In this document: positions 1-64,000 of the stretch, one piece after another
Position numbering within the stretch: position 1 is the stretch's first letter
Layout: the number at the start of each line of letters is the position of its first letter
Assembly (NCBI RefSeq): GCF_030384885.1
Contig: NZ_CP128613.1
Reading direction: 5' to 3' (one strand)
DNA: 64,000 bases
Source of the DNA: Escherichia coli
GTDB taxonomy: Bacteria > Pseudomonadota > Gammaproteobacteria > Enterobacterales > Enterobacteriaceae
Program-made: the position numbers and the translations under genes
The notes under the pieces: model-generated
Database searches by the model: none
Told to the model about the DNA's origin: nothing
Seen by the model: the letters and a program-made list of their open reading frames with translations, nothing else

Positions 1-940
<940 letters not shown>

Positions 941-1082
941 CATCTTGTTATCAGGGCTATTTACGCCCTGATTGTCTTTTGTTACTTACACAATAATTCA
1001 TTATTTTTATCATTTATCCTATAGCATTCACGAGGATTATCGCTAAACTATGCGGACTTGGAAATTTCCGTCAGTTAGGGTA

Positions 1083-2063
1083 ATGATGAGAGTAGAAAAT
1101 AATAATGTTTCTGGGCAAAACCATGACCCGGAACAGATTGATTTGATTGATTTACTGGTCCAACTATGGCGTGGCAAGATGACTATCATCATTTCCGTCA
1201 TTGTGGCTATTGCCCTGGCTATTGGATATTTGGCAGTAGCGAAGGAGAAATGGACGTCAACAGCAATTATCACTCAGCCCGATGTGGGGCAAATTGCTGG
1301 CTATAACAATGCCATGAATGTTATCTATGGTCAGGCTGCACCGAAAGTATCGGATTTGCAGGAGACGTTAATTGGTCGCTTCAGTTCTGCCTTCTCTGCA
1401 TTAGCAGAAACGCTGGATAATCAGGAAGAACCAGAAAAACTTACCATCGAACCTTCTGTTAAGAACCAGCAATTACCATTGACTGTTTCTTATGTTGGGC
1501 AAACTGCAGAGGGCGCACAAATGAAGTTGGCCCAATACATTCAGCAAGTTGACGATAAAGTGAATCAAGAGCTAGAAAAGGATCTCAAGGACAACATTGC
1601 TCTGGGACGGAAAAACTTGCAGGACTCTTTAAGAACACAGGAAGTGGTTGCGCAGGAACAGAAAGATCTGCGTATCCGTCAAATTCAGGAAGCGTTGCAG
1701 TATGCGAATCAGGCGCAGGTGACAAAGCCACAGGTTCAGCAGACTGAAGATGTGACGCAAGATACGTTATTCCTTTTGGGTAGCGAAGCGCTGGAGTCGA
1801 TGATTAAGCACGAGGCGACCCGTCCGTTGGTGTTCTCGCCAAACTACTATCAGACTCGTCAAAACCTGCTGGATATCGAAAACTTAAAGGTTGATGATCT
1901 TGATATTCATGCTTACCGTTATGTGATGAAACCGACGTTACCTATTCGTCGCGATAGCCCGAAAAAGGCAATTACCTTGATTCTGGCGGTGCTGCTGGGC
2001 GGCATGGTTGGCGCGGGGATTGTGTTGGGGCGTAACGCTCTGCGTAATTACAACGCGAAGTAA
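1083..2063 (+). CDS. wzzB: O-antigen chain length determinant (Wzz/Cld)
   Basis: ORF 1050..2063; internal start MMRVENNN; N- and C-terminal hydrophobic segments with a coiled periplasmic domain, position between ugd and his operon. Confidence 0.92.
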   Translation: MMRVENNNVSGQNHDPEQIDLIDLLVQLWRGKMTIIISVIVAIALAIGYLAVAKEKWTSTAIITQPDVGQIAGYNNAMNVIYGQAAPKVSDLQETLIGRFSSAFSALAETLDNQEEPEKLTIEPSVKNQQLPLTVSYVGQTAEGAQMKLAQYIQQVDDKVNQELEKDLKDNIALGRKNLQDSLRTQEVVAQEQKDLRIRQIQEALQYANQAQVTKPQVQQTEDVTQDTLFLLGSEALESMIKHEATRPLVFSPNYYQTRQNLLDIENLKVDDLDIHAYRYVMKPTLPIRRDSPKKAITLILAVLLGGMVGAGIVLGRNALRNYNAK

Positions 2064-2086
2064 TCTTTTCGGTTTTAAAGAAAAAG

Positions 2087-2119
2087 GGCAGGGTGGTGAC
2101 ACCTTGCCCGTTTTTTTTG
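2087..2119 (+). terminator. Rho-independent terminator after wzzB
   Basis: GC stem gggcagggtg/caccttgccc followed by a run of 8 T. Confidence 0.65.
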
Positions 2120-2150
2120 CCGGATGCGACAACAACATCGCATCCGGTCA
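2120..2150. repeat. REP-like palindrome
   Basis: gccggatgcg...cgcatccggtc dyad typical of repetitive extragenic palindromes. Confidence 0.5.
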
Positions 2151-2159
2151 GCACGCAAC

Positions 2160-2764
2160 TCACTGATGCCGTTTACGCAGGTTCTCAATCACCGTTGTTA
2201 AATCCAGATCCTGATCCTGCAACAACACCAGCAGGTGATACATCAAATCAGACGCCTCGTTGGTTAGCTCAAAGCGATCATGTACTGTCGCGGCCAGTGC
2301 GGTTTCCACGCCTTCTTCGCCCACTTTCTGCGCAATGCGTTTGGTGCCGCTGGCATACAGTTTGGCAGTGTAAGAGGTTTCCGGGTCGGCAGATTTGCGT
2401 TCGGCGAGCAGTTGTTCCAGTTGATAAAGGAACAGCCACTGGTGAGCGGTGTCGCCGAAGCAGCTGCTGGTGCCTTTGTGGCAGGTCGGGCCGATGGGAT
2501 TCGCCAGCAACAGTAACGTGTCGTTGTCGCAGTCCGGCGTAATATTTACTACGTTGAGGAAATTGCCCGACGTTTCGCCTTTGGTCCACAGTCGCTGTTT
2601 AGTGCGCGAGAAGAAGGTGACTTTGCCACTTTCGATGGTTTTGTCTAAGGCTTCCGGGTTCATATAGCCCAGCATTAACACTTCGCCGGATACCGCGTGT
2701 TGCACAATCACCGGCAGCAGTCCGTCGGTTTTTTCCCAGTCCAGTTCGCGACGTTGTTGTTCTG

Positions 2765-2771
<7 letters not shown>
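2160..2771 (-). CDS. hisI: bifunctional phosphoribosyl-AMP cyclohydrolase / phosphoribosyl-ATP pyrophosphatase
   Basis: 203 aa ORF, his operon order and overlapping stop/start with hisF. Confidence 0.95.
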
Positions 2772-4849
<2,078 letters not shown>

Positions 4850-4850
<1 letters not shown>

Positions 4851-5916
4851 TACAGCACTCCTTTAGACGAGGGCAGGGTGTCGCCTTCCACGCGGATAGC
4901 TTGGCGCAGGGTGCGACCAAAAGCTTTGAACAGGCTCTCTACACGGTGGTGATCGTTTTTACCTTTGGTTTTCAGGTGCAGGGTCACGCCCATGGTGTAT
5001 GAAAGCGAACGGAAGAAGTGCTCGATCATCTCGGTGCTGAGATCGCCCACGCGCTGGTAGGTAAACTCGGCTTTATATTCCAGGTGCGGGCGACCAGAGA
5101 TATCCAGCGCGCAGCGGGCAAGGCATTCGTCCATCGGCAGCACAAAACCGAAGCGGCAAATACCGCGTTTGTCGCCAAGAGCTATTTTTAACGCTTCGCC
5201 CAGCGCCAGACCGGTATCTTCGACAGTGTGGTGATCGTCGATATAGAGGTCGCCTTTAACGTTGATTTCCATACGGAAGCCGCCGTGGGTAGCAATCTGA
5301 TCCAGCATGTGATCAAAGAAGCCAACGCCGGTGTTAATCTTGCTGCCACCCTCGCGATCCAGCCACACCTGAACGTCAATCTGCGTCTCTTTGGTGTTGC
5401 GCACTACATGGGCATAACGATCGCGTTTAGTGAGCTGTTCGCCAATCATCGGCCAGTTCAGAGTATCGCGGTCGTAACGTAAACCATTAATGCCCATGTT
5501 TTCGGCCAGTTGAATATCGGTCGCGCGATCGCCAATAACATAACTGTTGGCACGATCCATCGCTTGCTCAGCCAGATAACGCTCCACCAGTTTGACTTTC
5601 GGCTTACGGCAGTCGCACTCATCGGCGGGCAGGTGTGGACAAATCAGCACTTCATCAAACTGCACGCCTTGCGAGGTGAAGATCTGCAACATCAGGTTGT
5701 GCGGGCCATCAAAATCCGCCTGCGGGAAACTTTGTGTTCCAAGACCATCCTGATTAGTGATCATCACCAGCTTGTAGCCCGCTTTTTGCAGCTTCAGCAG
5801 TTCCGGGATCACGCCCGGTTCAAAGGCGAGTTTGTCAAAACGGTCCACCTGAAAATCACTCGGCGGTTCGCTAATCAGGGTTCCATCGCGATCGATAAAA
5901 AGATACTTCTGACTCA

Positions 5917-5917
<1 letters not shown>
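4850..5917 (-). CDS. hisB: bifunctional histidinol-phosphatase / imidazoleglycerol-phosphate dehydratase
   Basis: ORF 4850..5920, start [13 protein letters not shown] (HAD motif), operon context. Confidence 0.95.
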
Positions 5918-8288
<2,371 letters not shown>

Positions 8289-8293
8289 GGCGA

Positions 8294-9193
8294 TCACTCC
8301 ATCATCTTCTCAATCGGCAGGACCAGAATCGAACTGGCACCCAGCGCTTTCAGTTTTTCCATCGTTTCCCAGAACAGGGTTTCGCTACTGACCATGTGCA
8401 TCGCTACGCGCTGTTGATCACCCGCCAGCGGTAGAATGGTTGGGCGTTCGGCACCTGGCAGCAGAGCGATGACTTCATCCAGTCGGTCGGTTGGTGCGTG
8501 CATCATGATGTATTTTGATTCGCGCGCCTGGATCACGCCCTGAATACGCGTCAGCAGTTTGTCGATCAGTTGCTGTTTGGATTCTTCCATTTCGCCATCG
8601 CGTTGGATCAGGCAGGCTTTCGAGCGGTAGATAACTTCGACTTCGCGCAGGCCGTTAGCTTCCAGCGTGGCACCGGTGGAAACCAGATCGCAAATCGCAT
8701 CCGCCAGGCCGGCGCGCGGCGCAACTTCGACAGAACCGTTCAGTAAGCAGGATTTAAAAGAGATGCCTTTCTGATCGAGATAACGCTTGAGCAGGTGAGG
8801 ATAAGAGGTGGCGATACGTTTACCGTTTAAGGAGAGCGGGCCGTCCCAGGCTTCATCAACCGGCGTTGCCAGCGAAAGGCGGCAGCCTCCGAAATCCAGA
8901 CGACGCAGGGTAAAGTAGCGCGGATCTTCACCCTGGGCGCGGCGGTTAAGCAGCTCTTCTTCCAGCACGTTTTCGCCGATAATCCCAAGGTCAACCACGC
9001 CGTCCATTACCAGACCGGGAATGTCGTCGTCACGTACGCGCAGAATATCAATCGGCATGTTTTCTGCCATCGCGATCAGGCGCTGGGTGTGAAGATTAAT
9101 TTTAATGCCGCAGCGCGCCAGTAATTCGCGTGAGTCATCACTTAAACGGCCGGATTTCTGCATAGCTATGCGTAAACGAGTGTTGTCTGTCAT
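8294..9193 (-). CDS. hisG: ATP phosphoribosyltransferase
   Basis: ORF 8294..9232, start [15 protein letters not shown], first gene of his operon. Confidence 0.95.
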
Positions 9194-9241
9194 TTTCTTA
9201 TTCCTCTTTAAACCTGTCTGAACCGTTAACAACCGCGCAAT

Positions 9242-9274
9242 AAAAAAGCCCCCGGAAGGTGATCTTCCGGGGGC
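9242..9274 (-). terminator. his operon attenuator hairpin
   Basis: On the minus strand gcccccggaag...cttccgggggc stem followed by U-run, between hisL and hisG. Confidence 0.8.
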
Positions 9275-9338
9275 TTTCTCATGCGTTCATGCACCACTGG
9301 AAGATCTGAATGTCTTCCAGCACACATCGCCTGAAAGA

Positions 9339-9389
9339 CTAGTCAGGATGATGGTGATGATGGTGGTGTTTAAATTGAACGCGTGTCAT
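9339..9389 (-). CDS. hisL: his operon leader peptide (MTRVQFKHHHHHHHPD)
   Basis: Minus-strand 16-codon ORF with seven consecutive His codons, directly upstream of attenuator. Confidence 0.93.
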   Translation of the reverse strand: MTRVQFKHHHHHHHPD

Positions 9390-9614
9390 AAAAGTCTCTG
9401 TGAATGTTTATTCAACTGATGTCTTTTAACCTAAACCACTTTCACGTTAGAAAGCAAGGGCTTTTTTATATATTTTATGGCGATGGATTTGTTTAATGAA
9501 TGAGCGGGGAAAGGAGAGGGCCAGGAGTGGCTACGTTAAAAAAGTAATCGTGAAAATATGTCTTTAAAACCCTCAAGAACATTGTGTTCTGTAACTAAAG
9601 TGGGCTTGGTTCCT

Positions 9615-9712
9615 GCCGGATGCGGCGTGAATGCCTTATCTGGTCTACAAATGTTGCCTAAATTCAATATATTGATGTTTTTGTAGGACTGATAAGCGGA
9701 GCGCATCAGGCA
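9615..9712. repeat. pair of REP elements (BIME-like)
   Basis: gccggatgcggcgtgaatgccttatctggtctaca and inverted copy tgtaggactgataagcggagcgcatcaggca in intergenic space. Confidence 0.55.
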
Positions 9713-9815
9713 ATTGTATATTTGCTAACAGTTTCGATTTCATTCATAGAATGAATTGTCAGTTTTGATACGCTAGCGTAGCCTTATAGATCTAAGGTGT
9801 ATCAGGAGATAACGG

Positions 9816-10640
9816 ATGAAAAAGGTCGCAATTGTCGGGTTAGGGTGGTTAGGCATGCCGCTGGCGATGTCACTTTCAGCGCGAGGCTGGCAAGTCACCG
9901 GGAGTAAAACCACACAAGATGGCGTCGAAGCGGCCCGAATGAGTGGCATTGATAGTTATCTGCTTCGTATGGAACCTGAGTTAGTTTGCGATTCTGACGA
10001 TCTGGATGCCCTGATGGATGCTGATGCGCTGGTCATCACGCTTCCGGCACGTCGTAGCGGCCCCGGCGATGAGTTCTATTTACAAGCGGTACAAGAGTTA
10101 GTGGATAGTGCGCTGGCTCATCATATTCCCCGCATTATTTTTACCAGCTCAACGTCTGTCTATGGCGACGCACAAGGCACCGTTAAAGAAACCACCCCGC
10201 GTAATCCGGTGACCAACAGTGGACGAGTATTAAAAGAACTTGAAGACTGGCTGCACAATTTACCCGGTACTTCAGTCGATATTCTGCGTCTTGCGGGCCT
10301 GGTCGGGCCGGAACGTCATCCTGGTCGCTTTTTTGCCGGAAAAACCGCACCTGATGGTGAACATGGTGTCAATTTAGTCCATTTAGAAGATGTTATTGGC
10401 GCTATCACCCTGTTGTTACAGGCACCTAAAGGCGGACACATCTATAATATATGTGCGCCAGCTCACCCTGCGCGTAATGTTTTCTATCCGCAAATGGCCC
10501 GTTTACTGGGGCTTGAACCTCCGCAGTTCAGAAATAGTCTGGACAGCGGCAAAGGTAAGATTATTGATGGCAGCCGGATTTGTAATGAACTGGGATTTGA
10601 ATACCAGTATCCCGATCCGCTGGTAATGCCGCTGGAGTAA
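9816..10640 (+). CDS. yeeZ: NAD-dependent epimerase/dehydratase family protein
   Basis: 274 aa ORF, N-terminal Rossmann GxxGxxG (VAIVGLGWLG), synteny. Confidence 0.88.
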   Translation: MKKVAIVGLGWLGMPLAMSLSARGWQVTGSKTTQDGVEAARMSGIDSYLLRMEPELVCDSDDLDALMDADALVITLPARRSGPGDEFYLQAVQELVDSALAHHIPRIIFTSSTSVYGDAQGTVKETTPRNPVTNSGRVLKELEDWLHNLPGTSVDILRLAGLVGPERHPGRFFAGKTAPDGEHGVNLVHLEDVIGAITLLLQAPKGGHIYNICAPAHPARNVFYPQMARLLGLEPPQFRNSLDSGKGKIIDGSRICNELGFEYQYPDPLVMPLE

Positions 10641-10685
10641 ACGATCACGCCAGCAGGACGCCGCATGCACTGCAAGGGGGCGTGT

Positions 10686-11615
10686 ATGAAACCACTGCTG
10701 GATGTATTGATGATCCTCGATGCCTTAGAAAAAGAAGGCAGTTTTGCGGCGGCGTCGGCCAAACTCTATAAGACGCCGTCCGCACTGAGTTACACCGTTC
10801 ACAAGCTGGAAAGCGACCTTAACATTCAATTGCTTGATCGTAGCGGTCACCGCGCAAAATTCACCCGCACCGGAAAAATGTTATTAGAGAAGGGGCGGGA
10901 AGTTCTGCATACCGTGCGAGAACTGGAAAAGCAGGCGATAAAACTGCATGAAGGCTGGGAAAACGAGCTGGTGATTGGCGTGGACGACACCTTCCCTTTT
11001 TCTCTTCTCGCGCCACTCATTGAAGCTTTTTATCAACATCATAGCGTGACGCGCCTGAAGTTTATCAATGGCGTGCTCGGTGGTTCCTGGGATGCCCTGA
11101 CTCAGGGACGAGCGGATATTATTGTTGGTGCGATGCATGAGCCACCATCTTCCAGTGAGTTTGGTTTTTCACGGTTGGGCGATCTTGAACAAGTCTTTGC
11201 GGTCGCGCCCCATCATCCGTTAGCCCAGGAAGAAGAACCGTTAAACCGTCGTATCATTAAGCGATATCGGGCGATTGTGGTAGGGGATACTGCGCAGGCA
11301 GGCGCTTCTACGGCCTCGCAACTTCTCGACGAACAAGAAGCCATTACCGTTTTCGATTTTAAAACCAAGCTGGAGCTGCAAATTAGCGGCCTTGGCTGCG
11401 GCTATTTACCCCGTTATCTGGCGCAACGTTTTCTCGATAGTGGCGCGTTAATCGAGAAGAAAGTGGTCGCCCAAACTCTCTTTGAACCTGTCTGGATTGG
11501 CTGGAACGAACAGACCGCAGGACTTGCCAGCGCCTGGTGGCGAGACGAGATTTTAGCAAATAGTGCGATCGCCGGTGTTTATACAAAATCTGATGACGGA
11601 AAATCAGCCATTTAA
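10686..11615 (+). CDS. yeeY: LysR-family transcriptional regulator
   Basis: ORF 10665..11615, internal start MKPLLDVL, N-terminal HTH plus LysR substrate domain. Confidence 0.88.
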   Translation: MKPLLDVLMILDALEKEGSFAAASAKLYKTPSALSYTVHKLESDLNIQLLDRSGHRAKFTRTGKMLLEKGREVLHTVRELEKQAIKLHEGWENELVIGVDDTFPFSLLAPLIEAFYQHHSVTRLKFINGVLGGSWDALTQGRADIIVGAMHEPPSSSEFGFSRLGDLEQVFAVAPHHPLAQEEEPLNRRIIKRYRAIVVGDTAQAGASTASQLLDEQEAITVFDFKTKLELQISGLGCGYLPRYLAQRFLDSGALIEKKVVAQTLFEPVWIGWNEQTAGLASAWWRDEILANSAIAGVYTKSDDGKSAI

Positions 11616-11881
11616 AGAAAAATTATTATGACAAGCCTCTCATTCTCTTGTCATTTCCCCCCCATTTAGGCACAATGCGCCGCTGTCAAAAAATGACTAA
11701 AAACCGACGTTTAATTAGCGTCGGTTATTTTTTGCTTCAAACCAATCATTCATACCAAGAGGCCGGGCTTCGTACCGGATAGATATTTACTAAAAATCGA
11801 CAGTTGTTGTCGCTGAGGAATCCAAAAAAATGGGGCAATTTTTTGCTTACGCGACGGTTATTACCGTAAAGGAGAATGACC

Positions 11882-13240
11882 ATGTCGCATAACGTTACTC
11901 CAAACACCTCTCGCGTGGAATTGCGTAAAACGCTTACGTTAGTTCCGGTTGTAATGATGGGTCTTGCCTATATGCAGCCGATGACGCTGTTTGATACATT
12001 TGGTATCGTTTCAGGCCTCACGGATGGTCATGTGCCGACAGCCTATGCGTTCGCATTGATTGCGATCCTGTTTACGGCTCTGAGCTACGGGAAGCTGGTT
12101 CGCCGCTATCCTTCTGCTGGCTCTGCATACACTTACGCCCAGAAATCCATTAGCCCGACCGTCGGCTTTATGGTGGGTTGGTCTTCTCTGCTCGACTATC
12201 TGTTCGCGCCGATGATCAACATTCTGCTGGCGAAAATCTATTTTGAAGCTCTGGTGCCTTCCATTCCATCGTGGATGTTTGTGGTGGCGCTGGTGGCCTT
12301 TATGACCGCCTTTAACCTGCGTAGTCTGAAATCCGTAGCGAACTTCAACACCGTCATCGTGGTGTTGCAGGTAGTGCTGATCGCGGTAATTCTGGGCATG
12401 GTAGTTTACGGCGTATTTGAAGGTGAAGGCGCTGGTACGCTGGCGAGCACTCGTCCGTTCTGGTCTGGTGATGCACATGTCATTCCGATGATCACTGGTG
12501 CGACGATTCTGTGCTTCTCCTTTACCGGCTTTGACGGCATCAGCAACTTGTCGGAAGAAACCAAAGATGCAGAGCGCGTGATCCCGCGTGCAATTTTCCT
12601 GACCGCGCTTATCGGTGGCATGATCTTCATCTTTGCAACTTACTTCCTGCAACTGTACTTCCCGGATATCTCTCGCTTTAAAGATCCGGATGCGTCACAG
12701 CCTGAAATCATGCTGTATGTTGCGGGTAAAGCGTTCCAGGTCGGCGCGCTGATCTTCTCCACCATTACCGTACTGGCGTCCGGTATGGCGGCGCACGCAG
12801 GCGTAGCGCGTCTGATGTACGTAATGGGTCGTGACGGCGTGTTCCCGAAAAGCTTCTTCGGTTATGTGCACCCGAAATGGCGTACTCCGGCAATGAACAT
12901 CATCCTGGTTGGCGCGATTGCCCTGCTGGCAATCAACTTTGACCTGGTAATGGCTACGGCGCTGATTAACTTTGGTGCGCTGGTGGCGTTCACCTTCGTT
13001 AACCTGTCGGTTATCTCGCAGTTCTGGATCCGTGAGAAGCGTAACAAGACGTTGAAAGATCACTTCCAGTATCTGTTCCTGCCGATGTGTGGTGCGCTGA
13101 CCGTTGGTGCGCTGTGGGTTAACCTGGAAGAAAGCTCAATGGTTCTGGGTTTGATCTGGGCGGCAATCGGTCTGATTTACTTGGCTTGTGTCACCAAGAG
13201 CTTCCGTAACCCGGTTCCGCAGTACGAAGACGTTGCATAA
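11882..13240 (+). CDS. plaP: APC-family putrescine importer
   Basis: ORF 11876..13240, start [11 protein letters not shown], 12-TM amino acid permease. Confidence 0.9.
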
Positions 13241-13280
13241 TCTTACAAGCCGGATGACATAATCATCCGGTAAATCTCAA

Positions 13281-13311
13281 AAAGCCGGAGTTTGTCGCTC
13301 CGGCTTTTTTG
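13281..13311. terminator. bidirectional terminator between convergent plaP and sbcB
   Basis: A-run, stem gccggag/ctccggc, T-run. Confidence 0.7.
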
Positions 13312-13313
13312 TT

Positions 13314-14741
13314 TCAGACGATCTCTTCCGCGTACTGCCAAAGCGCTTTTAACAGCGCCACTTTCTCTTTGTCATCGGCATATTGTTGTGCCAGCATCTG
13401 CAATTCATCAGCATAGCCCTGCAAAAACTCTGGCGTGAAAACCTGGCGGCGGTGCTCCAGCCAGCGTTGCTGCTCGGCATAATCCAGCGTCCCCGGGAAG
13501 TTGCGCGCCCGATAATTGAACAACAGCTTTTCAATCCGTTTATCAACAAAAGTGATATCCAGTGCCGGTAAATTACGCGGCTCGGTTTCCAGCACAATTT
13601 TCATTGCTGCACGATCGGCGTCACTGAAAAAGCCATTATAAAGCTGTGCATCCACGTTATCTGAAGGCGTAAACGGTTCGGCTTCGGCGAATATCGCCAC
13701 CACTTTTTCACGCACTTGCGGATTTTCACGCAGAATTTTCAGGTTATCGAGGCAATGCTGACGATTAATTCCCAGTCGGTCGGCATCTTCCGGGCGTAGC
13801 GTATTCGCCTGGGCCAGCACCGGACATTTATTGATATGCACCAGTTTAACCGGAACGGCGGCGTTATCGCCAAGATCGGCTTTTGCGGTATATAAACGCT
13901 CGCGCAATGTGTCGCTATCCAGCTCCAGTAATGGCGAAATGTCTCCTGCCAAATCCACCATAATTACGGCATTGCGATTTTCAGGATGCCACGCCAGCGG
14001 TGCCACCCAGCTGGTATTGCCACGCCATGCCCCAAACATTCCGGAAACGTGAACCAGGGGTTTCATCTGCGGAACATCAATCAACGCCATCAGTTTGTGT
14101 TTATTACGATGGGTAAAGAGATAATCAAACAGGCGTGGCTGACGCGTTTTTACCAGTTTCGCCATCGCAATAGTGGCGTACACATCAGCCATCGCATCGT
14201 GGGCGTTGCTATGTTCAATACCATTCGCTTTGGTTAAATGCTCAAGGCGAAAGCTCGGTAGACCGTCATCATTTTCAGGCCAGTTTATTCCTTCCGGGCG
14301 CAGGGCATAACAGGCACGCATAACATCCAGTAAATCCCAGCGCGAGTTATCATGCTGCCAGCTCCAGGCGTAAGGATCGTAGAAATTACGATAAAAAACG
14401 TTGCGTGTGACTTCGTCGTCGAAACGCACATTGTTGTAGCCCAGAATACAGGTCTTCGGTACGGTAAAAAGCGAGTGAATACGGGCGGCAAACGCGGCTT
14501 CGTTTTCTCCTTTCGCCCGTGCCTCCTGCGGGGTAATACCGGTAATTAATACTGCTTCAGGCTGGGGTAAATAGTCATCCGCGGGCTTGCAGTAAAAGAC
14601 TTCGGGTTCGCCGATGACATTGAATTCGTTATCAGTGCGAATGGCTGCGAACTGTGCAGGGCGATCTAACGCGGGGTGCGTTCCAAAGGTTTCGTAATCG
14701 TGAAACAAAAAGGTAGATTGTTGCTTACCGTCATTCATCAT
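13314..14741 (-). CDS. sbcB: exodeoxyribonuclease I
   Basis: ORF 13314..14789, start MMNDGKQQSTFLFHDYETFG (DEDDh exonuclease motif). Confidence 0.94.
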   Translation of the reverse strand: MMNDGKQQSTFLFHDYETFGTHPALDRPAQFAAIRTDNEFNVIGEPEVFYCKPADDYLPQPEAVLITGITPQEARAKGENEAAFAARIHSLFTVPKTCILGYNNVRFDDEVTRNVFYRNFYDPYAWSWQHDNSRWDLLDVMRACYALRPEGINWPENDDGLPSFRLEHLTKANGIEHSNAHDAMADVYATIAMAKLVKTRQPRLFDYLFTHRNKHKLMALIDVPQMKPLVHVSGMFGAWRGNTSWVAPLAWHPENRNAVIMVDLAGDISPLLELDSDTLRERLYTAKADLGDNAAVPVKLVHINKCPVLAQANTLRPEDADRLGINRQHCLDNLKILRENPQVREKVVAIFAEAEPFTPSDNVDAQLYNGFFSDADRAAMKIVLETEPRNLPALDITFVDKRIEKLLFNYRARNFPGTLDYAEQQRWLEHRRQVFTPEFLQGYADELQMLAQQYADDKEKVALLKALWQYAEEIV

Positions 14742-14943
14742 TAGGTTAAATCCGTTATTTCTGCTGTCTGCCAGAGTATCAAATATCACCGTGCTAATCA
14801 GCTTTAGCGCGACAATTTGGCAGCGAGTGGCAACAGATCATGTCAGATAAAAATGAGATAGTAGTCACATTTTCTTGCACTTTATTCCAGCCAGTTCATA
14901 AGTATTTCCGTAAAAAGAACAGCTATTTGAAACACCTGAGGGT

Positions 14944-16116
14944 TTGCTGTTGAAACGCCGTCTTATTATTGCTGCTTCTTTGTTCGTTTTTAATTTATCG
15001 TCTGGTTTTGCGGCGGAAAACATTCCTTTTTCACCTCAGCCTCCAGAGATTCATGCCGGGTCCTGGGTATTGATGGATTACACCACCGGTCAGATTCTCA
15101 CCGCGGGTAATGAGCATCAACAGCGCAATCCCGCCAGCCTGACAAAGCTGATGACGGGCTATGTTGTGGATCGCGCTATCGATAGTCATCGCATTACGCC
15201 AGACGATATTGTCACCGTGGGGCGTGATGCGTGGGCGAAAGATAATCCGGTGTTTGTCGGTTCTTCACTGATGTTTTTGAAAGAGGGCGATCGCGTATCG
15301 GTACGTGATTTAAGCCGTGGTTTAATTGTGGATTCCGGAAATGACGCTTGTGTTGCACTGGCTGACTATATTGCCGGTGGGCAACGGCAGTTTGTTGAAA
15401 TGATGAACAACTATGCCGAGAAGCTGCATCTCAAGGATACGCATTTTGAAACAGTGCATGGTCTGGATGCACCTGGCCAGCATAGCTCGGCTTATGATTT
15501 AGCTGTGCTTTCTCGCGCTATCATCCACGGCGAGCCCGAGTTTTATCATATGTACAGTGAGAAAAGCCTCACCTGGAACGGTATCACCCAGCAAAACCGT
15601 AACGGGTTATTGTGGGATAAAACCATGAATGTTGACGGCCTGAAAACGGGTCATACTTCTGGTGCCGGGTTTAATCTCATTGCTTCGGCTGTAGACGGGC
15701 AGCGTCGCCTCATTGCAGTGGTAATGGGTGCTGACAGCGCAAAAGGTCGTGAGGACGAGGCAAGAAAATTACTGCGTTGGGGGCAACAAAACTTTACTAC
15801 GGTGCAAATTTTGCACCGTGGGAAAAAGGTCGGGACGGAACGTATCTGGTATGGCGATAAAGAAAATATCGCCCTGGGAACGGAACAAGAGTTCTGGATG
15901 GTGCTACCTAAAGCCGAAATTCCACATATCAAAGCCAAATATACCCTTGATGGTAAAGAACTCACCGCGCCAATTAGCGCCCATCAGCGGGTAGGGGAAA
16001 TTGAACTTTACGACCGTGATAAACAGGTGGCGCACTGGCCGCTGGTTACCCTGGAATCTGTCGGGGAAGGCAGCATGTTTTCCCGCCTGAGTGATTATTT
16101 CCACCATAAGGCCTGA
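14944..16116 (+). CDS. dacD: D-alanyl-D-alanine carboxypeptidase (PBP6b)
   Basis: 390 aa ORF with signal peptide, SxxK motif (ASLTK) and SGN motif; TTG start region. Confidence 0.92.
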   Translation: MLLKRRLIIAASLFVFNLSSGFAAENIPFSPQPPEIHAGSWVLMDYTTGQILTAGNEHQQRNPASLTKLMTGYVVDRAIDSHRITPDDIVTVGRDAWAKDNPVFVGSSLMFLKEGDRVSVRDLSRGLIVDSGNDACVALADYIAGGQRQFVEMMNNYAEKLHLKDTHFETVHGLDAPGQHSSAYDLAVLSRAIIHGEPEFYHMYSEKSLTWNGITQQNRNGLLWDKTMNVDGLKTGHTSGAGFNLIASAVDGQRRLIAVVMGADSAKGREDEARKLLRWGQQNFTTVQILHRGKKVGTERIWYGDKENIALGTEQEFWMVLPKAEIPHIKAKYTLDGKELTAPISAHQRVGEIELYDRDKQVAHWPLVTLESVGEGSMFSRLSDYFHHKA

Positions 16117-16234
16117 CCTTTCTTTTGCAGCAGACTGGCAGGAGTGCGAGTCTGCTCGCATAATCAACACTCATTCCTTGTGGTTTTAATATTGCAACTA
16201 TACTGTATATAAAAACAGTATTGGTGGAGGTGTC

Positions 16235-16708
16235 ATGAACTACGAGATTAAGCAGGAAGATAAACGTACCGTTGCAGGTTTCCATCTTGTTGGCCCGTGG
16301 GAGCAGACGGTAAAGAAAGGTTTTGAGCAGTTGATGATGTGGGTAGATAGCAAAAATATCGTGCCGAAGGAGTGGGTTGCTGTCTATTACGACAATCCAG
16401 ATGAAACACCCGCCGAAAAATTACGCTGCGACACCGTCGTGACGGTACCGAATAACTTTACGCTCCCCGAAAACAGTGAGGGCGTCATTCTGACAGAAAT
16501 TTCAGGTGGTCAGTATGCGGTGGCGGTGGCGCGTGTAGTCGGTGATGATTTTGCTAAACCCTGGTATCAGTTCATTAATAGCCTCTTGCAGGACAGTGCT
16601 TATGAAATGTTACCAAAGCCCTGCTTTGAGGTTTATTTGAACAATGGCGCGGAAGAGGGGTACTGGGATATCGAAATGTATGTTGCGGTGCAGCCAAAAC
16701 ATCACTAA
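16235..16708 (+). CDS. sbmC: DNA gyrase inhibitor
   Basis: 157 aa [19 protein letters not shown], GyrI-like fold family. Confidence 0.92.
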
Positions 16709-16905
16709 TTCATCTCAGGGCGGTGTGTAACGCGATGACCACTCTTTTTTTGAAAGCGAAAAGAGTAAGATGCGCCTTTCAAATTTTTCGCTCCTGCCGG
16801 GAAATTACACTGTTCCCGGTATGTCCGTCGGATAATTCAGAGGCGCGCCTTCTGGCCGACAGATGTGTTATGAGCGCTTTTAATCTTCATTAACGGAGTT
16901 TCTGC

Positions 16906-17964
16906 GTGCGTGCCGATAAGTCATTAAGCCCGTTTGAAATCCGGGTATACCGCCATTACCGCATTGTGCATGGTACTCGGGTCGCGCTGGCATTCCTGCT
17001 CACTTTTCTCATTATCCGCCTGTTTACTATCCCGGAAAGCACCTGGCCGCTGGTCACCATGGTGGTGATTATGGGGCCAATCTCGTTCTGGGGTAACGTT
17101 GTCCCTCGCGCCTTTGAACGTATTGGCGGTACGGTGTTGGGGTCGATTTTAGGTCTTATCGCTCTGCAACTGGAGTTAATCTCGTTACCTCTGATGTTGG
17201 TCTGGTGCGCGGCGGCCATGTTCCTTTGTGGTTGGCTGGCGCTGGGCAAGAAACCGTATCAAGGTTTATTGATTGGGGTGACGCTGGCAATTGTTGTTGG
17301 TTCCCCGACAGGTGAAATTGATACGGCGTTATGGCGAAGCGGCGATGTGATCCTCGGCTCTTTACTGGCAATGTTGTTTACCGGTATCTGGCCACAAAGG
17401 GCGTTCATCCACTGGCGCATTCAACTGGCGAAAAGTCTGACCGAGTATAATCGGGTCTATCAATCTGCATTCTCACCGAACTTACTCGAACGCCCACGTC
17501 TGGAAAGCCATCTACAAAAACTCCTGACCGATGCCGTGAAAATGCGTGGGCTGATTGCGCCCGCCAGCAAAGAAACCCGTATTCCCAAATCGATATATGA
17601 AGGTATCCAGACCATTAATCGCAATCTGGTTTGTATGCTGGAGTTGCAAATCAATGCATACTGGGCCACGCGCCCCAGCCATTTCGTGTTATTGAACGCG
17701 CAAAAACTTCGTGATACCCAGCACATGATGCAGCAAATACTGCTGAGCCTTGTTCATGCGCTGTACGAAGGTAATCCGCAGCCGGTTTTTGCCAATACGG
17801 AAAAATTGAACGATGCTGTGGAAGAGCTGCGTCAGTTGCTCGATAACCACCATGACCTGAAAGTCGTGGAAACACCAATCTATGGTTATGTGTGGCTGAA
17901 CATGGAAACAGCGCATCAGCTTGAATTGCTATCGAATCTGATTTGCCGGGCCTTGCGCAAATAA
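16906..17964 (+). CDS. yeeA: FUSC-family inner membrane protein
   Basis: 352 aa ORF, multiple TM helices, synteny. Confidence 0.88.
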   Translation: MRADKSLSPFEIRVYRHYRIVHGTRVALAFLLTFLIIRLFTIPESTWPLVTMVVIMGPISFWGNVVPRAFERIGGTVLGSILGLIALQLELISLPLMLVWCAAAMFLCGWLALGKKPYQGLLIGVTLAIVVGSPTGEIDTALWRSGDVILGSLLAMLFTGIWPQRAFIHWRIQLAKSLTEYNRVYQSAFSPNLLERPRLESHLQKLLTDAVKMRGLIAPASKETRIPKSIYEGIQTINRNLVCMLELQINAYWATRPSHFVLLNAQKLRDTQHMMQQILLSLVHALYEGNPQPVFANTEKLNDAVEELRQLLDNHHDLKVVETPIYGYVWLNMETAHQLELLSNLICRALRK

Positions 17965-18135
17965 TTCCTGAACTTCAGAATCATCTTGCTGCTGCTTCGA
18001 TTCAGCAAGGATAAAGGGTATGATAGTGAAAAGGGATAAAAGCATTGTCATCTGCGGCAGCTATGAGTAATGTTGGCCCTAACGAATAGCGGTTGCTTAA
18101 ACGAATCCGACTCTCACATTATCAGGGGTATAAAA

Positions 18136-18465
18136 ATGGAAACTACCAAGCCTTCATTCCAGGATGTACTGGAATTTGTTCGTCTGTTCCGTCGTAAGAA
18201 CAAACTGCAACGTGAAATTCAGGACGTTGAGAAAAAGATCCGTGACAACCAGAAGCGCGTCCTGCTGCTGGACAACCTGAGTGATTACATCAAGCCGGGG
18301 ATGAGCGTTGAAGCAATCCAGGGCATCATCGCCAGCATGAAAGGTGACTATGAAGATCGCGTTGACGATTACATCATCAAAAATGCCGAGCTCTCCAAAG
18401 AACGCCGCGATATCTCCAAAAAGCTGAAAGCTATGGGCGAAATGAAAAACGGCGAAGCGAAGTAA
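18136..18465 (+). CDS. yeeX: UPF0265 family protein
   Basis: ORF 18070..18465 with internal start [14 protein letters not shown] and good RBS. Confidence 0.88.
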
Positions 18466-18565
18466 TTCCTGTTTTATTCAATGAGGGTTGCCCGGTAACC
18501 CTCATTGCTCATTGTTTCTTTTCTGTGTATCACCGTCATCACTCCCATCTGATAACCTATTGAAA

Positions 18566-18841
18566 TTAGCGACAGCCTTCTTCTGTATGCAGCAAGGCAA
18601 AAAGTTCTGTAACTCCATTGTTATTAACCGCACTGGTTACTAACACGTTGTGCGCTCCAGCTTCCCGTAACCAACATTTCACCAAAGATATTTGTTCCAT
18701 ACTGGCTAAATCTGCTTTGGTTACTACTCCAATGACCGGGCGATTCATTGACGAGGTAAAGCCTGGCGAAAAAGGTGACCACGGTGCGTCCGCATTAAGT
18801 ACCAGCGCGATAATGTCTGCTTCGCAGGCACTGACCAACAA
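18566..18841 (-). pseudogene. EutP/PduV-family GTPase C-terminal fragment (relic upstream of cobU)
   Basis: 91 aa ORF with ...[12 protein letters not shown]...[11 protein letters not shown]... resembling EutP/PduV C-terminus; no N-terminal P-loop present. Confidence 0.4.
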
Positions 18842-19333
18842 TGCACTGTAAAGGCGGCGATTTTATTGGTGAGGACTGGCAGCAAGATTTCCAGCCTCTT
18901 AACGGTGGGCCTGTGCAATCGTTATCAGATGCGTATAGCGATTATTCAGTGCTGCTATTGATAGCAGCTGAAAGCGAGATATCCGTTCCAGAATGGTTCC
19001 CTCATTCTGAGGGAACGACGGTAATTTTGATTGCAGAACACAATGCCCGTTTGCTGAATGGTCCGGCTGGTGGGGCTGTAGCATTAATCCATTATTTGAA
19101 TGAAATCTGTCATGCCAGAGAAACCGCTGTCAATGACGCATTTTGTCGGACGTTAACACGAGGAAGTCTGGCTATTCCGCAATGCCATCTTCTTTCGTAA
19201 TGGATTGAGAATGCTGGATTTTTAATTATATTACGCGCAGTATTAATCGCGTAAATGTTTTGCGGTCAGCAACGGTGGGGGATCCATTGTTCTGTTCAAT
19301 GAATACCATCATACAATTGAATCAGGAGTCGGT

Positions 19334-19879
19334 ATGATGATTTTGGTGACGGGGGGCGCACGGAGCGGGAAGAGTCGCCACGCAGAGGCGCTTATTGGGG
19401 ACTCTTCACAGGTTCTGTATATCGCCACCTCGCAAATCCTTGATGATGAGATGGCTGCACGGATAGAACATCATCGGCAAGGCCGCCCGGCTCACTGGCG
19501 CACAGTGGAGCGCTGGCAACATCTTGATGAATTAATTCATGCAGACATTAACCCGAATGAGGCTGTGTTGCTGGAATGCGTTACCACAATGGTGACTAAT
19601 CTGTTGTTTGATTATGGCGGCGATAAAGACCCTGATGAATGGGATTATCAGGCGATGGAACAGGCGATTAATGCTGAGATTCAGTCGTTGATTGCTGCCT
19701 GCCAACGTTGCCCCGCAAAGGTTGTATTAGTGACTAATGAAGTGGGAATGGGGATTGTGCCGGAGAGTCGTCTGGCACGACATTTTCGTGATATTGCCGG
19801 GCGGGTAAATCAGCAGCTGGCCGCTGCGGCAAATGAAGTATGGCTGGTGGTTTCGGGTATTGGAGTAAAAATCAAATGA
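19334..19879 (+). CDS. cobU: adenosylcobinamide kinase / adenosylcobinamide-phosphate guanylyltransferase
   Basis: 181 aa, P-loop GGARSGKS. Confidence 0.95.
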
Positions 19880-20619
19880 GTAAATTATTTTGGGCGATGC
19901 TCTCATTTATTACGCGTCTGCCTGTACCGCGTCGCTGGTCCCAGGGACTGGATTTCGAGCATTATTCTCGCGGTATTATTACTTTTCCTTTAATTGGATT
20001 ATTGCTTGGCGCGATTAGCGGGCTGGTCTTCATGGTGCTGCAGGCATGGTGTGGCGTACCACTGGCGGCATTGTTTAGCGTACTTGTGCTGGCGCTGATG
20101 ACCGGGGGATTCCACCTGGACGGCCTCGCTGATACCTGTGATGGCGTATTTTCTGCACGTAGCCGCGATCGCATGTTGGAAATCATGCGTGATAGCCGTT
20201 TAGGCACCCACGGCGGTCTGGCATTGATTTTTGTTGTACTGGCAAAGATTCTGGTGTTAAGCGAGCTGGCTTTGCGTGGCGAACCGATCCTTGCATCGCT
20301 GGCGGCAGCATGTGCGGTCAGCCGTGGGACTGCCGCATTATTGATGTATCGTCATCGTTATGCCCGAGAAGAAGGGCTTGGCAATGTGTTCATTGGCAAA
20401 ATTGATGGGCGACAAACCTGCGTCACACTCGGTTTAGCCGCTATTTTTGCTGCCGTATTATTGCCAGGTATGCATGGTGTGGCTGCTATGGTGGTGACGA
20501 TGGTGGCGATTTTCATCCTCGGTCAGCTTCTCAAACGTACGCTGGGCGGGCAAACCGGCGATACGCTGGGAGCAGCCATAGAGCTTGGTGAACTGGTCTT
20601 CCTGCTGGCACTGCTATAA
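19876..20619 (+). CDS. cobS: cobalamin 5'-phosphate synthase
   Basis: ORF 19840..20619, start MSKLFWAML overlapping cobU stop, polytopic membrane protein. Confidence 0.94.
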
Positions 20620-20630
20620 AGAGACGTGAC

Positions 20631-21710
20631 ATGCAAACACTTGCCAATTTACTGAATACGATCCCTGCCATCGATCCTGCCGCTATGTCGCGTGCACAAC
20701 GGCATATTGACGGGTTACTCAAACCTGTTGGTAGCCTGGGAAGGCTGGAGGCGCTTGGCGTACAACTGGCGGGAATGCCGGGGTTGAATGGCATACCGCA
20801 TGTGGGCAAAAAAGCGGTACTGGTTATGTGTGCCGATCACGGCGTCTGGGAGGAAGGGGTCGCTATTTCCCCAAAAGAAGTGACAGCCATTCAGGCTGAA
20901 AATATGACCCGCGGAACAACCGGCGTGTGTGTGCTGGCAGCACAAGCGGGCGCTTACGTCCACGTAATTGATGTTGGTATTGATACTGCTGAGCCTATCC
21001 CCGGGCTTATCAACATGCGTGTCGCACGAGGTAGCGGCAATATTGCTTCAGCTCCGGCAATGAGTCGCCGTCAGGCTGAAACGTTGCTTTTGGACGTCAT
21101 ATGCTATACGCGGGAGCTGGCAAAAAACGGTGTCACGCTGTTTGGTGTAGGTGAACTGGGGATGGCAAACACGACACCGGCAGCGGCGATAGTGAGCACA
21201 ATCACTGGCCGGGATCCTGAAGAAGTGGTTGGGATTGGCGCAAACCTGCCGACAGATAAACTGGCTAATAAAATTGATGTTGTGCGACGGGCGATTACGT
21301 TGAATCAACCAAATCCGCAGGATGGCGTTGATGTCCTGGCAAAAGTGGGTGGATTTGATTTGGTCGGAATGGCTGCCGTGATGTTAGGCGCTGCGTCCTG
21401 CGGTTTACCGGTGTTGCTGGATGGATTTCTTTCTTATGCTGCCGCGCTCGCAGCCTGCCAGATGTCTCCTGCAATCAAACCGTATCTCATTCCTTCTCAC
21501 CTGTCGGCAGAAAAAGGGGCGCGTATAGCGTTGTCGCATTTGGGGCTGGAGCCTTATCTCAATATGGATATGCGTTTAGGTGAGGGAAGTGGCGCAGCTC
21601 TGGCGATGCCCATCATCGAAGCTGCCTGTGCGATATACAACAGCATGGGCGAACTTGCTGCCAGTAATATTGTTCTACCGGGGAATACGACTTCTGATTT
21701 GAACAGTTAA
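20631..21710 (+). CDS. cobT: nicotinate-nucleotide--dimethylbenzimidazole phosphoribosyltransferase
   Basis: 359 aa ORF, operon context cobUST. Confidence 0.95.
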
Positions 21711-21774
21711 AAACGAAAAGTCTGATAAAAGCTATACTTATCGGATAGTATTCGCGACTTAGGAAAGGGACATG

Positions 21775-22707
21775 ATGCGTCGTGTAAATATTTTTTGCTC
21801 ATTTGCTCTACTTTTTGCCAGCCATAATAGCCTGGCGGTAACTTATCCATTACCTCCAGAGGGTAGCCGTTTAGTGGGACAGTCGCTTACTGTAACTGTT
21901 CCTGATCACAATACCCACCCGCTGGAGACTTTTGCCGCACAATACGGGCAAGGGTTAAGTAACATGCTGGAAGCGAATCCGGGCGCTGATGTTTTCTTGC
22001 CGAGGTCAGGCTCGCAACTCACCATTCCGCAGCAACTAATTTTGCCCGCCACTGCTCGTAAAGGGATTGTGATTAACGTCGCTGAGATGCGTCTTTATTA
22101 CTACCCTCCAGACAGTAATACTGTGGAAGTCTTTCCTATTGGTATCGGCCAGGCTGGGCGAGAAACCCCGCGTAACTGGGTGACTACCGTTAAACGTAAA
22201 CAAGAAGCACCAACCTGGACGCCAACGCCGAACACCCGGCGCGAATATGCGAAACGAGGGGAGAGTTTGCCCGCATTTGTTCCTGCGGGGCCTGATAATC
22301 CCATGGGGCTGTACGCGATTTATATTGGCAGGCTATATGCCATCCACGGTACCAATGCCAATTTTGGTATTGGGCTCCGGGTAAGTCAGGGCTGTATTCG
22401 TCTGCGCAATGACGATATCAAATATCTGTTTGATAATGTTCCTGTAGGTACTCGTGTACAAATTATTGATCAGCCAGTGAAATACACAACGGAACCGGAT
22501 GGATCAAAGTGGCTGGAAGTTCATGAGCCGCTGTCGCGCAACCGTGCGGAATATGAGTCAGACCGAAAAGTGCCTTTGCCAGTAACGCCATCTTTGCGGG
22601 CGTTTATCAACGGGCAAGAAGTTGATGTGAATCGCGCAAATGCTGCATTGCAGCGCCGATCAGGAATGCCTGTGCAAATTAGTTCTGGTTCAAGACAGAT
22701 GTTTTAA
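21775..22707 (+). CDS. ldtA: L,D-transpeptidase
   Basis: ORF 21772..22707, signal peptide, YkuD domain with catalytic SQGCIRL. Confidence 0.93.
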
Positions 22708-22762
22708 GAGCGTTGTTAATTAGAAAGCAAAAAGCCTTCTCGAAAGCAGGCTTTTTTGAATT

Positions 22763-22838
22763 TGGCTCCTCTGACTGGACTCGAACCAGTGACATACGGA
22801 TTAACAGTCCGCCGTTCTACCGACTGAACTACAGAGGA
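22763..22838 (-). tRNA. asnV: tRNA-Asn(GUU)
   Basis: 76-nt reverse complement of canonical tRNA-Asn sequence ending CCA. Confidence 0.97.
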
Positions 22839-23164
22839 ATCGTGTGAACGGGGCGCATATTAATGGCAGTGCATGGTGATGTCAAAGGGTGAAATGCATT
22901 TTTTTGTTTGTTTGCTGTCAATTTCAACAAAGTGGTGAGCTTTCAATCTTATTGGGTAATGAACCATCGTGGTGCATACCCTCCTTTTATAGGGCAGGGG
23001 AACGCGACAGCTGATTAAAGGAGCCAATGACGAATCTATCATAATCTCTTATTTGACAGTTGCTTAGCTTGTACATCAACGCCAAAATAAAACTGGCAAG
23101 CATCTTGCACTCTGGTTGTAAGTAATGGCGGCACTTGGGCCGATTCTTAAACACCGGAGGCAAC

Positions 23165-24082
23165 ATGAACTTCAGACGCTTGAAATACTTCGTAAAAATT
23201 GTAGATATTGGTAGCCTGACCCAGGCTGCTGAAGTATTGCATATCGCACAACCAGCGCTCAGTCAGCAGGTTGCCACACTGGAAGGTGAGTTAAATCAAC
23301 AACTTTTGATTCGCACAAAACGGGGCGTTACGCCAACTGACGCCGGAAAAATTCTCTATACCCATGCGCGGGCCATTTTACGTCAGTGTGAGCAGGCCCA
23401 ACTGGCGGTGCATAACGTTGGTCAGGCATTATCGGGGCAAGTCTCGATTGGCTTTGCGCCAGGAACCGCTGCGTCATCCATCACCATGCCTTTATTGCAG
23501 GCGGTTCGCGCTGAATTCCCGGAAATTGTTATTTATCTCCATGAAAATAGCGGTGCTGTGCTCAACGAAAAACTGATAAGCCACCAACTCGATATGGCAG
23601 TGATTTATGAGCATTCTCCTGTGGCTGGTGTTTCCAGTCAGGCTTTGCTGAAAGAAGATCTTTTCCTGGTAGGAACGCAAGATTGTCCGGGGCAAAGCGT
23701 TGATGTTAATGCTATAGCACAAATGAACCTCTTTCTCCCCAGCGATTACAGTGCCGTTAGACTTCGTGTTGATGAGGCTTTTTCCCTACGGCGGCTTACA
23801 GCAAAAGTTATTGGGGAAATTGAGTCTATTGCCACGCTTACCGCAGCAATTGCCAGCGGCATGGGCGTTGCAGTCTTACCCGAATCGGCCGCGCGTTCGT
23901 TATGTGGCGCAGTAAACGGATGGATGTCACGCATTACCACACCTTCAATGAGTCTCTCTTTGTCATTAAATTTACCCGCCAGAGCGAACTTATCACCACA
24001 GGCGCAAGCAGTGAAAGAGTTGTTAATGTCAGTGATGAGTTCTCCAGTGATGGAAAAAAGGCAGTGGCAATTGGTGAGCTAA
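23165..24082 (+). CDS. nac: nitrogen assimilation control LysR-family regulator
   Basis: ORF 23135..24082, start MNFRRLKYFVKIVDIGSLTQAA. Confidence 0.93.
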   Translation: MNFRRLKYFVKIVDIGSLTQAAEVLHIAQPALSQQVATLEGELNQQLLIRTKRGVTPTDAGKILYTHARAILRQCEQAQLAVHNVGQALSGQVSIGFAPGTAASSITMPLLQAVRAEFPEIVIYLHENSGAVLNEKLISHQLDMAVIYEHSPVAGVSSQALLKEDLFLVGTQDCPGQSVDVNAIAQMNLFLPSDYSAVRLRVDEAFSLRRLTAKVIGEIESIATLTAAIASGMGVAVLPESAARSLCGAVNGWMSRITTPSMSLSLSLNLPARANLSPQAQAVKELLMSVMSSPVMEKRQWQLVS

Positions 24083-24183
24083 GCGTTATATCGGGATGGA
24101 ATAAGATGCGGGTTTTTATTATTTGTTATGCCGGGCATTAAACTTTAACAATAACGTGATATCTGAACTGCCCGGAGTTTACC

Positions 24184-25134
24184 GTGAATTTCCAACAACT
24201 AAAGATAATCCGCGAGGCTGCACGTCAGGATTACAACCTGACAGAGGTTGCGAATATGCTTTTTACCTCACAGTCAGGCGTCAGCCGTCACATTCGGGAA
24301 CTGGAGGATGAACTTGGCATCGAAATATTTGTTCGACGAGGTAAGCGACTGCTGGGCATGACTGAACCGGGCAAAGCATTACTGGTCATTGCAGAACGTA
24401 TTCTGAATGAAGCCAGTAATGTTCGTCGGCTTGCAGACCTGTTTACCAACGATACGTCTGGCGTTCTCACTATTGCAACGACGCATACTCAGGCACGTTA
24501 TAGCTTGCCTGAGGTCATTAAAGCTTTTCGCGAACTTTTCCCGGAGGTTCGGCTGGAGCTAATCCAGGGGACGCCACAGGAAATTGCAACTTTGTTGCAA
24601 AATGGCGAAGCTGATATTGGTATCGCCAGCGAGCGTTTAAGTAATGACCCGCAGCTCGTCGCCTTCCCGTGGTTTCGTTGGCACCATAGTTTGCTTGTTC
24701 CACTCGATCATCCCTTGACGCAAATTATACCGTTGACGCTGGAATCAATAGCGAAGTGGCCGTTAATCACTTACCGACAGGGGATTACGGGGCGCTCACG
24801 TATTGATGACGCATTTGTCCGCAAAGGTTTGCTGGCAGATATTGTATTAAGTGCGCAGGATTCTGATGTCATTAAAACCTATGTTGCACTCGGGCTGGGG
24901 ATTGGATTAGTTGCCGAACAATCCAGCGGTGAACAAGAGGAAAAGAATTTAATCCGTCTGGATACGCGGCATCTTTTCGATGCTAATACTGTCTGGTTGG
25001 GACTCAAGCGAGGACAACTTCAGCGTAACTATGTCTGGCGCTTTCTGGAACTTTGTAATGCAGGACTGTCAGTTGAGGATATCAAGCGCCAGGTGATGGA
25101 GAACAGTGAAGAGGAAATTGATTATCAGATATAG
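24184..25134 (+). CDS. cbl: CysB-like LysR-family regulator
   Basis: 316 aa ORF MNFQQLKIIREAARQDYNLTEVA, CysB paralog. Confidence 0.93.
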   Translation: MNFQQLKIIREAARQDYNLTEVANMLFTSQSGVSRHIRELEDELGIEIFVRRGKRLLGMTEPGKALLVIAERILNEASNVRRLADLFTNDTSGVLTIATTHTQARYSLPEVIKAFRELFPEVRLELIQGTPQEIATLLQNGEADIGIASERLSNDPQLVAFPWFRWHHSLLVPLDHPLTQIIPLTLESIAKWPLITYRQGITGRSRIDDAFVRKGLLADIVLSAQDSDVIKTYVALGLGIGLVAEQSSGEQEEKNLIRLDTRHLFDANTVWLGLKRGQLQRNYVWRFLELCNAGLSVEDIKRQVMENSEEEIDYQI

Positions 25135-25135
25135 C

Positions 25136-25165
25136 AAAAAGCCCGCTATAAAAGCGGGCTTTTCA
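25136..25165. terminator. hairpin terminator between cbl and asnU
   Basis: aaaaagcccgctataaaagcgggctttt. Confidence 0.6.
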
Positions 25166-25171
25166 GAAATT

Positions 25172-25247
25172 TGGCTCCTCTGACTGGACTCGAACCAGTG
25201 ACATACGGATTAACAGTCCGCCGTTCTACCGACTGAACTACAGAGGA
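25172..25247 (-). tRNA. asnU: tRNA-Asn(GUU)
   Basis: 76-nt exact tRNA-Asn copy. Confidence 0.97.
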
Positions 25248-25407
25248 ATCGCTGTTGAGGCACATCTTAACGGCGAAAAATTTTTTGTCAAACCCGATTT
25301 TTAAATTCCTCAACTGTTTGCCGTTTCTATCAACAGTTTGTTGCATTTGCAGACAATTTGTCGGCAAAAATCTTTGCAGCTTTGCTGATTCTCCCTCATC
25401 ATTTGAA

Positions 25408-26895
25408 ATGTGGTTTCACTTTTTGCAATTAAGGTCGGCTTTGAATATCTCCTCTGCTTTACGCCAGGTTGTTCACGGCACTCGCTGGCACGCCAAACGC
25501 AAGAGTTACAAAGTGTTGTTCTGGCGCGAGATAACCCCGCTTGCTGTTCCTATCTTCATGGAGAACGCCTGTGTCCTGTTGATGGGTGTCCTGAGCACTT
25601 TTCTGGTCAGCTGGCTGGGAAAAGATGCGATGGCCGGCGTGGGATTGGCGGACAGCTTCAATATGGTCATTATGGCTTTTTTTGCAGCTATCGATCTTGG
25701 TACTACTGTCGTTGTGGCATTTAGTCTCGGTAAGCGGGATCGACGACGAGCGAGGGTGGCGACGCGACAGTCATTGGTGATCATGACGTTGTTTGCCGTA
25801 CTGTTGGCAACGCTTATTCATCATTTTGGCGAACAAATTATTGATTTCGTCGCGGGTGATGCCACGACAGAAGTTAAAGCACTGGCGTTGACTTATCTGG
25901 AGCTGACGGTACTCAGTTATCCAGCAGCTGCCATCACTTTGATTGGTAGCGGGGCACTTCGTGGTGCAGGGAATACGAAAATACCGCTACTGATTAACGG
26001 TAGCCTGAATATTCTTAATATTATTATTAGCGGCATATTGATTTACGGCCTTTTCTCCTGGCCGGGACTGGGATTTGTCGGGGCTGGGTTGGGGTTAACC
26101 ATTTCTCGTTATATTGGCGCAGTGGCAATTTTGTGGGTGCTGGCGATTGGTTTTAATCCTGCGCTAAGGATTTCGTTAAAGAGCTATTTTAAACCGCTGA
26201 ATTTTAGCATTATCTGGGAAGTCATGGGGATTGGTATTCCAGCGAGTGTCGAATCAGTGTTATTTACCAGTGGTCGGTTATTAACCCAAATGTTCGTTGC
26301 CGGGATGGGGACCAGTGTTATTGCCGGGAATTTTATCGCGTTTTCAATTGCGGCTCTTATCAACTTACCCGGAAGTGCGCTCGGCTCTGCTTCTACGATC
26401 ATTACAGGCCGAAGGTTGGGGGTAGGGCAGATAGCGCAAGCAGAGATTCAGTTGCGGCATGTGTTCTGGCTGTCCACTCTTGGATTAACGGCCATCGCCT
26501 GGCTAACGGCTCCCTTTGCTGGGGTTATGGCATCGTTTTACACCCAGGATCCACAGGTTAAACATGTCGTTGTGATTCTGATTTGGCTAAATGCTTTATT
26601 TATGCCTATTTGGTCTGCCTCATGGGTGCTACCCGCTGGATTTAAGGGTGCTCGCGATGCCCGTTACGCCATGTGGGTTTCTATGTTGAGCATGTGGGGT
26701 TGCCGGGTTGTAGTCGGTTATGTGCTGGGAATCATGCTTGGCTGGGGTGTGGTTGGTGTCTGGATGGGAATGTTTGCCGACTGGGCTGTGCGGGCCGTGC
26801 TGTTTTACTGGCGCATGGTTACTGGACGTTGGCTGTGGAAATACCCTAGATCTGAGCCGCAAAAGTGTGAAAAAAAGCCAGTTGTGTTGAAATAA
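25408..26895 (+). CDS. yeeO: MATE-family efflux transporter
   Basis: ORF 25255..26895 with internal start MWFHFLQLRS giving 495 aa; 12-TM MATE topology. Confidence 0.9.
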   Translation: MWFHFLQLRSALNISSALRQVVHGTRWHAKRKSYKVLFWREITPLAVPIFMENACVLLMGVLSTFLVSWLGKDAMAGVGLADSFNMVIMAFFAAIDLGTTVVVAFSLGKRDRRRARVATRQSLVIMTLFAVLLATLIHHFGEQIIDFVAGDATTEVKALALTYLELTVLSYPAAAITLIGSGALRGAGNTKIPLLINGSLNILNIIISGILIYGLFSWPGLGFVGAGLGLTISRYIGAVAILWVLAIGFNPALRISLKSYFKPLNFSIIWEVMGIGIPASVESVLFTSGRLLTQMFVAGMGTSVIAGNFIAFSIAALINLPGSALGSASTIITGRRLGVGQIAQAEIQLRHVFWLSTLGLTAIAWLTAPFAGVMASFYTQDPQVKHVVVILIWLNALFMPIWSASWVLPAGFKGARDARYAMWVSMLSMWGCRVVVGYVLGIMLGWGVVGVWMGMFADWAVRAVLFYWRMVTGRWLWKYPRSEPQKCEKKPVVLK

Positions 26896-26995
26896 ACGAC
26901 AAAGTGCAGATTATTTCAGCAAACGATTTCAAATTTAAAAAACAGGCTTTGACATTGTGGATGGGCGTCGCTAATATTCGCCTCGTTCTCACGAT

Positions 26996-27071
26996 TCCTC
27001 TGTAGTTCAGTCGGTAGAACGGCGGACTGTTAATCCGTATGTCACTGGTTCGAGTCCAGTCAGAGGAGCCA
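26996..27071 (+). tRNA. asnW: tRNA-Asn(GUU)
   Basis: 76-nt exact tRNA-Asn copy, plus strand. Confidence 0.97.
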
Positions 27072-27521
27072 AATTTTAGTTTTGAGACATCTCTATGAGT
27101 CTCAAGACAGTTAAAAAATAAAAATTATTTTTACCCGGTTATCTTGTAAAAAAGTGACTGGGTTTTTTGATTTCTGTGTTTTGTGCGCTTAATCGAGTCT
27201 CACGCTTCAGTGAGCAAATTGCCCCCCAACAGACATCACGATTCGCAAGGTCAAAAAATTCGTTCTGTGAAGTACCGTACAAAGGTATAGAGAAAAATGC
27301 CTTATGCGGGATGTTGCTGTCGCGTTTTTATCGGGAAACTAAACGTAATTGCCACTTTGTCTTCTGTAATCAGAAAAAGAAAACCTGGAATTTTAATAAA
27401 TATTATTTCTCTGGGACCGGTATTTTTATAATCAATATGACGAGTTGAATATTATATTTATTATAAGATTTATATGAAATTAAAGAAATCTGCCATAAAG
27501 ACAGATTTCTTTAAAATATAA

Positions 27522-28238
27522 TTAGAGATTTGCGACGTTATGATAAACTTTTTGAACATCGTCGTCATCTTCAAGGGCATCAACAAGCCCTTCAAAGATT
27601 TCTAAATCTTCTGGGGAAAGCTCAACTTCAGATTGAGCAATCATTTCTAATTCTGTTGTTGAGAACTCAGTGATTCCAGCTGCTTTTAGAGCCGCGATTC
27701 CTTTATGAAGGTCAGTAGGTTCAGTATAAATAACAATATTACCTTCTTCTTCAGTTACATCACGAACATCAACTTCAGCTTCAAGTAAAATTTCAAAAAT
27801 ATGGTCCGGGTCTGTACCTTTAAATACAATCACACCCGTATTGTCAAACATATAGCTGACAGAACCTGCCGCTCCGATATTGCCGCCTTTTTTATTGAAA
27901 ATTGTGCGAACGTTAGCAATCGTACGGTTAACATTTGAAGTCAAGGTTTCAGCGATAATCATTGAGCCATTAGGACCAAAGCCTTCATAACGGCCCTGCA
28001 CGAACGTTTCATCTCCGCCGCCTTTGGCTTTATCAATTGCTTTATCAATAACGTGCTTTGGAACTTGTGCCTGCTTCGCACGTTCAATAACGAATTTTAA
28101 AGATGTGTTTAATTCTGGATCGGGTTCACCTTGTTTGGCAGCAGCATAGATTTCTACACCGAATTTTGCATAAATTTTAGACGTTGCACCGTCTTTAGCC
28201 GTTTTTTTAGCAACAATATTGGCCCATTTACGTCCCAC
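27522..28238 (-). CDS. yeeN: YebC/PmpR-family transcriptional regulator
   Basis: 238 aa [20 protein letters not shown] typical of YebC family. Confidence 0.93.
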
Positions 28239-28579
28239 TGGAATGATCTCCTCGAAAATTTATTTACATTACTGGTAAATCGTTAACATGCGTTAATTCG
28301 GCATATTATATCATAACAGGAAAAATCTCGTCTATTAGAAATAAAAATATTCTAAATCCATAATCTTATATTTAATCTCATAAAAACTAATGTTGTTGGC
28401 GGATTTTTTTATAATTGTGTTTTGAAAGCATACTTGCTTTTAATATATGGAAATCATTAAGGCTATAATAAATCTCGTATCCGCCCCAGGAAGCAAACAG
28501 CCTGCTTTATTGCAGGCTATTTGCTGGATGACTTACTAAATCCTTCACATCTATTCCTGATAAAAAGGAACAGAACTTA

Positions 28580-30034
28580 TTACCGGAACGGCGGTTCATT
28601 AAAGGTTCGTAATTTACGTGAATGCAGTCGGTCGCCTTCTGCGCGCAGCAAATCGATCGCACGAATGCCAATTTGCAGGTGTTCGGAAATAGCGCCTTCA
28701 TAAAAACGGTTAGCCTGACCGGGAAGTTTAATCTCACCATGCAACGGTTTATCTGAAACACACAGTAGTGTCCCGTATGGCACGCGGAAACGATATCCTT
28801 GCGCGGCAATGGTTGCACTTTCCATATCAATTGCCACGGCACGGCTTAAGTTAAAACGAAGTGCAGAAGCTGAGTAACGTAATTCCCAGTTCCTGTCATC
28901 TGTGGTTACCACAGTGCCAGTACGTAGCCGCTGTTTAACTTCCTCTCCGGGCCTGCCGCTGACTAACTTGGTAGCGTCATAAAGCGCACGTTGCACTTCA
29001 GCAATGCTCGGAATAGGAATATCGGGCGGCAGTACCGCATCAAGAACGTGGTCATCGCGTAAATAAGCGTGTGCAAGTACATAATCTCCAATGGCCTGGC
29101 TTTCACGTAAGCCACCACAGTGACCAATCATCAACCAGACATCCGGGCGCAGCACCGCCAGATGATCGCAGATGGTTTTAGCATTTGACGGTCCCACGCC
29201 AATATTCACCAGAGTAATACCCTGACCATCGGCGGTAATTAAATGCCATGCAGGCATCTGATGTTTTTTCCATGCAAGGTCGGAAATGGCTTCTTCTGGC
29301 GCTTCGGTTTCGGCGGTGATCCAGTTCCCGCCAGCACAAGAAAGGGCAATGTAGGGACTATCAGGGTCGAGGATCTGGCTGCATCCCCAACGAACGAATT
29401 CATCCACATAACGTGTGTAGTTGGTAAACAAGACGAACGGCTGAAAATGTTCAACTGGCGTACCGGTATAATGGCGCAACCGTGCGAGGGAAAAATCAAC
29501 CCGGCGCGCATCAAAATGAGATAGCGGGGAGAATTCCGTTGGATGATAAATGCCGTCTGCAGTTTCATCGCCAATTTGCGCCAGTTCTGTTGTCGGGAAG
29601 TAGCGAGTTAATCCAGCGCTCATTGAGCGATCAAGTGTCAATTCAGAGCCATCGATGACATAAGGATAAGGGATTTCATGTTGCGAGGGTTGCACAGAAA
29701 TATGCGCACCATAATCCTGATAAAGCAACGTTAGTTGCTCATTCAGGTACGAACGAAAGAGAGTAGGGCGAGTAATCGTGGTGGTGTAGCTGCCTGCGTG
29801 AGTAAAACGACCAAATGCGCGCGTTTTGGGGGGATTTGTTGTGCTACCGTCCCAGGTTACGGTCAGTTATGGATAGACAAAAAGACCTTCTTTACGGGCA
29901 TTTTCATCAGGTAATTCGCCACTTTTAATATAGTTGCCAATGGCATTGCGTAAAGCGACTACAGATTGCTCATACAGCGCGTCGAGTTTTTCCAGTGCCT
30001 GAGCTGGGGTCAGACCGGAGCCCTTATTATTCAT
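28580..30034 (-). pseudogene. amn: AMP nucleosidase interrupted by an in-frame TAA at codon 56
   Basis: ORFs 29867..30190 (ends ...DENARKEGLFVYP*) and 28580..29728 are in the same frame; the interval between translates without further stops as Amn-like sequence. Confidence 0.85.
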
Positions 30035-30135
30035 GTGTGTCTCCTGTTCCATACAATTACCGCACTTCCGATAGTATGTCACAGGAATGTGAAACAAAAG
30101 TGTAAGGCGAAGATCGGATGATCTTCGCCTGACTA

Positions 30136-31452
30136 TCAAGCGTGTTGATTGTCTTTCATCAACAAAGCGGTTATTGCAGAAATGAGGCATCCAGCCAGCA
30201 AATAAATGGCGACGCTATGCCAGTTTCCAGCAAAATAAGTGATGAGTGCAGCAGCAATAAAAGGTGTAAATCCACCGCCGACCACACTGGCAACCTGATA
30301 TCCGACTCCAGCTCCACTATAGCGATAACTGGCACCAAACATTTCGGTAAACATCGGTTGTTGCACGCACACCACCATGTCATGCGCAATGTTTGCCAGC
30401 ATTATGGAGAAGAAAACTATCCAGAAAATAGATTGTGCTTCAAGCGCTATAAAGAAAGGAAATGCGCTCAACGTTCCGATTAACGCACCTGTGATATAAA
30501 CTCTGCGGCGACCAAAACGATCGGCAAGCCAGGCAAAACAGGGAATTGTCAGGCAGCTTAATCCACCTACCAGCAAACCAATATTGAGGAAAAGTTCGCG
30601 CGGTAACCCCATATTCTGGGTTGAATAATTAAGTGCGAAGGCGGTAACGATGTACATCGTCAGCAACTCGCACAGTCGTAGCGCAATAATCTTCAGAAAA
30701 GCACCGGGATGTCGTAACAGTGCTTCGATAACCGGGATGCGTTTTTGCGCTGCCGCTTGATTATGTTGCTGTTGTTCAAATTCCGCGGACTCCTCCATGC
30801 CATTACGCACCCACAATGCCCCCAGTACCAGTACGATGCTAAACAGGAAAGGAATGCGCCAGCCCCAGCTTAAAAACTGTTCGTCAGTCGTCATCATACT
30901 GATCAATGAAACCAGTCCGGTTGAAAGCAGTAAACCTACACCGTAACCAACTTGTACACCGCTACTGTAAAAGGCTTTTTTATTCTTAGGTGCGCTTTCA
31001 ACGGAAAGCAACGCTGCGCCTCCCCATTCGCCGCCGACGGCAAATCCCTGAATGGCACGCAGTGTCACCAGTAAAATGGGGGCCCACCAACCTATGGTCG
31101 AGAAGGAAGGAAGAATGCCAATCAAGGCTGTCGCGATGCCCATCATCCAGACGGTCAGCATTAACATGCGCTTACGTCCCAGTCGGTCGCCAAAGTGACC
31201 GAAAATGACACCGCCAAGTGGACGGAAAAGGAAGCCGACACCAAAGGTGGCAAATGCGGCGAGCGTTCCCATTGCCGGGCTGACTTGCGGGAAAAACTCG
31301 CGATTAAACACCAGTGCGGCGGTAATGCCATAGAGTAAAAAGTCATACCAGTCGACGACAGCTCCGGCGAAACTGCCAAACGCAGCTCGTCGGGCGCGAC
31401 TTAACGAAAGCGTCCCATCATCGGGACGAGTGGAGATGAGCGTGGTGTCCAT
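30136..31452 (-). CDS. shiA: MFS shikimate/dehydroshikimate transporter
   Basis: 438 aa ORF, MFS sugar-transporter signature (GHFGDRLGRKRMLM). Confidence 0.92.
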   Translation of the reverse strand: MDTTLISTRPDDGTLSLSRARRAAFGSFAGAVVDWYDFLLYGITAALVFNREFFPQVSPAMGTLAAFATFGVGFLFRPLGGVIFGHFGDRLGRKRMLMLTVWMMGIATALIGILPSFSTIGWWAPILLVTLRAIQGFAVGGEWGGAALLSVESAPKNKKAFYSSGVQVGYGVGLLLSTGLVSLISMMTTDEQFLSWGWRIPFLFSIVLVLGALWVRNGMEESAEFEQQQHNQAAAQKRIPVIEALLRHPGAFLKIIALRLCELLTMYIVTAFALNYSTQNMGLPRELFLNIGLLVGGLSCLTIPCFAWLADRFGRRRVYITGALIGTLSAFPFFIALEAQSIFWIVFFSIMLANIAHDMVVCVQQPMFTEMFGASYRYSGAGVGYQVASVVGGGFTPFIAAALITYFAGNWHSVAIYLLAGCLISAITALLMKDNQHA

Positions 31453-31757
31453 AATGATCCTGTTTGTACTGTCTTTTTATAATTAGTATGGAAAAGGTAA
31501 CTCACATTGCCGTCGATCTATAAACGAACCTTATGAGACTACCGCGCCAGAGCGCTTCTGCAAATGATTTTATGGCTGATTAACGGCAACATGAAAAATT
31601 CGATGGAAGATGAAATCGCAGGAGTTGCATAAGGATTGAGCAGAGCACCTACAGTTTTGAGATATGAAACATAAAAGTCCGCATATGCACAAAATTGCAC
31701 CCTGATGATTCTGATAGACTGCATTGCATTTTAACCAGTAGGGAGGCGAGGTTAGGT

Positions 31758-32828
31758 ATGTTTTTAGCATCATTGTTGAGACGTATTGCATTTAGTTACT
31801 ACGATTATAAAGCTAATAATTTCAATATTGGAAAAACAGACTTTGTTGTTATCCACATTCCCGATCAAATTGGCGATGCTATGGCCATCTTTCCAGTTAT
31901 TCGGGCGCTTGAATTGCATAAAATTAAGCATCTTTTAATTGTTACTTCGACTATTAATTTAGAAGTCTTTAATGCGCTCAAACTTGAACAGACTAAATTA
32001 ACATTAGTCACAATGACTATGCAGGATCACGCAACATTAAAAGAAATAAAAGATTTAGCGAAGAACATAACACAGCGATACGGTACGCCGGATCTTTGTA
32101 TAGAGGCGATGCGTAAAAAGAACCTGAAAACGATGTTATTTATCAGTCAGTTGAAAGCAAAAACGAATTTTCAGGTTGTCGGTTTAACCATGAAGTGCTA
32201 TTCCCCTTTGTGTAAGAACGCGTCCCGGATGGATCAGAATCTCAGGGCTCCCGTACCCATGACATGGGCGTTTATGATGCGTGAAGCGGGTTTTCCTGCA
32301 GTCAGGCCAATATATGAATTACCATTAAGCGAGCAGGTAATAAATGAAGTACGTGAGGAATTGTGCACTTTAGGATCTTACATTGCGCTTAATTTAGATG
32401 GCAGCGTGCAGGAACGCACATTTTCGTTATCAGTAGCTGAGAAACTCATCGCCAAAATTCAAAGTGATAATGATATGCCAATAGTCATTGTTCATGGACC
32501 AAAAGGGGAAGATAAAGCCCGGAAATTAGCGGGTTGTTATAATAATGTCTACCGGCTATCCTTATCACCCTCGATTAAACGTTCAGCAGCAATCATAAAA
32601 GATGCTTATATCGCAATAACCCCTGATACCTCAATATTACATATGGCAAGTGCCTATAATACCCCCGTCGTTGCAATTTATGCTGATTACAAAACGCGGT
32701 GGCCTGCGATGGCAGATATCTCGGAGTCAGTGGTCGTTGGGCAAAAAATTGATCATATAAGTTTGGATGAATTCGGAAAGGCGCTAAAAAGTGCTTTGGA
32801 GAGAGTATGTGCCAGTACTTACGTATAG
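31758..32828 (+). CDS. yeeL: glycosyltransferase family 9 (heptosyltransferase-like)
   Basis: ORF 31695..32828, probable start MFLASLLRR; GT9-like C-terminal motifs; apparently intact here. Confidence 0.7.
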   Translation: MFLASLLRRIAFSYYDYKANNFNIGKTDFVVIHIPDQIGDAMAIFPVIRALELHKIKHLLIVTSTINLEVFNALKLEQTKLTLVTMTMQDHATLKEIKDLAKNITQRYGTPDLCIEAMRKKNLKTMLFISQLKAKTNFQVVGLTMKCYSPLCKNASRMDQNLRAPVPMTWAFMMREAGFPAVRPIYELPLSEQVINEVREELCTLGSYIALNLDGSVQERTFSLSVAEKLIAKIQSDNDMPIVIVHGPKGEDKARKLAGCYNNVYRLSLSPSIKRSAAIIKDAYIAITPDTSILHMASAYNTPVVAIYADYKTRWPAMADISESVVVGQKIDHISLDEFGKALKSALERVCASTYV

Positions 32829-33207
32829 AAGGTAATGCCGATCTATGCTGAACAGGGGACATTAATACCCTGAGGTTGGTCAATCACCACAAAAAAAACC
32901 TTTGAATCAAAGCAATACTCACCGAATAATAAGGCAACCTGAACTTAAATCCCCGTTAACTGGCATACATTATTATGACTTGCACTGATGTAATTAGCTA
33001 AATATTATCGTGATTTGACTAAATAGCAAAAATGATAGCTATCAAAAATAGCTCATATACTTTGTTTCCCGCTGCCGTAGAATAGATGGTCCTTCCATGT
33101 TTCAAGCATTTATTCAAAAAAAAGGGGGCTCGACTGTCTTACGATAAACAGAGAGGGATTGTAAAGTCGAGTGCCCCTAATGGAGCACTCTATAAAAAAA
33201 TCAACAA

Positions 33208-36200
33208 TCAAATGTTTTTATAACATGTCACATGAGAAAATCCAAGTTTTGCCATTACGCTTTGCTCACCTGTTGCCAGGGAAATTTCGTATTGTTCATT
33301 GGAGTTTGCGGGACTAGATGACCAATACATATCTGAATAAAAATCGGCTTCATTCATGTAATGCCCCATATCTCCCCATTCACTGTACAATGTCCCTATA
33401 CCTCGGGAACGACCCTGGCTTAAAAGGCTTGCACGGGGAAGCATGTAGCCATTGCTACTGCAAAAATTTTCAGCAAGGCTGTATATCATGAAAGAATCGC
33501 CGGAGTTTACCCACCAACTCTTCACCCGGATTTCGTATATATAGCCAGGGCCTCCTGATTTTGGCGTCGCTGTAATCGTTACCCAACTGCTTCCGACATT
33601 TTTAAATGTCACTTTACCGGTAGCGTCAACATCGACCCAGGAGGCAGAGCTTGAAAACTCATAATCAGCCGCCGTTTTGCCCGGGGAAAAGTTGTCATTA
33701 TTCAACTGATAATAAGCCCCAGTGAACCCCTGCGAAGGGAATGTAGTTGTCGGTAGGTTAGCACCATTGACTAACACGGTACCGCTCATTATTTTGTCTT
33801 CTGCGCGAGTGAATTGTATTGTGGTACTCAGACCCGCTTGATGAACACCATTCAATACAGGGATCAGCGTTGCGATACCCTCTCCGCCTCCTATAACAGT
33901 GGCTTTGTAATCACCGTTGATATTTTGACTGTAATCAATTGCGCTAATTTTCACATAGGGCACGTTAGTACCTGATTGCACAAATTCCATCCCTTCAGAA
34001 ACTTTGATCGGATTGCCTGATATATCGTGCAAAACAAGATGTAGCTCAGCACTATCGGTATAGTCCCCTTTTAGTGATGACCGATTGTTCTTAAGGACGG
34101 ACTGCGAGGCGTCTGCCGGGCCTGCCACCAGCGTTATATTAGCTGTTTGCGTTGCACCTGTGCTCGTTCCTGCACTAACAGTTACGCTCCCAGTTCGCGC
34201 ACTTTTCAAGGTGGTTGTCGCAAATCCGTGTTGATCGGTCACCGCTGTTAATGACCCTAATGTGGCAGAGCCACTTTTTAATGCGAAGTTCACATTGACG
34301 CCTTCGACTTGGTTACCACTGCCGTCCTCAACAGTAGCCTTCAGCGTGCTGATATCGCTGTCGTTGGCAGTGATAGTTGACGGATCAGCGCTCAGGCTGA
34401 CCACATGGGCTGTGCTTTGGTTGCCAGTAACTTTCACGATTGTCTGCGCCTGAATAATTACGCCACTAGTGATAGATGCTGTAACCGTATACGTACCGAC
34501 TTTATTGCTGGTCAGAACGACTTGTGCCTCCCCGGAAGGATTGGTTTTCATTGTTTCGCTACTTAACGTTGCATCTTCTGGCGTTACGCTAAAGGTAACG
34601 AGTTCATTGTTCACTGGGGCCCCATTTGGATTGGTTAGCCTTACTGTCAGAGTTGAACCTAATGGGTCATTGATGCCGATAAGTGGACTTGATGCTGTGA
34701 GTGTCAGTTTTAAATCGATTACCACCAGGTCCTTCTCATAAGAGGAGCCATTCGCCAGGGATGCTTGCACAGTATACGAACCGTATCTATTGGGCGTCAT
34801 GGTGACCTCGGCTATACCCTGTGTATTCGTAGAGACCGTATCCTGACTAATGACCATGTTAAAAAATGACGGCTCTGCACTGAATGTCACAAGCTGTTCA
34901 GAAACTGGATTGCCAAACTGGTCGTCGACGTGCGCTTTAACCGCCAGGGGGGTTGCGACCATAACCTGACCTTCAGGCATTTCCAGACTGGTGATCGTCG
35001 CAGAATCAGCATCTGCTTTGACAGTCAACGTTTGCATGATGGTATCTGTAGGTGCATTTGCCAGATTAGCCACAACAATTTTCGTCCCTGCAATGGTGCT
35101 TGTTACAAGAATTTCTGCCTTACCCTGAGCATCTGTTTCAGCGGTGGTGTTACTCAGCGTGGCGGATAAGCCGCGGAAATTGACCTTGATGCCTTCTAAT
35201 GGATTGTCATAAGCGTCAGTGACACTTGCCGTCAGGGTCGCACCCTCGGTTGTGCTGGCGATTAATGAGCTTGATGATGCGGTAAAATCAGCCAGTTTAG
35301 CGGTACTCGCATCGGCAAGCAAAGTCACCGGCCTCGTATCACTGACACCATAACTGTCCACGCTGACCGTCACGGGATAGGTGCCGGACTTCGTACCGCT
35401 TAGTGTAACTTCCGCCTTGCCGTTGATGTCAGTAATGGCGGAACCGCCTTCTCCAAGAGTGAAGCTTGCACTCACATCTGCCGGTAGTGTGAATGTCACC
35501 GGCTCATTGGCTAACGGGTTGCCGTGTCCATCAGTCACCGTTGCCTGAAGTTGGGTCATCCCAACGTTATTGGCGATAAAGTTGTTCTCGGTAACGTTCA
35601 GATTAACCTGCGCTGTGAGCGTATCCGCAATAAAGTTCACCACCAACTGCTCACTCTTACCGCCAGCCATCGCTGCTGTCACGGTATGTGCTCCTGCTTT
35701 TGTACCTTTCAGTGTGACTTTCGCTTTGCCTTCAGCATCAGTAACCGCTTTACCGCCATCGCTCAGCGTGAAGTTTGCCCTCACATCTTCCGGGAGAGTA
35801 AATGTTACTTCAGTGTTGGCTATCGCATTGCCCTCTGTATCTGCGACTGTTGCTGTTAATGTCGTGAGATCGTTATTGTCGGCAATCACCGGATCTTTTG
35901 AGGCTCCCAGCGTGATTTCAGCATTCGCCACGTTCGGCACATAGGTCACTGTTTGTTGTATCGAATCGCCATTGTCGAGCGTTGCCGTCACTTGATAAAC
36001 CCCGGCTTTTGTAGCGGTAAAGCTTGCGTAAAAATGGCCGTAGGAGTTGGTAGTATATATAGCGTTATTACTGGGGGTCACACCTTCACTTGGCGAAACG
36101 CTGATGGTCACCTTATGTTGGGGTACACCGTTTCCGTAATTATCGTTTACCACAACATACAGATCGGTCGTGTTGCCTGCGGAGACTGTATCAGTAAGTG

Positions 36201-37251
36201 CTTGTAACAAGGTGATATGTGCCGTAGACGCATCAGCGTTGACATTAATTGATGTGCTAAGCGTGGAGCTACCATTTTCCAGACTGGCCTCAACGGTATC
36301 CGGCCTCCCTCCTGATTCTGCCGAGGAACGGGTATTGGTATAAGTGACGGTTGCCTTACCCTGTTCGTTCGTTACGGCTTGGCCGCCATTCGTCATTTCA
36401 GCAGAGTTTGTACTGCTGGTGAAACTCACAGTTACACCTTTCACCGGAAAGCTATTATTATCAACGACTGTCGCGGTGATGACGCTGCCGGTGCTATTCT
36501 GCGGGGTACCAGCGATTATGCTGTTTGGGACAGACGTCAACCCAATAATTTTTGCCGCAGCTGTGTCGCCAATAAAGTGCACAGTTTTGTGGTCGCTGGC
36601 ACCATTATTAGCAAGTGATACAGTGACCGTCTGCTCACCAAAGGCAACGCCTACGAGAGTGGCCTGCGCGATGCCAGACTCATTGGTATTACTCTCCCCT
36701 GGGGTGAGGGTGAGGCCTGAAGAGGCTGAGCTGAATGTTACCGGAAGATTGTTCACCTCATTGTCGAACTGGTCTTTAACCGTTGCAGTTAACGTTGCAC
36801 TATCGACGCCATTACCCGTGATCTCATCTTTTGACATCTGCAGGGCAACCTGAGCCGAGGTTTTGTCTGCCACAAATGTTACCGGCTGCGATTCACTGGC
36901 ATTGTTATTAATCAGCGTCGCGGTAACTGTATGCGTGCCCGCTTTTTTACCTTTGAGGGTGACATGCGCTTCCCCATTGGCTTGGGTGACGGTAATACCG
37001 TTATTTTCAAGGGTAAAGTTTGCCGCGACGTCTTGTGGCATGGTGAAATTCACCGCTATCCCCGCCACCGGATGATTCGACGGATCTTTCACTGTAGCTG
37101 TCAGCTGCACACTGTCGCTGTTATTCGTCACCACCTGGTGAGCAGGAATGTTCAGCGTGAGCCGCGCGTTGCTGGCATCGGGAGCAATATTGACTGTCTT
37201 CGAATCGCTATTGCCGTTAGGCAGAGTGGCTTCGGCTGTATGAACACCCAA
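33208..37251 (-). pseudogene. yeeJ: inverse-autotransporter adhesin, 5'-truncated (Big-domain array and C-terminal lectin-like domain retained)
   Basis: 1347 aa ORF of repeated bacterial Ig-like modules (VTLKGxKAGTHTVTA...) ending ...CYKNI; no signal peptide, LysM or beta-barrel region upstream; ORF abuts hypE fragment. Confidence 0.8.
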
Positions 37252-37286
37252 TACCGCGCCTTTTAGGGTAACTTCAGCAAACCGCC

Positions 37287-37535
37287 ATGGCAGCTAATAT
37301 GCTGGGTGTTGACGTCATTAATCTCGCTAATGAAGGTTGTTTGTGCCTGTTTGTTGAACCTGAGTATGCTCAGAAGGTACTACATTTGCTGCAGGAGCAT
37401 CCTGTCGGCAAGCACGCGACAATTATCGGCGAGATCACCGCTGTCTCGGGTACTGAAGTCTATATGATTGAAGCTGATGGAACACACACAGAAGTCGAGG
37501 AATTATATGGCGCAGAATTACCCAGACTCTGTTGA
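37287..37535 (+). pseudogene. HypE-like C-terminal fragment (ends with conserved PRxC)
   Basis: 82 aa ORF ...HPVGKHATIIGEI...ELPRLC matching HypE C-terminus including terminal Cys; N-terminal about 250 aa absent. Confidence 0.7.
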
Positions 37536-39885
37536 GCTTCACGAGACGCCGGAAACCCGGCGTTACCGCATCTGTGGGGTCGTTCAGGGCGTTGGATTTC
37601 GTCCCTTTGTTCACCGACTGGCCCGCACCTATGGTGCCACCGGCTGGGTGTTAAACGATTCAGAAGGCGTGTTGCTTGAGCTGCAGGCATCCGGCACGGT
37701 TATTGCCAGAATCATGGACAAACTGGTGACCGAGGCACCACCACTGGCAAAAATCATCAGTACGCAGGAAGTTAGCCCAACGGATACCAGAGCGCACTAT
37801 GAAACGTTCAGCATCCGTAAAAGCCGCGATCATACCAGCATGGACACGATTATCCCGCCAGATACCAACGTCTGCAGCGATTGCCTGCGCGAGATAAGCG
37901 ATCCTGATAATCATCGTTATCGTTACGCTTTCACCAATTGCACCAATTGTGGGCCGCGCTATTCCATTATTCTTGGTATGCCTTACGATCGTGCCCAGAG
38001 CACTATGCGTAAATTCCCTTTATGTCCAACCTGTGAGCGTGAATACAACGATATTGAGGATCGACGCTATCATGCCCAGCCCAATGCCTGCCCAGTTTGC
38101 GGCCCACAGTTGCAACTTACCGATCGACAGGGCACATCCGTTCACACAGATGATATTGTCAAATTTGCCATTACGAAACTAAAAGAAGGCGGAATTCTTG
38201 CAATAAAGAGCCTTGGTGGCTTTCATCTCGTGGCCGATGCTTGCAATGAGAATGCTGTCAATGAACTTCGGCAACGCAAGCGAAGAGACGCCAAACCTTT
38301 TGCAGTGATGGTCGCGGATGTGGAAAGCGCGTCGCGTATTGCTTTCATCCCCCCCTGTAATCACAAATTGCTGGAAAGCCCGCAGCGTCCCATTGTCTTG
38401 TTGTATAAGCGCAACGTCCTGCTGGCGAGTACCGTTGCGCCACATAATCCGAACATCGGTGTAATGCTGCCTTCAACGCCGCTTCAGCATTTATTGCTGG
38501 AAGACCCGTCTCTGCCGATCCTGATTATGACCAGCGGTAATATTTCCGGTCATCCGATCGTCTTTGACAACGACATGGCAATTAAGCAACTCGGGAAAAT
38601 CGCGGATTACTTCATTCTGAATAATCGCGATATTCATACGCGTGTTGACGATTCGGTGGTCCGCACGGTGTTTCGCAACGACGCCATTACCTCGCAGCTA
38701 TCGTTTTTGCGCCGCTCCCGCGGTTACGCGCCATACCCTATTCATCTACCTTACGCAGTGGATTCCGTTATCGCGCTCGGGGCGGAGCTAAAAAACACGA
38801 TCAGCATCGGCAAAGGAAAACAGGTTTTTCTGAGCCAGCATATTGGCGATCTTAAGAATAACGTGACTTTTAAATCACATATCGAATGTATTGATCATCT
38901 TCAAAACCTGCTGAACGTGAAGGCAAATGTCGTGGCCTGCGATTTGCATCCCTCTTTCCGCTCTACCCGGCATGCGCTGGAGAATTTAGAGCATCAGGTT
39001 GTTCAGGTTCAACACCATCACGCGCATATGGCATCCTGCATGGCGGAAAATGGCCTGTCAGGTACTACTCTAGGCGTAATTTTTGACGGTACAGGATATG
39101 GCACCGACGGCACCATTTGGGGCGGTGAGTTTCTCGTTGGTGATTTCGAAAAATTCGAGCGTGCAGGATGCTTGCGTTCAATGACCCTGCCCGGAGGCGA
39201 TCGGGCAGTTAAAGAGCCGCTGCGCGTCGGCATCTCCTTACTGGTGGAAACCTTCGGCGAAGATATCAGTACGCTCGCAGTACCAGGCTTGCAGGCGCTC
39301 CAGCCTCAGCAGCGCGATATATTCAGTAAAATGGCGACCAGAAAAATCAACACCACCACGACCAGCAGCATGGGCAGACTATTTGACGGCATCGCCGCGC
39401 TGATGGGCGTTTGCACTCAGGTGGAGTACGAAGCCCAGGCGGCCATTGAACTGGAAGCGCTGCTGCAGTGTAAACTTCATATGACGGCTCCGTTCAGCTA
39501 CATCATTGCCGATGTCGAGAATAAGCTCGAGGTGGATTATCGCCCGATGATAAGGGAACTGGTGCAATGCTTCAGCCAGCCCGGTTTTGATATGGCCGAA
39601 CTAAGTCGGCGCTTTCACTCTACCATCGTCGACATGATTTGCGAGGTCTGTAAACGTCTGGTGGCACGCTCAGGCACGCAACAAATTGTCCTGAGCGGCG
39701 GCGTGTTCTGCAATGAATTCATCCTCGTTAATTCTCTTAACAGTCTGGAGTCTTGTGGATTCCGGCCTTACAGCCATCAGTTAGTTCCGACTAACGATGG
39801 TGGTATTTCATTGGGGCAAGTGGTTATTGCTACCGCATACACTCGCGCAACGCGCAATAAAAATCTGGAGAGAGAAAATGCATAG
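37507..39885 (+). CDS. HypF-like carbamoyltransferase (acylphosphatase, two Zn-fingers, YrdC, Kae1 domains)
   Basis: ORF 37468..39885; RBS gagga before ATG 37507; acylphosphatase motif VQGVGFRPFV, two CxxC...CxxC pairs, YrdC and Kae1-like regions. Confidence 0.85.
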   Translation: MAQNYPDSVELHETPETRRYRICGVVQGVGFRPFVHRLARTYGATGWVLNDSEGVLLELQASGTVIARIMDKLVTEAPPLAKIISTQEVSPTDTRAHYETFSIRKSRDHTSMDTIIPPDTNVCSDCLREISDPDNHRYRYAFTNCTNCGPRYSIILGMPYDRAQSTMRKFPLCPTCEREYNDIEDRRYHAQPNACPVCGPQLQLTDRQGTSVHTDDIVKFAITKLKEGGILAIKSLGGFHLVADACNENAVNELRQRKRRDAKPFAVMVADVESASRIAFIPPCNHKLLESPQRPIVLLYKRNVLLASTVAPHNPNIGVMLPSTPLQHLLLEDPSLPILIMTSGNISGHPIVFDNDMAIKQLGKIADYFILNNRDIHTRVDDSVVRTVFRNDAITSQLSFLRRSRGYAPYPIHLPYAVDSVIALGAELKNTISIGKGKQVFLSQHIGDLKNNVTFKSHIECIDHLQNLLNVKANVVACDLHPSFRSTRHALENLEHQVVQVQHHHAHMASCMAENGLSGTTLGVIFDGTGYGTDGTIWGGEFLVGDFEKFERAGCLRSMTLPGGDRAVKEPLRVGISLLVETFGEDISTLAVPGLQALQPQQRDIFSKMATRKINTTTTSSMGRLFDGIAALMGVCTQVEYEAQAAIELEALLQCKLHMTAPFSYIIADVENKLEVDYRPMIRELVQCFSQPGFDMAELSRRFHSTIVDMICEVCKRLVARSGTQQIVLSGGVFCNEFILVNSLNSLESCGFRPYSHQLVPTNDGGISLGQVVIATAYTRATRNKNLERENA

Positions 39886-40618
39886 TTCTGCGAACCGTAT
39901 TGCCGCTGTTTTATTCGATATGGATGGTGTCCTTATTGATTCCAATGCGGTGATTGAGCGCGGCTGGGCTGAAGGCGCACAGATGTTTGGCAAGACGCTA
40001 ACGGAAGAGGATATCGTCAGGCATATTCACGGACAGCCCGGCCCGCATACCATTCGCGCCCTGTTCAGCGACCTTTCCCTGGAAGATCAAAAGAAGGTCC
40101 AGTCACATATCATCCACGTTGAAAATACCGCTGATTACGACCCGATCCCTGGAGTTAGCGAACTTATCCAGGCGTTGCATAAGGCTGGCATCAGTGTGGG
40201 GATTGTCACTAGCGGCTGGCGGTCGAAAATCGATCGTATTATGGAGATGCTGCAAATCACGCCCTGTATTTCAGTGATTGTCGAACGTGATGATGTCGTG
40301 CGCGGCAAGCCTTATCCCGATCCTTATCTGCTTGCCGCAGAGCGGTTTCATCTTGCACCGTCCAGAACACTGGTCTTTGAGGATTCAAGAAGCGGCGTAA
40401 CATCTGCTGTTACAGCAGGCGCAATTTGTGTTGGCATCGGTACAGACAGTCTGAAAGAGTGCGGTGCCGTGCTTGCAATTACAGATTTTCGTAATGTGAA
40501 AATCACCTCACAGACAGGCGAAAAAGTAGTGATTGCCTTTACTCCAGAGCACCAGATGGAGATGGAAACTCAGAGCTCTCGTAAGAAAACATCCTGTACC
40601 ACAAGAGAAGAGTGCTAA
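39878..40618 (+). CDS. HAD-superfamily hydrolase (beta-phosphoglucomutase-like subfamily IA)
   Basis: ORF 39797..40618, start MHSSANRIAAVLFDMDGVLIDS (DxDG motif), start overlaps hypF-like stop. Confidence 0.8.
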   Translation: MHSSANRIAAVLFDMDGVLIDSNAVIERGWAEGAQMFGKTLTEEDIVRHIHGQPGPHTIRALFSDLSLEDQKKVQSHIIHVENTADYDPIPGVSELIQALHKAGISVGIVTSGWRSKIDRIMEMLQITPCISVIVERDDVVRGKPYPDPYLLAAERFHLAPSRTLVFEDSRSGVTSAVTAGAICVGIGTDSLKECGAVLAITDFRNVKITSQTGEKVVIAFTPEHQMEMETQSSRKKTSCTTREEC

Positions 40619-50126: not shown

Positions 50127-50684
50127 TTAATTTTTGTTATTCACTGTTTTCTTTTTGTCCTTCAAGTAATAAGTTTTCATGAAAGTTAAACGATCACCAT
50201 TAAACATATAGTCTGGATTAATAAAATAATAGTTCTGTATCATGGTCTCAGCAATAAATTTCTTGTCAGCAAGTTCTTTCATCCCTTTGAAATATGTCGT
50301 TCTTGATATTTTTACAATCTCTTGATCAACAATATCGAATGACATTAATATCGTATCTGTATCTTTATTGTCTCTAATAGCAAGATACAGTATCTTAAAT
50401 ACTTTCTTACCTGATGAGGATAAACCCTCAATAGCTGATACGCCATCCACATAAAGCTTCACGAACTGTGTCTTGTCTACTTCCATTGACTGAAAGAAAC
50501 CACCATGCCCAACCTGTTCTCCTGTATTTTCATTTACTACGGCTAAGCGGTCTTTTCCTGTTGTGATACGTCTGATACCTGTTTTTGTATGTATATTTGT
50601 ATCATTAAGGAATGGGTTTTTTACATGGCGAGGTAGACCTCTTCTTGATTTCTTTACTTCCGTTTGTATCTTATTTTCTATCAT
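50127..50684 (-). CDS. hypothetical protein (possible DNA-binding / replication-initiator-like)
   Basis: 185 aa ORF with strong RBS aaaggag; adjacent to AT-rich repeat-containing region. Confidence 0.55.
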   Translation of the reverse strand: MIENKIQTEVKKSRRGLPRHVKNPFLNDTNIHTKTGIRRITTGKDRLAVVNENTGEQVGHGGFFQSMEVDKTQFVKLYVDGVSAIEGLSSSGKKVFKILYLAIRDNKDTDTILMSFDIVDQEIVKISRTTYFKGMKELADKKFIAETMIQNYYFINPDYMFNGDRLTFMKTYYLKDKKKTVNNKN

Positions 50685-51095
50685 GGTACTTACTCCTTTA
50701 TTTTTTTAGTTATACATTTAAGTAAATACTATATTTTGCGTGCAAGTCAATACTTAAAGTTTATATTTTTTAAAATAACTAACACTTGATGTTTTTACGT
50801 ATAAAACTTGTAGTGCTACAGAATATATACAAATAACACTTTATTATTTTTATTTGAGAATAGTTATCAACTTAAGTACCGGGATTCGGGACTTTAACTC
50901 CCGAGAGTGCGTACTTTGTTTTAAGCTATAGCTGGCTTGAGAGCAGTTTTCTTCTTCATTATTCAAATAGCGAAGCTTTGGATGACATTTTAAAGAATAT
51001 AATATTGGAAATAGTTCTTCTTTTTAGTTGATTGGTGCCTTATCAAAATGGCACCAGTGGTGTTATCTGTGTTATTTTTCCTACTATGTTATTAC

Positions 51096-51145
51096 AGCGA
51101 AGTGATTGTTGTATACAATCACGAACCGCTGCTACTATCGGGACT
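51096..51145. repeat. dyad-symmetric repeat copy A (GTGATTGT-n5-ACAATCAC followed by GAAnnGCTGCTA)
   Basis: Seen directly; shares about 40 nt with copy B. Confidence 0.8.
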
Positions 51146-51232
51146 GCTTGATTAATTTTACTTTAACTTTATATGCGTCTACGACGCGATCTTTTTTGGA
51201 TAAATCCAATATTAACAGGGGCAAGCCCTGTT

Positions 51233-51280
51233 CAGCAGAGTGATTGTTCGCAACAATCACGAAGTGCTGCTATCAAGGAT
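51233..51280. repeat. dyad-symmetric repeat copy B (GTGATTGTT-CGC-AACAATCAC followed by GAAGTGCTGCTA)
   Basis: Seen directly; perfect 9-bp inverted arms. Confidence 0.8.
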
Positions 51281-51602
51281 ATAGTTTTCCTATACGTTTA
51301 AGAGCAAATGCTATATGTCTAAAGGGAAAAACTATGTTTAAACATAGGATCTAAATTCAGCATCATGAGGAAAAGAGATCAAACAATGATCGAGTACTTT
51401 TCTTTTTATTTAAAAAACAGGAGATGAATAAAATAAAAATATCAGCGTCAGGGCGTAGCCGTGCGTAAGCACAGAGATAAAGATCTTTTCAATAAGAAGT
51501 TTAATAATCAGTAGTGAAATCATAAATAAAATAAAAATATATTTGATTTTTACGCCTGCGATAGAGTATTAAACAGTAATAAAATAATAAAAGGAAAATA
51601 TA

Positions 51603-51872
51603 ATGAACAATACCAAAATGATCACTCTCTTCCATCCACATGACAAAACACCATTTATAATCTGTATTGTAAACAAAGTAGAAGATACAGACCACGGATT
51701 GAAATTAACCCTTGAAAACGGCAACAATATTTGTGTCAATAATTATAGTCATTATCTGTTATCAGAGTCTGTAAGTCGTTGCGATAAACACAGGTTAAAA
51801 AATATTTATATTCGCTTGGTTTCAGAACTCACGCAGATGAGTGAAAAAACTATAAATTCGCAAATGTTATAA
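51603..51872 (+). CDS. hypothetical small protein
   Basis: 89 aa ORF with RBS aaaagga; no recognisable domain. Confidence 0.45.
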   Translation: MNNTKMITLFHPHDKTPFIICIVNKVEDTDHGLKLTLENGNNICVNNYSHYLLSESVSRCDKHRLKNIYIRLVSELTQMSEKTINSQML

Positions 51873-51950
51873 AATATCTATAAAGACATAATAAATATTT
51901 TTGATATTATGATTAGTTGCATGGTATTAAATAAAAACAGGAAAAATATC

Positions 51951-52355
51951 ATGCTAAAAATAAAAACAAAGATCTATATACCTACAACTTTAACAGGAAA
52001 CATGGATAAACACTATATCCCTGTTTTAGAGGATTTAAGAAAAGCGATATACAGCGACAGAATGTTATCAAGGCTTGCAGATAGCGGCAATATTGTTATC
52101 CATAGTTCAGTTGGGTATCCGGTTGCTAAATACAAAAATACGGGTATTAGCATAGGTATAGAACCATTGAATCCAATGATAAGACAAAATCTGACTCTTG
52201 GATATATTATGGTTGTCAGAAACGGAAAAGCATCACAGGAGATTAATGGTTTACTTAACAGGTCATTGCCAAAAGCAATAAGCACTTTTAAGGATCACAT
52301 CAATGAATATGAAGCAGTAAAAAGTAAAATGCGACAACAAACTATGATCTGGTAA
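51951..52355 (+). CDS. hypothetical protein
   Basis: ORF 51909..52355, internal ATG 51951. Confidence 0.45.
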   Translation: MLKIKTKIYIPTTLTGNMDKHYIPVLEDLRKAIYSDRMLSRLADSGNIVIHSSVGYPVAKYKNTGISIGIEPLNPMIRQNLTLGYIMVVRNGKASQEINGLLNRSLPKAISTFKDHINEYEAVKSKMRQQTMIW

Positions 52356-52469
52356 AATATTTAGTCTGATAACTACAGGAGAAGGATGAGCAATGGAAGG
52401 TAAGTTAATTTTTGTTCCGATGCAATACTACGGTTTCAATCCAATTACGATGAAACCGCTGCCGTTCCA

Positions 52470-53432
52470 TTGCTATCCATCCAGAACGTCATAGCCAATA
52501 CCGATCCGTTCTTTCTTCTCCGGTTCTTCCACCATACCGTTCTGATTGAAGAAGGAACAACGCTGGCAAGTATCTTTCTGGCAATAGAACCATGGAAGGC
52601 TTTGTTAGCAGCTTATCTGGACAGAGATGTTGGTGCTTATATAGATGAGGTAAGAAAACCGTCCGGGCCAACGGCATGGGATATTGAATGGATCGGAATT
52701 GACCGTCGAAGTTCGGTTTATCGCGCTTACAAGCGTCAGGATATGGAAGAAGGGGAGGATTTTTCGACCTATTTTAATCGCGAGCGCTTCCCGACTGATG
52801 AGCTTGACATAGAAAGTAGCTGTGATGCTTCCGGCTTTATCAAAGGAGATAAAGAACGCTGGAGTATCAGCGGCGATATTCAACAAATTAAAAATCTTCC
52901 TGTAATCCTCTATAGCAAACAGACATTAATGACTTCACCGAAAGACGGTTTGCTGAAGAAAAACGTATCGGGTGTGAAGAGTTCCAAGCACAGTTGCTTT
53001 GTTTATGGCGATACCTCGTTTTCTTTTAGAGAGGTTATGGAAGCCATCTTCATTAGTAGGCTGTTCTTCTATGCACCAAAAGACGCAGCCAGCAGCCTTG
53101 ATGAGCTGAAAGCGAGTCTGGCTGAACTGGAAGAAGAACGTGCTGAAAGCACAAATACGGAGTCGATCGGCAATGAAACAGGTGAAGAACCTACCATCGT
53201 CGTAGCCGACGGTGCTTTTGATTCGCTCGCTGCTCACATGGAGTCTGAAAAGCGGAGTGGCAATCCATTAAGAAGTTGTGCCAGCAGGAAGGAGGGCTGC
53301 CCATACGTATTGGCAACATCAAAATGGCTGAGCCTCCAGCGTTATAGCTATTTTAAGAAAAGAAATGATGTAAATATGCATCTGGTTTTTCTTTATAATG
53401 TAAGGATGTCCGATGAAACATCAGCATCGTGA
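52470..53432 (+). CDS. hypothetical protein, possibly frameshifted at N-terminus
   Basis: 320 aa ORF with only a TTG start and no SD; a 33-codon ORF with strong RBS (aggagaagg) begins at about 52393 in the -1 frame and overlaps. Confidence 0.45.
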   Translation: MLSIQNVIANTDPFFLLRFFHHTVLIEEGTTLASIFLAIEPWKALLAAYLDRDVGAYIDEVRKPSGPTAWDIEWIGIDRRSSVYRAYKRQDMEEGEDFSTYFNRERFPTDELDIESSCDASGFIKGDKERWSISGDIQQIKNLPVILYSKQTLMTSPKDGLLKKNVSGVKSSKHSCFVYGDTSFSFREVMEAIFISRLFFYAPKDAASSLDELKASLAELEEERAESTNTESIGNETGEEPTIVVADGAFDSLAAHMESEKRSGNPLRSCASRKEGCPYVLATSKWLSLQRYSYFKKRNDVNMHLVFLYNVRMSDETSAS

Positions 53433-53640
53433 ATGTTATCTGGTTAATAATTTTCTTATGTAATATTATCTATGCCATCTGGCTATGTTTTCAATTGTTT
53501 TAGTTCTCGACAACTGTTTTTATATCCAGTATGATTTTACTCGTATCCGGCAGAATATTTTTAGATGCTGTTTCATGAACTCCGGTTGAAAGGTTTATTC
53601 TCTACTTTTGGGAATAATAGTTAAAATGGAGATAAGTGTA

Positions 53641-55077
53641 ATGACGTTTAGTAATGAAATTGAAGTTTTCATAAAAGATTTTGTTAAAGATCTTGAAAAT
53701 GATTGTGCTGCTATTTTTTCTGGCGCAGGAATGTCTAAAAGTCAAGGTTATGTTGATTGGAAAGAATTACTTAGCGATATAGCAGAAGAACTTAGTTTAG
53801 ACATTAATAAAGAAGACGATCTAATATCGCTTGCTCAATTTCATGTTAATGAAAAGAAAGGGGCTACAAAACTCACAAGGAAGATAATCGAAGAGTTTTC
53901 TGAGCAAGCCGAGCCATCAGAGGTTCATAATATAATTGCTCGTTTACCGATTAAGACATTTTGGACAACAAACTATGACACTTTAATTGAAGATAGTCTG
54001 CGGAAAGTTTACAAAATTGCAGATGTAAAAAGAAACATAGATGATTTAAATACAACACGACCTAAGCGAGACGCGATAGTATATAAAATGCATGGTGATA
54101 TTTCGTCCCCATCCAAGGCTATTTTATATAAAGAGCAGTATGAAAAATACTACAGAACACACGCTTCATTTATCACCGCACTTAGCGGAGATTTAATATC
54201 AAAAACCTTTCTATTCATAGGGTTTAGTTTTACCGACCCAAATCTGGATTACATTTTGAGTCGTTTGTATACTCATTCTGGGGACAAGAGGACACACTAT
54301 TGCTTTATGAAGAATGAGGCTAATAATTCCCTAGATGATGAAGAAACAGTAAATTATAAGATCAGAAAACAAAAACTGCGAATCGATGATCTCAAGAGAT
54401 TTGGTATACAAGTATTATTAATAGATGAATATTCTGACATCCCTAAAATTCTAGCTAAGATAGAGCAATCATTTAAAAAGAAAACGATATTTATTTCTGG
54501 TAGTGCAGAAAAATATGGGGATCTTGAAAGACCTAAAGCATTAGATTTTATTCACACATTAGCATATGAGATTATAAAGAATAATTATAGGATAGTGAAT
54601 GGATTTGGATGGGGCGTCGGAAGTTCTGTGATAAATGGTGCGTTGGATGCAATTTATAGTAGGCCAGATAAATTATCAGAAGAACAGCTCATTGTTAGAC
54701 CATTTCCACAAACTGTCAGTAAGGGGAAAGATATTCAAGAACTTTGGGAGGAGTATAGACAGAGAATGATTCCTCTTGGTGGTATTGCATTGTTTATTTT
54801 TGGAAATAAACAAGAGGAAAATAATGATATAGTTAATGCTAGGGGAGTATTTAGAGAGTTTGAGATTGCTGTTCAACATGGCCTTGTACCAATTCCTTTA
54901 CCCAATACCGGGTATATGTCTAAATATATATTTGAACAAATATCACAAGATCCTAAGAAATATTATGGAAGTAATGAATGGATATATAATGATTTGTCTG
55001 AGCTTACTGAAAAAGATTTTTCGGTAAAAAAAACAATAGAAGTTGTAATAAAAATCATAAACAAACTGAATAAATAA
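53641..55077 (+). CDS. thsA: Thoeris ThsA-like protein (N-terminal SIR2 NADase, C-terminal SLOG domain)
   Basis: ORF 53608..55077; SIR2 motifs FSGAGMS, TTNYD, HGD; C-terminal Rossmann-like FISGSAEKYG... SLOG region; length matches ThsA. Confidence 0.85.
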   Translation: MTFSNEIEVFIKDFVKDLENDCAAIFSGAGMSKSQGYVDWKELLSDIAEELSLDINKEDDLISLAQFHVNEKKGATKLTRKIIEEFSEQAEPSEVHNIIARLPIKTFWTTNYDTLIEDSLRKVYKIADVKRNIDDLNTTRPKRDAIVYKMHGDISSPSKAILYKEQYEKYYRTHASFITALSGDLISKTFLFIGFSFTDPNLDYILSRLYTHSGDKRTHYCFMKNEANNSLDDEETVNYKIRKQKLRIDDLKRFGIQVLLIDEYSDIPKILAKIEQSFKKKTIFISGSAEKYGDLERPKALDFIHTLAYEIIKNNYRIVNGFGWGVGSSVINGALDAIYSRPDKLSEEQLIVRPFPQTVSKGKDIQELWEEYRQRMIPLGGIALFIFGNKQEENNDIVNARGVFREFEIAVQHGLVPIPLPNTGYMSKYIFEQISQDPKKYYGSNEWIYNDLSELTEKDFSVKKTIEVVIKIINKLNK

Positions 55078-55093
55078 TATATTAGGTGAAGTT

Positions 55094-55705
55094 ATGGCTC
55101 ATGAAACATTCATATCATATAAATATAGTGAAGCACAGGATTTAAGAGACAAAATTGTCAAGGCATTAGGAGATGACGCTGTTTACTATAAAGGGGAGAC
55201 ATCGGAGTCTCCTGATATAAGTAATACAACAGTAGATAATATAAAGAACAATCTTAAAAATATGATTTTCGGGACATCTGTTTTAATTGTTATTATTTCC
55301 CCGAATATGATTAAAAGTAAATGGATTGACTGGGAAATTGAATATGCATTGAAAGAATACAAGAGAGGAGGAACCACTTCCCGAACTAATGGCATTGTTG
55401 GTGTGATAATGAAGGTTAATAATAGCTATGACTGGTTAGTATCTTCTTCAATCAAGCCTGATGGATGTTCATCAAGAACTATTGATACAACTAAACTATA
55501 TGACATTATTAATAATAATAGGTTTAATTTAACTTCAGAAGATAAATATTGTTGCCCTGAGTGCAAATCATATGATCAATTGACTGGTTCTTATATTTCA
55601 TTGATAGAAGAAGACCGATTTTTAGCAGATGTATCTTCATACATTGAAAATGCCTATGAGAAATCTAAAAAATTAAGTTCCTACGATTTATATAAACAAA
55701 AATAG
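55094..55705 (+). CDS. thsB: Thoeris ThsB-like TIR-domain protein
   Basis: 203 aa, N-terminal FISYKYSEAQ and SKWIDWEIEYAL typical of bacterial TIR domains; 16 bp downstream of thsA. Confidence 0.8.
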   Translation: MAHETFISYKYSEAQDLRDKIVKALGDDAVYYKGETSESPDISNTTVDNIKNNLKNMIFGTSVLIVIISPNMIKSKWIDWEIEYALKEYKRGGTTSRTNGIVGVIMKVNNSYDWLVSSSIKPDGCSSRTIDTTKLYDIINNNRFNLTSEDKYCCPECKSYDQLTGSYISLIEEDRFLADVSSYIENAYEKSKKLSSYDLYKQK

Positions 55706-55754
55706 ATGATAACGGAAAAGGGCCACAATTATTTGTGGCCTATATATACACATA

Positions 55755-56132
55755 TTAATCAAGCAGGCCACGAGATGTCTTACTTGCAGTCTGACGAAAA
55801 TCATAACGTTCCGCAATATCACCTTTAAACCAGATATCCAGTGATTTAATGTGCGCCGTGTTGCTATTGGTCAACAGAGCAAGGCCCGGTATGTAGTTAG
55901 ATAGTTGGCTTTCTCCCGTCATACTTGAGTAGTTCCACATCTCCTGACCATCAGTCGTAGCGCGTGTTTGAGGCTCTCCAAAGGCAGCAAGAATTTCTTG
56001 TTGGGTAGTTTTTCCCTTGACGATTTTTAATTTAACCGTTTGATGATTTTCATCAGTTAGGGATTTATTACCATGAACGGTACAGCCACTAAGTGGTAAT
56101 ATGATAAAAATAGCAAGTAATAATTTTTTCAT
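55755..56132 (-). CDS. lipoprotein with SmpA/OmlA (BamE)-like domain
   Basis: Signal peptide with lipobox LSGC; ...KGKTTQQEILAAFGEP... resembles BamE fold family. Confidence 0.55.
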   Translation of the reverse strand: MKKLLLAIFIILPLSGCTVHGNKSLTDENHQTVKLKIVKGKTTQQEILAAFGEPQTRATTDGQEMWNYSSMTGESQLSNYIPGLALLTNSNTAHIKSLDIWFKGDIAERYDFRQTASKTSRGLLD

Positions 56133-56163
56133 TTTGTTCCATAATTAGATGAAAGGTGAGACG

Positions 56164-56652
56164 TTAGAAAACATACTTTTTAAATACCAGCATCCATCGC
56201 TCACAAAGTTCGTGATTTGAAGTGCTTTTATTTTTCAAGGGAACATTAACTTTCCACATGGGATTTTTAATATCATCGGTTAAAATATTTAGACCAGACC
56301 GTTTGTTTGCTGAAAGTTGTTCTCTCCAGTTAGCAATGGCCGCATTATTCATACCTCGTAATGTTCCATTGCCGTAAAACTTACCACCTTCTGAAAGCGT
56401 ATAATTTATTTCTCGAATTTGATCAAAAGTATATGTGCTATCTTTATCTTTATTGAAAATACGGACAGTATGTTTTTGAGTATCAATGACAATACCTGTC
56501 TGTTGGCATTGATACGAAAGAATGTCGCCGTCCAGAACTTCCGTGAAGCTGTTGTAGTGCTTTTTCTTCTGTATATCTGCTGCGGTCATGATAATGACGA
56601 AGAGCACCACTAAAAATACGATACCTGTTGCTTCCACTTTTACTTCCTCCAT
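56164..56652 (-). CDS. hypothetical membrane-anchored protein
   Basis: 162 aa ORF with one N-terminal TM helix; weak RBS. Confidence 0.45.
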   Translation of the reverse strand: MEEVKVEATGIVFLVVLFVIIMTAADIQKKKHYNSFTEVLDGDILSYQCQQTGIVIDTQKHTVRIFNKDKDSTYTFDQIREINYTLSEGGKFYGNGTLRGMNNAAIANWREQLSANKRSGLNILTDDIKNPMWKVNVPLKNKSTSNHELCERWMLVFKKYVF

Positions 56653-56769
56653 GTAAATGAGTTAAAGAGACTGAACCCGCTCACAGAGCTTTGCTTCGTT
56701 TTATACGTCCTACAGCACCAAACTCATGGCGTCGGTCTCGGCGTTGCAAGGCTATCAGAACTTGAAATC

Positions 56770-56912
56770 ATGATCGATATAAAAGATCGATAATTGCTTA
56801 TTGATAGATTCTAACGATTAAACAGATGATATCGATCGGCAATTAATTGTTATTATCGATCGAATATCAACTTATGATAGCTGCAAGCTATCATGTGGTC
56901 GTTTTTGATCGT
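56770..56912. promoter_or_regulatory. GATC-dense divergent intergenic region with repeated ATCGATCG motifs and a 21-bp near-palindrome
   Basis: Five GATC sites in about 140 bp; atgatagctgcaagctatcat near-palindrome at 56874..56894. Confidence 0.4.
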
Positions 56913-57069
56913 TTTAAACGATATGACGAGACGCTAAAAGAATTGAATCCTATCAATTGGTTAAGCGGTGGTTTTGCCATGTGATATCAGCCGGATCCCG
57001 CAACAACTCAAGCCCTGACCGGATTAGGTCAAAAATTTAGGCACTTTGATTATCAGGATGGACAAGCAG

Positions 57070-57600
57070 ATGAAGAAGATTTTACTCGTTGTAGGCGCAA
57101 CTCTGGCACTGGCGGGATGTGGTGAGAAAGGTGATTTTGAGAAGGCGATCAATGCCAAGATAGGGCAGGACAAATATTGCTTCTCGCTGGATAACAATAA
57201 CACCAGCTTCCCCATCCGTCTTGCCAAGCCACGACTTGATTCGACTGGCACAGGGACGAATTCAGTGATCCTCGACGGTTTTATTGAGCAGGGCCTGATG
57301 GTTTTTGAACAGGGCTATGATTCGAACGTATTAGGGATAACAGAGGAAGGCAAAAAAGCCAAAGTCTGGAGCACAAGAGACGGTGCTTGTGTAGGTCGTC
57401 GTGCTGTTGATGAGATTAAGGAATGGACGGAGCCGGGAAACGGTAATCAGAAAGTAGTTCGCGTGACTTATACGTGGAAGTTGGTTGACGTTCCGGGCTG
57501 GATTGACAAAAAAGCCTTCGCCAGCGTTAAAGGAATGAATGAACCTGCTGATGGTGCAATGAATCTTGTTAAAACAAGTAATGGCTGGAAAGCTAACTAA
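57070..57600 (+). CDS. hypothetical lipoprotein
   Basis: ORF 57046..57600, start MKKILLVVGATLALAGC (lipobox). Confidence 0.6.
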   Translation: MKKILLVVGATLALAGCGEKGDFEKAINAKIGQDKYCFSLDNNNTSFPIRLAKPRLDSTGTGTNSVILDGFIEQGLMVFEQGYDSNVLGITEEGKKAKVWSTRDGACVGRRAVDEIKEWTEPGNGNQKVVRVTYTWKLVDVPGWIDKKAFASVKGMNEPADGAMNLVKTSNGWKAN

Positions 57601-57695
57601 AAGGATGCTGGATCGTTAAATGCCCCTGCTACGCTGTGGAAAGTGACAGAAGGGGCATGAATTGTATTTCATTTAATGTAGTGAATGATATTTTA

Positions 57696-58268
57696 TTATA
57701 TCGATTTGTTAGATACTTTCATCAATTTCTCTTGAATTTTTCTTATTCTTTCAAGTTCTTCAACAATGGGATTTTTCTCGCCTTCACTTTGCATGAAAGG
57801 GCTTAAGTCTATATTGTTTTTTTCAACAACTTCTTTATTCATATAACTGTACGTTGCGGTTATTGTAAATTGTTGTGGTAACGGATTTTTCGATTCTCCA
57901 AAAATAACCCAACCTTGACCAAGGGCGAAGAATAACTCTTGATTGGGCGCTAAGCTATCAATAGTCGATGTAAAAATACTTGTTTCTTTTAGGTTTTTAG
58001 TTGGCTCATCGAACTGATAAAAATCCTTATCTAATTCTAATTTTACATTCAGGGCTGGTGTCTTACCGCTATTATAAATTTTCAGGTATAGGAATTGCGA
58101 GTGAGGTCTTACCATTGGCTGGATTATTATATAAGGACGAGACATTGCCTCGGTTTGCTCATTCATTATCTGAGCTGTTCGTTCGCTTATTCTCGACATC
58201 TTGTATGTCAAAAATGCATAAATTCCTGTAATGATAACAAGAATTGCTGTAAGTATTTCCATTGTCAT
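57696..58268 (-). CDS. hypothetical membrane-anchored protein
   Basis: 190 aa, N-terminal TM helix, strong RBS aggag. Confidence 0.55.
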   Translation of the reverse strand: MTMEILTAILVIITGIYAFLTYKMSRISERTAQIMNEQTEAMSRPYIIIQPMVRPHSQFLYLKIYNSGKTPALNVKLELDKDFYQFDEPTKNLKETSIFTSTIDSLAPNQELFFALGQGWVIFGESKNPLPQQFTITATYSYMNKEVVEKNNIDLSPFMQSEGEKNPIVEELERIRKIQEKLMKVSNKSI

Positions 58269-58314
58269 GATTAACTCCTAAGTATAATGATTCATACCAG
58301 TAAGGTATAATATT

Positions 58315-58809
58315 TTAACTATTATTGCATTTTTTTCTGTTGAATAGTTGATTATATCCAAGTTCCATTTCTTCAATAAAATCTTCATTAAATGTTGGAA
58401 ATCCACACGCCAGTGGTTCTTTCCCTCGAATTTTGAATAAGTTATAAAGATAACTACTTTCTTTATATGCGACATGAATGGCAGGATATGGCCTATTTTT
58501 TATAATCTTATTGTTTAGTTCCTTATCATTGATAATGTTATATTGATCCCCCGTTATATCAACTACAATATTATCTATCTCAAGCCAGTAATGGGTTATT
58601 TGACTATTTTTTCCGGTAGTTGCGCTAACTCCTTTTAGCTCACATTCAGGCCATAGGGTCAGAAAATGGTAAGAAAGAAGCATTGAGGTAAGCTTACAAC
58701 TCATAACAGGAAAACAGTCTATAACAAGACTGGTGTTCTTTTTATCACAACTTTCAATTAATCTACGAAGCTTAACTGCTTCTTCTTTTATTTCGATAAT
58801 GGTTGGCAA
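58315..58809 (-). CDS. hypothetical protein
   Basis: 164 aa, TTG start preceded by gggag RBS, 46 bp upstream of 57696..58268 on same strand. Confidence 0.5.
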   Translation of the reverse strand: MPTIIEIKEEAVKLRRLIESCDKKNTSLVIDCFPVMSCKLTSMLLSYHFLTLWPECELKGVSATTGKNSQITHYWLEIDNIVVDITGDQYNIINDKELNNKIIKNRPYPAIHVAYKESSYLYNLFKIRGKEPLACGFPTFNEDFIEEMELGYNQLFNRKKCNNS

Positions 58810-58887
58810 GATCAGCTCCCTAACTACATGATGTGCCGAGCATTTAATATATACGATACATAGGTCATTAAAAAGTATGTTCTAAAT

Positions 58888-64000: not shown

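What the first reader, a model, noticed from the sequence alone, without database searches (positions are those of the whole stretch)
51603..53432. Uncharacterised three-gene block directly upstream of Thoeris, with a possible frameshift
Three co-directional ORFs (89, about 134 and 320 aa) with no domain I can recognise sit immediately 5' of thsA. The 320-aa ORF has no ATG and no SD at its predicted start. A 33-codon ORF with an excellent RBS begins about 80 bp upstream in the -1 frame and overlaps it, suggesting either a disrupted gene or programmed frameshifting. Location between a replication-like module and a known defence system makes this a candidate novel defence or anti-defence module.
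Basis: inference. Interest (0 to 1): 0.6.

Follow-up and report, generated by a model that had tools for sequence, protein, structure and literature searches.

The report
Decayed island gene beside Thoeris
The "split" gene upstream of Thoeris is an ordinary pseudogene: a conserved but uncharacterised backbone gene of a known family of E. coli/Salmonella genomic islands that has lost one base in each of two homopolymer runs, not a programmed frameshift or a Thoeris partner.

Summary
Three co-directional ORFs lie 5' of a type I Thoeris system. The 33-codon ORF with the good RBS is the true start of the third gene.

Intact orthologues are single ORFs of 318-320 aa in E. coli, Salmonella, Klebsiella, Serratia and Pantoea. 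Some sit directly upstream of the same ThsA/ThsB. Against them, the window copy has two 1-nt deletions: T6->T5 at 52409-52413 and A5->A4 at 53248-53251. Its true stop is TAG 53345-53347, so the last 61 residues of the "320-aa ORF" are out of frame. RefSeq already annotates relatives as "hypothetical protein, frameshifted".

The block is backbone of the serU/ROD21-type (EARL) mobilisable island. It borders a cargo slot (53348-55752) that holds Thoeris here and other genes elsewhere. Each of the three genes is missing or broken in some relative, so this is not an obligate module and not Thoeris-specific. Programmed frameshifting is not supported.

By-product: gene-3 orthologues head a MukBEF-like plus JetD-like module that is shared between genera.

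The parts
51603..51872 (+). Gene 1: an intact 89-aa hypothetical protein, part of the island backbone.
   Evidence: ORF with AAGGA about 9 nt upstream of the ATG. 133 homologues, nearly all 89 aa, in Escherichia, Salmonella, Klebsiella and Citrobacter, none with a Pfam domain. dN/dS 0.13-0.21 against L003, L004 and L006. It is a frameshifted pseudogene in CFT073.
51951..52355 (+). Gene 2: an intact 134-aa hypothetical protein. Relatives are 128 aa; here their stop codon reads CAA, which adds 6 residues.
52393..53347 (+). Gene 3: a 955-nt pseudogene. The ancestral gene was a 957-nt, 318-aa ORF. It is now read in three frames: 52393-52413, then about 52413-53251, then about 53251-53347.
   Evidence: Inserting one T and one A restores a clean 318-aa ORF that is 86% identical to the intact protein P0001. 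PGAP annotates the equivalent gene in L002 and L003 as 'hypothetical protein, frameshifted'.
52409..52413 (+). Frameshift site 1: a T5 run. Intact orthologues have T6, or TTTTCT in distant ones.
   Evidence: Alignment A1 and per-locus site readout. The window and L002 have T5. L003, L004, L006 and L026-L030 have T6.
53248..53251 (+). Frameshift site 2: an A4 run (GAAAAG). Intact E. coli and Salmonella orthologues have A5 (GAAAAAG).
   Evidence: The window, L002 and L003 have A4. L004, L006 and L026-L028 have A5. The shift removes the conserved C-terminal 33 residues (W...IG.I motif), which are well ordered in the AF2 model.
53345..53347 (+). The ancestral stop codon (TAG) of gene 3, which is also the left edge of the cargo slot.
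   Evidence: Translation of frame C. DNA homology to islands carrying other cargo ends at 53335-53346.
53348..55752 (+). The cargo slot, holding type I Thoeris (thsA 53641-55077, thsB 55094-55705). The region 53348-53432 is only the out-of-frame tail of the '320-aa ORF'.
   Evidence: PADLOC ThsA1 8e-203 and ThsB1 1e-85. Homology to L004 and L006 resumes at 55753-55780. GC content drops after about 53350.
55755..56132 (-). A 125-aa lipoprotein gene, convergent with gene 3, that forms the conserved right border of the cargo slot.
   Evidence: 90-96% identical in L002-L006. PGAP calls it 'lipoprotein' in L033. By position it corresponds to the BamE-like SEN1984 of ROD21 (PMC10655114).

Best explanation
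The region is backbone of a tRNA-Ser (serU)-integrated, MobQ-mobilisable genomic island of the ROD21/EARL / CFT073-serU-island type. Genes 1-3 are conserved hypothetical genes. They lie between the RepL-like/H-NS module and a cargo slot bounded by the stop codons of gene 3 and a convergent lipoprotein gene. Thoeris is the cargo here. Gene 3 is a pseudogene. Two independent single-base contractions of homopolymer runs (T6->T5 at codon 7/8, A5->A4 at codon 286) break a formerly single 318-aa ORF into three frames. These are most likely replication-slippage mutations. The A4 lesion is older: it lies in the 3' half of the gene, which moves together with the Thoeris cassette by homologous recombination. 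The T5 lesion was added later in one sub-lineage. No full-length product is expected. The block is not functionally tied to Thoeris. Shown: the two lesions, intact orthologues, synteny, cargo variability, and purifying selection on the intact genes. Inferred: slippage as the mutational mechanism, the order of events, and the absence of a functional product. The biochemical role of the intact gene-3 family is not established. My best guess, at low confidence, is an accessory function that benefits the mobile element and is dispensable in the resident host.
For: Intact orthologues of 318-320 aa start MEGKLIFCSDAILRF... and end ...AEWQSIKKLCQQEGGLPIRIGNIKMAEPPAL, matching frames A, B and C of the window in turn. 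Adding 1 T and 1 A restores the ORF. The site states in 14 loci are given. The same Thoeris sits beside an intact gene 3 in E. coli (L026-28) and Klebsiella (L029-30). PGAP marks the gene 'frameshifted' in L002 and L003. The broken alleles are abundant and so are not sequencing errors. The T6+A4 product is on 750 contigs, the T5+A4 product on 681, and the window-exact product on 17. The intact P0005 and P0001 are on 77 and 3. 84 complete E. coli genomes carry the whole region. Long-term dN/dS of gene 3 is 0.11-0.15. Between the two double-frameshift alleles (window and L002) there are 2 synonymous and 6 non-synonymous changes, including G->R in the conserved GLF motif, which fits relaxed constraint. 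Between L002 and L003 the 5' half of gene 3 has dS about 0.5 while the 3' half is identical, so there is a recombination breakpoint inside the gene. Synteny and cargo variation: methyltransferase-like 536 aa, HHH protein, PDC-S15, restriction endonuclease, DUF4238, others. The slot edges are mapped. Island identity rests on tRNA-Ser at 43794-43883, an H-NS homologue and MobQ in the window by 88-99% protein identity to annotated relatives, the AlpA-type RDF and DUF6387 genes by about 94% DNA identity to those relatives, and the literature (PMC6035254, PMC10655114, PMC8147327).
Against: Restoring each site by a -1 slip of a single tRNA would reproduce the wild-type peptide exactly: tRNA-Phe on U UUU G and tRNA-Lys on A AAG. 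Trace amounts of full-length protein therefore cannot be excluded from sequence alone. There is a modest hairpin downstream of site 1 (z = -1.9, with 7 of 200 shuffles folding as well). The broken alleles persist in many lineages with no further stop codons in the main frame. That could mean recent inactivation, or residual use of a truncated product. The relaxed-selection signal rests on only 8 substitutions. No expression data were available.
Confidence: 0.9

Rival explanations
1. Programmed recoding: -1 ribosomal frameshifting (or transcriptional slippage) at the T run, and again at the A run, produces full-length gene-3 protein as a regulated product.
For: A good RBS sits on the short ORF. 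A -1 slip on U UUU G and on A AAG would give exactly the orthologous sequence. There is a weak hairpin after site 1. The shifted allele is widespread.
Against: Orthologues, including Thoeris-linked ones, are single ORFs. There is no X XXY YYZ heptamer. Two independent shifts would be required, and their efficiencies multiply. Site 2 has no downstream structure (z = 0.1). Runs of 5 T or 4 A are too short for efficient transcriptional slippage (established knowledge). L003 has site 1 intact, so that shift is a recent polymorphism. Non-synonymous changes have accumulated.
Confidence: 0.03
2. Sequencing or assembly artefact: homopolymer miscalls created apparent frameshifts in an intact gene.
For: Both lesions are 1-nt length changes in homopolymers, which is the classic error mode of some sequencing platforms.
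Against: The identical T5/A4 states occur in many independent complete genomes from different laboratories and platforms. The resulting proteins are seen on hundreds of contigs, and the window-exact ORF product on 17. Runs of 4-5 nt are short for such errors.
Confidence: 0.03
3. Genes 1-3 form a defence or anti-defence module that works with, or regulates, the downstream cargo (here Thoeris). The frameshifts would tune or switch it.
Confidence: 0.07
4. A truncated product is the functional form: either the TTG-initiated 320-aa ORF, or the 346-aa T6+A4 protein with a new C-terminus.
For: The main frame stays open for 320 codons. The T6+A4 allele (P0340) is very common.
Against: The TTG has no SD. 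The truncation removes the first 26 residues, including the near-invariant D10, L13 and R14. It also replaces the conserved, well-ordered C-terminal helix and strand. The new tail is translated cargo-flank DNA of low GC.
Confidence: 0.05

Closest known systems
ROD21 / EARL (Enterobacteriaceae-associated ROD21-like) excisable islands and the CFT073 serU island
   Same: The backbone order is the same: DUF6387 gene, AlpA-type RDF, H-NS homologue, DUF4756, RepL-like gene, three small hypothetical genes, cargo, BamE-like lipoprotein, DUF4755, lipoprotein, MobQ relaxase, TraD and type IV pilin (PMC6035254, PMC10655114). By position, genes 1-3 fall in the uncharacterised SEN1986-SEN1989 interval of ROD21, between the SEN1985 methyltransferase-like gene and the SEN1990 'RepL' (inference). 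CFT073 carries an intact gene 3 (WP_000398601.1) in the same place.
   Different: The island here sits beside tRNA-Ser (serU) rather than tRNA-Asn. The cargo is Thoeris. Gene 3 is doubly frameshifted. The RepL-like gene here (185 aa) is a different type from the 244-aa gene at that position in the ROD21-like Salmonella locus L004 (no tblastn match).
Ordinary bacterial pseudogenes caused by homopolymer indels
   Same: Single-base contractions of short mononucleotide runs, patchy among close relatives, with signs of relaxed constraint afterwards.
   Different: Nothing material. The only unusual point is that one lesion travels with a recombining cargo cassette.
Programmed -1 frameshifting of the dnaX / IS3 type
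   Same: A short upstream ORF with a strong RBS overlaps a long ORF in the -1 frame. An A AAG motif is present at site 2.
   Different: There is no tandem slippery heptamer, no conserved stimulator, two shifts would be needed, and orthologues are unshifted.
Defence hotspots bounded by conserved genes in mobile elements (e.g. P2/P4 hotspots; from my own knowledge)
   Same: A slot with fixed borders holds different defence or accessory genes in different relatives.
   Different: The host element is a mobilisable island rather than a prophage or satellite. The left border gene (gene 3) is itself sometimes replaced.

Membership tests
Programmed -1 ribosomal frameshift site | A slippery heptamer X XXY YYZ in the zero frame within the overlap | tested here: not met
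   The overlap 52404-52491 contains only A.ATT.TTT.G (a T5 run). Site 2 is T.GAA.AAG. Read.
Programmed -1 ribosomal frameshift site | A stimulatory downstream RNA structure | tested here: inconclusive
   Site 1: -13.4 kcal/mol, z = -1.94, with 7 of 200 shuffles folding as well. Site 2: z = 0.10.
Programmed -1 ribosomal frameshift site | The shifted two-ORF arrangement is conserved in orthologues | tested here: not met
   Orthologues in E. coli, Salmonella, Klebsiella, Serratia, Pantoea and others are single ORFs. L003 has site 1 intact.
ROD21/EARL-type (serU-island) excisable mobilisable island | Integration next to a tRNA gene, with an AlpA-type RDF and the ~840-bp DUF6387 gene at that end | tested here: met
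   tRNA-Ser is at 43794-43883. Window 44000-46449 is 94% identical to the stretches of L001 and L003 annotated as DUF6387 plus AlpA. The tRNA is Ser, whereas published EARL islands use Asn.
ROD21/EARL-type (serU-island) excisable mobilisable island | An H-NS homologue, a MobQ/MobA relaxase, TraD and a type IV pilin | tested here: met
   H-NS ORF 48894-49298 and MobQ ORF 58888-60369 match annotated relatives at 88-99%. TraD and the pilin are seen in relatives and lie in the homologous DNA up to window 62000.
ROD21/EARL-type (serU-island) excisable mobilisable island | A P4-type tyrosine integrase and flanking direct repeats; demonstrated excision | not tested
   The far end of the island lies beyond the window. 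Excision cannot be tested in silico.
Thoeris type I (context only) | ThsA (SIR2 plus STALD/SLOG) with an adjacent ThsB (TIR) | tested here: met
   PADLOC ThsA1 8.2e-203 (full length) and ThsB1 1.1e-85.
Any catalogued defence or anti-defence protein family (for genes 1-3) | A significant match to PADLOC, PHROGs, NCBIfam or Pfam models | tested here: not met
   The best hits are all non-significant: Csx1 E 0.0023, ocr-like E 0.13, OPRTase E 0.074, DUF7843 E 0.31.
Gene-3 protein family (unnamed, 318-370 aa) | Full-length collinear similarity including the near-invariant D10, L13, R14, E53, T57, P67, W68, Y83 and P170 | tested here: met
   The restored window sequence aligns end to end with P0001 and others and keeps these residues. 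As encoded, the gene is disrupted.

The most novel reading that the evidence does not exclude
The gene-3 family is a widespread mobile-element protein with a fold not represented in the PDB. It is preferentially placed, co-oriented, at the head of defence-gene slots: Thoeris, PDC-S15, and a MukBEF-like plus JetD-like cluster that moves between genera together with it. It could therefore be a new regulator, accessory subunit or counter-measure of SMC-type or other immunity. On that reading, its repeated loss in E. coli would reflect a cost once the island is resident.
Probability: 0.1. Interest if true: 0.6.

Novelty: already known. Interest (0 to 1): 0.25.

Why it matters
As a finding it mostly removes a false lead. 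The apparent recoding site is a decayed gene, and the three genes are backbone of a known island family rather than a Thoeris-linked system.

It has some secondary value. It maps the cargo slot of serU/ROD21-type islands exactly, from stop codon to stop codon. It shows that the Thoeris cassette spreads by recombination using the 3' half of gene 3 as a homology arm. It also flags gene 3 as a broad, uncharacterised family with a confident, PDB-unmatched predicted fold that repeatedly borders defence cargo.

Tried and rejected
- **Gene 2 as a phosphoribosyltransferase.** The NCBIfam OPRTase hit had E 0.074. There is no similarity to the PRTase next to a phage-borne gene-3 relative. Rejected.
- **Gene 2 as HicB-like.** No similarity to the HicB-like gene upstream of a plasmid-borne gene-3 relative. 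Rejected.
- **Gene 3 against databases.** Searches of Pfam with a single sequence and with 87 family members, a PDB sequence profile, PADLOC, PHROGs and NCBIfam gave nothing significant.
- **Gene 3 in plasmids and phages.** tblastn against 72,556 plasmids and 50,697 phage genomes gave nothing beyond two mislabelled chromosomes.
- **Viral contig scans.** The scan with alignment A2 failed because no block was conserved enough. The scan with P0150 found nothing.
- **General link between gene 3 and SMC operons.** Seven distant relatives that I checked have no such neighbours. The link is therefore confined to one enterobacterial sub-clade.

Full report
**1. What is in the sequence**

- Gene 1 is 51603-51872 (89 aa).
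- Gene 2 is 51951-52355 (134 aa; the longest possible ORF starts at 51909).
- A 33-codon ORF runs 52393-52494 and is preceded by GGAGAAGGA.
- A 320-codon ORF starts at a TTG at 52470 with no SD, and runs to 53432.

Translating the three forward frames shows that the long frame is open from 52404. It is -1 relative to the short ORF.

A third frame carries ...KAEWQSIKKLCQQEGGLPIRIGNIKMAEPPAL and then a stop at 53345-53347.

GC content is about 45-50% over 52450-53350 and about 30% on both sides.

**2. Gene 3 is a single gene with two lesions**

A search with the conceptual fusion returned 200 proteins. The full-length ones are 318-332 aa, and none has a Pfam domain. They come from Escherichia, Salmonella, Citrobacter, Klebsiella, Serratia and Pantoea.

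Their sequences begin MEGKLIFCSDAILRFQ... and end ...HMESEKAEWQSIKKLCQQEGGLPIRIGNIKMAEPPAL. The window matches this in frame A for 7 codons, then in frame B, then in frame C.

At the DNA level there are two differences:
- The window has ATTTTTG where intact genes have ATTTTTTG. This is T5 at 52409-52413 against T6.
- The window has GAAAAG where intact E. coli and Salmonella genes have GAAAAAG. This is A4 at 53248-53251 against A5.

Adding one T and one A gives a clean 957-nt, 318-aa ORF.

RefSeq/PGAP already annotates the same gene in close relatives as "hypothetical protein, frameshifted".

**3. The lesions are real mutations, and broken alleles are common in public E. coli data**

- 519 of 5,426 complete E. 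coli genomes match part of the region.
- 84 of them match all of it, always on the chromosome.
- L002 shares both lesions with the window. L003 has T6 but shares the A4 lesion.
- In the 15-billion-protein collection, the T6+A4 product is on 750 contigs and the T5+A4 product on 681.
- The window-exact product is on 17 contigs. The intact E. coli forms P0005 and P0001 are on 77 and 3.

**4. Orthologous Thoeris loci have an intact gene**

P0001 (E. coli; L026-L028) and P0064 (Klebsiella variicola; L029-L030) are intact 318-aa genes. Each lies directly upstream of the same 478-aa SIR2/STALD ThsA and 203-aa TIR ThsB.

The window is 95% identical in DNA to L026 across 51500-56200.

The split arrangement is therefore a derived, decayed state and not a conserved recoding device.

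**5. Evidence on selection**

Long-term dN/dS for gene 3 is 0.11-0.15. For genes 1 and 2 it is 0.13-0.21. All three are, or were, real protein-coding genes.

Between the two doubly frameshifted alleles (window and L002) there are 2 synonymous and 6 non-synonymous differences. One is G->R in the conserved FxxGLF motif. This fits relaxed constraint, but the count is small.

Between L002 and L003 the first 160 codons have dS of about 0.5, while the rest of the gene is identical. Recombination has therefore broken inside gene 3. The 3' half, carrying the A4 lesion, travels with the Thoeris cassette.

**6. Programmed frameshifting**

Several points argue against it:
- Neither site has an X XXY YYZ heptamer.
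- Two separate -1 events would be needed.
- Downstream folding is weak at site 1 (z = -1.9) and absent at site 2 (z = 0.1).
- Runs of 5 T or 4 A are too short for efficient transcriptional slippage (established knowledge).

A single-tRNA slip at U UUU G and at A AAG would regenerate the wild-type peptide. That is true of any homopolymer deletion, and it cannot be excluded at trace level.

**7. Context**

tRNA-Asn (42727-42802), mtfA, and tRNA-Ser at 43794-43883 precede the island.

Annotated relatives and protein mapping give this gene order:
1. DUF6387 gene
2. AlpA-type regulator
3. small genes
4. a short H-NS-like gene
5. variable slot 1
6. H-NS
7. DUF4756
8. RepL-like gene
9. a 0.9-1.3 kb intergenic region
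10. genes 1, 2 and 3
11. variable slot 2
12. a 125-aa lipoprotein gene on the opposite strand
13. DUF4755
14. lipoprotein
15. MobQ relaxase
16. TraD
17. type IV pilin

This is the ROD21/EARL family (PMC6035254) and the CFT073 serU island (PMC8147327; L032).

A study of ROD21 lists its genes. It found no structural homologue for most of the hypothetical ones.

**8. The cargo slot**

DNA homology between the window and islands carrying other cargo stops at 53335-53346, which is the true stop codon of gene 3. It resumes at 55753-55780, the stop of the lipoprotein gene. Thoeris type I fills the gap (PADLOC ThsA1 8e-203, ThsB1 1e-85).

In relatives the same position holds different genes:

| Locus | Content at the cargo position |
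|---|---|
| Salmonella L004/L005 (ROD21-like) | 536-aa protein; by position SEN1985, annotated as a methyltransferase in ROD21 |
| E. coli L006-L008 and CFT073 | 390-aa helix-hairpin-helix protein |
| L033 | 232-aa hypothetical protein |
| Serratia L014 | 305-aa protein plus a PDC-S15 candidate |

The last codons of gene 3 change along with the cargo.

In some islands gene 3 itself has been replaced or lost:
- by a restriction endonuclease in L001;
- by a DUF4238 gene in L034;
- by two unrelated genes in L035.

Gene 2 is missing in Klebsiella, Serratia and CFT073. Gene 1 is frameshifted in CFT073.

The "three-gene block" is therefore a mosaic of individually dispensable backbone genes. It is not an obligate module and not specific to Thoeris.

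**9. What the proteins are**

Genes 1 and 2 belong to narrow enterobacterial families with no detectable domains.

Gene 3 belongs to a much broader family:
- It has 165 clusters at 50% identity, typically 320-370 aa and collinear over the full length.
- Near-invariant residues are D10, L13, R14, E53, T57, P67, W68, Y83 and P170.
- AF2 on an 87-sequence alignment gives pLDDT 89.4 and pTM 0.85, with a disordered acidic linker at 250-273.
- Foldseek against AFDB50 finds only uncharacterised proteins, and one DUF932 entry at TM 0.5.

Distant members lie in varied contexts:
- a mobile region with ligase, ART-PolyVal and HipA genes;
- a 137-kb phage-like scaffold, next to a small PRTase;
- a plasmid-like contig, 4 nt after a HicB-like gene;
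- a lone chromosomal position.

No relative was found in the curated plasmid or phage collections. The function remains unknown.

**10. By-product**

Gene-3 orthologues at 66-69% identity are the first gene of a 9.1-kb block. The block is shared at 90-95% DNA identity by Klebsiella indica, Kluyvera, Tatumella, Phytobacter and an unnamed Enterobacteriaceae genome, with unrelated flanks. One complete E. coli genome also carries it.

The block encodes, in order:
- the gene-3-like protein;
- a very divergent MukF-like protein (54 bits, against a cut-off of 407);
- a divergent MukE-like protein (65 bits, against a cut-off of 250);
- a MukB-like protein (1,472 bits);
- a 324-aa protein with a weak JetD_C match.

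PGAP names this last protein in the E. coli copy (335 aa) a JetD-domain protein. PADLOC 2023 does not recognise the cluster.

This looks like a Wadjet-style system built on a MukBEF scaffold. I could not decide whether gene 3 works with it or merely borders it. Seven more distant gene-3 relatives have no such neighbours.

**11. Verdict**

"Disrupted gene" is the right reading. Programmed frameshifting and a Thoeris-linked module are not supported. The feature is ordinary and already flagged by standard annotation. The residual interest lies in the unknown function and unmatched fold of the gene-3 family, and in its recurrent position at the head of defence cargo.

Noticed in passing
L019 9704-18820 (also L016, L020, L021, L023; E. 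coli L031 12256-21143): A 9.1-kb block is shared at 90-95% nt identity across five enterobacterial genera, with unrelated flanks. It encodes a gene-3-like protein, highly divergent MukF- and MukE-like proteins, a MukB-like protein (1,472 bits) and a JetD-like protein. PADLOC 2023 does not recognise it. In E. coli DETEC-P881 it sits after yeeN, next to a UvrD-helicase/ATP-dependent-nuclease gene pair that looks Gabija-like. It is possibly an undescribed Wadjet-type system built on a MukBEF scaffold.
   Followed up: partly
window 46449-48894 (ORF 46832-48682, + strand): A second variable slot lies between the short H-NS-like gene and the H-NS gene. Here it holds a 616-aa P-loop (GIAGQGKST) NTPase ORF with no PADLOC hit. 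In ROD21-like Salmonella islands the same slot holds a SMODS nucleotidyltransferase plus a SLATT protein. In many E. coli it holds a DUF6404 gene.
   Followed up: partly
window 51095-51134 and 51233-51272: There are two copies, 138 nt apart, of a 40-nt imperfect palindrome (CAGCGAAGTGATTGTTGTATACAATCACGAACCGCTG...). They lie in the long intergenic region between the RepL-like gene and gene 1. This DNA stretch is conserved (81-84% identity) in Salmonella, E. coli and Serratia islands. It could be an operator or an origin-like element.
   Followed up: partly
window ~52880 (inside gene 3): There is a recombination breakpoint here. Upstream of it, L002 and L003 differ with dS of about 0.5. Downstream, gene 3 is identical between them, and their ThsA and ThsB proteins both match the window's at 100%. 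The Thoeris cassette has therefore moved between diverged island backbones, using the 3' half of gene 3 as a homology arm.
   Followed up: yes
window 52335-52355: The stop codon that ends gene 2 at 128 aa in relatives reads CAA here, extending the protein by 6 residues (QQTMIW).
   Followed up: no
L032 (E. coli CFT073 serU island): In CFT073, gene 1 is itself annotated as frameshifted, gene 2 is absent and gene 3 is intact. The slot after gene 3 holds a helix-hairpin-helix protein. tcpC, with a macro-domain gene and a second TIR gene, lies in a different slot beyond the lipoprotein genes.
   Followed up: partly
L025 8584-10095; L011 7552-9002: Distant gene-3 relatives are tightly coupled to a different small upstream gene in each case. 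One is a HicB-like antitoxin-fold gene with a 4-nt gap, on a plasmid-like contig. The other is a 149-aa phosphoribosyltransferase with an overlapping stop and start, on a 137-kb phage-like scaffold.
   Followed up: no
window 42078-42207: Rfam match to EFASI sRNA (90 bits, gathering threshold 51) just outside the island, near tRNA-Asn and mtfA.
   Followed up: no

Follow-up and report, generated by a model that had tools for sequence, protein, structure and literature searches.

The window analyzed here, a 64,000-nucleotide stretch of Escherichia coli DNA, contains two adjacent genes, thsA and thsB, and these raise the question of whether a low-GC island of this bacterium carries a complete defense against phages or a TIR-domain gene that serves some other end. 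An earlier note, made from the letters of the sequence, had assigned the pair to type I Thoeris. Our analysis bears out this assignment with respect to the domains, the catalytic and signal-pocket residues, the TIR fold, the catalytic Glu, and the conservation of the operon across phyla, and we conclude that thsAB is very probably a canonical, intact type I Thoeris abortive-infection system. It is already known in kind, being recognized end to end by PADLOC, with Pfam covering its domains, and is in this respect an ordinary member of its class.

In the established model of type I Thoeris, ThsB detects infection and makes 3'cADPR, which acts on the SLOG domain of ThsA and leads to depletion of NAD+ by the SIR2 domain. 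A literature search recovered no published work on this locus or on its protein accessions, and the function of thsAB is for this reason assigned by homology: the signal molecule, the loss of NAD, the protection against phages, and the trigger of the system are all projected from characterized relatives. By this projection, the TIR protein ThsB would sense a phage cue in the infected cell and would use E81 to make 3'cADPR, a glycocyclic ADP-ribose isomer, from NAD+. This molecule would bind the conserved pocket that ThsA has in its C-terminal SLOG/STALD domain and, by binding, switch on the N-terminal SIR2 domain (N111 and H151), upon which cellular NAD+ would be hydrolyzed and phage replication halted.

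Organization of the locus

Two adjacent, co-directional genes had been noted at 53641-55705, and the open reading frames (ORFs) lie exactly there, both on the plus strand and separated by a 16-nt gap. The first, thsA (53641..55077, +), codes for a 478-aa SIR2-SLOG effector, a predicted NAD+ hydrolase recognized through PADLOC, PDB, and RefSeq matches; the second, thsB (55094..55705, +), codes for a 203-aa TIR-domain protein, a predicted sensor and signal synthase recognized through PADLOC and through its AlphaFold/PDB fold. The longer form of the thsA ORF begins at a TTG (53608..55077), and the ATG at 53641 yields the 478-aa RefSeq product. ThsA is 100% identical to WP_001519853.1, which bears the RefSeq name "SIR2 family protein." ThsB shows a single difference from WP_001519852.1 ("TIR domain-containing protein"), namely, S182 here versus L, and the UniRef name for the one-residue variant of ThsB is Thoeris ThsB domain protein.

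Both ORFs are intact. A Shine-Dalgarno-like GGAG precedes the ATG of thsA by 10 nt and a similar AGGTGA precedes that of thsB by 6 nt, and the two genes together make up a single predicted operon. About 105 nt upstream of thsA, a consensus scan recovered a sigma-70 promoter-like site (TCGACA-17-TATGAT; 53507..53535, +; 10/12 matches); because such sites are no commoner in the thsAB region than in shuffled sequence, we treat it as a candidate only. At the other end, a GC-rich hairpin (GGCCACAATTATTTGTGGCC; 55721..55740, no strand assigned), recovered by a scan for terminator-like elements and visible in the sequence, lies between thsB and a convergent downstream lipoprotein gene and is likely a terminator common to these two genes.

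Carrier island and neighboring genes

The island begins just after tRNA-Ser(cga) (43794..43883), and its far end falls outside the window. The distal end of the island in E. coli 2016C-3878 has an integrase, which lies before zinT. The GC content of the island is 37% and that of thsAB is 32%, compared with 49% for the remainder of the window (core). The host is E. coli: two complete genomes match the his operon segment at 100% identity, and most others match it at 95-99%. Among the products of the island genes are truncated and full-length H-NS homologs, a RepL-like protein, a MobQ relaxase, a type IV pilin, PilV, and a SEN1984-family lipoprotein, and the search of the island for structured RNAs yielded an Rfam match only to tRNA-Ser. 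The earlier note had placed the pair in a horizontally acquired island, and the low GC content, the tRNA-Ser, and the mobile-element genes uphold this part of its claim: thsAB is, as judged from this context, cargo of a low-GC mobilizable island at tRNA-Ser. In 48 of 5,426 complete E. coli genomes, thsAB was recovered at 99.2% DNA identity and was always chromosomal; no plasmid in PLSDB had the pair, and a plasmid origin was rejected on this ground.

This island resembles the ROD21/EARL islands in its low GC content and in its full-length and truncated H-NS homologs, relaxase, type IV pilus genes, and SEN1984-family lipoprotein, and some ROD21/EARL members carry TIR genes. However, ROD21/EARL islands are defined by their integration at Asn-tRNA, whereas the island described here abuts tRNA-Ser(cga), and the likeness concerns the carrier element rather than the Thoeris system. 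No literature linking Thoeris with ROD21 was found in our search.

The further statement that the pair sits beside other defense-like genes is only weakly true. The single additional defense candidate is a 616-aa NACHT NTPase (46832..48682), encoded about 5 kb upstream and recognized by Pfam alone (6.4e-10). Its gene was absent at the DNA level from all of the complete E. coli genomes searched, and a 98%-identical protein is found in Salmonella enterica. PADLOC and NCBIfam scans recovered no other convincing defense system either in 10 neighboring ORFs, where the best PADLOC match, to Cas6 (E=0.0038), was set aside as spurious, or in 8 ORFs at 27-42 kb, a stretch that comprises ordinary E. coli genes (yeeN-like, amn, shiA, an intimin-like adhesin, and hypF-like).

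The nature of the carrier bears on whether the system operates in this strain. The pair might be a true Thoeris system by descent that is inactive in its present host, either through silencing of the H-NS type or because no coliphage triggers it. Since the island is AT-rich and encodes both full-length and truncated H-NS homologs, the operon may indeed be silenced in the host, and the low GC content of thsAB relative to the core and a sole promoter candidate that does not exceed the shuffle background fit with such a state. We nevertheless regard inactivity as unlikely: both ORFs are intact and furnished with ribosome-binding sites, and both genes are clearly under purifying selection. ThsA recurs unchanged on at least 1000 contigs ("MULTISPECIES Enterobacteriaceae"), and ThsB remains 65-68% identical across phyla.

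The SIR2-SLOG effector

The profile searches and defense-system annotation that had been named as checks of the Thoeris assignment both returned it: significant Pfam matches were obtained to SIR2, SLOG/STALD, and TIR, and PADLOC recovered both proteins at full length. ThsA matched the PADLOC ThsA model PDLC00407 with E=8.2e-203 (residues 3-478 on 2-477 of 478), and ThsB matched the ThsB model PDLC00428 with E=1.1e-85 (residues 1-202 on 1-218 of 219), values that chance does not come near. The SIR2 and SLOG regions proposed for the N- and C-terminal halves of the first gene product correspond, respectively, to a SIR2_2 core (residues 106-232; 53956..54336, +; Pfam PF13289, 3.1e-29) and to a predicted signal-binding STALD/SLOG domain (residues 266-475; 54436..55065, +; Pfam PF18185, 2.4e-71, 1-210 of 211), the name STALD denoting in Pfam the "Sir2- and TIR-associating SLOG family." The motifs quoted for the two proteins are likewise all present, namely, FSGAGMS, WTTNYD, and MHGD in ThsA and FISYKYSEAQ and SKWIDWEIEYAL in ThsB.

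The best solved relative of ThsA is E. coli ThsA (EcThsA; PDB code 8WC0; E=8e-191), which shares 283 of 473 aligned residues with it (60% identity), followed by B. cereus ThsA (BcThsA; 6LHX/8BTO; 47% identical) and then by S. equi ThsA (7UXT). Mapping through HMMER alignments places the predicted catalytic residues N111 (codon 53971-53973, +) and H151 (codon 54091-54093, +) opposite N112 and H152 of BcThsA; the numbers N117/H157 in the earlier note were incorrect. In the B. cereus Thoeris system, the N112A mutation of ThsA abolishes both defense and NAD depletion.

The predicted signal pocket is similarly well preserved. The residues of BcThsA that contact 3'cADPR in the SLOG complex are G289, S290, L326, Q359, R371, K388, G399, and E403, and their equivalents in the present ThsA are G287, S288, W324, Q357, R373, K390, G402, and E406. 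Seven of these eight residues are identical between the two proteins, and every polar contact is kept. The exception is at the position of the adenine-stacking L326 of BcThsA, where W324 represents a hydrophobic-to-aromatic change; EcThsA likewise has a Trp there.

The TIR protein and its C-terminal extension

The second gene product, described beforehand as a TIR protein of roughly 200 aa, proved to have 203 aa, with Pfam matches to ThsB_TIR (1e-11), TIR_2 (3e-6), and TIR (6e-4) and with fold matches to ThsB structures. Homologs recovered at E<=1e-5 numbered 2,333; a length of exactly 203 aa and an identity of 64-91% apply to most of the listed homologs, which span Enterobacterales, Cupriavidus, and Bacteroidota. 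The TIR core (residues 6-105; 55109..55408, +; delimited by Pfam ThsB_TIR and TIR_2) includes the putative catalytic Glu, E81 (codon 55334-55336, +), which lies in a W-E-I motif and is invariant across an alignment of 30 homologs. A profile search aligned E81 with BcThsB E85 (chain position 86 in 9B7D and 87 in 6LHY), and the E85Q mutation of BcThsB abolishes both defense and signal production. Past the TIR core, the protein continues in a C-terminal extension (55409..55702, +) in which D123, C125, C154, and C157 are invariant in the same 30-homolog alignment and which matches BdThsB1, the Thoeris TIR1 of Bacillus (Cytobacillus) dafuensis FJAT-25496, in fold; we consider this extension a candidate for the sensor part of the protein.

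The AlphaFold model of ThsB, generated from the 30-homolog alignment (pLDDT 80.4; pTM 0.81), recovered as its top four fold matches in the PDB BdThsB1 (9VYL, with NAD; TM 0.80, 28% identity), EcThsB (8WCF), the ThsB-Tad3 complex (9B7D), and BcThsB (6LHY), with eukaryotic TIR domains ranking after these four. By sequence, too, the nearest solved protein is 9VYL, designated "cyclic ADP-D-ribose synthase TIR1" (E=1.3e-17). Since no characterized ThsB exceeds 28% identity to the present one, the isomer that the latter produces and its trigger are assumed.

Persistence of the gene pair across taxa

We located seven ThsB homologs from different taxa in their contigs to examine the conservation of the pair. 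In six of them, thsB is immediately preceded, in the same orientation, by a gene for a 477-480-aa protein with SIR2_2 and STALD domains; these are a Muricauda-labeled ThsB cluster (read on metagenome/MAG contigs) and the homologs from Cupriavidus pauculus, Enterobacter cloacae, Pectobacterium polaris, Serratia marcescens, and Cellulophaga baltica. The genes flanking the six pairs are unrelated between taxa, and a conserved third gene accompanying thsAB was thereby ruled out. Between E. coli, the Muricauda-labeled cluster, and Cupriavidus, ThsB is the more conserved of the two proteins (65-68% identity versus 53-56% for ThsA). The 90%-identity cluster of ThsA has near-identical members labeled Salmonella, Citrobacter, and Klebsiella.

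The one exception among the seven is the ThsB of Serratia fonticola, which is 77% identical to that of E. coli and occurs without a ThsA partner; tblastn detected no remnant of thsA at its locus. Its neighbors are genes for an LD_cluster2 (SLOG-like) protein, a TIR_2 protein, and an LD_cluster2-patatin protein, an arrangement resembling the multi-TIR, SLOG-effector systems described in the literature. The same neighborhood is compatible with a ThsB that also feeds other SLOG-type effectors or makes a signal other than 3'cADPR (e.g., 2'cADPR or another ADPR derivative), and the Trp in place of the adenine-stacking BcThsA L326, together with published evidence that TIR clusters are common to different Thoeris types, points in the same direction. 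Yet all polar 3'cADPR contacts of the BcThsA SLOG pocket are conserved, and BcThsA is activated by the signal of B. dafuensis TIR1, the closest characterized ThsB, leaving a different signal or a wider set of effectors very unlikely for this operon and 3'cADPR acting on ThsA the favored reading.

The island has ROD21/EARL-like content, and the EARL paper takes ORFs with TIR domains on islands of this kind to encode virulence factors. This might suggest that ThsB is instead directed at the host, disturbing mammalian TLR/MyD88 signaling as a "Tcp" in the manner of Salmonella TlpA or UPEC TcpC. Such a role is extremely improbable, given that the TIR gene is not a stand-alone gene but is coupled by the 16-nt gap to a SIR2-SLOG gene, that the pair is kept in marine and soil bacteria (the Muricauda-labeled cluster, Cellulophaga, and Cupriavidus) and not only in animal-associated hosts, that every one of the nearest structures is a Thoeris ThsB, and that the Tcps of EARL islands are listed as 139, 169, and 293 aa, against the 203 aa of ThsB. 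A more specific proposal, that ThsB is the positional equivalent of TlpA, was rejected on gene order and size.

Significance

The main value of identifying thsAB as a type I Thoeris system lies in correct annotation: this E. coli island carries a predicted abortive-infection defense, and phage defense accounts better than host-directed virulence for the presence of a TIR gene on an island of the ROD21-like kind. In the carriers, which make up about 1% of complete E. coli genomes, thsAB could restrict the use of phages in therapy or in typing. The locus opens no new mechanistic question, since the structure and biochemistry of type I Thoeris have already been well described.

A more speculative reading, which we hold to be doubtful, is that the 203-aa ThsB lineage represents a portable sensor cassette, with the Asp/Cys3 cluster of its C-terminal part forming a metal-binding module for phage recognition, that could be coupled to effectors besides ThsA. 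It was suggested by the unusually high identity of 65-68% between E. coli and Bacteroidota, which exceeds that of ThsA, by the invariance of the Asp/Cys3 residues, and by the ThsA-less copy in Serratia fonticola. If it were true, at least some of the TIR genes on ROD21-like "pathogenicity" islands, which have hitherto been interpreted as virulence factors, may be anti-phage cargo.

Relationship to characterized Thoeris systems

The B. cereus Thoeris system shares with thsAB the two-gene architecture of a SIR2-SLOG protein and a TIR protein, a ThsA that is 47% identical with conserved N112/H152 and 3'cADPR pocket, and the catalytic Glu of ThsB. In contrast, B. cereus ThsB itself is a distant relative of the present ThsB (profile E=0.014; ~15% identity in the fold alignment), which differs from it in having a C-terminal extension of ~100 aa, and the host in our case is, unlike that of the B. 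cereus system, a Gram-negative enterobacterium.

Closer on the side of the TIR protein is BdThsB1 of B. dafuensis FJAT-25496, the closest ThsB that is both solved and characterized (profile E=1.7e-26; TM 0.80); a literature search for BdThsB1 returned nothing. Its alignment covers the full length of ThsB, the C-terminal extension included; however, C154 and C157, two of the three Cys residues invariant in the E. coli clade, are unmatched in it, and B. dafuensis has two thsB genes compared with the one found here. When the B. dafuensis TIR1 is co-expressed with ThsA, B. subtilis is protected against several phages, and the resulting lysate activates BcThsA.

On the side of the effector, the closest system is the E. 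coli Thoeris represented by 8WC0 and 8WCF, which comes from the same species, belongs to the same system type, and has a ThsA 60% identical over 473 aligned residues. EcThsB (8WCF), presumably the partner of the 8WC0 ThsA to judge only by the names of the entries, belongs in contrast to another TIR lineage, with a length of 160 aa, a phmmer E of 0.065, and 16% identity to ThsB in the fold alignment. Relative to this system of its own species, thsAB keeps the effector and differs in its sensor module.

Conservation and partnerships of ThsB

In the usual picture of Thoeris systems the ThsB sensors are the variable component. The system studied here (thsA, 53641..55077; thsB, 55094..55705; both on the plus strand) shows the opposite, in that ThsB is better conserved than its effector: across E. 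coli, a Muricauda-labelled metagenome/MAG locus and Cupriavidus, the ThsB proteins share 65-68% identity, as against 53-56% for the partner ThsA proteins. ThsB ends in a C-terminal extension (residues 106-203, encoded at 55409..55702), in which D123, C125, C154 and C157 are unchanged in an alignment of 30 ThsB homologues from several phyla. Of these cysteines, only C125 is aligned with a cysteine of BdThsB1, the Bacillus (Cytobacillus) dafuensis TIR1 protein that is the nearest solved ThsB (PDB code 9VYL). The extension could serve as a metal site or as an element of a sensor.

A homologue from Serratia fonticola with 77% identity to the ThsB of the window (loci L006/L007, 3300-8612) was recovered with neither a neighboring ThsA nor a ThsA remnant at its locus. 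Its neighbors are instead an SLOG-like LD_cluster2 protein (272 aa), a TIR_2 protein (404 aa) and a protein that combines LD_cluster2 and patatin domains, and this context suggests that the same TIR lineage is also wired to effectors other than ThsA.

Gene neighborhood of the Thoeris island

Four tRNA-Asn genes (22763, 25172, 26996 and 42727) and the tRNA-Ser(cga) gene (43794) are packed into 21 kb (22763..43883), in the asn/serU region that is a classic hot-spot for integration in E. coli. This stretch also holds an accessory-looking gene cluster (31695..41811) encoding a heptosyltransferase-like ORF, a 1347-aa intimin/invasin-like adhesin, a HAD phosphatase, an MFS transporter and, outside any hydrogenase context, a HypF-type carbamoyltransferase (E = 6e-237). 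E. coli 2016C-3878 carries a second island, with an integrase, IS3 and T6SS genes, at the tRNA-Asn adjoining mtfA, and this island is missing from the corresponding site in the window.

Immediately 5' of thsA lies a 320-aa ORF (52470..53432, plus strand) that matched no family in PADLOC or NCBIfam and is not kept beside thsAB in the other taxa sampled; the corresponding gene of E. coli 2016C-3878 is annotated as a frameshifted hypothetical protein. About 5 kb upstream of thsA, the island carries a possible defence gene of the bacterial NLR-like kind (46832..48682, plus strand). Its 616-aa product is a NACHT-domain NTPase (Pfam PF05729, 6.4e-10) with Walker A (GIAGQGKST) and Walker B (MLDGFDE) motifs, for which PADLOC and NCBIfam scans returned no match. 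The DNA of this gene was found in none of the complete E. coli genomes, 5,426 in all. Salmonella enterica commonly has a protein with 98% identity to the product, and Serratia marcescens has one that is 70% identical.

Two H-NS homologues encoded on the island, one truncated (a 95-aa ORF; 46172..46459, plus strand) and one full length (134 aa; 48894..49298, minus strand), could silence or regulate the island cargo, including thsAB. The same combination of truncated and full-length H-NS homologues has likewise been described for the ROD21/EARL islands.

What the first reader, a model, noticed from the sequence alone, without database searches (positions are those of the whole stretch)
55755..56652. 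Membrane-anchored protein plus BamE-like lipoprotein pair adjacent to Thoeris
A 162-aa protein with an N-terminal TM helix is followed on the same strand by a lipoprotein (lipobox LSGC) with an SmpA/OmlA-like fold signature. The pair is transcribed divergently from the GATC-dense region. Envelope-located gene pairs in mobile islands often mediate entry or superinfection exclusion or phage-receptor masking.
Basis: inference. Interest (0 to 1): 0.4.

Follow-up and report, generated by a model that had tools for sequence, protein, structure and literature searches.

The report
Switch-controlled membrane/lipoprotein cassette of mobile island
The two genes are real, but they are a conserved, uncharacterised cassette of a ROD21-like mobilizable island rather than part of the neighbouring Thoeris system. 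They sit behind a DNA block built like the Salmonella opvAB Dam/OxyR on-off switch, so they may be an envelope barrier made by only some cells.

Summary
ORF 56164-56652(-) encodes a 162-aa protein with one N-terminal TM helix and a Pfam DUF4755 domain. ORF 55755-56132(-) encodes a 125-aa lipoprotein (LSG|C, Thr at +2) that is a divergent member of the BamE/BLIP-like fold.

They are orthologues of SEN1983/SEN1984 of Salmonella island ROD21. The pair occurs in 393 of 5426 complete E. coli genomes; the fuller stretch that includes Thoeris occurs in only 48. Thoeris is one of several alternative cargos beside it.

Three points are new here.
- The DUF4755 domain almost certainly faces the cytoplasm, so the two proteins are not a periplasmic pair.
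- DUF4755 follows relaxase genes in two unrelated island families. The lipoprotein also occurs alone, after cI in lambdoid phages and between traG and traD in F-type plasmids.
- The GATC-dense block upstream is about 190 bp long and conserved across genera. Its GATC sites and OxyR-type half-sites reproduce the published opvAB geometry to within 1 bp.

Best reading (inferred, about 0.4): a bistably expressed, element-encoded envelope barrier, that is surface/entry exclusion or receptor masking. The function is untested. Rivals are a relaxosome membrane tether and a host-interaction lipoprotein.

The parts
56164..56652 (-). Gene for a 162-aa inner-membrane-anchored DUF4755 protein (orthologue of ROD21 SEN1983). 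It has one N-terminal TM helix, and the C-terminal domain is predicted to be cytoplasmic.
   Evidence: ORF. Pfam DUF4755, E 7.6e-14. Three to five K/R residues lie just after the TM and 0-1 before it; 2-TM and TM-less relatives exist. dN/dS 0.09-0.14.
55755..56132 (-). Gene for a 125-aa lipoprotein (SEN1984 family). Lipobox LSG|C, Thr at +2, which predicts outer-membrane sorting. Divergent BamE/BLIP-like fold.
55721..55740 (.). GC-rich hairpin (GGCCACAAATAATTGTGGCC) between the convergent ThsB and lipoprotein genes. Probably a bidirectional terminator that ends the two-gene operon.
   Evidence: Terminator scan. Sequence.
56770..56925 (-). Conserved cis block upstream of the DUF4755 gene, built like the opvAB Dam/OxyR switch. 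GATC sites start at 56772, 56785, 56834, 56858 and 56907. OxyR-type dyads lie at 56773-56787 (7/10), 56804-56818 (9/10), 56846-56860 (8/10), 56877-56891 (10/10) and 56908-56922 (8/10).
   Evidence: GATC positions and conserved 49/24-25/49/13 spacing in 12 loci. Alignment across genera. Four of the five window-wide dyad matches fall here (1.6 expected). Half-site scores. opvAB geometry: PMC4856963.
57046..57600 (+). Divergent neighbour: a SEN1982-family lipoprotein gene on the other side of the cis block. It may be co-regulated, so it is context rather than a proven part.
   Evidence: ORF. Lipobox hits. RefSeq name. Conserved divergent arrangement.

Best explanation
**What it is (shown)**
- A two-gene operon belonging to the backbone of a ROD21-like (EARL/serU-type) integrative mobilizable island in E. 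coli. It is independent of the adjacent Thoeris cargo.
- Gene 1 makes a protein anchored in the inner membrane by one N-terminal helix. Its DUF4755 domain faces the cytoplasm (strongly inferred).
- Gene 2 makes a small lipoprotein with a BamE/BLIP-like protein-binding fold, probably sorted to the outer membrane because it has no Asp at +2 (inferred).
- Upstream lies a cis block whose GATC sites and OxyR-type half-sites match the opvAB switch geometry.

**How it most likely works (inferred)**
- OxyR and Dam compete at alternative half-sites, so only a subpopulation transcribes the operon.
- In ON cells the lipoprotein binds a conserved envelope component and blocks incoming DNA, meaning a phage or a conjugative mating partner. 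This would resemble TraT, Sfx, Cor or Llp.
- The DUF4755 protein would act from the cytoplasmic face of the inner membrane, as TraS or SXT Eex do, or on the mobilization machinery.
For: **Backbone status**
- The pair is in 393 of 5426 complete E. coli genomes, always chromosomal, and 392 of these hold at least 80% of the 898-bp two-gene stretch.
- The neighbouring slot holds Thoeris, ComEA, DUF4238 or a SAM methyltransferase (PMC3198454).

**Conserved cassette near relaxase genes**
- Found in Salmonella minimal islands, Yersinia, Brenneria, Samsonia and Pantoea-type islands.

**Topology**.

**Lipoprotein fold**.

**Contexts of lipoprotein homologues**
- A moron with its own promoter after cI in phages S107 and PhiR26_1.
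- Between traG and traD on Burkholderia MPF_F plasmids, the position that traS and traT occupy in F (the F gene order is from my own knowledge).

**Switch**: compared with PMC4856963.

**Precedent**: lipoprotein exclusion factors carried by mobilizable elements, namely Sfx on IMEs and ColE1 mbeD (PMC11493245).
Against: - No functional data exist for either protein, and there are no literature hits for DUF4755.
- Neither protein matches any known exclusion family, PADLOC model or spanin.
- The lipoprotein is 75-87% identical across genera. Exclusion factors usually diversify, so this conservation fits binding to a conserved host component better than to a donor adhesin.
- One E. coli genome carries three copies of the pair, which is awkward for self-exclusion.
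- The two genes occur apart, and each is a pseudogene in some lineage (PMC3198454).
- The cis block persists where the pair is absent. It may therefore serve the divergent SEN1982-type lipoprotein operon or have a role of its own.
- OxyR binding, methylation patterns and the promoter were not tested. The promoter scan found no more sites than chance would give.
Confidence: 0.4

Rival explanations
1. DUF4755 is an accessory of the mobilization module. It would be a membrane tether that docks the relaxosome or relaxase at the inner membrane or at the helper's coupling protein, functionally like R1162/RSF1010 MobB. The lipoprotein would be a separate passenger.
For: DUF4755 lies directly downstream of the relaxase gene in two unrelated relaxase families: PF03389 and PF03432. 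In Pantoea the lipoprotein is absent. The domain is cytoplasmic and membrane-anchored. DUF4755 is absent from phages.
Against: TM-less versions exist away from an adjacent relaxase gene. In the window and many E. coli islands, cargo and an oppositely oriented gene separate it from mobQ. A switch-controlled accessory of transfer is unusual. DUF4755 is a pseudogene in ROD21, which still transfers (PMC3198454; PMC3976249, from the abstract).
Confidence: 0.2
2. The lipoprotein is a host-interaction or fitness factor, for example serum or complement resistance or modulation of envelope stress, like lambda Bor, Iss or TraT. Or it is a BamE paralogue that alters BAM/OMP assembly, rather than a barrier to incoming DNA.
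For: It has a BamE/OsmE-like fold. It sits on a pathogenicity-associated island; transposon-screen hits in ROD21 lie nearby, e.g. SEN1982 (PMC6968874). Its very high conservation suggests a conserved host target. Phage morons expressed with cI include such factors (my own knowledge).
Against: Homologues also occur in plant-associated Dickeya and Pectobacterium, in Burkholderia plasmids and in an Alteromonas phage, where serum resistance is irrelevant. Its consistent placement next to transfer genes is not explained.
Confidence: 0.15
3. The conserved GATC/dyad block is not an expression switch. It would instead be a replication, partition or sequestration site of the excised island: iteron-like dyads bound by an island protein, with GATC bound by SeqA.
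For: The block is retained where no gene follows it until repL about 1.1 kb away. It is more conserved than the flanking coding DNA. GATC clusters are typical of origins (my own knowledge).
Against: Eight landmarks coincide within 1 bp with the opvAB switch, including which half-sites are perfect and which are degenerate and overlap GATC. One dyad is a 10/10 OxyR consensus in nearly all loci.
Confidence: 0.15
4. The pair is an accessory component of the adjacent Thoeris system or another anti-phage defence system.
For: Physical adjacency only. Both flanks of the pair are defence-cargo hotspots.
Against: Only 48 genomes hold at least 80% of a query that includes Thoeris, against 393 that hold the pair. 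The genes are convergent and separated by a terminator. There is no meaningful PADLOC hit; the only one is a weak Cas6 match at E 0.004. The same pair sits beside unrelated cargos.
Confidence: 0.03
5. The pair is a two-component spanin or lysis cassette: a membrane-anchored i-spanin plus an outer-membrane lipoprotein o-spanin.
For: Superficially similar gene order and sizes.
Against: The membrane protein's domain is cytoplasmic, not periplasmic. It has beta-rich predicted structure rather than a coiled coil. The lipoprotein is a 109-aa folded domain, not a short Pro-rich peptide. Neither protein has a spanin PHROG hit. No holin or endolysin is nearby.
Confidence: 0.02

Closest known systems
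opvAB (STM2209-STM2208) Dam/OxyR phase-variation switch of Salmonella enterica
   Same: Both have four GATC sites with near-identical spacing: 49/24-25/49 here against 50/23/50 start to start. Both have four OxyR-type half-sites. Measured from GATC1 they lie at +24.5/+55.5/+97.5/+128.5 here against +24.5/+56.5/+97.5/+129.5, and match the consensus at 10/8/9/7 against 10/8/10/7. The degenerate sites overlap GATC2 and GATC4 in both. Both lie in low-GC horizontally acquired DNA upstream of genes for membrane proteins (PMC4856963; PMC3350482).
   Different: The downstream genes are unrelated: OpvA and OpvB are inner-membrane proteins that control O-antigen length. This block has a fifth GATC 13 bp after GATC4 and a fifth dyad overlapping GATC1. 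It sits between divergent operons on a mobilizable island. OxyR binding and bistability were not tested here. Sequence-level homology to opvAB could not be checked because the sequence was not obtainable.
F plasmid TraS/TraT and IncC/IME Sfx exclusion factors
   Same: An inner-membrane protein plus an outer-membrane lipoprotein, encoded side by side within or next to transfer genes. Lipoprotein homologues lie between traG and traD on MPF_F plasmids. IMEs are known to carry orphan surface-exclusion lipoproteins (PMC11493245).
   Different: There is no sequence relationship to TraT, TraS, Sfx, TrbK or Eex. The lipoprotein is much smaller and has a BamE-like fold. DUF4755 has one TM and a cytoplasmic domain, whereas TraS is polytopic (my own knowledge). 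Exclusion was not tested.
Phage lysogenic-conversion lipoproteins that block receptors (T5 Llp, phi80/N15 Cor)
   Same: A small outer-membrane lipoprotein carried by mobile elements. Phage homologues of this lipoprotein sit in moron positions: after cI with their own promoter, or next to tail genes.
   Different: The only similarity to Llp or Cor is within the signal peptide. No receptor is known for this family.
BamE / OsmE / BLIP (SmpA_OmlA, Pfam PF04355 clan)
   Different: It falls below Pfam's BamE threshold on its own. It is island-, phage- and plasmid-borne rather than the housekeeping BAM subunit. It has an extra insert (residues about 72-92) and a distinctive GN(K/Q)SL...GKTT motif.
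ROD21 / EARL island genes SEN1983-SEN1984
   Same: These are orthologues with the same position and orientation between SEN1982 and the cargo slot. RefSeq uses the name 'SEN1984 family lipoprotein' for the E. coli copies.
   Different: In S. Enteritidis SEN1983 is a pseudogene and the cargo slot holds a SAM methyltransferase (PMC3198454). This island flanks tRNA-Ser rather than tRNA-Asn.

Membership tests
Pfam DUF4755 (PF15947) | Domain match above the curated gathering score | tested here: met
   52.2 bits against a cut-off of 27, residues 43-158. All 13 members of alignment A4 match.
BamE-domain (SmpA_OmlA) superfamily / BLIP-like fold | Sequence-profile relationship to the BamE domain | tested here: met
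   Its own score is sub-threshold (15.1 against 23.2).
BamE-domain (SmpA_OmlA) superfamily / BLIP-like fold | Three-dimensional fold (helix plus antiparallel sheet) resembling BamE, OsmE or BLIP | tested here: inconclusive
BamE proper (BAM complex subunit) | Housekeeping core-genome gene that passes the family threshold | tested here: not met
   It is below the Pfam cut-off and has no NCBIfam BamE hit. It is located on a mobile island present in 7% of E. coli genomes.
BamE proper (BAM complex subunit) | Binds BamA/BamD | not testable with these tools
   No interaction data; structure-prediction jobs were exhausted.
Bacterial lipoprotein (Lol-sorted, outer membrane) | Lipobox L-[AS]-[GA]-C after an n- and h-region; no Asp at +2 | tested here: met
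   MKKLLLAIFIILPLSG|CT. LPAM_1 hit. Cys17 is invariant. Outer-membrane sorting is inferred from the +2 rule (established knowledge).
Thoeris system | Component co-inherited with ThsA/ThsB or matching a Thoeris model | tested here: not met
   No Thoeris model in PADLOC matches either protein. Only 48 genomes hold at least 80% of a query that includes Thoeris, against 393 that hold the pair. The genes are convergent and separated by a terminator.
Known exclusion families (TraT, TraS, TrbK, Eex, Sfx, Cor, Llp) | Sequence membership | tested here: not met
   No Pfam, NCBIfam or PHROG match beyond signal-peptide-level similarity.
Known exclusion families (TraT, TraS, TrbK, Eex, Sfx, Cor, Llp) | Reduces entry of DNA when expressed in the recipient | not testable with these tools
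   Needs mating and phage assays.
Two-component spanin | i-spanin with periplasmic coiled coil, short Pro-rich o-spanin lipoprotein, lysis-cassette context | tested here: not met
   The domain is cytoplasmic. Neither protein has a spanin PHROG hit. No lysis genes are nearby.
opvAB-type Dam/OxyR switch | Four GATC sites spaced about 50/23/50 | tested here: met
   Spacing is 49/24-25/49, plus a fifth site at +13, in the loci compared, against PMC4856963.
opvAB-type Dam/OxyR switch | Four OxyR half-sites; sites A and C are near-perfect, sites B and D are degenerate and overlap GATC2 and GATC4 | tested here: met
   Scores of 10/8/9/7 at +24.5/+55.5/+97.5/+128.5. Four of the five dyad matches in the 64-kb window fall here, against 1.6 expected.
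opvAB-type Dam/OxyR switch | OxyR binding, alternative methylation patterns, bistable transcription | not testable with these tools
   No methylome or expression data were available, and the literature search found none for this locus.
opvAB-type Dam/OxyR switch | Promoter immediately downstream of the last half-site | tested here: inconclusive
   By eye there is an extended -10 candidate: TGATAGCCT in E. coli, TGGTATGCT in other genera. The consensus scan found no more promoter-like sites than chance.
ROD21-like (EARL) mobilizable island | tRNA-flanked island with MobA/MobL relaxase, TraD, type IV pilin plus PilV, H-NS paralogues, integrase and RDF | tested here: met
   The island starts after tRNA-Ser at 43794-43883. 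MobA_MobL, PilS, Shufflon_N and H-NS are all present. RepL is present. The integrase was seen in the E. coli WW2 copy, beyond the window end. Gene-for-gene match to ROD21.

The most novel reading that the evidence does not exclude
An opvAB-type Dam/OxyR epigenetic switch is a portable, conserved module of Enterobacterales mobilizable islands. It is present in about 7% of complete E. coli genomes, including a strain Nissle 1917 assembly. It would drive bistable expression of a previously unrecognised barrier made of an inner-membrane DUF4755 protein and an outer-membrane BamE-fold lipoprotein, which excludes phage or conjugative DNA in a subpopulation. The Salmonella opvAB switch may be a relative of this element.
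Probability: 0.25. Interest if true: 0.75.

Novelty: new variant of a known kind. Interest (0 to 1): 0.5.

Why it matters
The cassette is widespread. It is in 393 of 5426 complete E. coli genomes, including a strain Nissle 1917 assembly and other human isolates. It also occurs in Salmonella, Klebsiella, Yersinia, Pectobacterium and Dickeya. It is completely uncharacterised.

If the upstream block works like opvAB, it would add to the few Dam/OxyR-controlled loci characterised so far (agn43, gtr, opvAB). It would also be one that travels on mobile elements. That would mean these islands split their host population into ON and OFF cells for an envelope trait. Such a split bears on phage therapy, on plasmid spread into island carriers, and on the use of Nissle as a chassis.

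The work also corrects the tempting reading that the pair belongs to Thoeris. It maps two defence-cargo slots flanking a fixed backbone, which helps in mining these islands for new defence genes.

Tried and rejected
**Structure and sequence searches that gave nothing usable**
- The AlphaFold2 model of the DUF4755 protein was too poor to use (pLDDT 50), so no fold search was run on it.
- Profile searches of both families against PDB sequences gave nothing significant. The 'adiponectin' and T5 Llp hits are a repeat artefact and signal-peptide similarity.

**Family libraries**
- PADLOC and PHROGs gave no function for DUF4755.
- The weak NCBIfam 'C-type lysozyme inhibitor' hit (E 0.008) includes the hydrophobic segment and was discarded.
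- I considered a PH-like fold for DUF4755 (beta strands plus a C-terminal helix; 2-TM relatives resemble bPH proteins). I could not test it, and member-wise Pfam scans showed no recurrent second family.

**Literature**
- There are no papers on DUF4755. Searches with CFT073 locus tags returned irrelevant papers. The EARL family paper does not list the pair among conserved genes.
- I could not obtain the opvAB upstream sequence from the papers. The comparison therefore rests on the published coordinates, not on an alignment.

**Scans and rejected ideas**
- The scan of viral contigs for the switch architecture returned only copies of this same element, with no opvAB or gtr.
- Treating the GATC block as oriT was considered unlikely. 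In the minimal islands, and by analogy with the layout of other mobilization regions, oriT is expected in the divergent region upstream of the relaxase gene. This is inference, not a test.
Full report
**Observation.** Both ORFs are present as described. ORF 56164-56652(-) encodes 162 aa and ORF 55755-56132(-) encodes 125 aa. They are 31 nt apart. A GC-rich hairpin at 55721-55740 follows them and is shared with the convergent ThsB gene.
- The 162-aa protein matches Pfam DUF4755 above threshold (52.2 bits).
- The 125-aa protein has the lipobox LSG|C and a sub-threshold BamE match (15.1 bits).
- ThsA and ThsB are a type I Thoeris pair.
- Both genes evolve under purifying selection: dN/dS is 0.09-0.14 and 0.04-0.20.

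**Where the pair lives.** The chromosomal flank is E. coli at 100% identity. The island begins after tRNA-Ser(CGA) at 43794-43883. It carries:
- H-NS paralogues, DUF4756 and a RepL-like gene;
- a MobA/MobL (MobQ) relaxase;
- a PilS-type pilin and a PilV shufflon adhesin.

The annotated E. coli WW2 copy adds TraD and an integrase. Gene for gene this is the layout of Salmonella island ROD21, and the pair corresponds to SEN1983 and SEN1984. SEN1983 is a pseudogene in S. Enteritidis (PMC3198454). RefSeq already names the proteins 'DUF4755 domain-containing protein' and 'SEN1984 family lipoprotein'. Phyre2 has already linked SEN1984 to BamE (PMC10655114).

**The pair is backbone and Thoeris is cargo.**
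- The pair occurs in 393 of 5426 complete E. coli genomes. It is always chromosomal, and 392 genomes hold at least 80% of the 898-bp two-gene stretch.
- Only 48 genomes hold at least 80% of a 3.4-kb query that also spans part of ThsA, ThsB and the genes beyond the pair.
- The slot next to the lipoprotein holds Thoeris here. It holds a ComEA-family gene in Nissle 1917, a DUF4238 gene in strain ECO21, and a SAM methyltransferase in ROD21.
- A second slot lies between the SEN1982-type lipoprotein and mobQ. It holds DUF8453 plus a YunG-like gene here, macro+TIR+TcpC in Nissle, and Drt5 in ECO21.
- PADLOC has no meaningful model for either protein.

Adjacency to Thoeris therefore carries no functional information.

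**The lipoprotein.** Close homologues are 75-87% identical from E. coli to Dickeya and Pectobacterium. An exhaustive search found 255 cluster representatives of lipoproteins about 125-135 aa long.
- Of 60 sampled, 54 hit the Pfam BamE domain.
- The AF2 model is only moderate (pLDDT 61, core about 85).

It is therefore a divergent member of the BamE/BLIP fold, which is a protein-binding scaffold, and not the BAM subunit itself. Thr at +2 predicts outer-membrane sorting (established Lol rule; inference).

**The DUF4755 protein.** The family is confined to Enterobacterales, apart from one Pasteurellaceae hit. Three lines of evidence place the domain in the cytoplasm.
- Single-TM members have 3-5 K/R residues in the 12 residues after the helix and 0-1 before it.
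- A divergent branch has two N-terminal TM helices with a K/R-rich N-terminus, which again puts the domain inside.
- TM-less members with no signal peptide exist.

The two cysteines that are invariant in the close clade are not conserved in the wider family, so they are unlikely to form an essential periplasmic disulfide. The AF2 model was unusable (pLDDT 50). No PDB, PHROG or second Pfam relationship appeared.

**Linkage.**
- DUF4755 followed by the lipoprotein is conserved in Salmonella minimal islands (int...mobA-DUF4755-lipoprotein-alpA), Yersinia, Brenneria, Samsonia and Affinibrenneria.
- It is also conserved, with a lipoprotein only 37% identical, after a PF03432 relaxase in CP014129.2.
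- The genes also occur apart. DUF4755 is alone in a Salmonella island and in Pantoea, always just after the relaxase.
- The lipoprotein is alone behind the same upstream block in two viral-collection contigs (L036, L038; organism not given). It also follows a Zn-ribbon/2-TM protein after a relaxase.
- DUF4755 is absent from phages. Lipoprotein homologues (31-40% identity; phrog_3135) sit immediately after cI in Salmonella phage S107 and E. coli phage PhiR26_1. In S107 a terminator-like hairpin precedes the gene, and both phage copies share a promoter-like sequence upstream, which is a classic moron layout. Another sits before the tape-measure gene of a Klebsiella phage.
- On Burkholderia MPF_F conjugative plasmids the homologue lies between traG and the coupling-protein gene. 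In F that position holds traS and traT (my own knowledge).

**The upstream block.** The 'GATC-dense region' is a block of about 190 bp. It is conserved from E. coli to Yersinia, Brenneria, Samsonia and Enterobacter, even where synonymous sites of the adjacent genes are saturated.
- Five GATC sites keep a spacing of 49/24-25/49/13 in every locus examined.
- Four of the five matches in the whole 64-kb window to the OxyR/LysR-type dyad ATnGnTnnnAnCnAT fall within 120 bp here, against 1.6 expected by chance.
- One of them is a perfect ATAGnTnnnAnCTAT.

The published opvAB switch has GATC centres at -172.5, -122.5, -99.5 and -49.5. Its OxyR half-sites are at -148, -116, -75 and -43 and match the consensus at 10, 8, 10 and 7 of 10 positions. 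The weak sites overlap GATC2 and GATC4 (PMC4856963).

Measured from GATC1, the half-sites compare as follows:

| | Site A | Site B | Site C | Site D |
|---|---|---|---|---|
| opvAB position | +24.5 | +56.5 | +97.5 | +129.5 |
| This block, position | +24.5 | +55.5 | +97.5 | +128.5 |
| opvAB match to consensus | 10 | 8 | 10 | 7 |
| This block, match | 10 | 8 | 9 | 7 |

The overlaps with GATC sites are the same in both. Agreement at eight landmarks within 1 bp is very unlikely by chance. I infer that OxyR and Dam compete here and that expression is bistable. Neither was tested, and I could not obtain the opvAB sequence for an alignment.

A shorter version (GATC-N9-GATC, then ATGATAG-N7-CTATCA, then GATCGG) lies between the relaxase and DUF4755 in the Pantoea-type islands.

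There are caveats. The block is retained where the pair has been lost, next to the divergent SEN1982-type lipoprotein operon. It may therefore control that side, both sides, or have another role. No promoter could be called with confidence.

**Mechanism.** What is shown:
- the anatomy, phylogenetic distribution, linkage and selection of the two genes;
- the lipoprotein's fold class;
- the geometry of the cis block.

What is strongly inferred is a cytoplasmic DUF4755 domain and an outer-membrane lipoprotein.

What is inferred with about 0.4 confidence is that this is an envelope barrier encoded by a mobile element and expressed in a subpopulation. The lipoprotein would bind a conserved envelope component and hinder phage adsorption or mating-pair formation. 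DUF4755 would act at the cytoplasmic face of the inner membrane. Precedents are TraS/TraT, the IME-borne Sfx lipoprotein and ColE1 mbeD (PMC11493245), and the surface-modifying loci controlled by Dam/OxyR: agn43, gtr and opvAB (PMC4856963).

The evidence against this reading is:
- there is no sequence link to any exclusion family;
- the lipoprotein is unusually conserved;
- one genome carries three copies;
- the two genes are separable;
- each gene is a pseudogene somewhere (PMC3198454).

The main rival is that DUF4755 is a MobB-like membrane tether of the relaxosome, because its most constant neighbour is the relaxase gene.

**Verdict.** The finding is real and the lipoprotein call was right. 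The link to Thoeris is coincidental and the 'envelope pair' picture needs correcting. The proteins are already catalogued but uncharacterised. The new and testable element is the opvAB-like block, together with the recurrent placement beside transfer and immunity genes.

Noticed in passing
window 56770-56925: A block of about 190 bp, conserved across genera, with five GATC sites (spacing 13/49/24/49) and five OxyR-type dyads. Its geometry matches the published opvAB Dam/OxyR switch within 1 bp. It is kept even in islands that have lost the DUF4755/lipoprotein pair.
   Followed up: yes
window 46832-48682 (+): A 616-aa NACHT-domain protein (E 3.8e-10). It is probably a bacterial NLR-like defence gene in another cargo position of the same island, between the H-NS paralogues. 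The E. coli WW2, Nissle and ECO21 copies have no gene of this kind there.
   Followed up: partly
window 57696-58809 (-): The second cargo slot, between the SEN1982-type lipoprotein and mobQ. Here it holds a 190-aa TM protein (RefSeq 'DUF8453'; phrog_9607) and a 164-aa protein with a weak YunG-like hit. The same slot holds macro+TIR+TcpC in Nissle 1917 and Drt5 in strain ECO21, so these two genes are candidate defence or virulence cargo.
   Followed up: partly
window 57046-57600 (+); L021 4529-5662; L030-L033: The SEN1982-family lipoprotein is conserved divergently across the GATC block. In other genera a second lipoprotein of about 190 aa and a small Zn-ribbon/2-TM protein accompany it. RefSeq sometimes misnames it 'DNA-directed RNA polymerase subunit beta'.
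   Followed up: partly
window 22763-43883: Four tRNA-Asn genes and one tRNA-Ser lie within 21 kb, with intervening integrase-type (Arm DNA-binding) and hyp/MFS genes. This suggests at least one further island or island remnant upstream of the one studied.
   Followed up: no
window 52470-53432 (+) and 51909-52355 (+): Two backbone ORFs (320 aa and 148 aa) with no Pfam or PADLOC hit. The 320-aa gene corresponds to ROD21 SEN1986/c2406 and is frameshifted in E. coli WW2.
   Followed up: no
L014, L039-L041 (Salmonella/E. coli-type and Pantoea loci): A second family of mobilizable islands: tyrosine-recombinase trio, mobC-like gene, PF03432 relaxase. It carries the same short GATC/dyad element followed by DUF4755 or by a Zn-ribbon membrane protein plus the lipoprotein, flanked by methylase, AAA ATPase and YaaC-type cargo.
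   Followed up: partly
E. coli strain 23CRST029, NZ_AP045796.1 (hit H35): This genome carries three copies of the DUF4755/lipoprotein stretch, so several related islands coexist in one chromosome.
   Followed up: no

What the first reader, a model, noticed from the sequence alone, without database searches (positions are those of the whole stretch)
56770..56912. GATC-dense divergent promoter region with repeated ATCGATCG motifs and a near-palindrome
Five Dam sites (GATC) occur within about 140 bp, against roughly 0.5 expected by chance. They are embedded in repeated (G)ATCGATCG(R) motifs, next to a 21-bp near-palindrome (atgatagctgcaagctatcat), between divergently transcribed genes. Clustered GATC sites overlapping regulator sites are the basis of Dam-dependent epigenetic switches such as pap and agn43, and can also mark origin-like DNA.
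Basis: seen in the sequence. Interest (0 to 1): 0.45.

Follow-up and report, generated by a model that had tools for sequence, protein, structure and literature searches.

The report
Dam/OxyR-type epigenetic switch upstream of lipoprotein
The GATC-rich stretch is a conserved, non-coding control cassette built like the known Dam-methylation/OxyR on-off switches of gtr, opvAB and agn43. It sits in front of a lipoprotein gene on a mobile pathogenicity island of E. coli, so that gene is probably switched on and off heritably in subpopulations.

Summary
There are five GATC sites in 143 bp, the densest such stretch in the window, with repeated ATCGATCG/GATCGATA motifs and a palindrome, between divergent genes.

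The stretch is a roughly 200-bp non-coding module (56770-56973). It is conserved in 29 loci from many Enterobacterales genera and occurs in about 12% of complete E. coli genomes, always 70-110 bp upstream of a lipoprotein gene on ROD21/serU-type mobilizable islands.

Its conserved blocks are an array of OxyR-type half-sites (ATAGnTnnnAnCTAT) spaced 31, 42, 31 and 31 bp apart. The palindrome is the only 10/10 consensus match in the 64 kb. Four of the five GATCs lie inside flanking half-sites.

A profile built only from 43 unrelated "core" loci hits the module twice, showing two tandem units. In phage P22 it hits only the experimentally proven gtr Dam/OxyR phase-variation region. A conserved weak promoter follows the last half-site.

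There are no DnaA boxes, iterons or conserved pap-type features.

Best reading: a new member or variant of the Dam/OxyR phase-variation switch family. No description of it was found in the searchable literature. Methylation states, OxyR binding and bistability remain untested.

The parts
56770..56973 (+). Conserved non-coding module (the whole switch cassette plus promoter)
   Evidence: nhmmer with the window sequence finds 29 loci covering query positions 10-14 to 205-214. BLAST homology in many E. coli genomes begins exactly at 56770. Alignments contain indels, so the stretch is not coding.
56767..56841 (+). Unit L: distal switch unit, with a GATC pair in HS1, a GATC-free centre HS2, and GATC3 in a degenerate third half-site
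   Evidence: A profile built from 43 class B cores, which excluded the window, hits this stretch at E 4e-9. The alignment places GATC1 and GATC2 on the pair flank, HS2 on the central site and GATC3 on the inner GATC of the other flank.
56842..56926 (+). Unit R: promoter-proximal switch unit (HS4, HS5, HS6)
   Evidence: The same profile hits this stretch at E 9e-14. This hit is partly by construction, because the collecting pattern came from this unit. It is one of only two triads of half-sites scoring >=7/10 at 30-33-bp steps in the 64 kb; Markov shuffles give a mean of 0.05.
56772..56775 (.). GATC1 (in HS1)
   Evidence: kept in 25/29 loci
56785..56788 (.). GATC2 (in HS1, 13 bp from GATC1 as in the gtr and agn43 pairs)
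   Evidence: kept in 28/29 loci; pair spacing of 13 bp in gtr
56834..56837 (.). GATC3 (in an ATCG quarter-site; the full half-site HS3 is weak)
   Evidence: kept in 29/29 loci; the best overlapping 15-mer scores only 5-6/10 in most relatives
56858..56861 (.). GATC4 (in HS4)
   Evidence: kept in 29/29 loci
56907..56910 (.). GATC5 (in HS6)
   Evidence: kept in 28/29 loci
56773..56787 (.). HS1, ATCGatataaaAGAT: OxyR-like half-site, 7/10
   Evidence: mean score 6.9 in 29 loci
56804..56818 (.). HS2, ATAGattctaaCGAT: OxyR-like half-site, 9/10, no GATC
   Evidence: mean score 8.8; arms conserved and spacer free
56835..56849 (.). HS3, ATCGgcaattaATTG: degenerate half-site (4-5/10) that shares the ATTG quarter with HS4
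56846..56860 (.). HS4, ATTGttattatCGAT: OxyR-like half-site, 8/10
   Evidence: mean score 7.8
56877..56891 (.).
   Evidence: It is the only 10/10 match in the 64 kb. Mean score is 9.8 in 29 loci. The spacer shows no hairpin covariation.
56908..56922 (.). HS6, ATCGttttaaaCGAT: OxyR-like half-site, 8/10, promoter-proximal
   Evidence: scores 8/10 in 28/29 loci
56923..56951 (+). Predicted promoter P_R: -35 ATGACG (56923-28), 17-bp spacer, -10 AATCCT (56946-51), start of transcription near 56958 (inferred)
   Evidence: RTGACK is kept in 28/29 loci, the spacer is 17 bp in 29/29, and AATnCT/AATnAT is kept in 28/29. The position relative to the central site is the same as the modal promoter of class B cores, where the -10 starts +61 to +64 in 27/42 loci.
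56850..56878 (+). Possible second promoter P_L, downstream of unit L and inside unit R: weak -35 at 56850-55, -10 TATGAT at 56873-78 (speculative)
   Evidence: TATGAT is kept in 20/29 loci and the spacer is 17 bp in 28/29. It is a frequent top candidate in the promoter scan. However, it overlaps the conserved palindrome arm, so the match may be incidental.
56951..56963 (+). TATCAATTGGTTA: perfect IHF consensus (WATCAANNNNTTR) at the predicted transcription start; role unknown
   Evidence: There are 9 such matches in the whole window on both strands. TATCAATTG(G/A)TTA is kept in 23/29 loci.
57070..57600 (+). Regulated gene: 176-aa lipoprotein with a lipobox (LAGC), function unknown; SEN1982 counterpart by synteny
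   Evidence: A lipoprotein gene follows the module in every class A locus examined. ROD21 gene order is given. The predicted structure has no informative fold match.
56164..56652 (-). Divergent neighbour: DUF4755 membrane protein; probably not controlled by the module
   Evidence: Pfam DUF4755 at E 7.6e-14. The left flank is not conserved beyond 56770. DUF4755-like genes are nevertheless driven by single-unit cores in 14 other loci.

Best explanation
The region is a transcriptional phase-variation switch of the Dam/OxyR type.

Proposed mechanism. It is an array of binding half-sites for the host LysR-type regulator OxyR, laid out three helical turns apart. An OxyR tetramer can therefore occupy alternative neighbouring pairs of half-sites. 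The flanking half-sites carry GATC, and the central, consensus-perfect ones (HS2, HS5) do not. Dam methylation of a GATC-bearing half-site is expected to block OxyR there. Bound OxyR is expected to block Dam. Each occupancy pattern would then copy itself to daughter cells as a methylation pattern.

Layout. The promoter-proximal unit (HS4-HS5-HS6, with GATC4 and GATC5) abuts a conserved weak promoter: -35 at 56923-28 and -10 at 56946-51. That promoter drives the island's 176-aa lipoprotein gene. A second, co-oriented unit (HS1-HS2-GATC3) lies directly upstream. It gives opvAB-like spacing and possibly extra states.

Shown here: the sequence architecture, its conservation, its profile-level similarity to the proven P22 gtr switch, its polarity and the conserved promoter geometry.

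Inferred: that OxyR is the protein, that methylation is differential, that expression is bistable, and which occupancy means ON.
For: 1. Half-site matches. Scanning with ATAGnTnnnAnCTAT, the only 10/10 match in the 64 kb is the palindrome. Two of the five matches scoring >=9/10, and five of the 41 scoring >=8/10, lie within 160 bp here, against 0.10 expected.

2. Spacing. Half-site centres are 56780, 56811, 56853, 56884 and 56915, giving steps of 31, 42, 31 and 31 bp. In gtr the A, B and C sites are about 32 bp apart, with GATC at -110/-97 and -46/-33. In opvAB the steps are 32, 41 and 32, with half-site scores of 10, 8, 10 and 7.

3. Conservation pattern. In 29 loci from different genera the ten consensus positions hold 1.7-2.0 bits, while the free positions hold 0.4-0.9 bits in HS1, HS2, HS4 and HS5. 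Position 6 is T and position 10 is A, as in the OxyR consensus. The five GATCs are kept in 25-29 of 29 loci.

4. Profile test. A profile built from 43 other cores, without the window, class A loci or P22, hits the window twice (E 9e-14 and 4e-9). In the 41.7-kb P22 genome its only significant hit is 21055-21144 (E 3e-8), which is the experimentally defined gtr Dam/OxyR region. It also hits the agn43 GATC-II/III pair of K-12 (E 9e-4).

5. Polarity and promoter. In cores with one GATC pair and one single GATC, the gene lies on the single side in 30 cases against 3. The modal -10 lies +61 to +64 from the central site. The window has a conserved -35, 17-bp spacer and -10 at that position.

6. Host. 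The window is E. coli chromosome, 100% identical to other E. coli next to mtfA. E. coli has Dam, OxyR and SeqA; this is established knowledge and was not tested in the window.

7. Distribution. True cores occur almost only in Enterobacterales, plus Gilliamella. No regulator gene is consistently adjacent, which favours a host-encoded factor.
Against: There are no experimental data on methylation, OxyR binding or expression for this locus, and I found none in the literature.

The collecting pattern was derived from unit R, so the unit R profile hit is partly circular. The unit L and P22 hits are not.

In unit R each flanking half-site has one GATC, not a pair as in gtr. GATC3 lies in a poor half-site (4-6/10).

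G-ATCG resembles the extended OxyR consensus G-ATAG. GATC conservation could therefore reflect binding-site conservation alone.

The predicted -10 is weak (AATCCT), and promoter scans in this AT-rich DNA are noisy.

Another LysR-type protein with a similar half-site cannot be excluded.
Confidence: 0.68

Rival explanations
1. It is an ordinary, non-heritable operator array. OxyR or a similar regulator binds the half-sites and tunes the lipoprotein promoter, for example in response to oxidative stress. The GATCs are only part of the binding-site sequence, there are no alternative methylation patterns, and expression is not bistable.
For: The half-site array is well supported. G-ATCG is one base away from the extended consensus G-ATAG, so GATC conservation does not by itself prove selection for Dam targets. 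Unit R has only single GATCs per flanking half-site.
Against: The layout of three or more half-sites at 31-bp steps offers mutually exclusive tetramer positions. GATCs occur only in the alternating outer sites and never in the central consensus sites. This is the specific design of gtr and opvAB. A simple operator needs only one tetramer site. The profile-level match to the proven gtr switch also argues against it.
Confidence: 0.17
2. It is a Dam-sensitive switch read by a different protein. Candidates are another host LysR-type regulator (HdfR-like, as in the std operon) or an island-encoded factor, rather than OxyR.
For: T-N11-A palindromes are common to LysR-type regulators. HdfR/Dam control of std is a precedent (listed). 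The islands carry small HTH and H-NS-like proteins.
Against: The match is to the OxyR-specific consensus, including T6 and A10. The closest profile hits are the OxyR-bound regions of gtr and agn43. No regulator gene travels with the module across islands and genera.
Confidence: 0.1
3. It is origin-like DNA: a replication origin (oriV) or transfer origin (oriT) of the island whose GATC cluster serves SeqA sequestration or timing.
For: GATC clusters mark oriC and some plasmid origins. The island encodes RepL and a MobQ relaxase. A perfect IHF consensus lies at 56951.
Against: There is no DnaA box even with one mismatch and there are no iterons. The module always lies 70-110 bp upstream of a gene start in one orientation, including in islands without repL nearby. 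The likelier RepL-associated repeat region is at 51095-51272, next to repL. The relaxase's own upstream region is 3.5 kb away.
Confidence: 0.03
4. It is a pap-type switch, with Lrp plus a PapI-like co-regulator binding GATC boxes.
For: GATC2 sits in CGATCTTTT (minus strand), which I recall from the literature to be the pap GATC-box sequence. There are 3 such matches in the window.
Against: That flank is not conserved in relatives. There is no second box at the pap spacing and no papI/papB homologue nearby. The conserved blocks fit OxyR half-sites instead.
Confidence: 0.02

Closest known systems
gtr (O-antigen glucosyltransferase) phase-variation switch of phage P22 and Salmonella (Broadbent et al. 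2010, PMC2909390)
   Same: Both have three OxyR half-sites about three helical turns apart. The central site is GATC-free and matches the consensus. The outer sites are ATCG-N7-CGAT and carry GATC, with 13 bp between paired GATCs. The promoter lies directly downstream. A profile built from relatives of this module hits the P22 gtr region as its only significant hit in that phage genome.
   Different: Linkers are 31 bp, not 32. Unit R has one GATC per outer half-site instead of two. A second unit is fused upstream, giving five GATCs and five or six half-sites. The proximal half-site centre is predicted near -43 rather than -38. The controlled gene is a lipoprotein on a mobilizable island, not a gtr operon on a prophage. 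BLAST finds no similarity to any phage record.
opvAB switch of Salmonella enterica (Cota et al. 2016, PMC4856963)
   Same: opvAB has four OxyR half-sites at steps of 32, 41 and 32 bp scoring 10, 8, 10 and 7. Here HS1, HS2, HS4 and HS5 lie at steps of 31, 42 and 31 bp scoring 7, 9, 8 and 10. In both, some GATCs lie outside good half-sites, and the proximal site lies just upstream of the -35.
   Different: The order of strong and weak sites differs, and GATC positions differ. There are two further sites (HS6 and perhaps HS7) and five GATCs rather than four. Sequence homology was not tested, because no Salmonella sequence was available to me.
agn43 (flu) switch of E. coli K-12
   Same: Dam and OxyR are the players. 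The GATC-II/III pair, GATCGTTTATATCGATC, is the same pair half-site as in this family (profile hit E 9e-4). K-12 carries agn43 on the CP4-44 element; that this element sits at the same serU site is my recollection and was not tested here.
   Different: By established knowledge, agn43 has a single OxyR site with three GATCs that acts only as a repressor site at or after the transcription start. Here there are several alternative sites upstream of the promoter.
ROD21 of Salmonella Enteritidis, the EARL island family, and the serU (tcpC) island of E. coli CFT073
   Same: The host element is of this kind. It has a tRNA-linked integrase, a MobQ relaxase, RepL, H-NS paralogues, pilV/pilS, TIR-domain genes, and SEN1984-like and SEN1982-like lipoproteins in the same order.
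   Different: These papers describe excision, transfer and virulence effects of the islands. I found no description of this regulatory module or of phase variation of the lipoprotein genes.

Membership tests
Dam/OxyR phase-variation switch, gtr architecture | Three OxyR half-sites (>=7-8/10 to ATAGnTnnnAnCTAT) about 32 bp apart, giving two overlapping tetramer sites | tested here: met
   HS4, HS5 and HS6 score 8, 10 and 8 at steps of 31 and 31 bp. Such triads occur nowhere else in the 64 kb; shuffles give a mean of 0.05.
Dam/OxyR phase-variation switch, gtr architecture | GATC inside the two outer half-sites and none in the central one | tested here: met
   GATC4 lies in HS4, GATC5 in HS6, and HS5 has none. 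These are single GATCs rather than pairs. The GATC1/2 pair in HS1 shows the 13-bp spacing.
Dam/OxyR phase-variation switch, gtr architecture | Sequence-profile similarity to an experimentally proven member | tested here: met
   A profile built from 43 independent cores hits P22 21055-21144 at E 3e-8, its only significant hit in that genome.
Dam/OxyR phase-variation switch, gtr architecture | Promoter adjacent to or overlapped by the proximal half-site | tested here: inconclusive
   A conserved RTGACK-N17-AATnCT follows directly after HS6, at the modal position of related cores. However, the -10 is weak and no transcription start has been mapped.
Dam/OxyR phase-variation switch, gtr architecture | Host encodes Dam and OxyR | not tested
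   dam and oxyR are not in the window. The window is E. coli chromosome, and E. coli has both by established knowledge.
Dam/OxyR phase-variation switch, gtr architecture | OxyR binds the unmethylated DNA, methylation abolishes binding, and bound OxyR blocks Dam | not testable with these tools
   Needs gel-shift, footprinting and in vitro methylation-protection assays.
Dam/OxyR phase-variation switch, gtr architecture | Reciprocal methylation patterns and heritable, reversible ON/OFF expression | not testable with these tools
   Needs single-molecule methylation reads and reporter fusions.
opvAB-type architecture | Four OxyR half-sites at steps of about 32, 41 and 32 bp | tested here: met
   HS1, HS2, HS4 and HS5 lie at steps of 31, 42 and 31 bp, against -148, -116, -75 and -43 in opvAB.
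agn43-type architecture | A single OxyR tetramer site holding three GATCs, at or after the transcription start, acting as a repressor only | tested here: not met
   Here there are several alternative sites upstream of the predicted promoter. Only the pair half-site is shared.
pap-type (Lrp/PapI) switch | Two sets of Lrp sites, each with a conserved GATC box, about 102 bp apart, with papI/papB-like genes | tested here: not met
   One unconserved CGATCTTTT box is present. No papI/papB-like ORFs are nearby.
Replication origin (oriC or plasmid oriV type) | DnaA boxes, iterons and an AT-rich unwinding element near GATC clusters | tested here: not met
   There are no DnaA boxes with 0-1 mismatch in 56700-57000. 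The conserved blocks are explained by half-sites and a promoter.
ROD21/EARL-type mobilizable island (context) | tRNA-adjacent integrase, MobQ relaxase, RepL, H-NS paralogues, type IV pilin genes and TIR-domain cargo, in ROD21 order | tested here: met
   The annotated E. coli homologue is. tRNA-Ser lies at 43794-43883.

The most novel reading that the evidence does not exclude
This module is one instance of a large, undescribed family of portable Dam/OxyR epigenetic switch cassettes that travel with genomic islands across Enterobacterales. They put small envelope proteins under heritable ON/OFF control: lipoproteins, DUF4755 and zinc-ribbon membrane proteins, and secreted proteins, plus XRE regulators in Proteus, Providencia and Morganella. 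In this island two cassettes are fused in tandem, each apparently with its own promoter. That could give a switch with more than two heritable states, controlling a lipoprotein whose Salmonella counterpart (SEN1982) has been linked to organ colonisation. The cassette sits next to a Thoeris anti-phage system.
Probability: 0.4. Interest if true: 0.7.

Novelty: new member of a known kind. Interest (0 to 1): 0.55.

Why it matters
Only a handful of Dam/OxyR switches are known: agn43, gtr and opvAB, plus the phage Mu mom gene, which is Dam/OxyR-controlled but not known to phase-vary. All of the phase-varying ones control cell-surface traits that matter for phage resistance, immune evasion and biofilms.

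If this cassette works as predicted, about one in eight sequenced E. coli would carry an unrecognised phase-variable surface lipoprotein on a pathogenicity island. Carriers include CFT073 and O103/O111 strains, as well as many other Enterobacterales.

The family of related cores would enlarge the catalogue of epigenetic switches several-fold. It would also supply natural variants in number of GATCs, site strength and tandem units for studying how switching rates are set.

The prediction is directly testable with existing long-read methylation data and simple reporter fusions.

Tried and rejected
Small RNA or riboswitch. An Rfam scan of 56300-57400 found nothing relevant.

Terminator hairpin. 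The scan flags the palindrome plus a weak T-run. Across 73 distinct spacers, however, the inner positions are complementary only as often as column composition predicts. It is therefore a DNA site, not an RNA stem.

Small ORF. The 45-aa ORF at 56847-56984 is broken by indels in relatives.

Class B cores as gtr operons. The downstream genes are other small envelope proteins, not gtr genes.

Bidirectional double switch. I first read unit L as driving the divergent DUF4755 gene. A TGaTAGCCT extended -10 sits at the gtr-geometry position, 56757-56749 on the minus strand. Against this, the left flank is not conserved, ten relatives have a co-directional left neighbour, and polarity in related cores puts the gene on the single-GATC side in 30 cases against 3. 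I now rate this reading as unlikely.

HS7 (56939-53, 7-8/10) as a further half-site. It coincides with the conserved -10 block, so its match may be incidental.

Function of the lipoprotein. Pfam and NCBIfam match only the signal peptide. There is no PDB sequence hit. The AlphaFold model has pLDDT 72.8 and no informative Foldseek match.

Literature. Searches on ROD21, DUF4755/SEN198x, unmethylated GATC surveys (E. coli ST131, Photorhabdus) and recent reviews found no description of this module.

Other collections. BLAST found no match in phages and only 5 matches among 72,556 plasmid records, two of them an E. coli chromosome-sized record and a 393-kb record.

Full report
**1. Observation**

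The sequence shows GATC at 56772, 56785, 56834, 56858 and 56907. That is five sites in 143 bp against a window mean of 0.525, and it is the densest such stretch in the 64 kb. All five read GATCG.

GATCGATA occurs twice on the plus strand, 13 bp apart. Its reverse complement TATCGATC occurs twice, 24 bp apart. The 21-bp near-palindrome lies at 56874-56894.

The flanking genes are divergent. A DUF4755 gene lies at 56164-56652 on the minus strand. A 176-aa lipoprotein gene runs from 57070 to 57600 on the plus strand.

Density alone is only moderately unlikely, with about 0.1 such clusters expected per window by a Poisson estimate. The case rests on what follows.

**2. Context**

The window is E. 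coli chromosome. The mtfA-serU region is 100% identical to other E. coli.

From tRNA-Ser(CGA) at 43794-43883 to about 63540 lies a roughly 20-kb mobilizable island. It encodes:
- an integrase;
- RepL;
- two H-NS paralogues;
- a Thoeris pair, ThsA (SIR2-STALD) and ThsB (TIR);
- a MobQ relaxase;
- TraD-like and type IV pilin genes.

Gene order matches ROD21 of Salmonella Enteritidis: SEN1980 MobQ, SEN1982 lipoprotein and SEN1984 BamE-like lipoprotein. It also matches the serU island of CFT073, which carries tcpC and has the same DUF4755, module and lipoprotein arrangement.

**3. The GATC region is a conserved non-coding module**

BLAST of the intergenic DNA finds it in 680 of 5,426 complete E. 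coli genomes. Many hits start exactly at 56770, with different DNA to the left.

More distant copies (72-76% identity) sit in other islands with different neighbours. One is an ICE with DotA/TraY, and another is an element with AlpA, MobC and a relaxase.

An exact-pattern scan of one genome per species returned 120 loci. nhmmer then defined two groups:
- "Class A": 29 loci, including the window, that carry the whole module at 56770-56973. They come from Pectobacterium, Dickeya, Brenneria, Yersinia, Hafnia, Enterobacter, Kluyvera, Cedecea, Erwinia and others.
- "Class B": about 68 loci that carry only a single-unit core.

In class A the gene starting 70-110 bp downstream is always a lipoprotein, from two unrelated families. 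A MobQ relaxase gene often lies about 3 kb further on. The alignment contains indels, so the module does not encode protein.

**4. Anatomy**

The conserved blocks are pairs of 4-nt arms separated by seven free positions.

| Half-site | Coordinates | Sequence | Score vs ATAGnTnnnAnCTAT |
|---|---|---|---|
| HS1 | 56773-87 | ATCGatataaaAGAT | 7/10 |
| HS2 | 56804-18 | ATAGattctaaCGAT | 9/10 |
| HS4 | 56846-60 | ATTGttattatCGAT | 8/10 |
| HS5 | 56877-91 | ATAGctgcaagCTAT | 10/10 |
| HS6 | 56908-22 | ATCGttttaaaCGAT | 8/10 |

The consensus is the OxyR half-site consensus as used in PMC2909390 and PMC4856963.

HS5 is the only perfect match in the 64 kb. Five of the window's 41 matches scoring >=8/10 lie in these 160 bp, where 0.1 is expected. 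Triads of sites scoring >=7/10 at 30-33-bp steps occur only here, while Markov shuffles give a mean of 0.05 per 64 kb.

Across the 29 loci the ten consensus positions carry 1.7-2.0 bits. The free positions carry 0.4-0.9 bits in HS1, HS2, HS4 and HS5. Position 6 is T and position 10 is A, as in the OxyR consensus.

The half-site centres are 31, 42, 31 and 31 bp apart. GATC1 and GATC2 lie in HS1, GATC4 in HS4 and GATC5 in HS6. HS2 and HS5 have none. GATC3 is kept in 29/29 loci but sits in an ATCG quarter-site whose full half-site (HS3) is weak.

The palindrome's inner spacer shows no compensatory pairing. It is therefore a protein site on DNA, not an RNA hairpin.

**5. Comparison with proven switches**

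In gtr of P22, GATC1-4 start at -110, -97, -46 and -33. They lie as pairs in OxyR half-sites A and C, with a GATC-free site B between them. OxyR at A+B gives ON and OxyR at B+C gives OFF. Methylation blocks OxyR, and OxyR blocks Dam.

The P22 sequence reads tGATCGgtaacaaCGATC-16-ATAGataaaaaCTATCA-14-GATCGcttgtatCGATC.

In opvAB, four half-sites are centred at -148, -116, -75 and -43. The steps are 32, 41 and 32 bp and the scores are 10, 8, 10 and 7.

The module combines both layouts. HS4-HS5-HS6 is gtr-like. HS1-HS2-HS4-HS5 has the opvAB steps.

I built a profile from 43 class B cores, excluding the window, class A loci and P22. Its hits were:
- window 56842-56926, E 9e-14. This is partly by construction, since the collecting pattern came from this unit.
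- window 56767-56841, E 4e-9. This is not by construction.
- P22 21055-21144, E 3e-8, its only significant hit in that genome. This is the experimentally defined gtr region.
- the GATC-II/III pair of K-12 agn43, E 9e-4.

The module is thus two tandem units of the same grammar as a proven Dam/OxyR switch.

**6. Polarity and promoter**

Among class B cores with a GATC pair on one side and a single GATC on the other, the gene that reads away lies on the single side in 30 cases and on the pair side in 3. Unit L has its pair on the left, so it points rightwards, like unit R.

In class B the best sigma-70 match has its -10 starting +61 to +64 from the central site in 27 of 42 loci. Its -35 lies directly after the proximal half-site.

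At that position the window has ATGACG (56923-28), a 17-bp spacer and AATCCT (56946-51). In class A, RTGACK is kept in 28/29 loci, the spacer is 17 bp in 29/29, and AATnCT or AATnAT is kept in 28/29. This explains two conserved blocks that the half-sites do not explain.

The transcription start would then be near 56958, with a 5' leader of about 112 nt.

The proximal half-site centre would lie near -43. That resembles OBSD of opvAB, where occupancy means ON, more than site C of gtr at -38, where occupancy means OFF. I therefore cannot deduce which state is ON.

A second promoter-like pair lies at the equivalent distance from unit L: a weak -35 at 56850-55 and TATGAT at 56873-78, kept in 20/29 loci. 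It overlaps the palindrome arm and may be incidental.

**7. Rival explanations**

- Origin-like DNA. There is no DnaA box even with one mismatch and there are no iterons. The module is always promoter-like in position and orientation. A better RepL-associated repeat region lies at 51095-51272.
- pap-type switch. One CGATCTTTT box at GATC2 is not conserved, and there is no papI/papB.
- Plain operator without epigenetic memory. This is possible, since G-ATCG is close to the extended consensus G-ATAG. However, alternating GATC-bearing and GATC-free sites that offer exclusive tetramer positions is the specific design of the proven switches.
- Another LysR-type reader. This is not excluded.

**8. 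What is regulated**

The regulated gene encodes a 176-aa lipoprotein with the lipobox LAGC. It has no family assignment beyond the signal peptide and no structural match.

By synteny it corresponds to SEN1982 of ROD21. A cited study links loss of SEN1982 to reduced spleen and liver colonisation. This equivalence is an inference, because the sequence was not compared directly.

Related single-unit cores sit in front of several kinds of gene:
- DUF4755 proteins (14 loci);
- zinc-ribbon membrane proteins (8 loci);
- SEN1984-like lipoproteins;
- a secreted 137-aa protein (6 loci);
- a 93-aa XRE regulator in Proteus, Providencia and Morganella (10 loci).

**9. Novelty and verdict**

I found no description of this module or of phase variation of these genes in the searchable library. 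A 2026 review cites only agn43 and gtr as OxyR/Dam switches, alongside the Lrp-dependent pap. The library lacks most subscription-journal papers, so prior description cannot be excluded.

I file it as a new member of the Dam/OxyR phase-variation switch family, arguably a tandem variant. Confidence is about 0.7 that it works this way. OxyR binding, differential methylation and bistability all remain untested.

Noticed in passing
window 53608-55705: A type I Thoeris anti-phage pair lies just left of the switch neighbourhood. ThsA has SIR2 plus a STALD/SLOG domain (489 aa). ThsB has a TIR domain (203 aa).
   Followed up: partly
window 51095-51134 and 51233-51272 (also GATC cluster near 51348): Upstream of the RepL gene (50127-50684, minus strand) there are two 40-nt direct repeats 138 bp apart. 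Each contains a 21-nt palindrome, GTGATTGTTGTATACAATCAC. AT-rich repeats and four GATCs lie nearby. This is a better candidate for the island's replication origin or RepL operator than the finding itself.
   Followed up: partly
window 43794-43883 to about 63540: The whole right third of the window is a ROD21/EARL-type mobilizable island inserted at tRNA-Ser(CGA) next to mtfA. It is only about 95% identical to the versions in other complete E. coli genomes, and no near-identical copy was found.
   Followed up: partly
window 22763-22838, 25172-25247, 26996-27071, 42727-42802: Four tRNA-Asn(GTT) genes are spread over 20 kb. This is the asn tRNA region, a known island integration hotspot. An Arm-domain integrase fragment is annotated near 42.7 kb in identical E. 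coli.
   Followed up: no
L066, L071, L072, L076, L078, L085, L086, L095, L096, L005: In Proteus, Providencia and Morganella, single-unit cores of the same switch grammar sit about 170 bp upstream of a 93-aa XRE-type helix-turn-helix gene. This suggests phase-variable regulators in those genera.
   Followed up: no
window 56951-56963: A perfect IHF consensus, TATCAATTGGTTA, lies at the predicted transcription start. It is kept in most class A loci, and its role is unexplained.
   Followed up: partly
L016, L099, L100, L102: Short contigs binned as Erysipelotrichia, Flavobacterium psychrophilum or Bacteroidales MAGs carry typical Enterobacterales copies of the module. They are probably mis-binned contigs.
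   Followed up: no
L127 (E. coli CFT073 2212911-2221327): In CFT073 the same module precedes a lipoprotein gene on the serU island. That island carries the TIR-domain virulence gene tcpC, a second TIR gene and a macro-domain gene.
   Followed up: partly
window 56757-56749 (minus strand): A TGaTAGCCT extended -10-like motif lies at the gtr-geometry distance from GATC1, facing the DUF4755 gene. It lies outside the conserved module and may be that gene's own promoter or a chance match.
   Followed up: partly

Follow-up and report, generated by a model that had tools for sequence, protein, structure and literature searches.

Two independently travelling genes, encoding a putative transglutaminase-like protein and a predicted membrane-anchored beta-sandwich protein, in a variable cargo slot beside the MobQ relaxase gene of an Escherichia coli island

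When two small genes of no recognised family lie side by side on a genomic island, do they form a functional pair, or do they simply share an address? The question is raised by two minus-strand open reading frames at positions 57696-58809 of a 64,000-nucleotide stretch of Escherichia coli DNA (contig NZ_CP128613.1; the whole stretch is referred to here as the window). Gene A (58315..58809) starts with TTG and encodes 164 aa, while gene B (57696..58268) starts with ATG and encodes 190 aa. A sequence-only reading of this DNA had proposed a two-gene operon whose pairing of a soluble protein with a membrane-anchored partner would suit a toxin-immunity, abortive-infection or exclusion module. Much of the description on which that proposal was built has held up. 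The coordinates, start codons and lengths were reproduced by ORF calling, and the sequence bears out both the 46-nt A-B spacer (58269..58314) and the ribosome-binding sites, with GGGAG (58816-58820) lying 6 nt upstream of the TTG of gene A and AGGAG (58275-58279), within the spacer itself, 6 nt upstream of the ATG of gene B. The unusual start of gene A matches the N-termini of its homologues (MPT/MLT...) and is also the start annotated by RefSeq for a 100%-identical gene in strain EC42405. Likewise, protein A has no transmembrane (TM) segment (maximum Kyte-Doolittle 19-residue mean, 1.45), and protein B has a single, strongly hydrophobic one at residues 3-21 (mean, 2.06), in keeping with a soluble protein and a membrane-anchored neighbour.

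Both are real genes under purifying selection rather than chance ORFs, since they have 188 (A) and 463 (B, with a profile query) homologous protein clusters, all of them named “hypothetical”, and since their pairwise dN/dS values against orthologues are low (A, 0.07-0.15; B, 0.07-0.11). Draft assemblies often break within gene A or beside it, and many of its database copies are labelled “partial” and lie at the ends of short contigs. The transcription unit is probably not the separate two-gene operon first proposed. The shared strand and the 46-nt spacing stand, but the promoter scan found no sigma-70-like site in the 78-nt gap between mobQ and A (58810..58887, minus strand), which holds the GGGAG site, and a stem-loop follows gene B on the same strand, between that gene and a convergent gene for a 184-aa lipoprotein (57620..57658; -17 kcal/mol, z -2.57). 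Together, the empty gap and the hairpin suggest that A and B are probably read through from mobQ as a single mobQ-A-B transcript. The stem-loop is the probable transcript end, although its U-tract is weak and the terminator scan made no call there. An Rfam scan of 55500-61500 returned no RNA family.

The surrounding low-GC island begins after tRNA-Ser(cga) (43794-43883) and is an integrative mobilizable element (IME), the serU island. In addition to A and B, it carries a RepL-like gene (RepL in EC42405), an H-NS paralogue, a type I Thoeris system, two lipoprotein genes, a DUF4755 gene, a MobQ relaxase gene, TraD, a type IV pilin gene and a PilV-like adhesin gene. Of 5426 complete E. coli genomes, 78 have the 1.3-kb A-B region, in every case on the chromosome. 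Its placement between Thoeris and the relaxase, among defence and mobility cargo, was correctly read from the sequence: Thoeris occupies 53608-55705 (ThsA, 8.9e-203; ThsB, 1.1e-85), and the MobQ gene occupies 58888..60369 on the minus strand (NF041496, 2.5e-74; 249 bits against a cutoff of 200). Three backbone genes separate Thoeris from gene B, and strain EC42405 has the same A and B with other cargo in place of Thoeris. A part in Thoeris for either gene was rejected on these grounds, ThsA and ThsB being complete elsewhere on the island.

The case for A and B as facultative partners in a module for toxin-immunity, abortive infection or exclusion draws on the common strand, the short spacer and the probable shared transcript, and the two genes are neighbours in a fair range of hosts. 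They are adjacent in 70 E. coli genomes, in Salmonella, in Yersinia aleksiciae and in Citrobacter/Enterobacterales (A at 70-90% and B at 78-86% identity), and adjacency can be inferred for Pluralibacter from adjacent locus tags and for Gibbsiella from a shared contig. Every pair found, however, lies directly after mobQ in a single IME lineage, and no co-occurrence outside that lineage was seen in 29 loci centred on A and about 10 centred on B. In sister IMEs, A stays where it is and the place of B is taken by an unrelated 321-aa gene (three loci), by a 154-aa gene (one locus) or by convergent genes (three loci). The genome counts are equally telling: among the 5426 complete E. coli genomes, A-like DNA is present in 123 and B in 70, and all 70 copies of B are beside A, so that at least 53 genomes have A without B. 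Given this pattern, we regard a facultative A-B module as improbable.

Away from gene B, gene A is found on a striking variety of elements. It lies directly after P4-type integrases (PRK09692, 7.7e-271) at eight loci, in satellite-like islands with a helicase/primase gene and an AlpA-like gene; after gpA in P2-like prophages at three loci, presumably the position at which P2 carries its tin/old cargo, judging from the layout; and inside a phage head/tail module at another. Three more loci are cargo of CRISPR-associated transposons (CAST, type I-F3) in Pseudoalteromonas and Rheinheimera. It is also found beside SoFic (1.5e-47) in Morganella, two genes from Drt5 (2.6e-202) at a further locus, and beside PbeA-like and HNH-effector-like genes at two loci. 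Several of these neighbourhoods, and those of remote relatives, deserve a brief description. The homologues in the Tn7-like, type I-F3 cargo have 66-69% identity to A and are flanked by unannotated genes of 175, 378 and 588 aa. In one P2-like prophage (locus L022), a 205-aa ORF beside the A homologue (7332-7949) resembles part of the 591-aa terminase gene (11724-13499) and may be a duplicated terminase fragment. Among remote relatives, one in Butyrivibrio (locus L050, 4085-6186) overlaps an antiphage HerA gene at the latter's 3' end (882 bits; cutoff, 850), two in Pseudomonas (locus L047, 5777-6732) form a tandem pair after a Dcm-like methyltransferase gene, and those of mitis-group streptococci (six loci) lie between parE and the next gene.

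Gene B also travels alone. In Vibrio and Halomonas, homologues with 77-80% identity occur without A: in Vibrio, on islands with integrases, Mrr and ApeA, and in Halomonas, after a DzbB-like gene and beside YoeB/YefM. Thiovibrio also has B without A, as do Rhodocyclaceae, where an IS element and HicAB are its neighbours, and a MAG, where an integrase and BrnT adjoin it. No conserved partner follows B, the downstream genes in Vibrio (219 aa), the MAG (236 aa) and Thiovibrio (217 aa) being mutually unrelated. In the Halomonas locus (L002, 6621-8555), the B homologue (77% identity) follows a gene for a 429-aa protein that partially matches Dazbog DzbB (1.1e-11); the layout could be a variant one or mere chance within a toxin-antitoxin-rich island.

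Taken as a whole, A occurs alone at more than 20 other loci and B alone in at least six unrelated contexts, a pattern at odds with the co-inheritance that marks a toxin-immunity, toxin-antitoxin or abortive-infection pair. Since each gene occurs without the other across unrelated contexts, A and B are independent genes, not an obligate pair, and each travels alone among mobile elements and defence islands; we hold this conclusion to be likely. The soluble/membrane pair of the sequence-only reading is thus not supported as a co-inherited unit, A being without B in most of its contexts and B without A in the loci examined outside the one IME lineage.

If the two genes are to be considered separately, what does each encode? 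Standard family searches gave little. NCBIfam had no match for A or B, neither was matched at E<=1 by the 5027 models of PADLOC-DB 2.0, and the single sequences gave only sub-threshold matches in Pfam. Searches of PDB by sequence and profile gave nothing significant for either protein (E 0.1-0.5 for the profile of A), and the PHROGs matches were confined to families of unknown function (phrog_26734, 4.9e-5; phrog_9607, 1.2e-7). Nor did either protein match a housekeeping or conjugation-apparatus family, the kind of match that the sequence-only reading had named as grounds for dropping its proposal. Its statement that neither protein belongs to a recognisable family is therefore sound as far as NCBIfam, PADLOC, Pfam and PDB sequence matches go; it needs amending for A, for which the remote-homology searches and structure prediction suggested at that time point to a transglutaminase-like/papain fold with a catalytic triad. 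For B, the same work gave a TM helix and an Ig-like sandwich.

The AlphaFold (AF2) model of A is of moderate confidence (pLDDT 73.6, pTM 0.70), with residues 90-106 below 50. In this model, C38 heads helix 38-52, placing a nucleophile cysteine at the N-terminus of an alpha-helix, as the superfamily requires; H73 lies in strand 71-78, next but one after the C38 helix, and D84 lies in the following strand, 81-85. The predicted overall fold resembles solved members of the transglutaminase-like/papain-fold group, and many of its structural neighbours are secreted effectors. Conservation singles out the same residues. In 120 diverse members of the A family, C38 and H73 are present in 120/120, W75 is invariant, D84 is present in 118/120, and T86 and Q89 are each conserved at 98%. 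The several conserved-looking cysteines noted earlier in A thus reduce to one across the family, C21 being invariant only among close homologues. The family is small, with 317 representatives at E<=1e-3 in a profile search of 1.84 billion representative proteins, and among the matches listed, nearly all are single-domain proteins of <190 aa. It is distributed over Enterobacterales and marine Gammaproteobacteria and, more distantly, Firmicutes.

Remote relatives supply the connection to described families. These proteins are linked to the A subfamily at 99.9% hhalign probability, and on their own they match Pfam YunG (best 3.9e-11), Transglut_core (1.2e-4) and Transglut_core3 (5.6e-4). The only Pfam family found with A itself is YunG, below threshold (i-E 0.0022, over 40/116 model positions). 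The profile of the remote relatives also aligns its PxGxC, H and D-I-T-A-D-Q-F motifs with C, H and D-V-S-A-H-Q-F of SseI, at an E-value of only 0.1; from the chain numbering and general knowledge, we take the aligned SseI residues to be the catalytic C178/H216/D231. On the strength of the model, the conservation of the triad, the hhalign link and the SseI motif alignment, A is very probably a cytoplasmic, minimal and diverged member of the transglutaminase-like/papain-fold superfamily, with an intact putative Cys38-His73-Asp84 triad and a distant relationship to YunG, a degree of confidence that attaches to the fold assignment. Among close homologues of A, 54/57 match YunG (PF24585; compare Phage_YunG-like, PF24591) weakly over the His/Asp region. 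To our knowledge YunG has no known function, and the link therefore adds no mechanism. Nor does the fold of A tell cleavage from deamidation or cross-linking.

The better-known Cys-His-Asp enzymes to which A may be compared include SseI, the PMT-C3-type deamidases, LapG and protein-glutaminase. A is predicted to share their triad and fold, with sequence similarity below significance. Unlike them, A consists of one bare domain of 160 aa, lacks any module for secretion, targeting or substrate binding, and is a cytoplasmic protein carried on mobile elements.

Gene B is modelled with greater confidence (pLDDT 86.4). Its model consists of a continuous helix at residues 2-43, comprising the TM segment and a stalk, a seven-strand Ig-like beta-sandwich at 47-154, and a C-terminal helix at 167-188, and B is thus predicted to be a single-pass membrane protein with an Ig-like beta-sandwich. 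Copies in E. coli that are 97.4% identical to B are called “DUF8453 domain-containing protein” by RefSeq. The label is that of the RefSeq annotation, DUF8453 being absent from the results of a Pfam search with B, and it records only that a family exists; no paper in the searchable literature mentions DUF8453 or the WP accessions. The family is very uniform in length, about 186-190 aa, and its members at >=50% identity are spread over several phyla: Enterobacterales, Vibrio, Halomonas, Psychrobacter, Rhodocyclaceae, Gallionellaceae, Burkholderiaceae, Rhodospirillales, Thiovibrio and Blastocatellia. Invariant residues (L6, T7, L10, Y17 and T21) lie within the TM helix itself, which suggests that the helix does more than anchor the protein. 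The positive charges of B all come after the TM helix, and this charge distribution, our one guide to topology, points to a probable N-out/C-in orientation, which would put the sandwich on the cytoplasmic side. B may be compared with defence effectors that act as single, membrane-tethered proteins and with phage superinfection-exclusion proteins, examples being the Cap15 type (TM plus beta-barrel) and the HK97 gp15 type (single-pass). Like these, B has a TM helix at its N-terminus and a small domain rich in beta structure, and it is found as a stand-alone protein on mobile elements. What sets B apart is its single TM helix with an Ig-like sandwich, and no homology was detected; the likeness is a lead to how B might work, not a family membership.

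The position of the two genes is informative in its own right. The mobQ gene forms one edge of a slot, as the upstream backbone, and the other edge is the conserved gene for the 184-aa lipoprotein (57046..57600, plus strand), which stands beside the slot in the window and at nine other loci. In other strains, a gene for about 91 aa precedes the lipoprotein gene, with no counterpart in the window. What lies between the edges changes from strain to strain. In the window it is A plus B; in a sister IME, A plus the unrelated 321-aa gene; in Nissle 1917, tcpC with a TIR gene and a macro-domain gene (locus L067, 10560-13097); in APEC20/16, a DUF3696 gene and a hypothetical gene; in 1296KP, two radical-SAM genes; and in AH20J067, a gene for the HEPN anti-phage protein ApeA. 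The contents of the last three strains lie at loci L069 (6027-7942), L070 (6127-8277) and L071 (6226-8031). The mobQ-proximal slot is thus a hotspot for variable, interchangeable and largely defence-type cargo. A and B have their position in common with tcpC, ApeA and the other cargo, an analogy of position with no relationship in sequence or fold. The gene tcpC, a reported virulence factor, sits here among interchangeable defence-type genes.

The constancy with which A follows certain genes might suggest instead that it belongs to the island backbone, as an accessory factor of the relaxase or integrase or as a regulator of excision or transfer. A lies immediately after MobQ in IME variants with as little as 58-63% identity between their relaxases and immediately after P4-type integrases in another island family, and it is kept even where genes have been inserted between mobQ and A (two loci). 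Against this, the relaxase family is present in 803 of the 5426 complete E. coli genomes, always on the chromosome and never on a plasmid, compared with 123 genomes for A-like DNA, and where the same backbone recurs in other islands, its place is taken by tcpC, ApeA, DUF3696 or radical-SAM genes. At two loci, one of them that of Morganella, A has neither a relaxase nor an integrase nearby, and it was not found on MOBQ plasmids. The different genes that the slot holds on one and the same backbone argue against A and B as relaxase accessories, and we consider a backbone role for A very unlikely. Two narrower candidates were rejected: A as an IME core gene, by the 803 and 123 genome counts, and A and B as MOBQ accessory proteins, by their near-absence from plasmids and by the counts of 803, 123 and 70 E. 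coli genomes for relaxase, A and B, respectively.

The contents of the slot bear on yet another proposal, namely that A is a host-directed virulence effector like SseI, Cif, SpvD or Ceg10. Many secreted effectors are among the structural neighbours of A, and tcpC occupies the equivalent slot of Nissle 1917; we consider this role very unlikely.

Plasmids and phages tell a different story from the chromosome. No close homologue of A or B was found in 72,556 plasmids and 50,697 phage records by megablast and tblastn, and tblastn against the plasmids gave only three remote matches for A and one for B. Counter-defence genes are usually concentrated in plasmids and phages. A counter-defence or establishment function for A, and perhaps for B, such as the cleavage or deamidation of a host immune protein on behalf of an incoming element, would agree with the many kinds of mobile element that carry A (IMEs, satellite-like islands, P2-like prophages and CASTs), with its probable co-transcription with the relaxase gene, and with the precedent of small papain-fold enzymes that inactivate a target protein, which are well known and are represented by the effector matches among its structural neighbours. 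The lack of close homologues in the plasmid and phage collections speaks against such a function, as do the defence genes, ApeA and TIR/macro, that otherwise fill the slot, and we judge it unlikely. Both genes are distributed over defence islands and integrated elements of the chromosome, as would be expected of defence cargo more than of counter-defence or transfer genes, and their near-absence from plasmids and phages likewise favours host-resident defence cargo.

We prefer to see A and B as passenger genes, independent of each other, in the variable slot directly downstream of the MobQ gene; each would most likely serve on its own in defence or exclusion. This combined statement we consider evenly poised between true and false. 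The defence-type function by itself, drawn from the neighbourhood in which A and B are found, is a tentative element of that statement, to which we give slightly less than an even chance. Two features of A run counter to it. The protein is small, with no recognisable sensor domain, and it lies directly after a relaxase or integrase gene in many elements, a position that could reflect a role in the element's own life cycle. Under the preferred, passenger-gene explanation, A and B would each act alone as a determinant of defence against, or exclusion of, phages or mobile elements. A might cleave or deamidate a phage or host protein during infection, using thiol chemistry of the kind seen in SseI, LapG and protein-glutaminase. 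The conserved polar residues in the TM helix of B might allow it to oligomerise or to contact a membrane partner, and B could then serve as a sensor-plus-membrane effector or block injection or entry. A bolder version holds that A founds a new single-gene family of anti-phage or anti-mobile-element proteins acting by transglutaminase-like thiol cleavage or deamidation, that B is a further single-gene protein for defence or exclusion, anchored in the membrane and independent of A, and that current defence catalogues include neither. We would call this version possible, though rather unlikely.

Parts of this picture were already known: both families are catalogued as hypothetical or DUF proteins, and the island backbone and the tcpC locus are familiar. 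What is new is the assignment of a fold and triad to A, the recognition of A and B as separate mobile units, and the identification of the slot beside mobQ as a hotspot for defence genes. About 15% of complete E. coli genomes have this slot, which holds ApeA, TIR/macro genes and tcpC, and these contents make the unknown genes found there good candidates for new immune functions. A is compact, with an obvious putative catalytic triad, and is thus easy to test and mutate. B is found at >=50% identity across several phyla, yet has no described function. The independence of A and B spares the effort of a toxin/immunity design.

Finally, other parts of the window are of some interest. The H-NS paralogue (48894-49298, minus strand) is an H-NS/StpA-type gene that matches H-NS at 7.9e-53, below the equivalog cutoff, and an H-NS-like gene is annotated in two related islands as well. 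At 61713-63759, and in five related islands, genes for a type IV major pilin and a PilV-like tip adhesin stand beside TraD, oriT and MobQ, and the annotation of the island stretches examined has none of the pilus-assembly genes typical of such systems. It may be that the element refits the thin pilus of a helper plasmid (e.g., of IncI type) and so changes the specificity for the mating partner. Upstream of the serU island, 22763-43883 contains four tRNA-Asn genes among variable segments, and a 1347-aa ORF lies within this stretch at 33208-37251.
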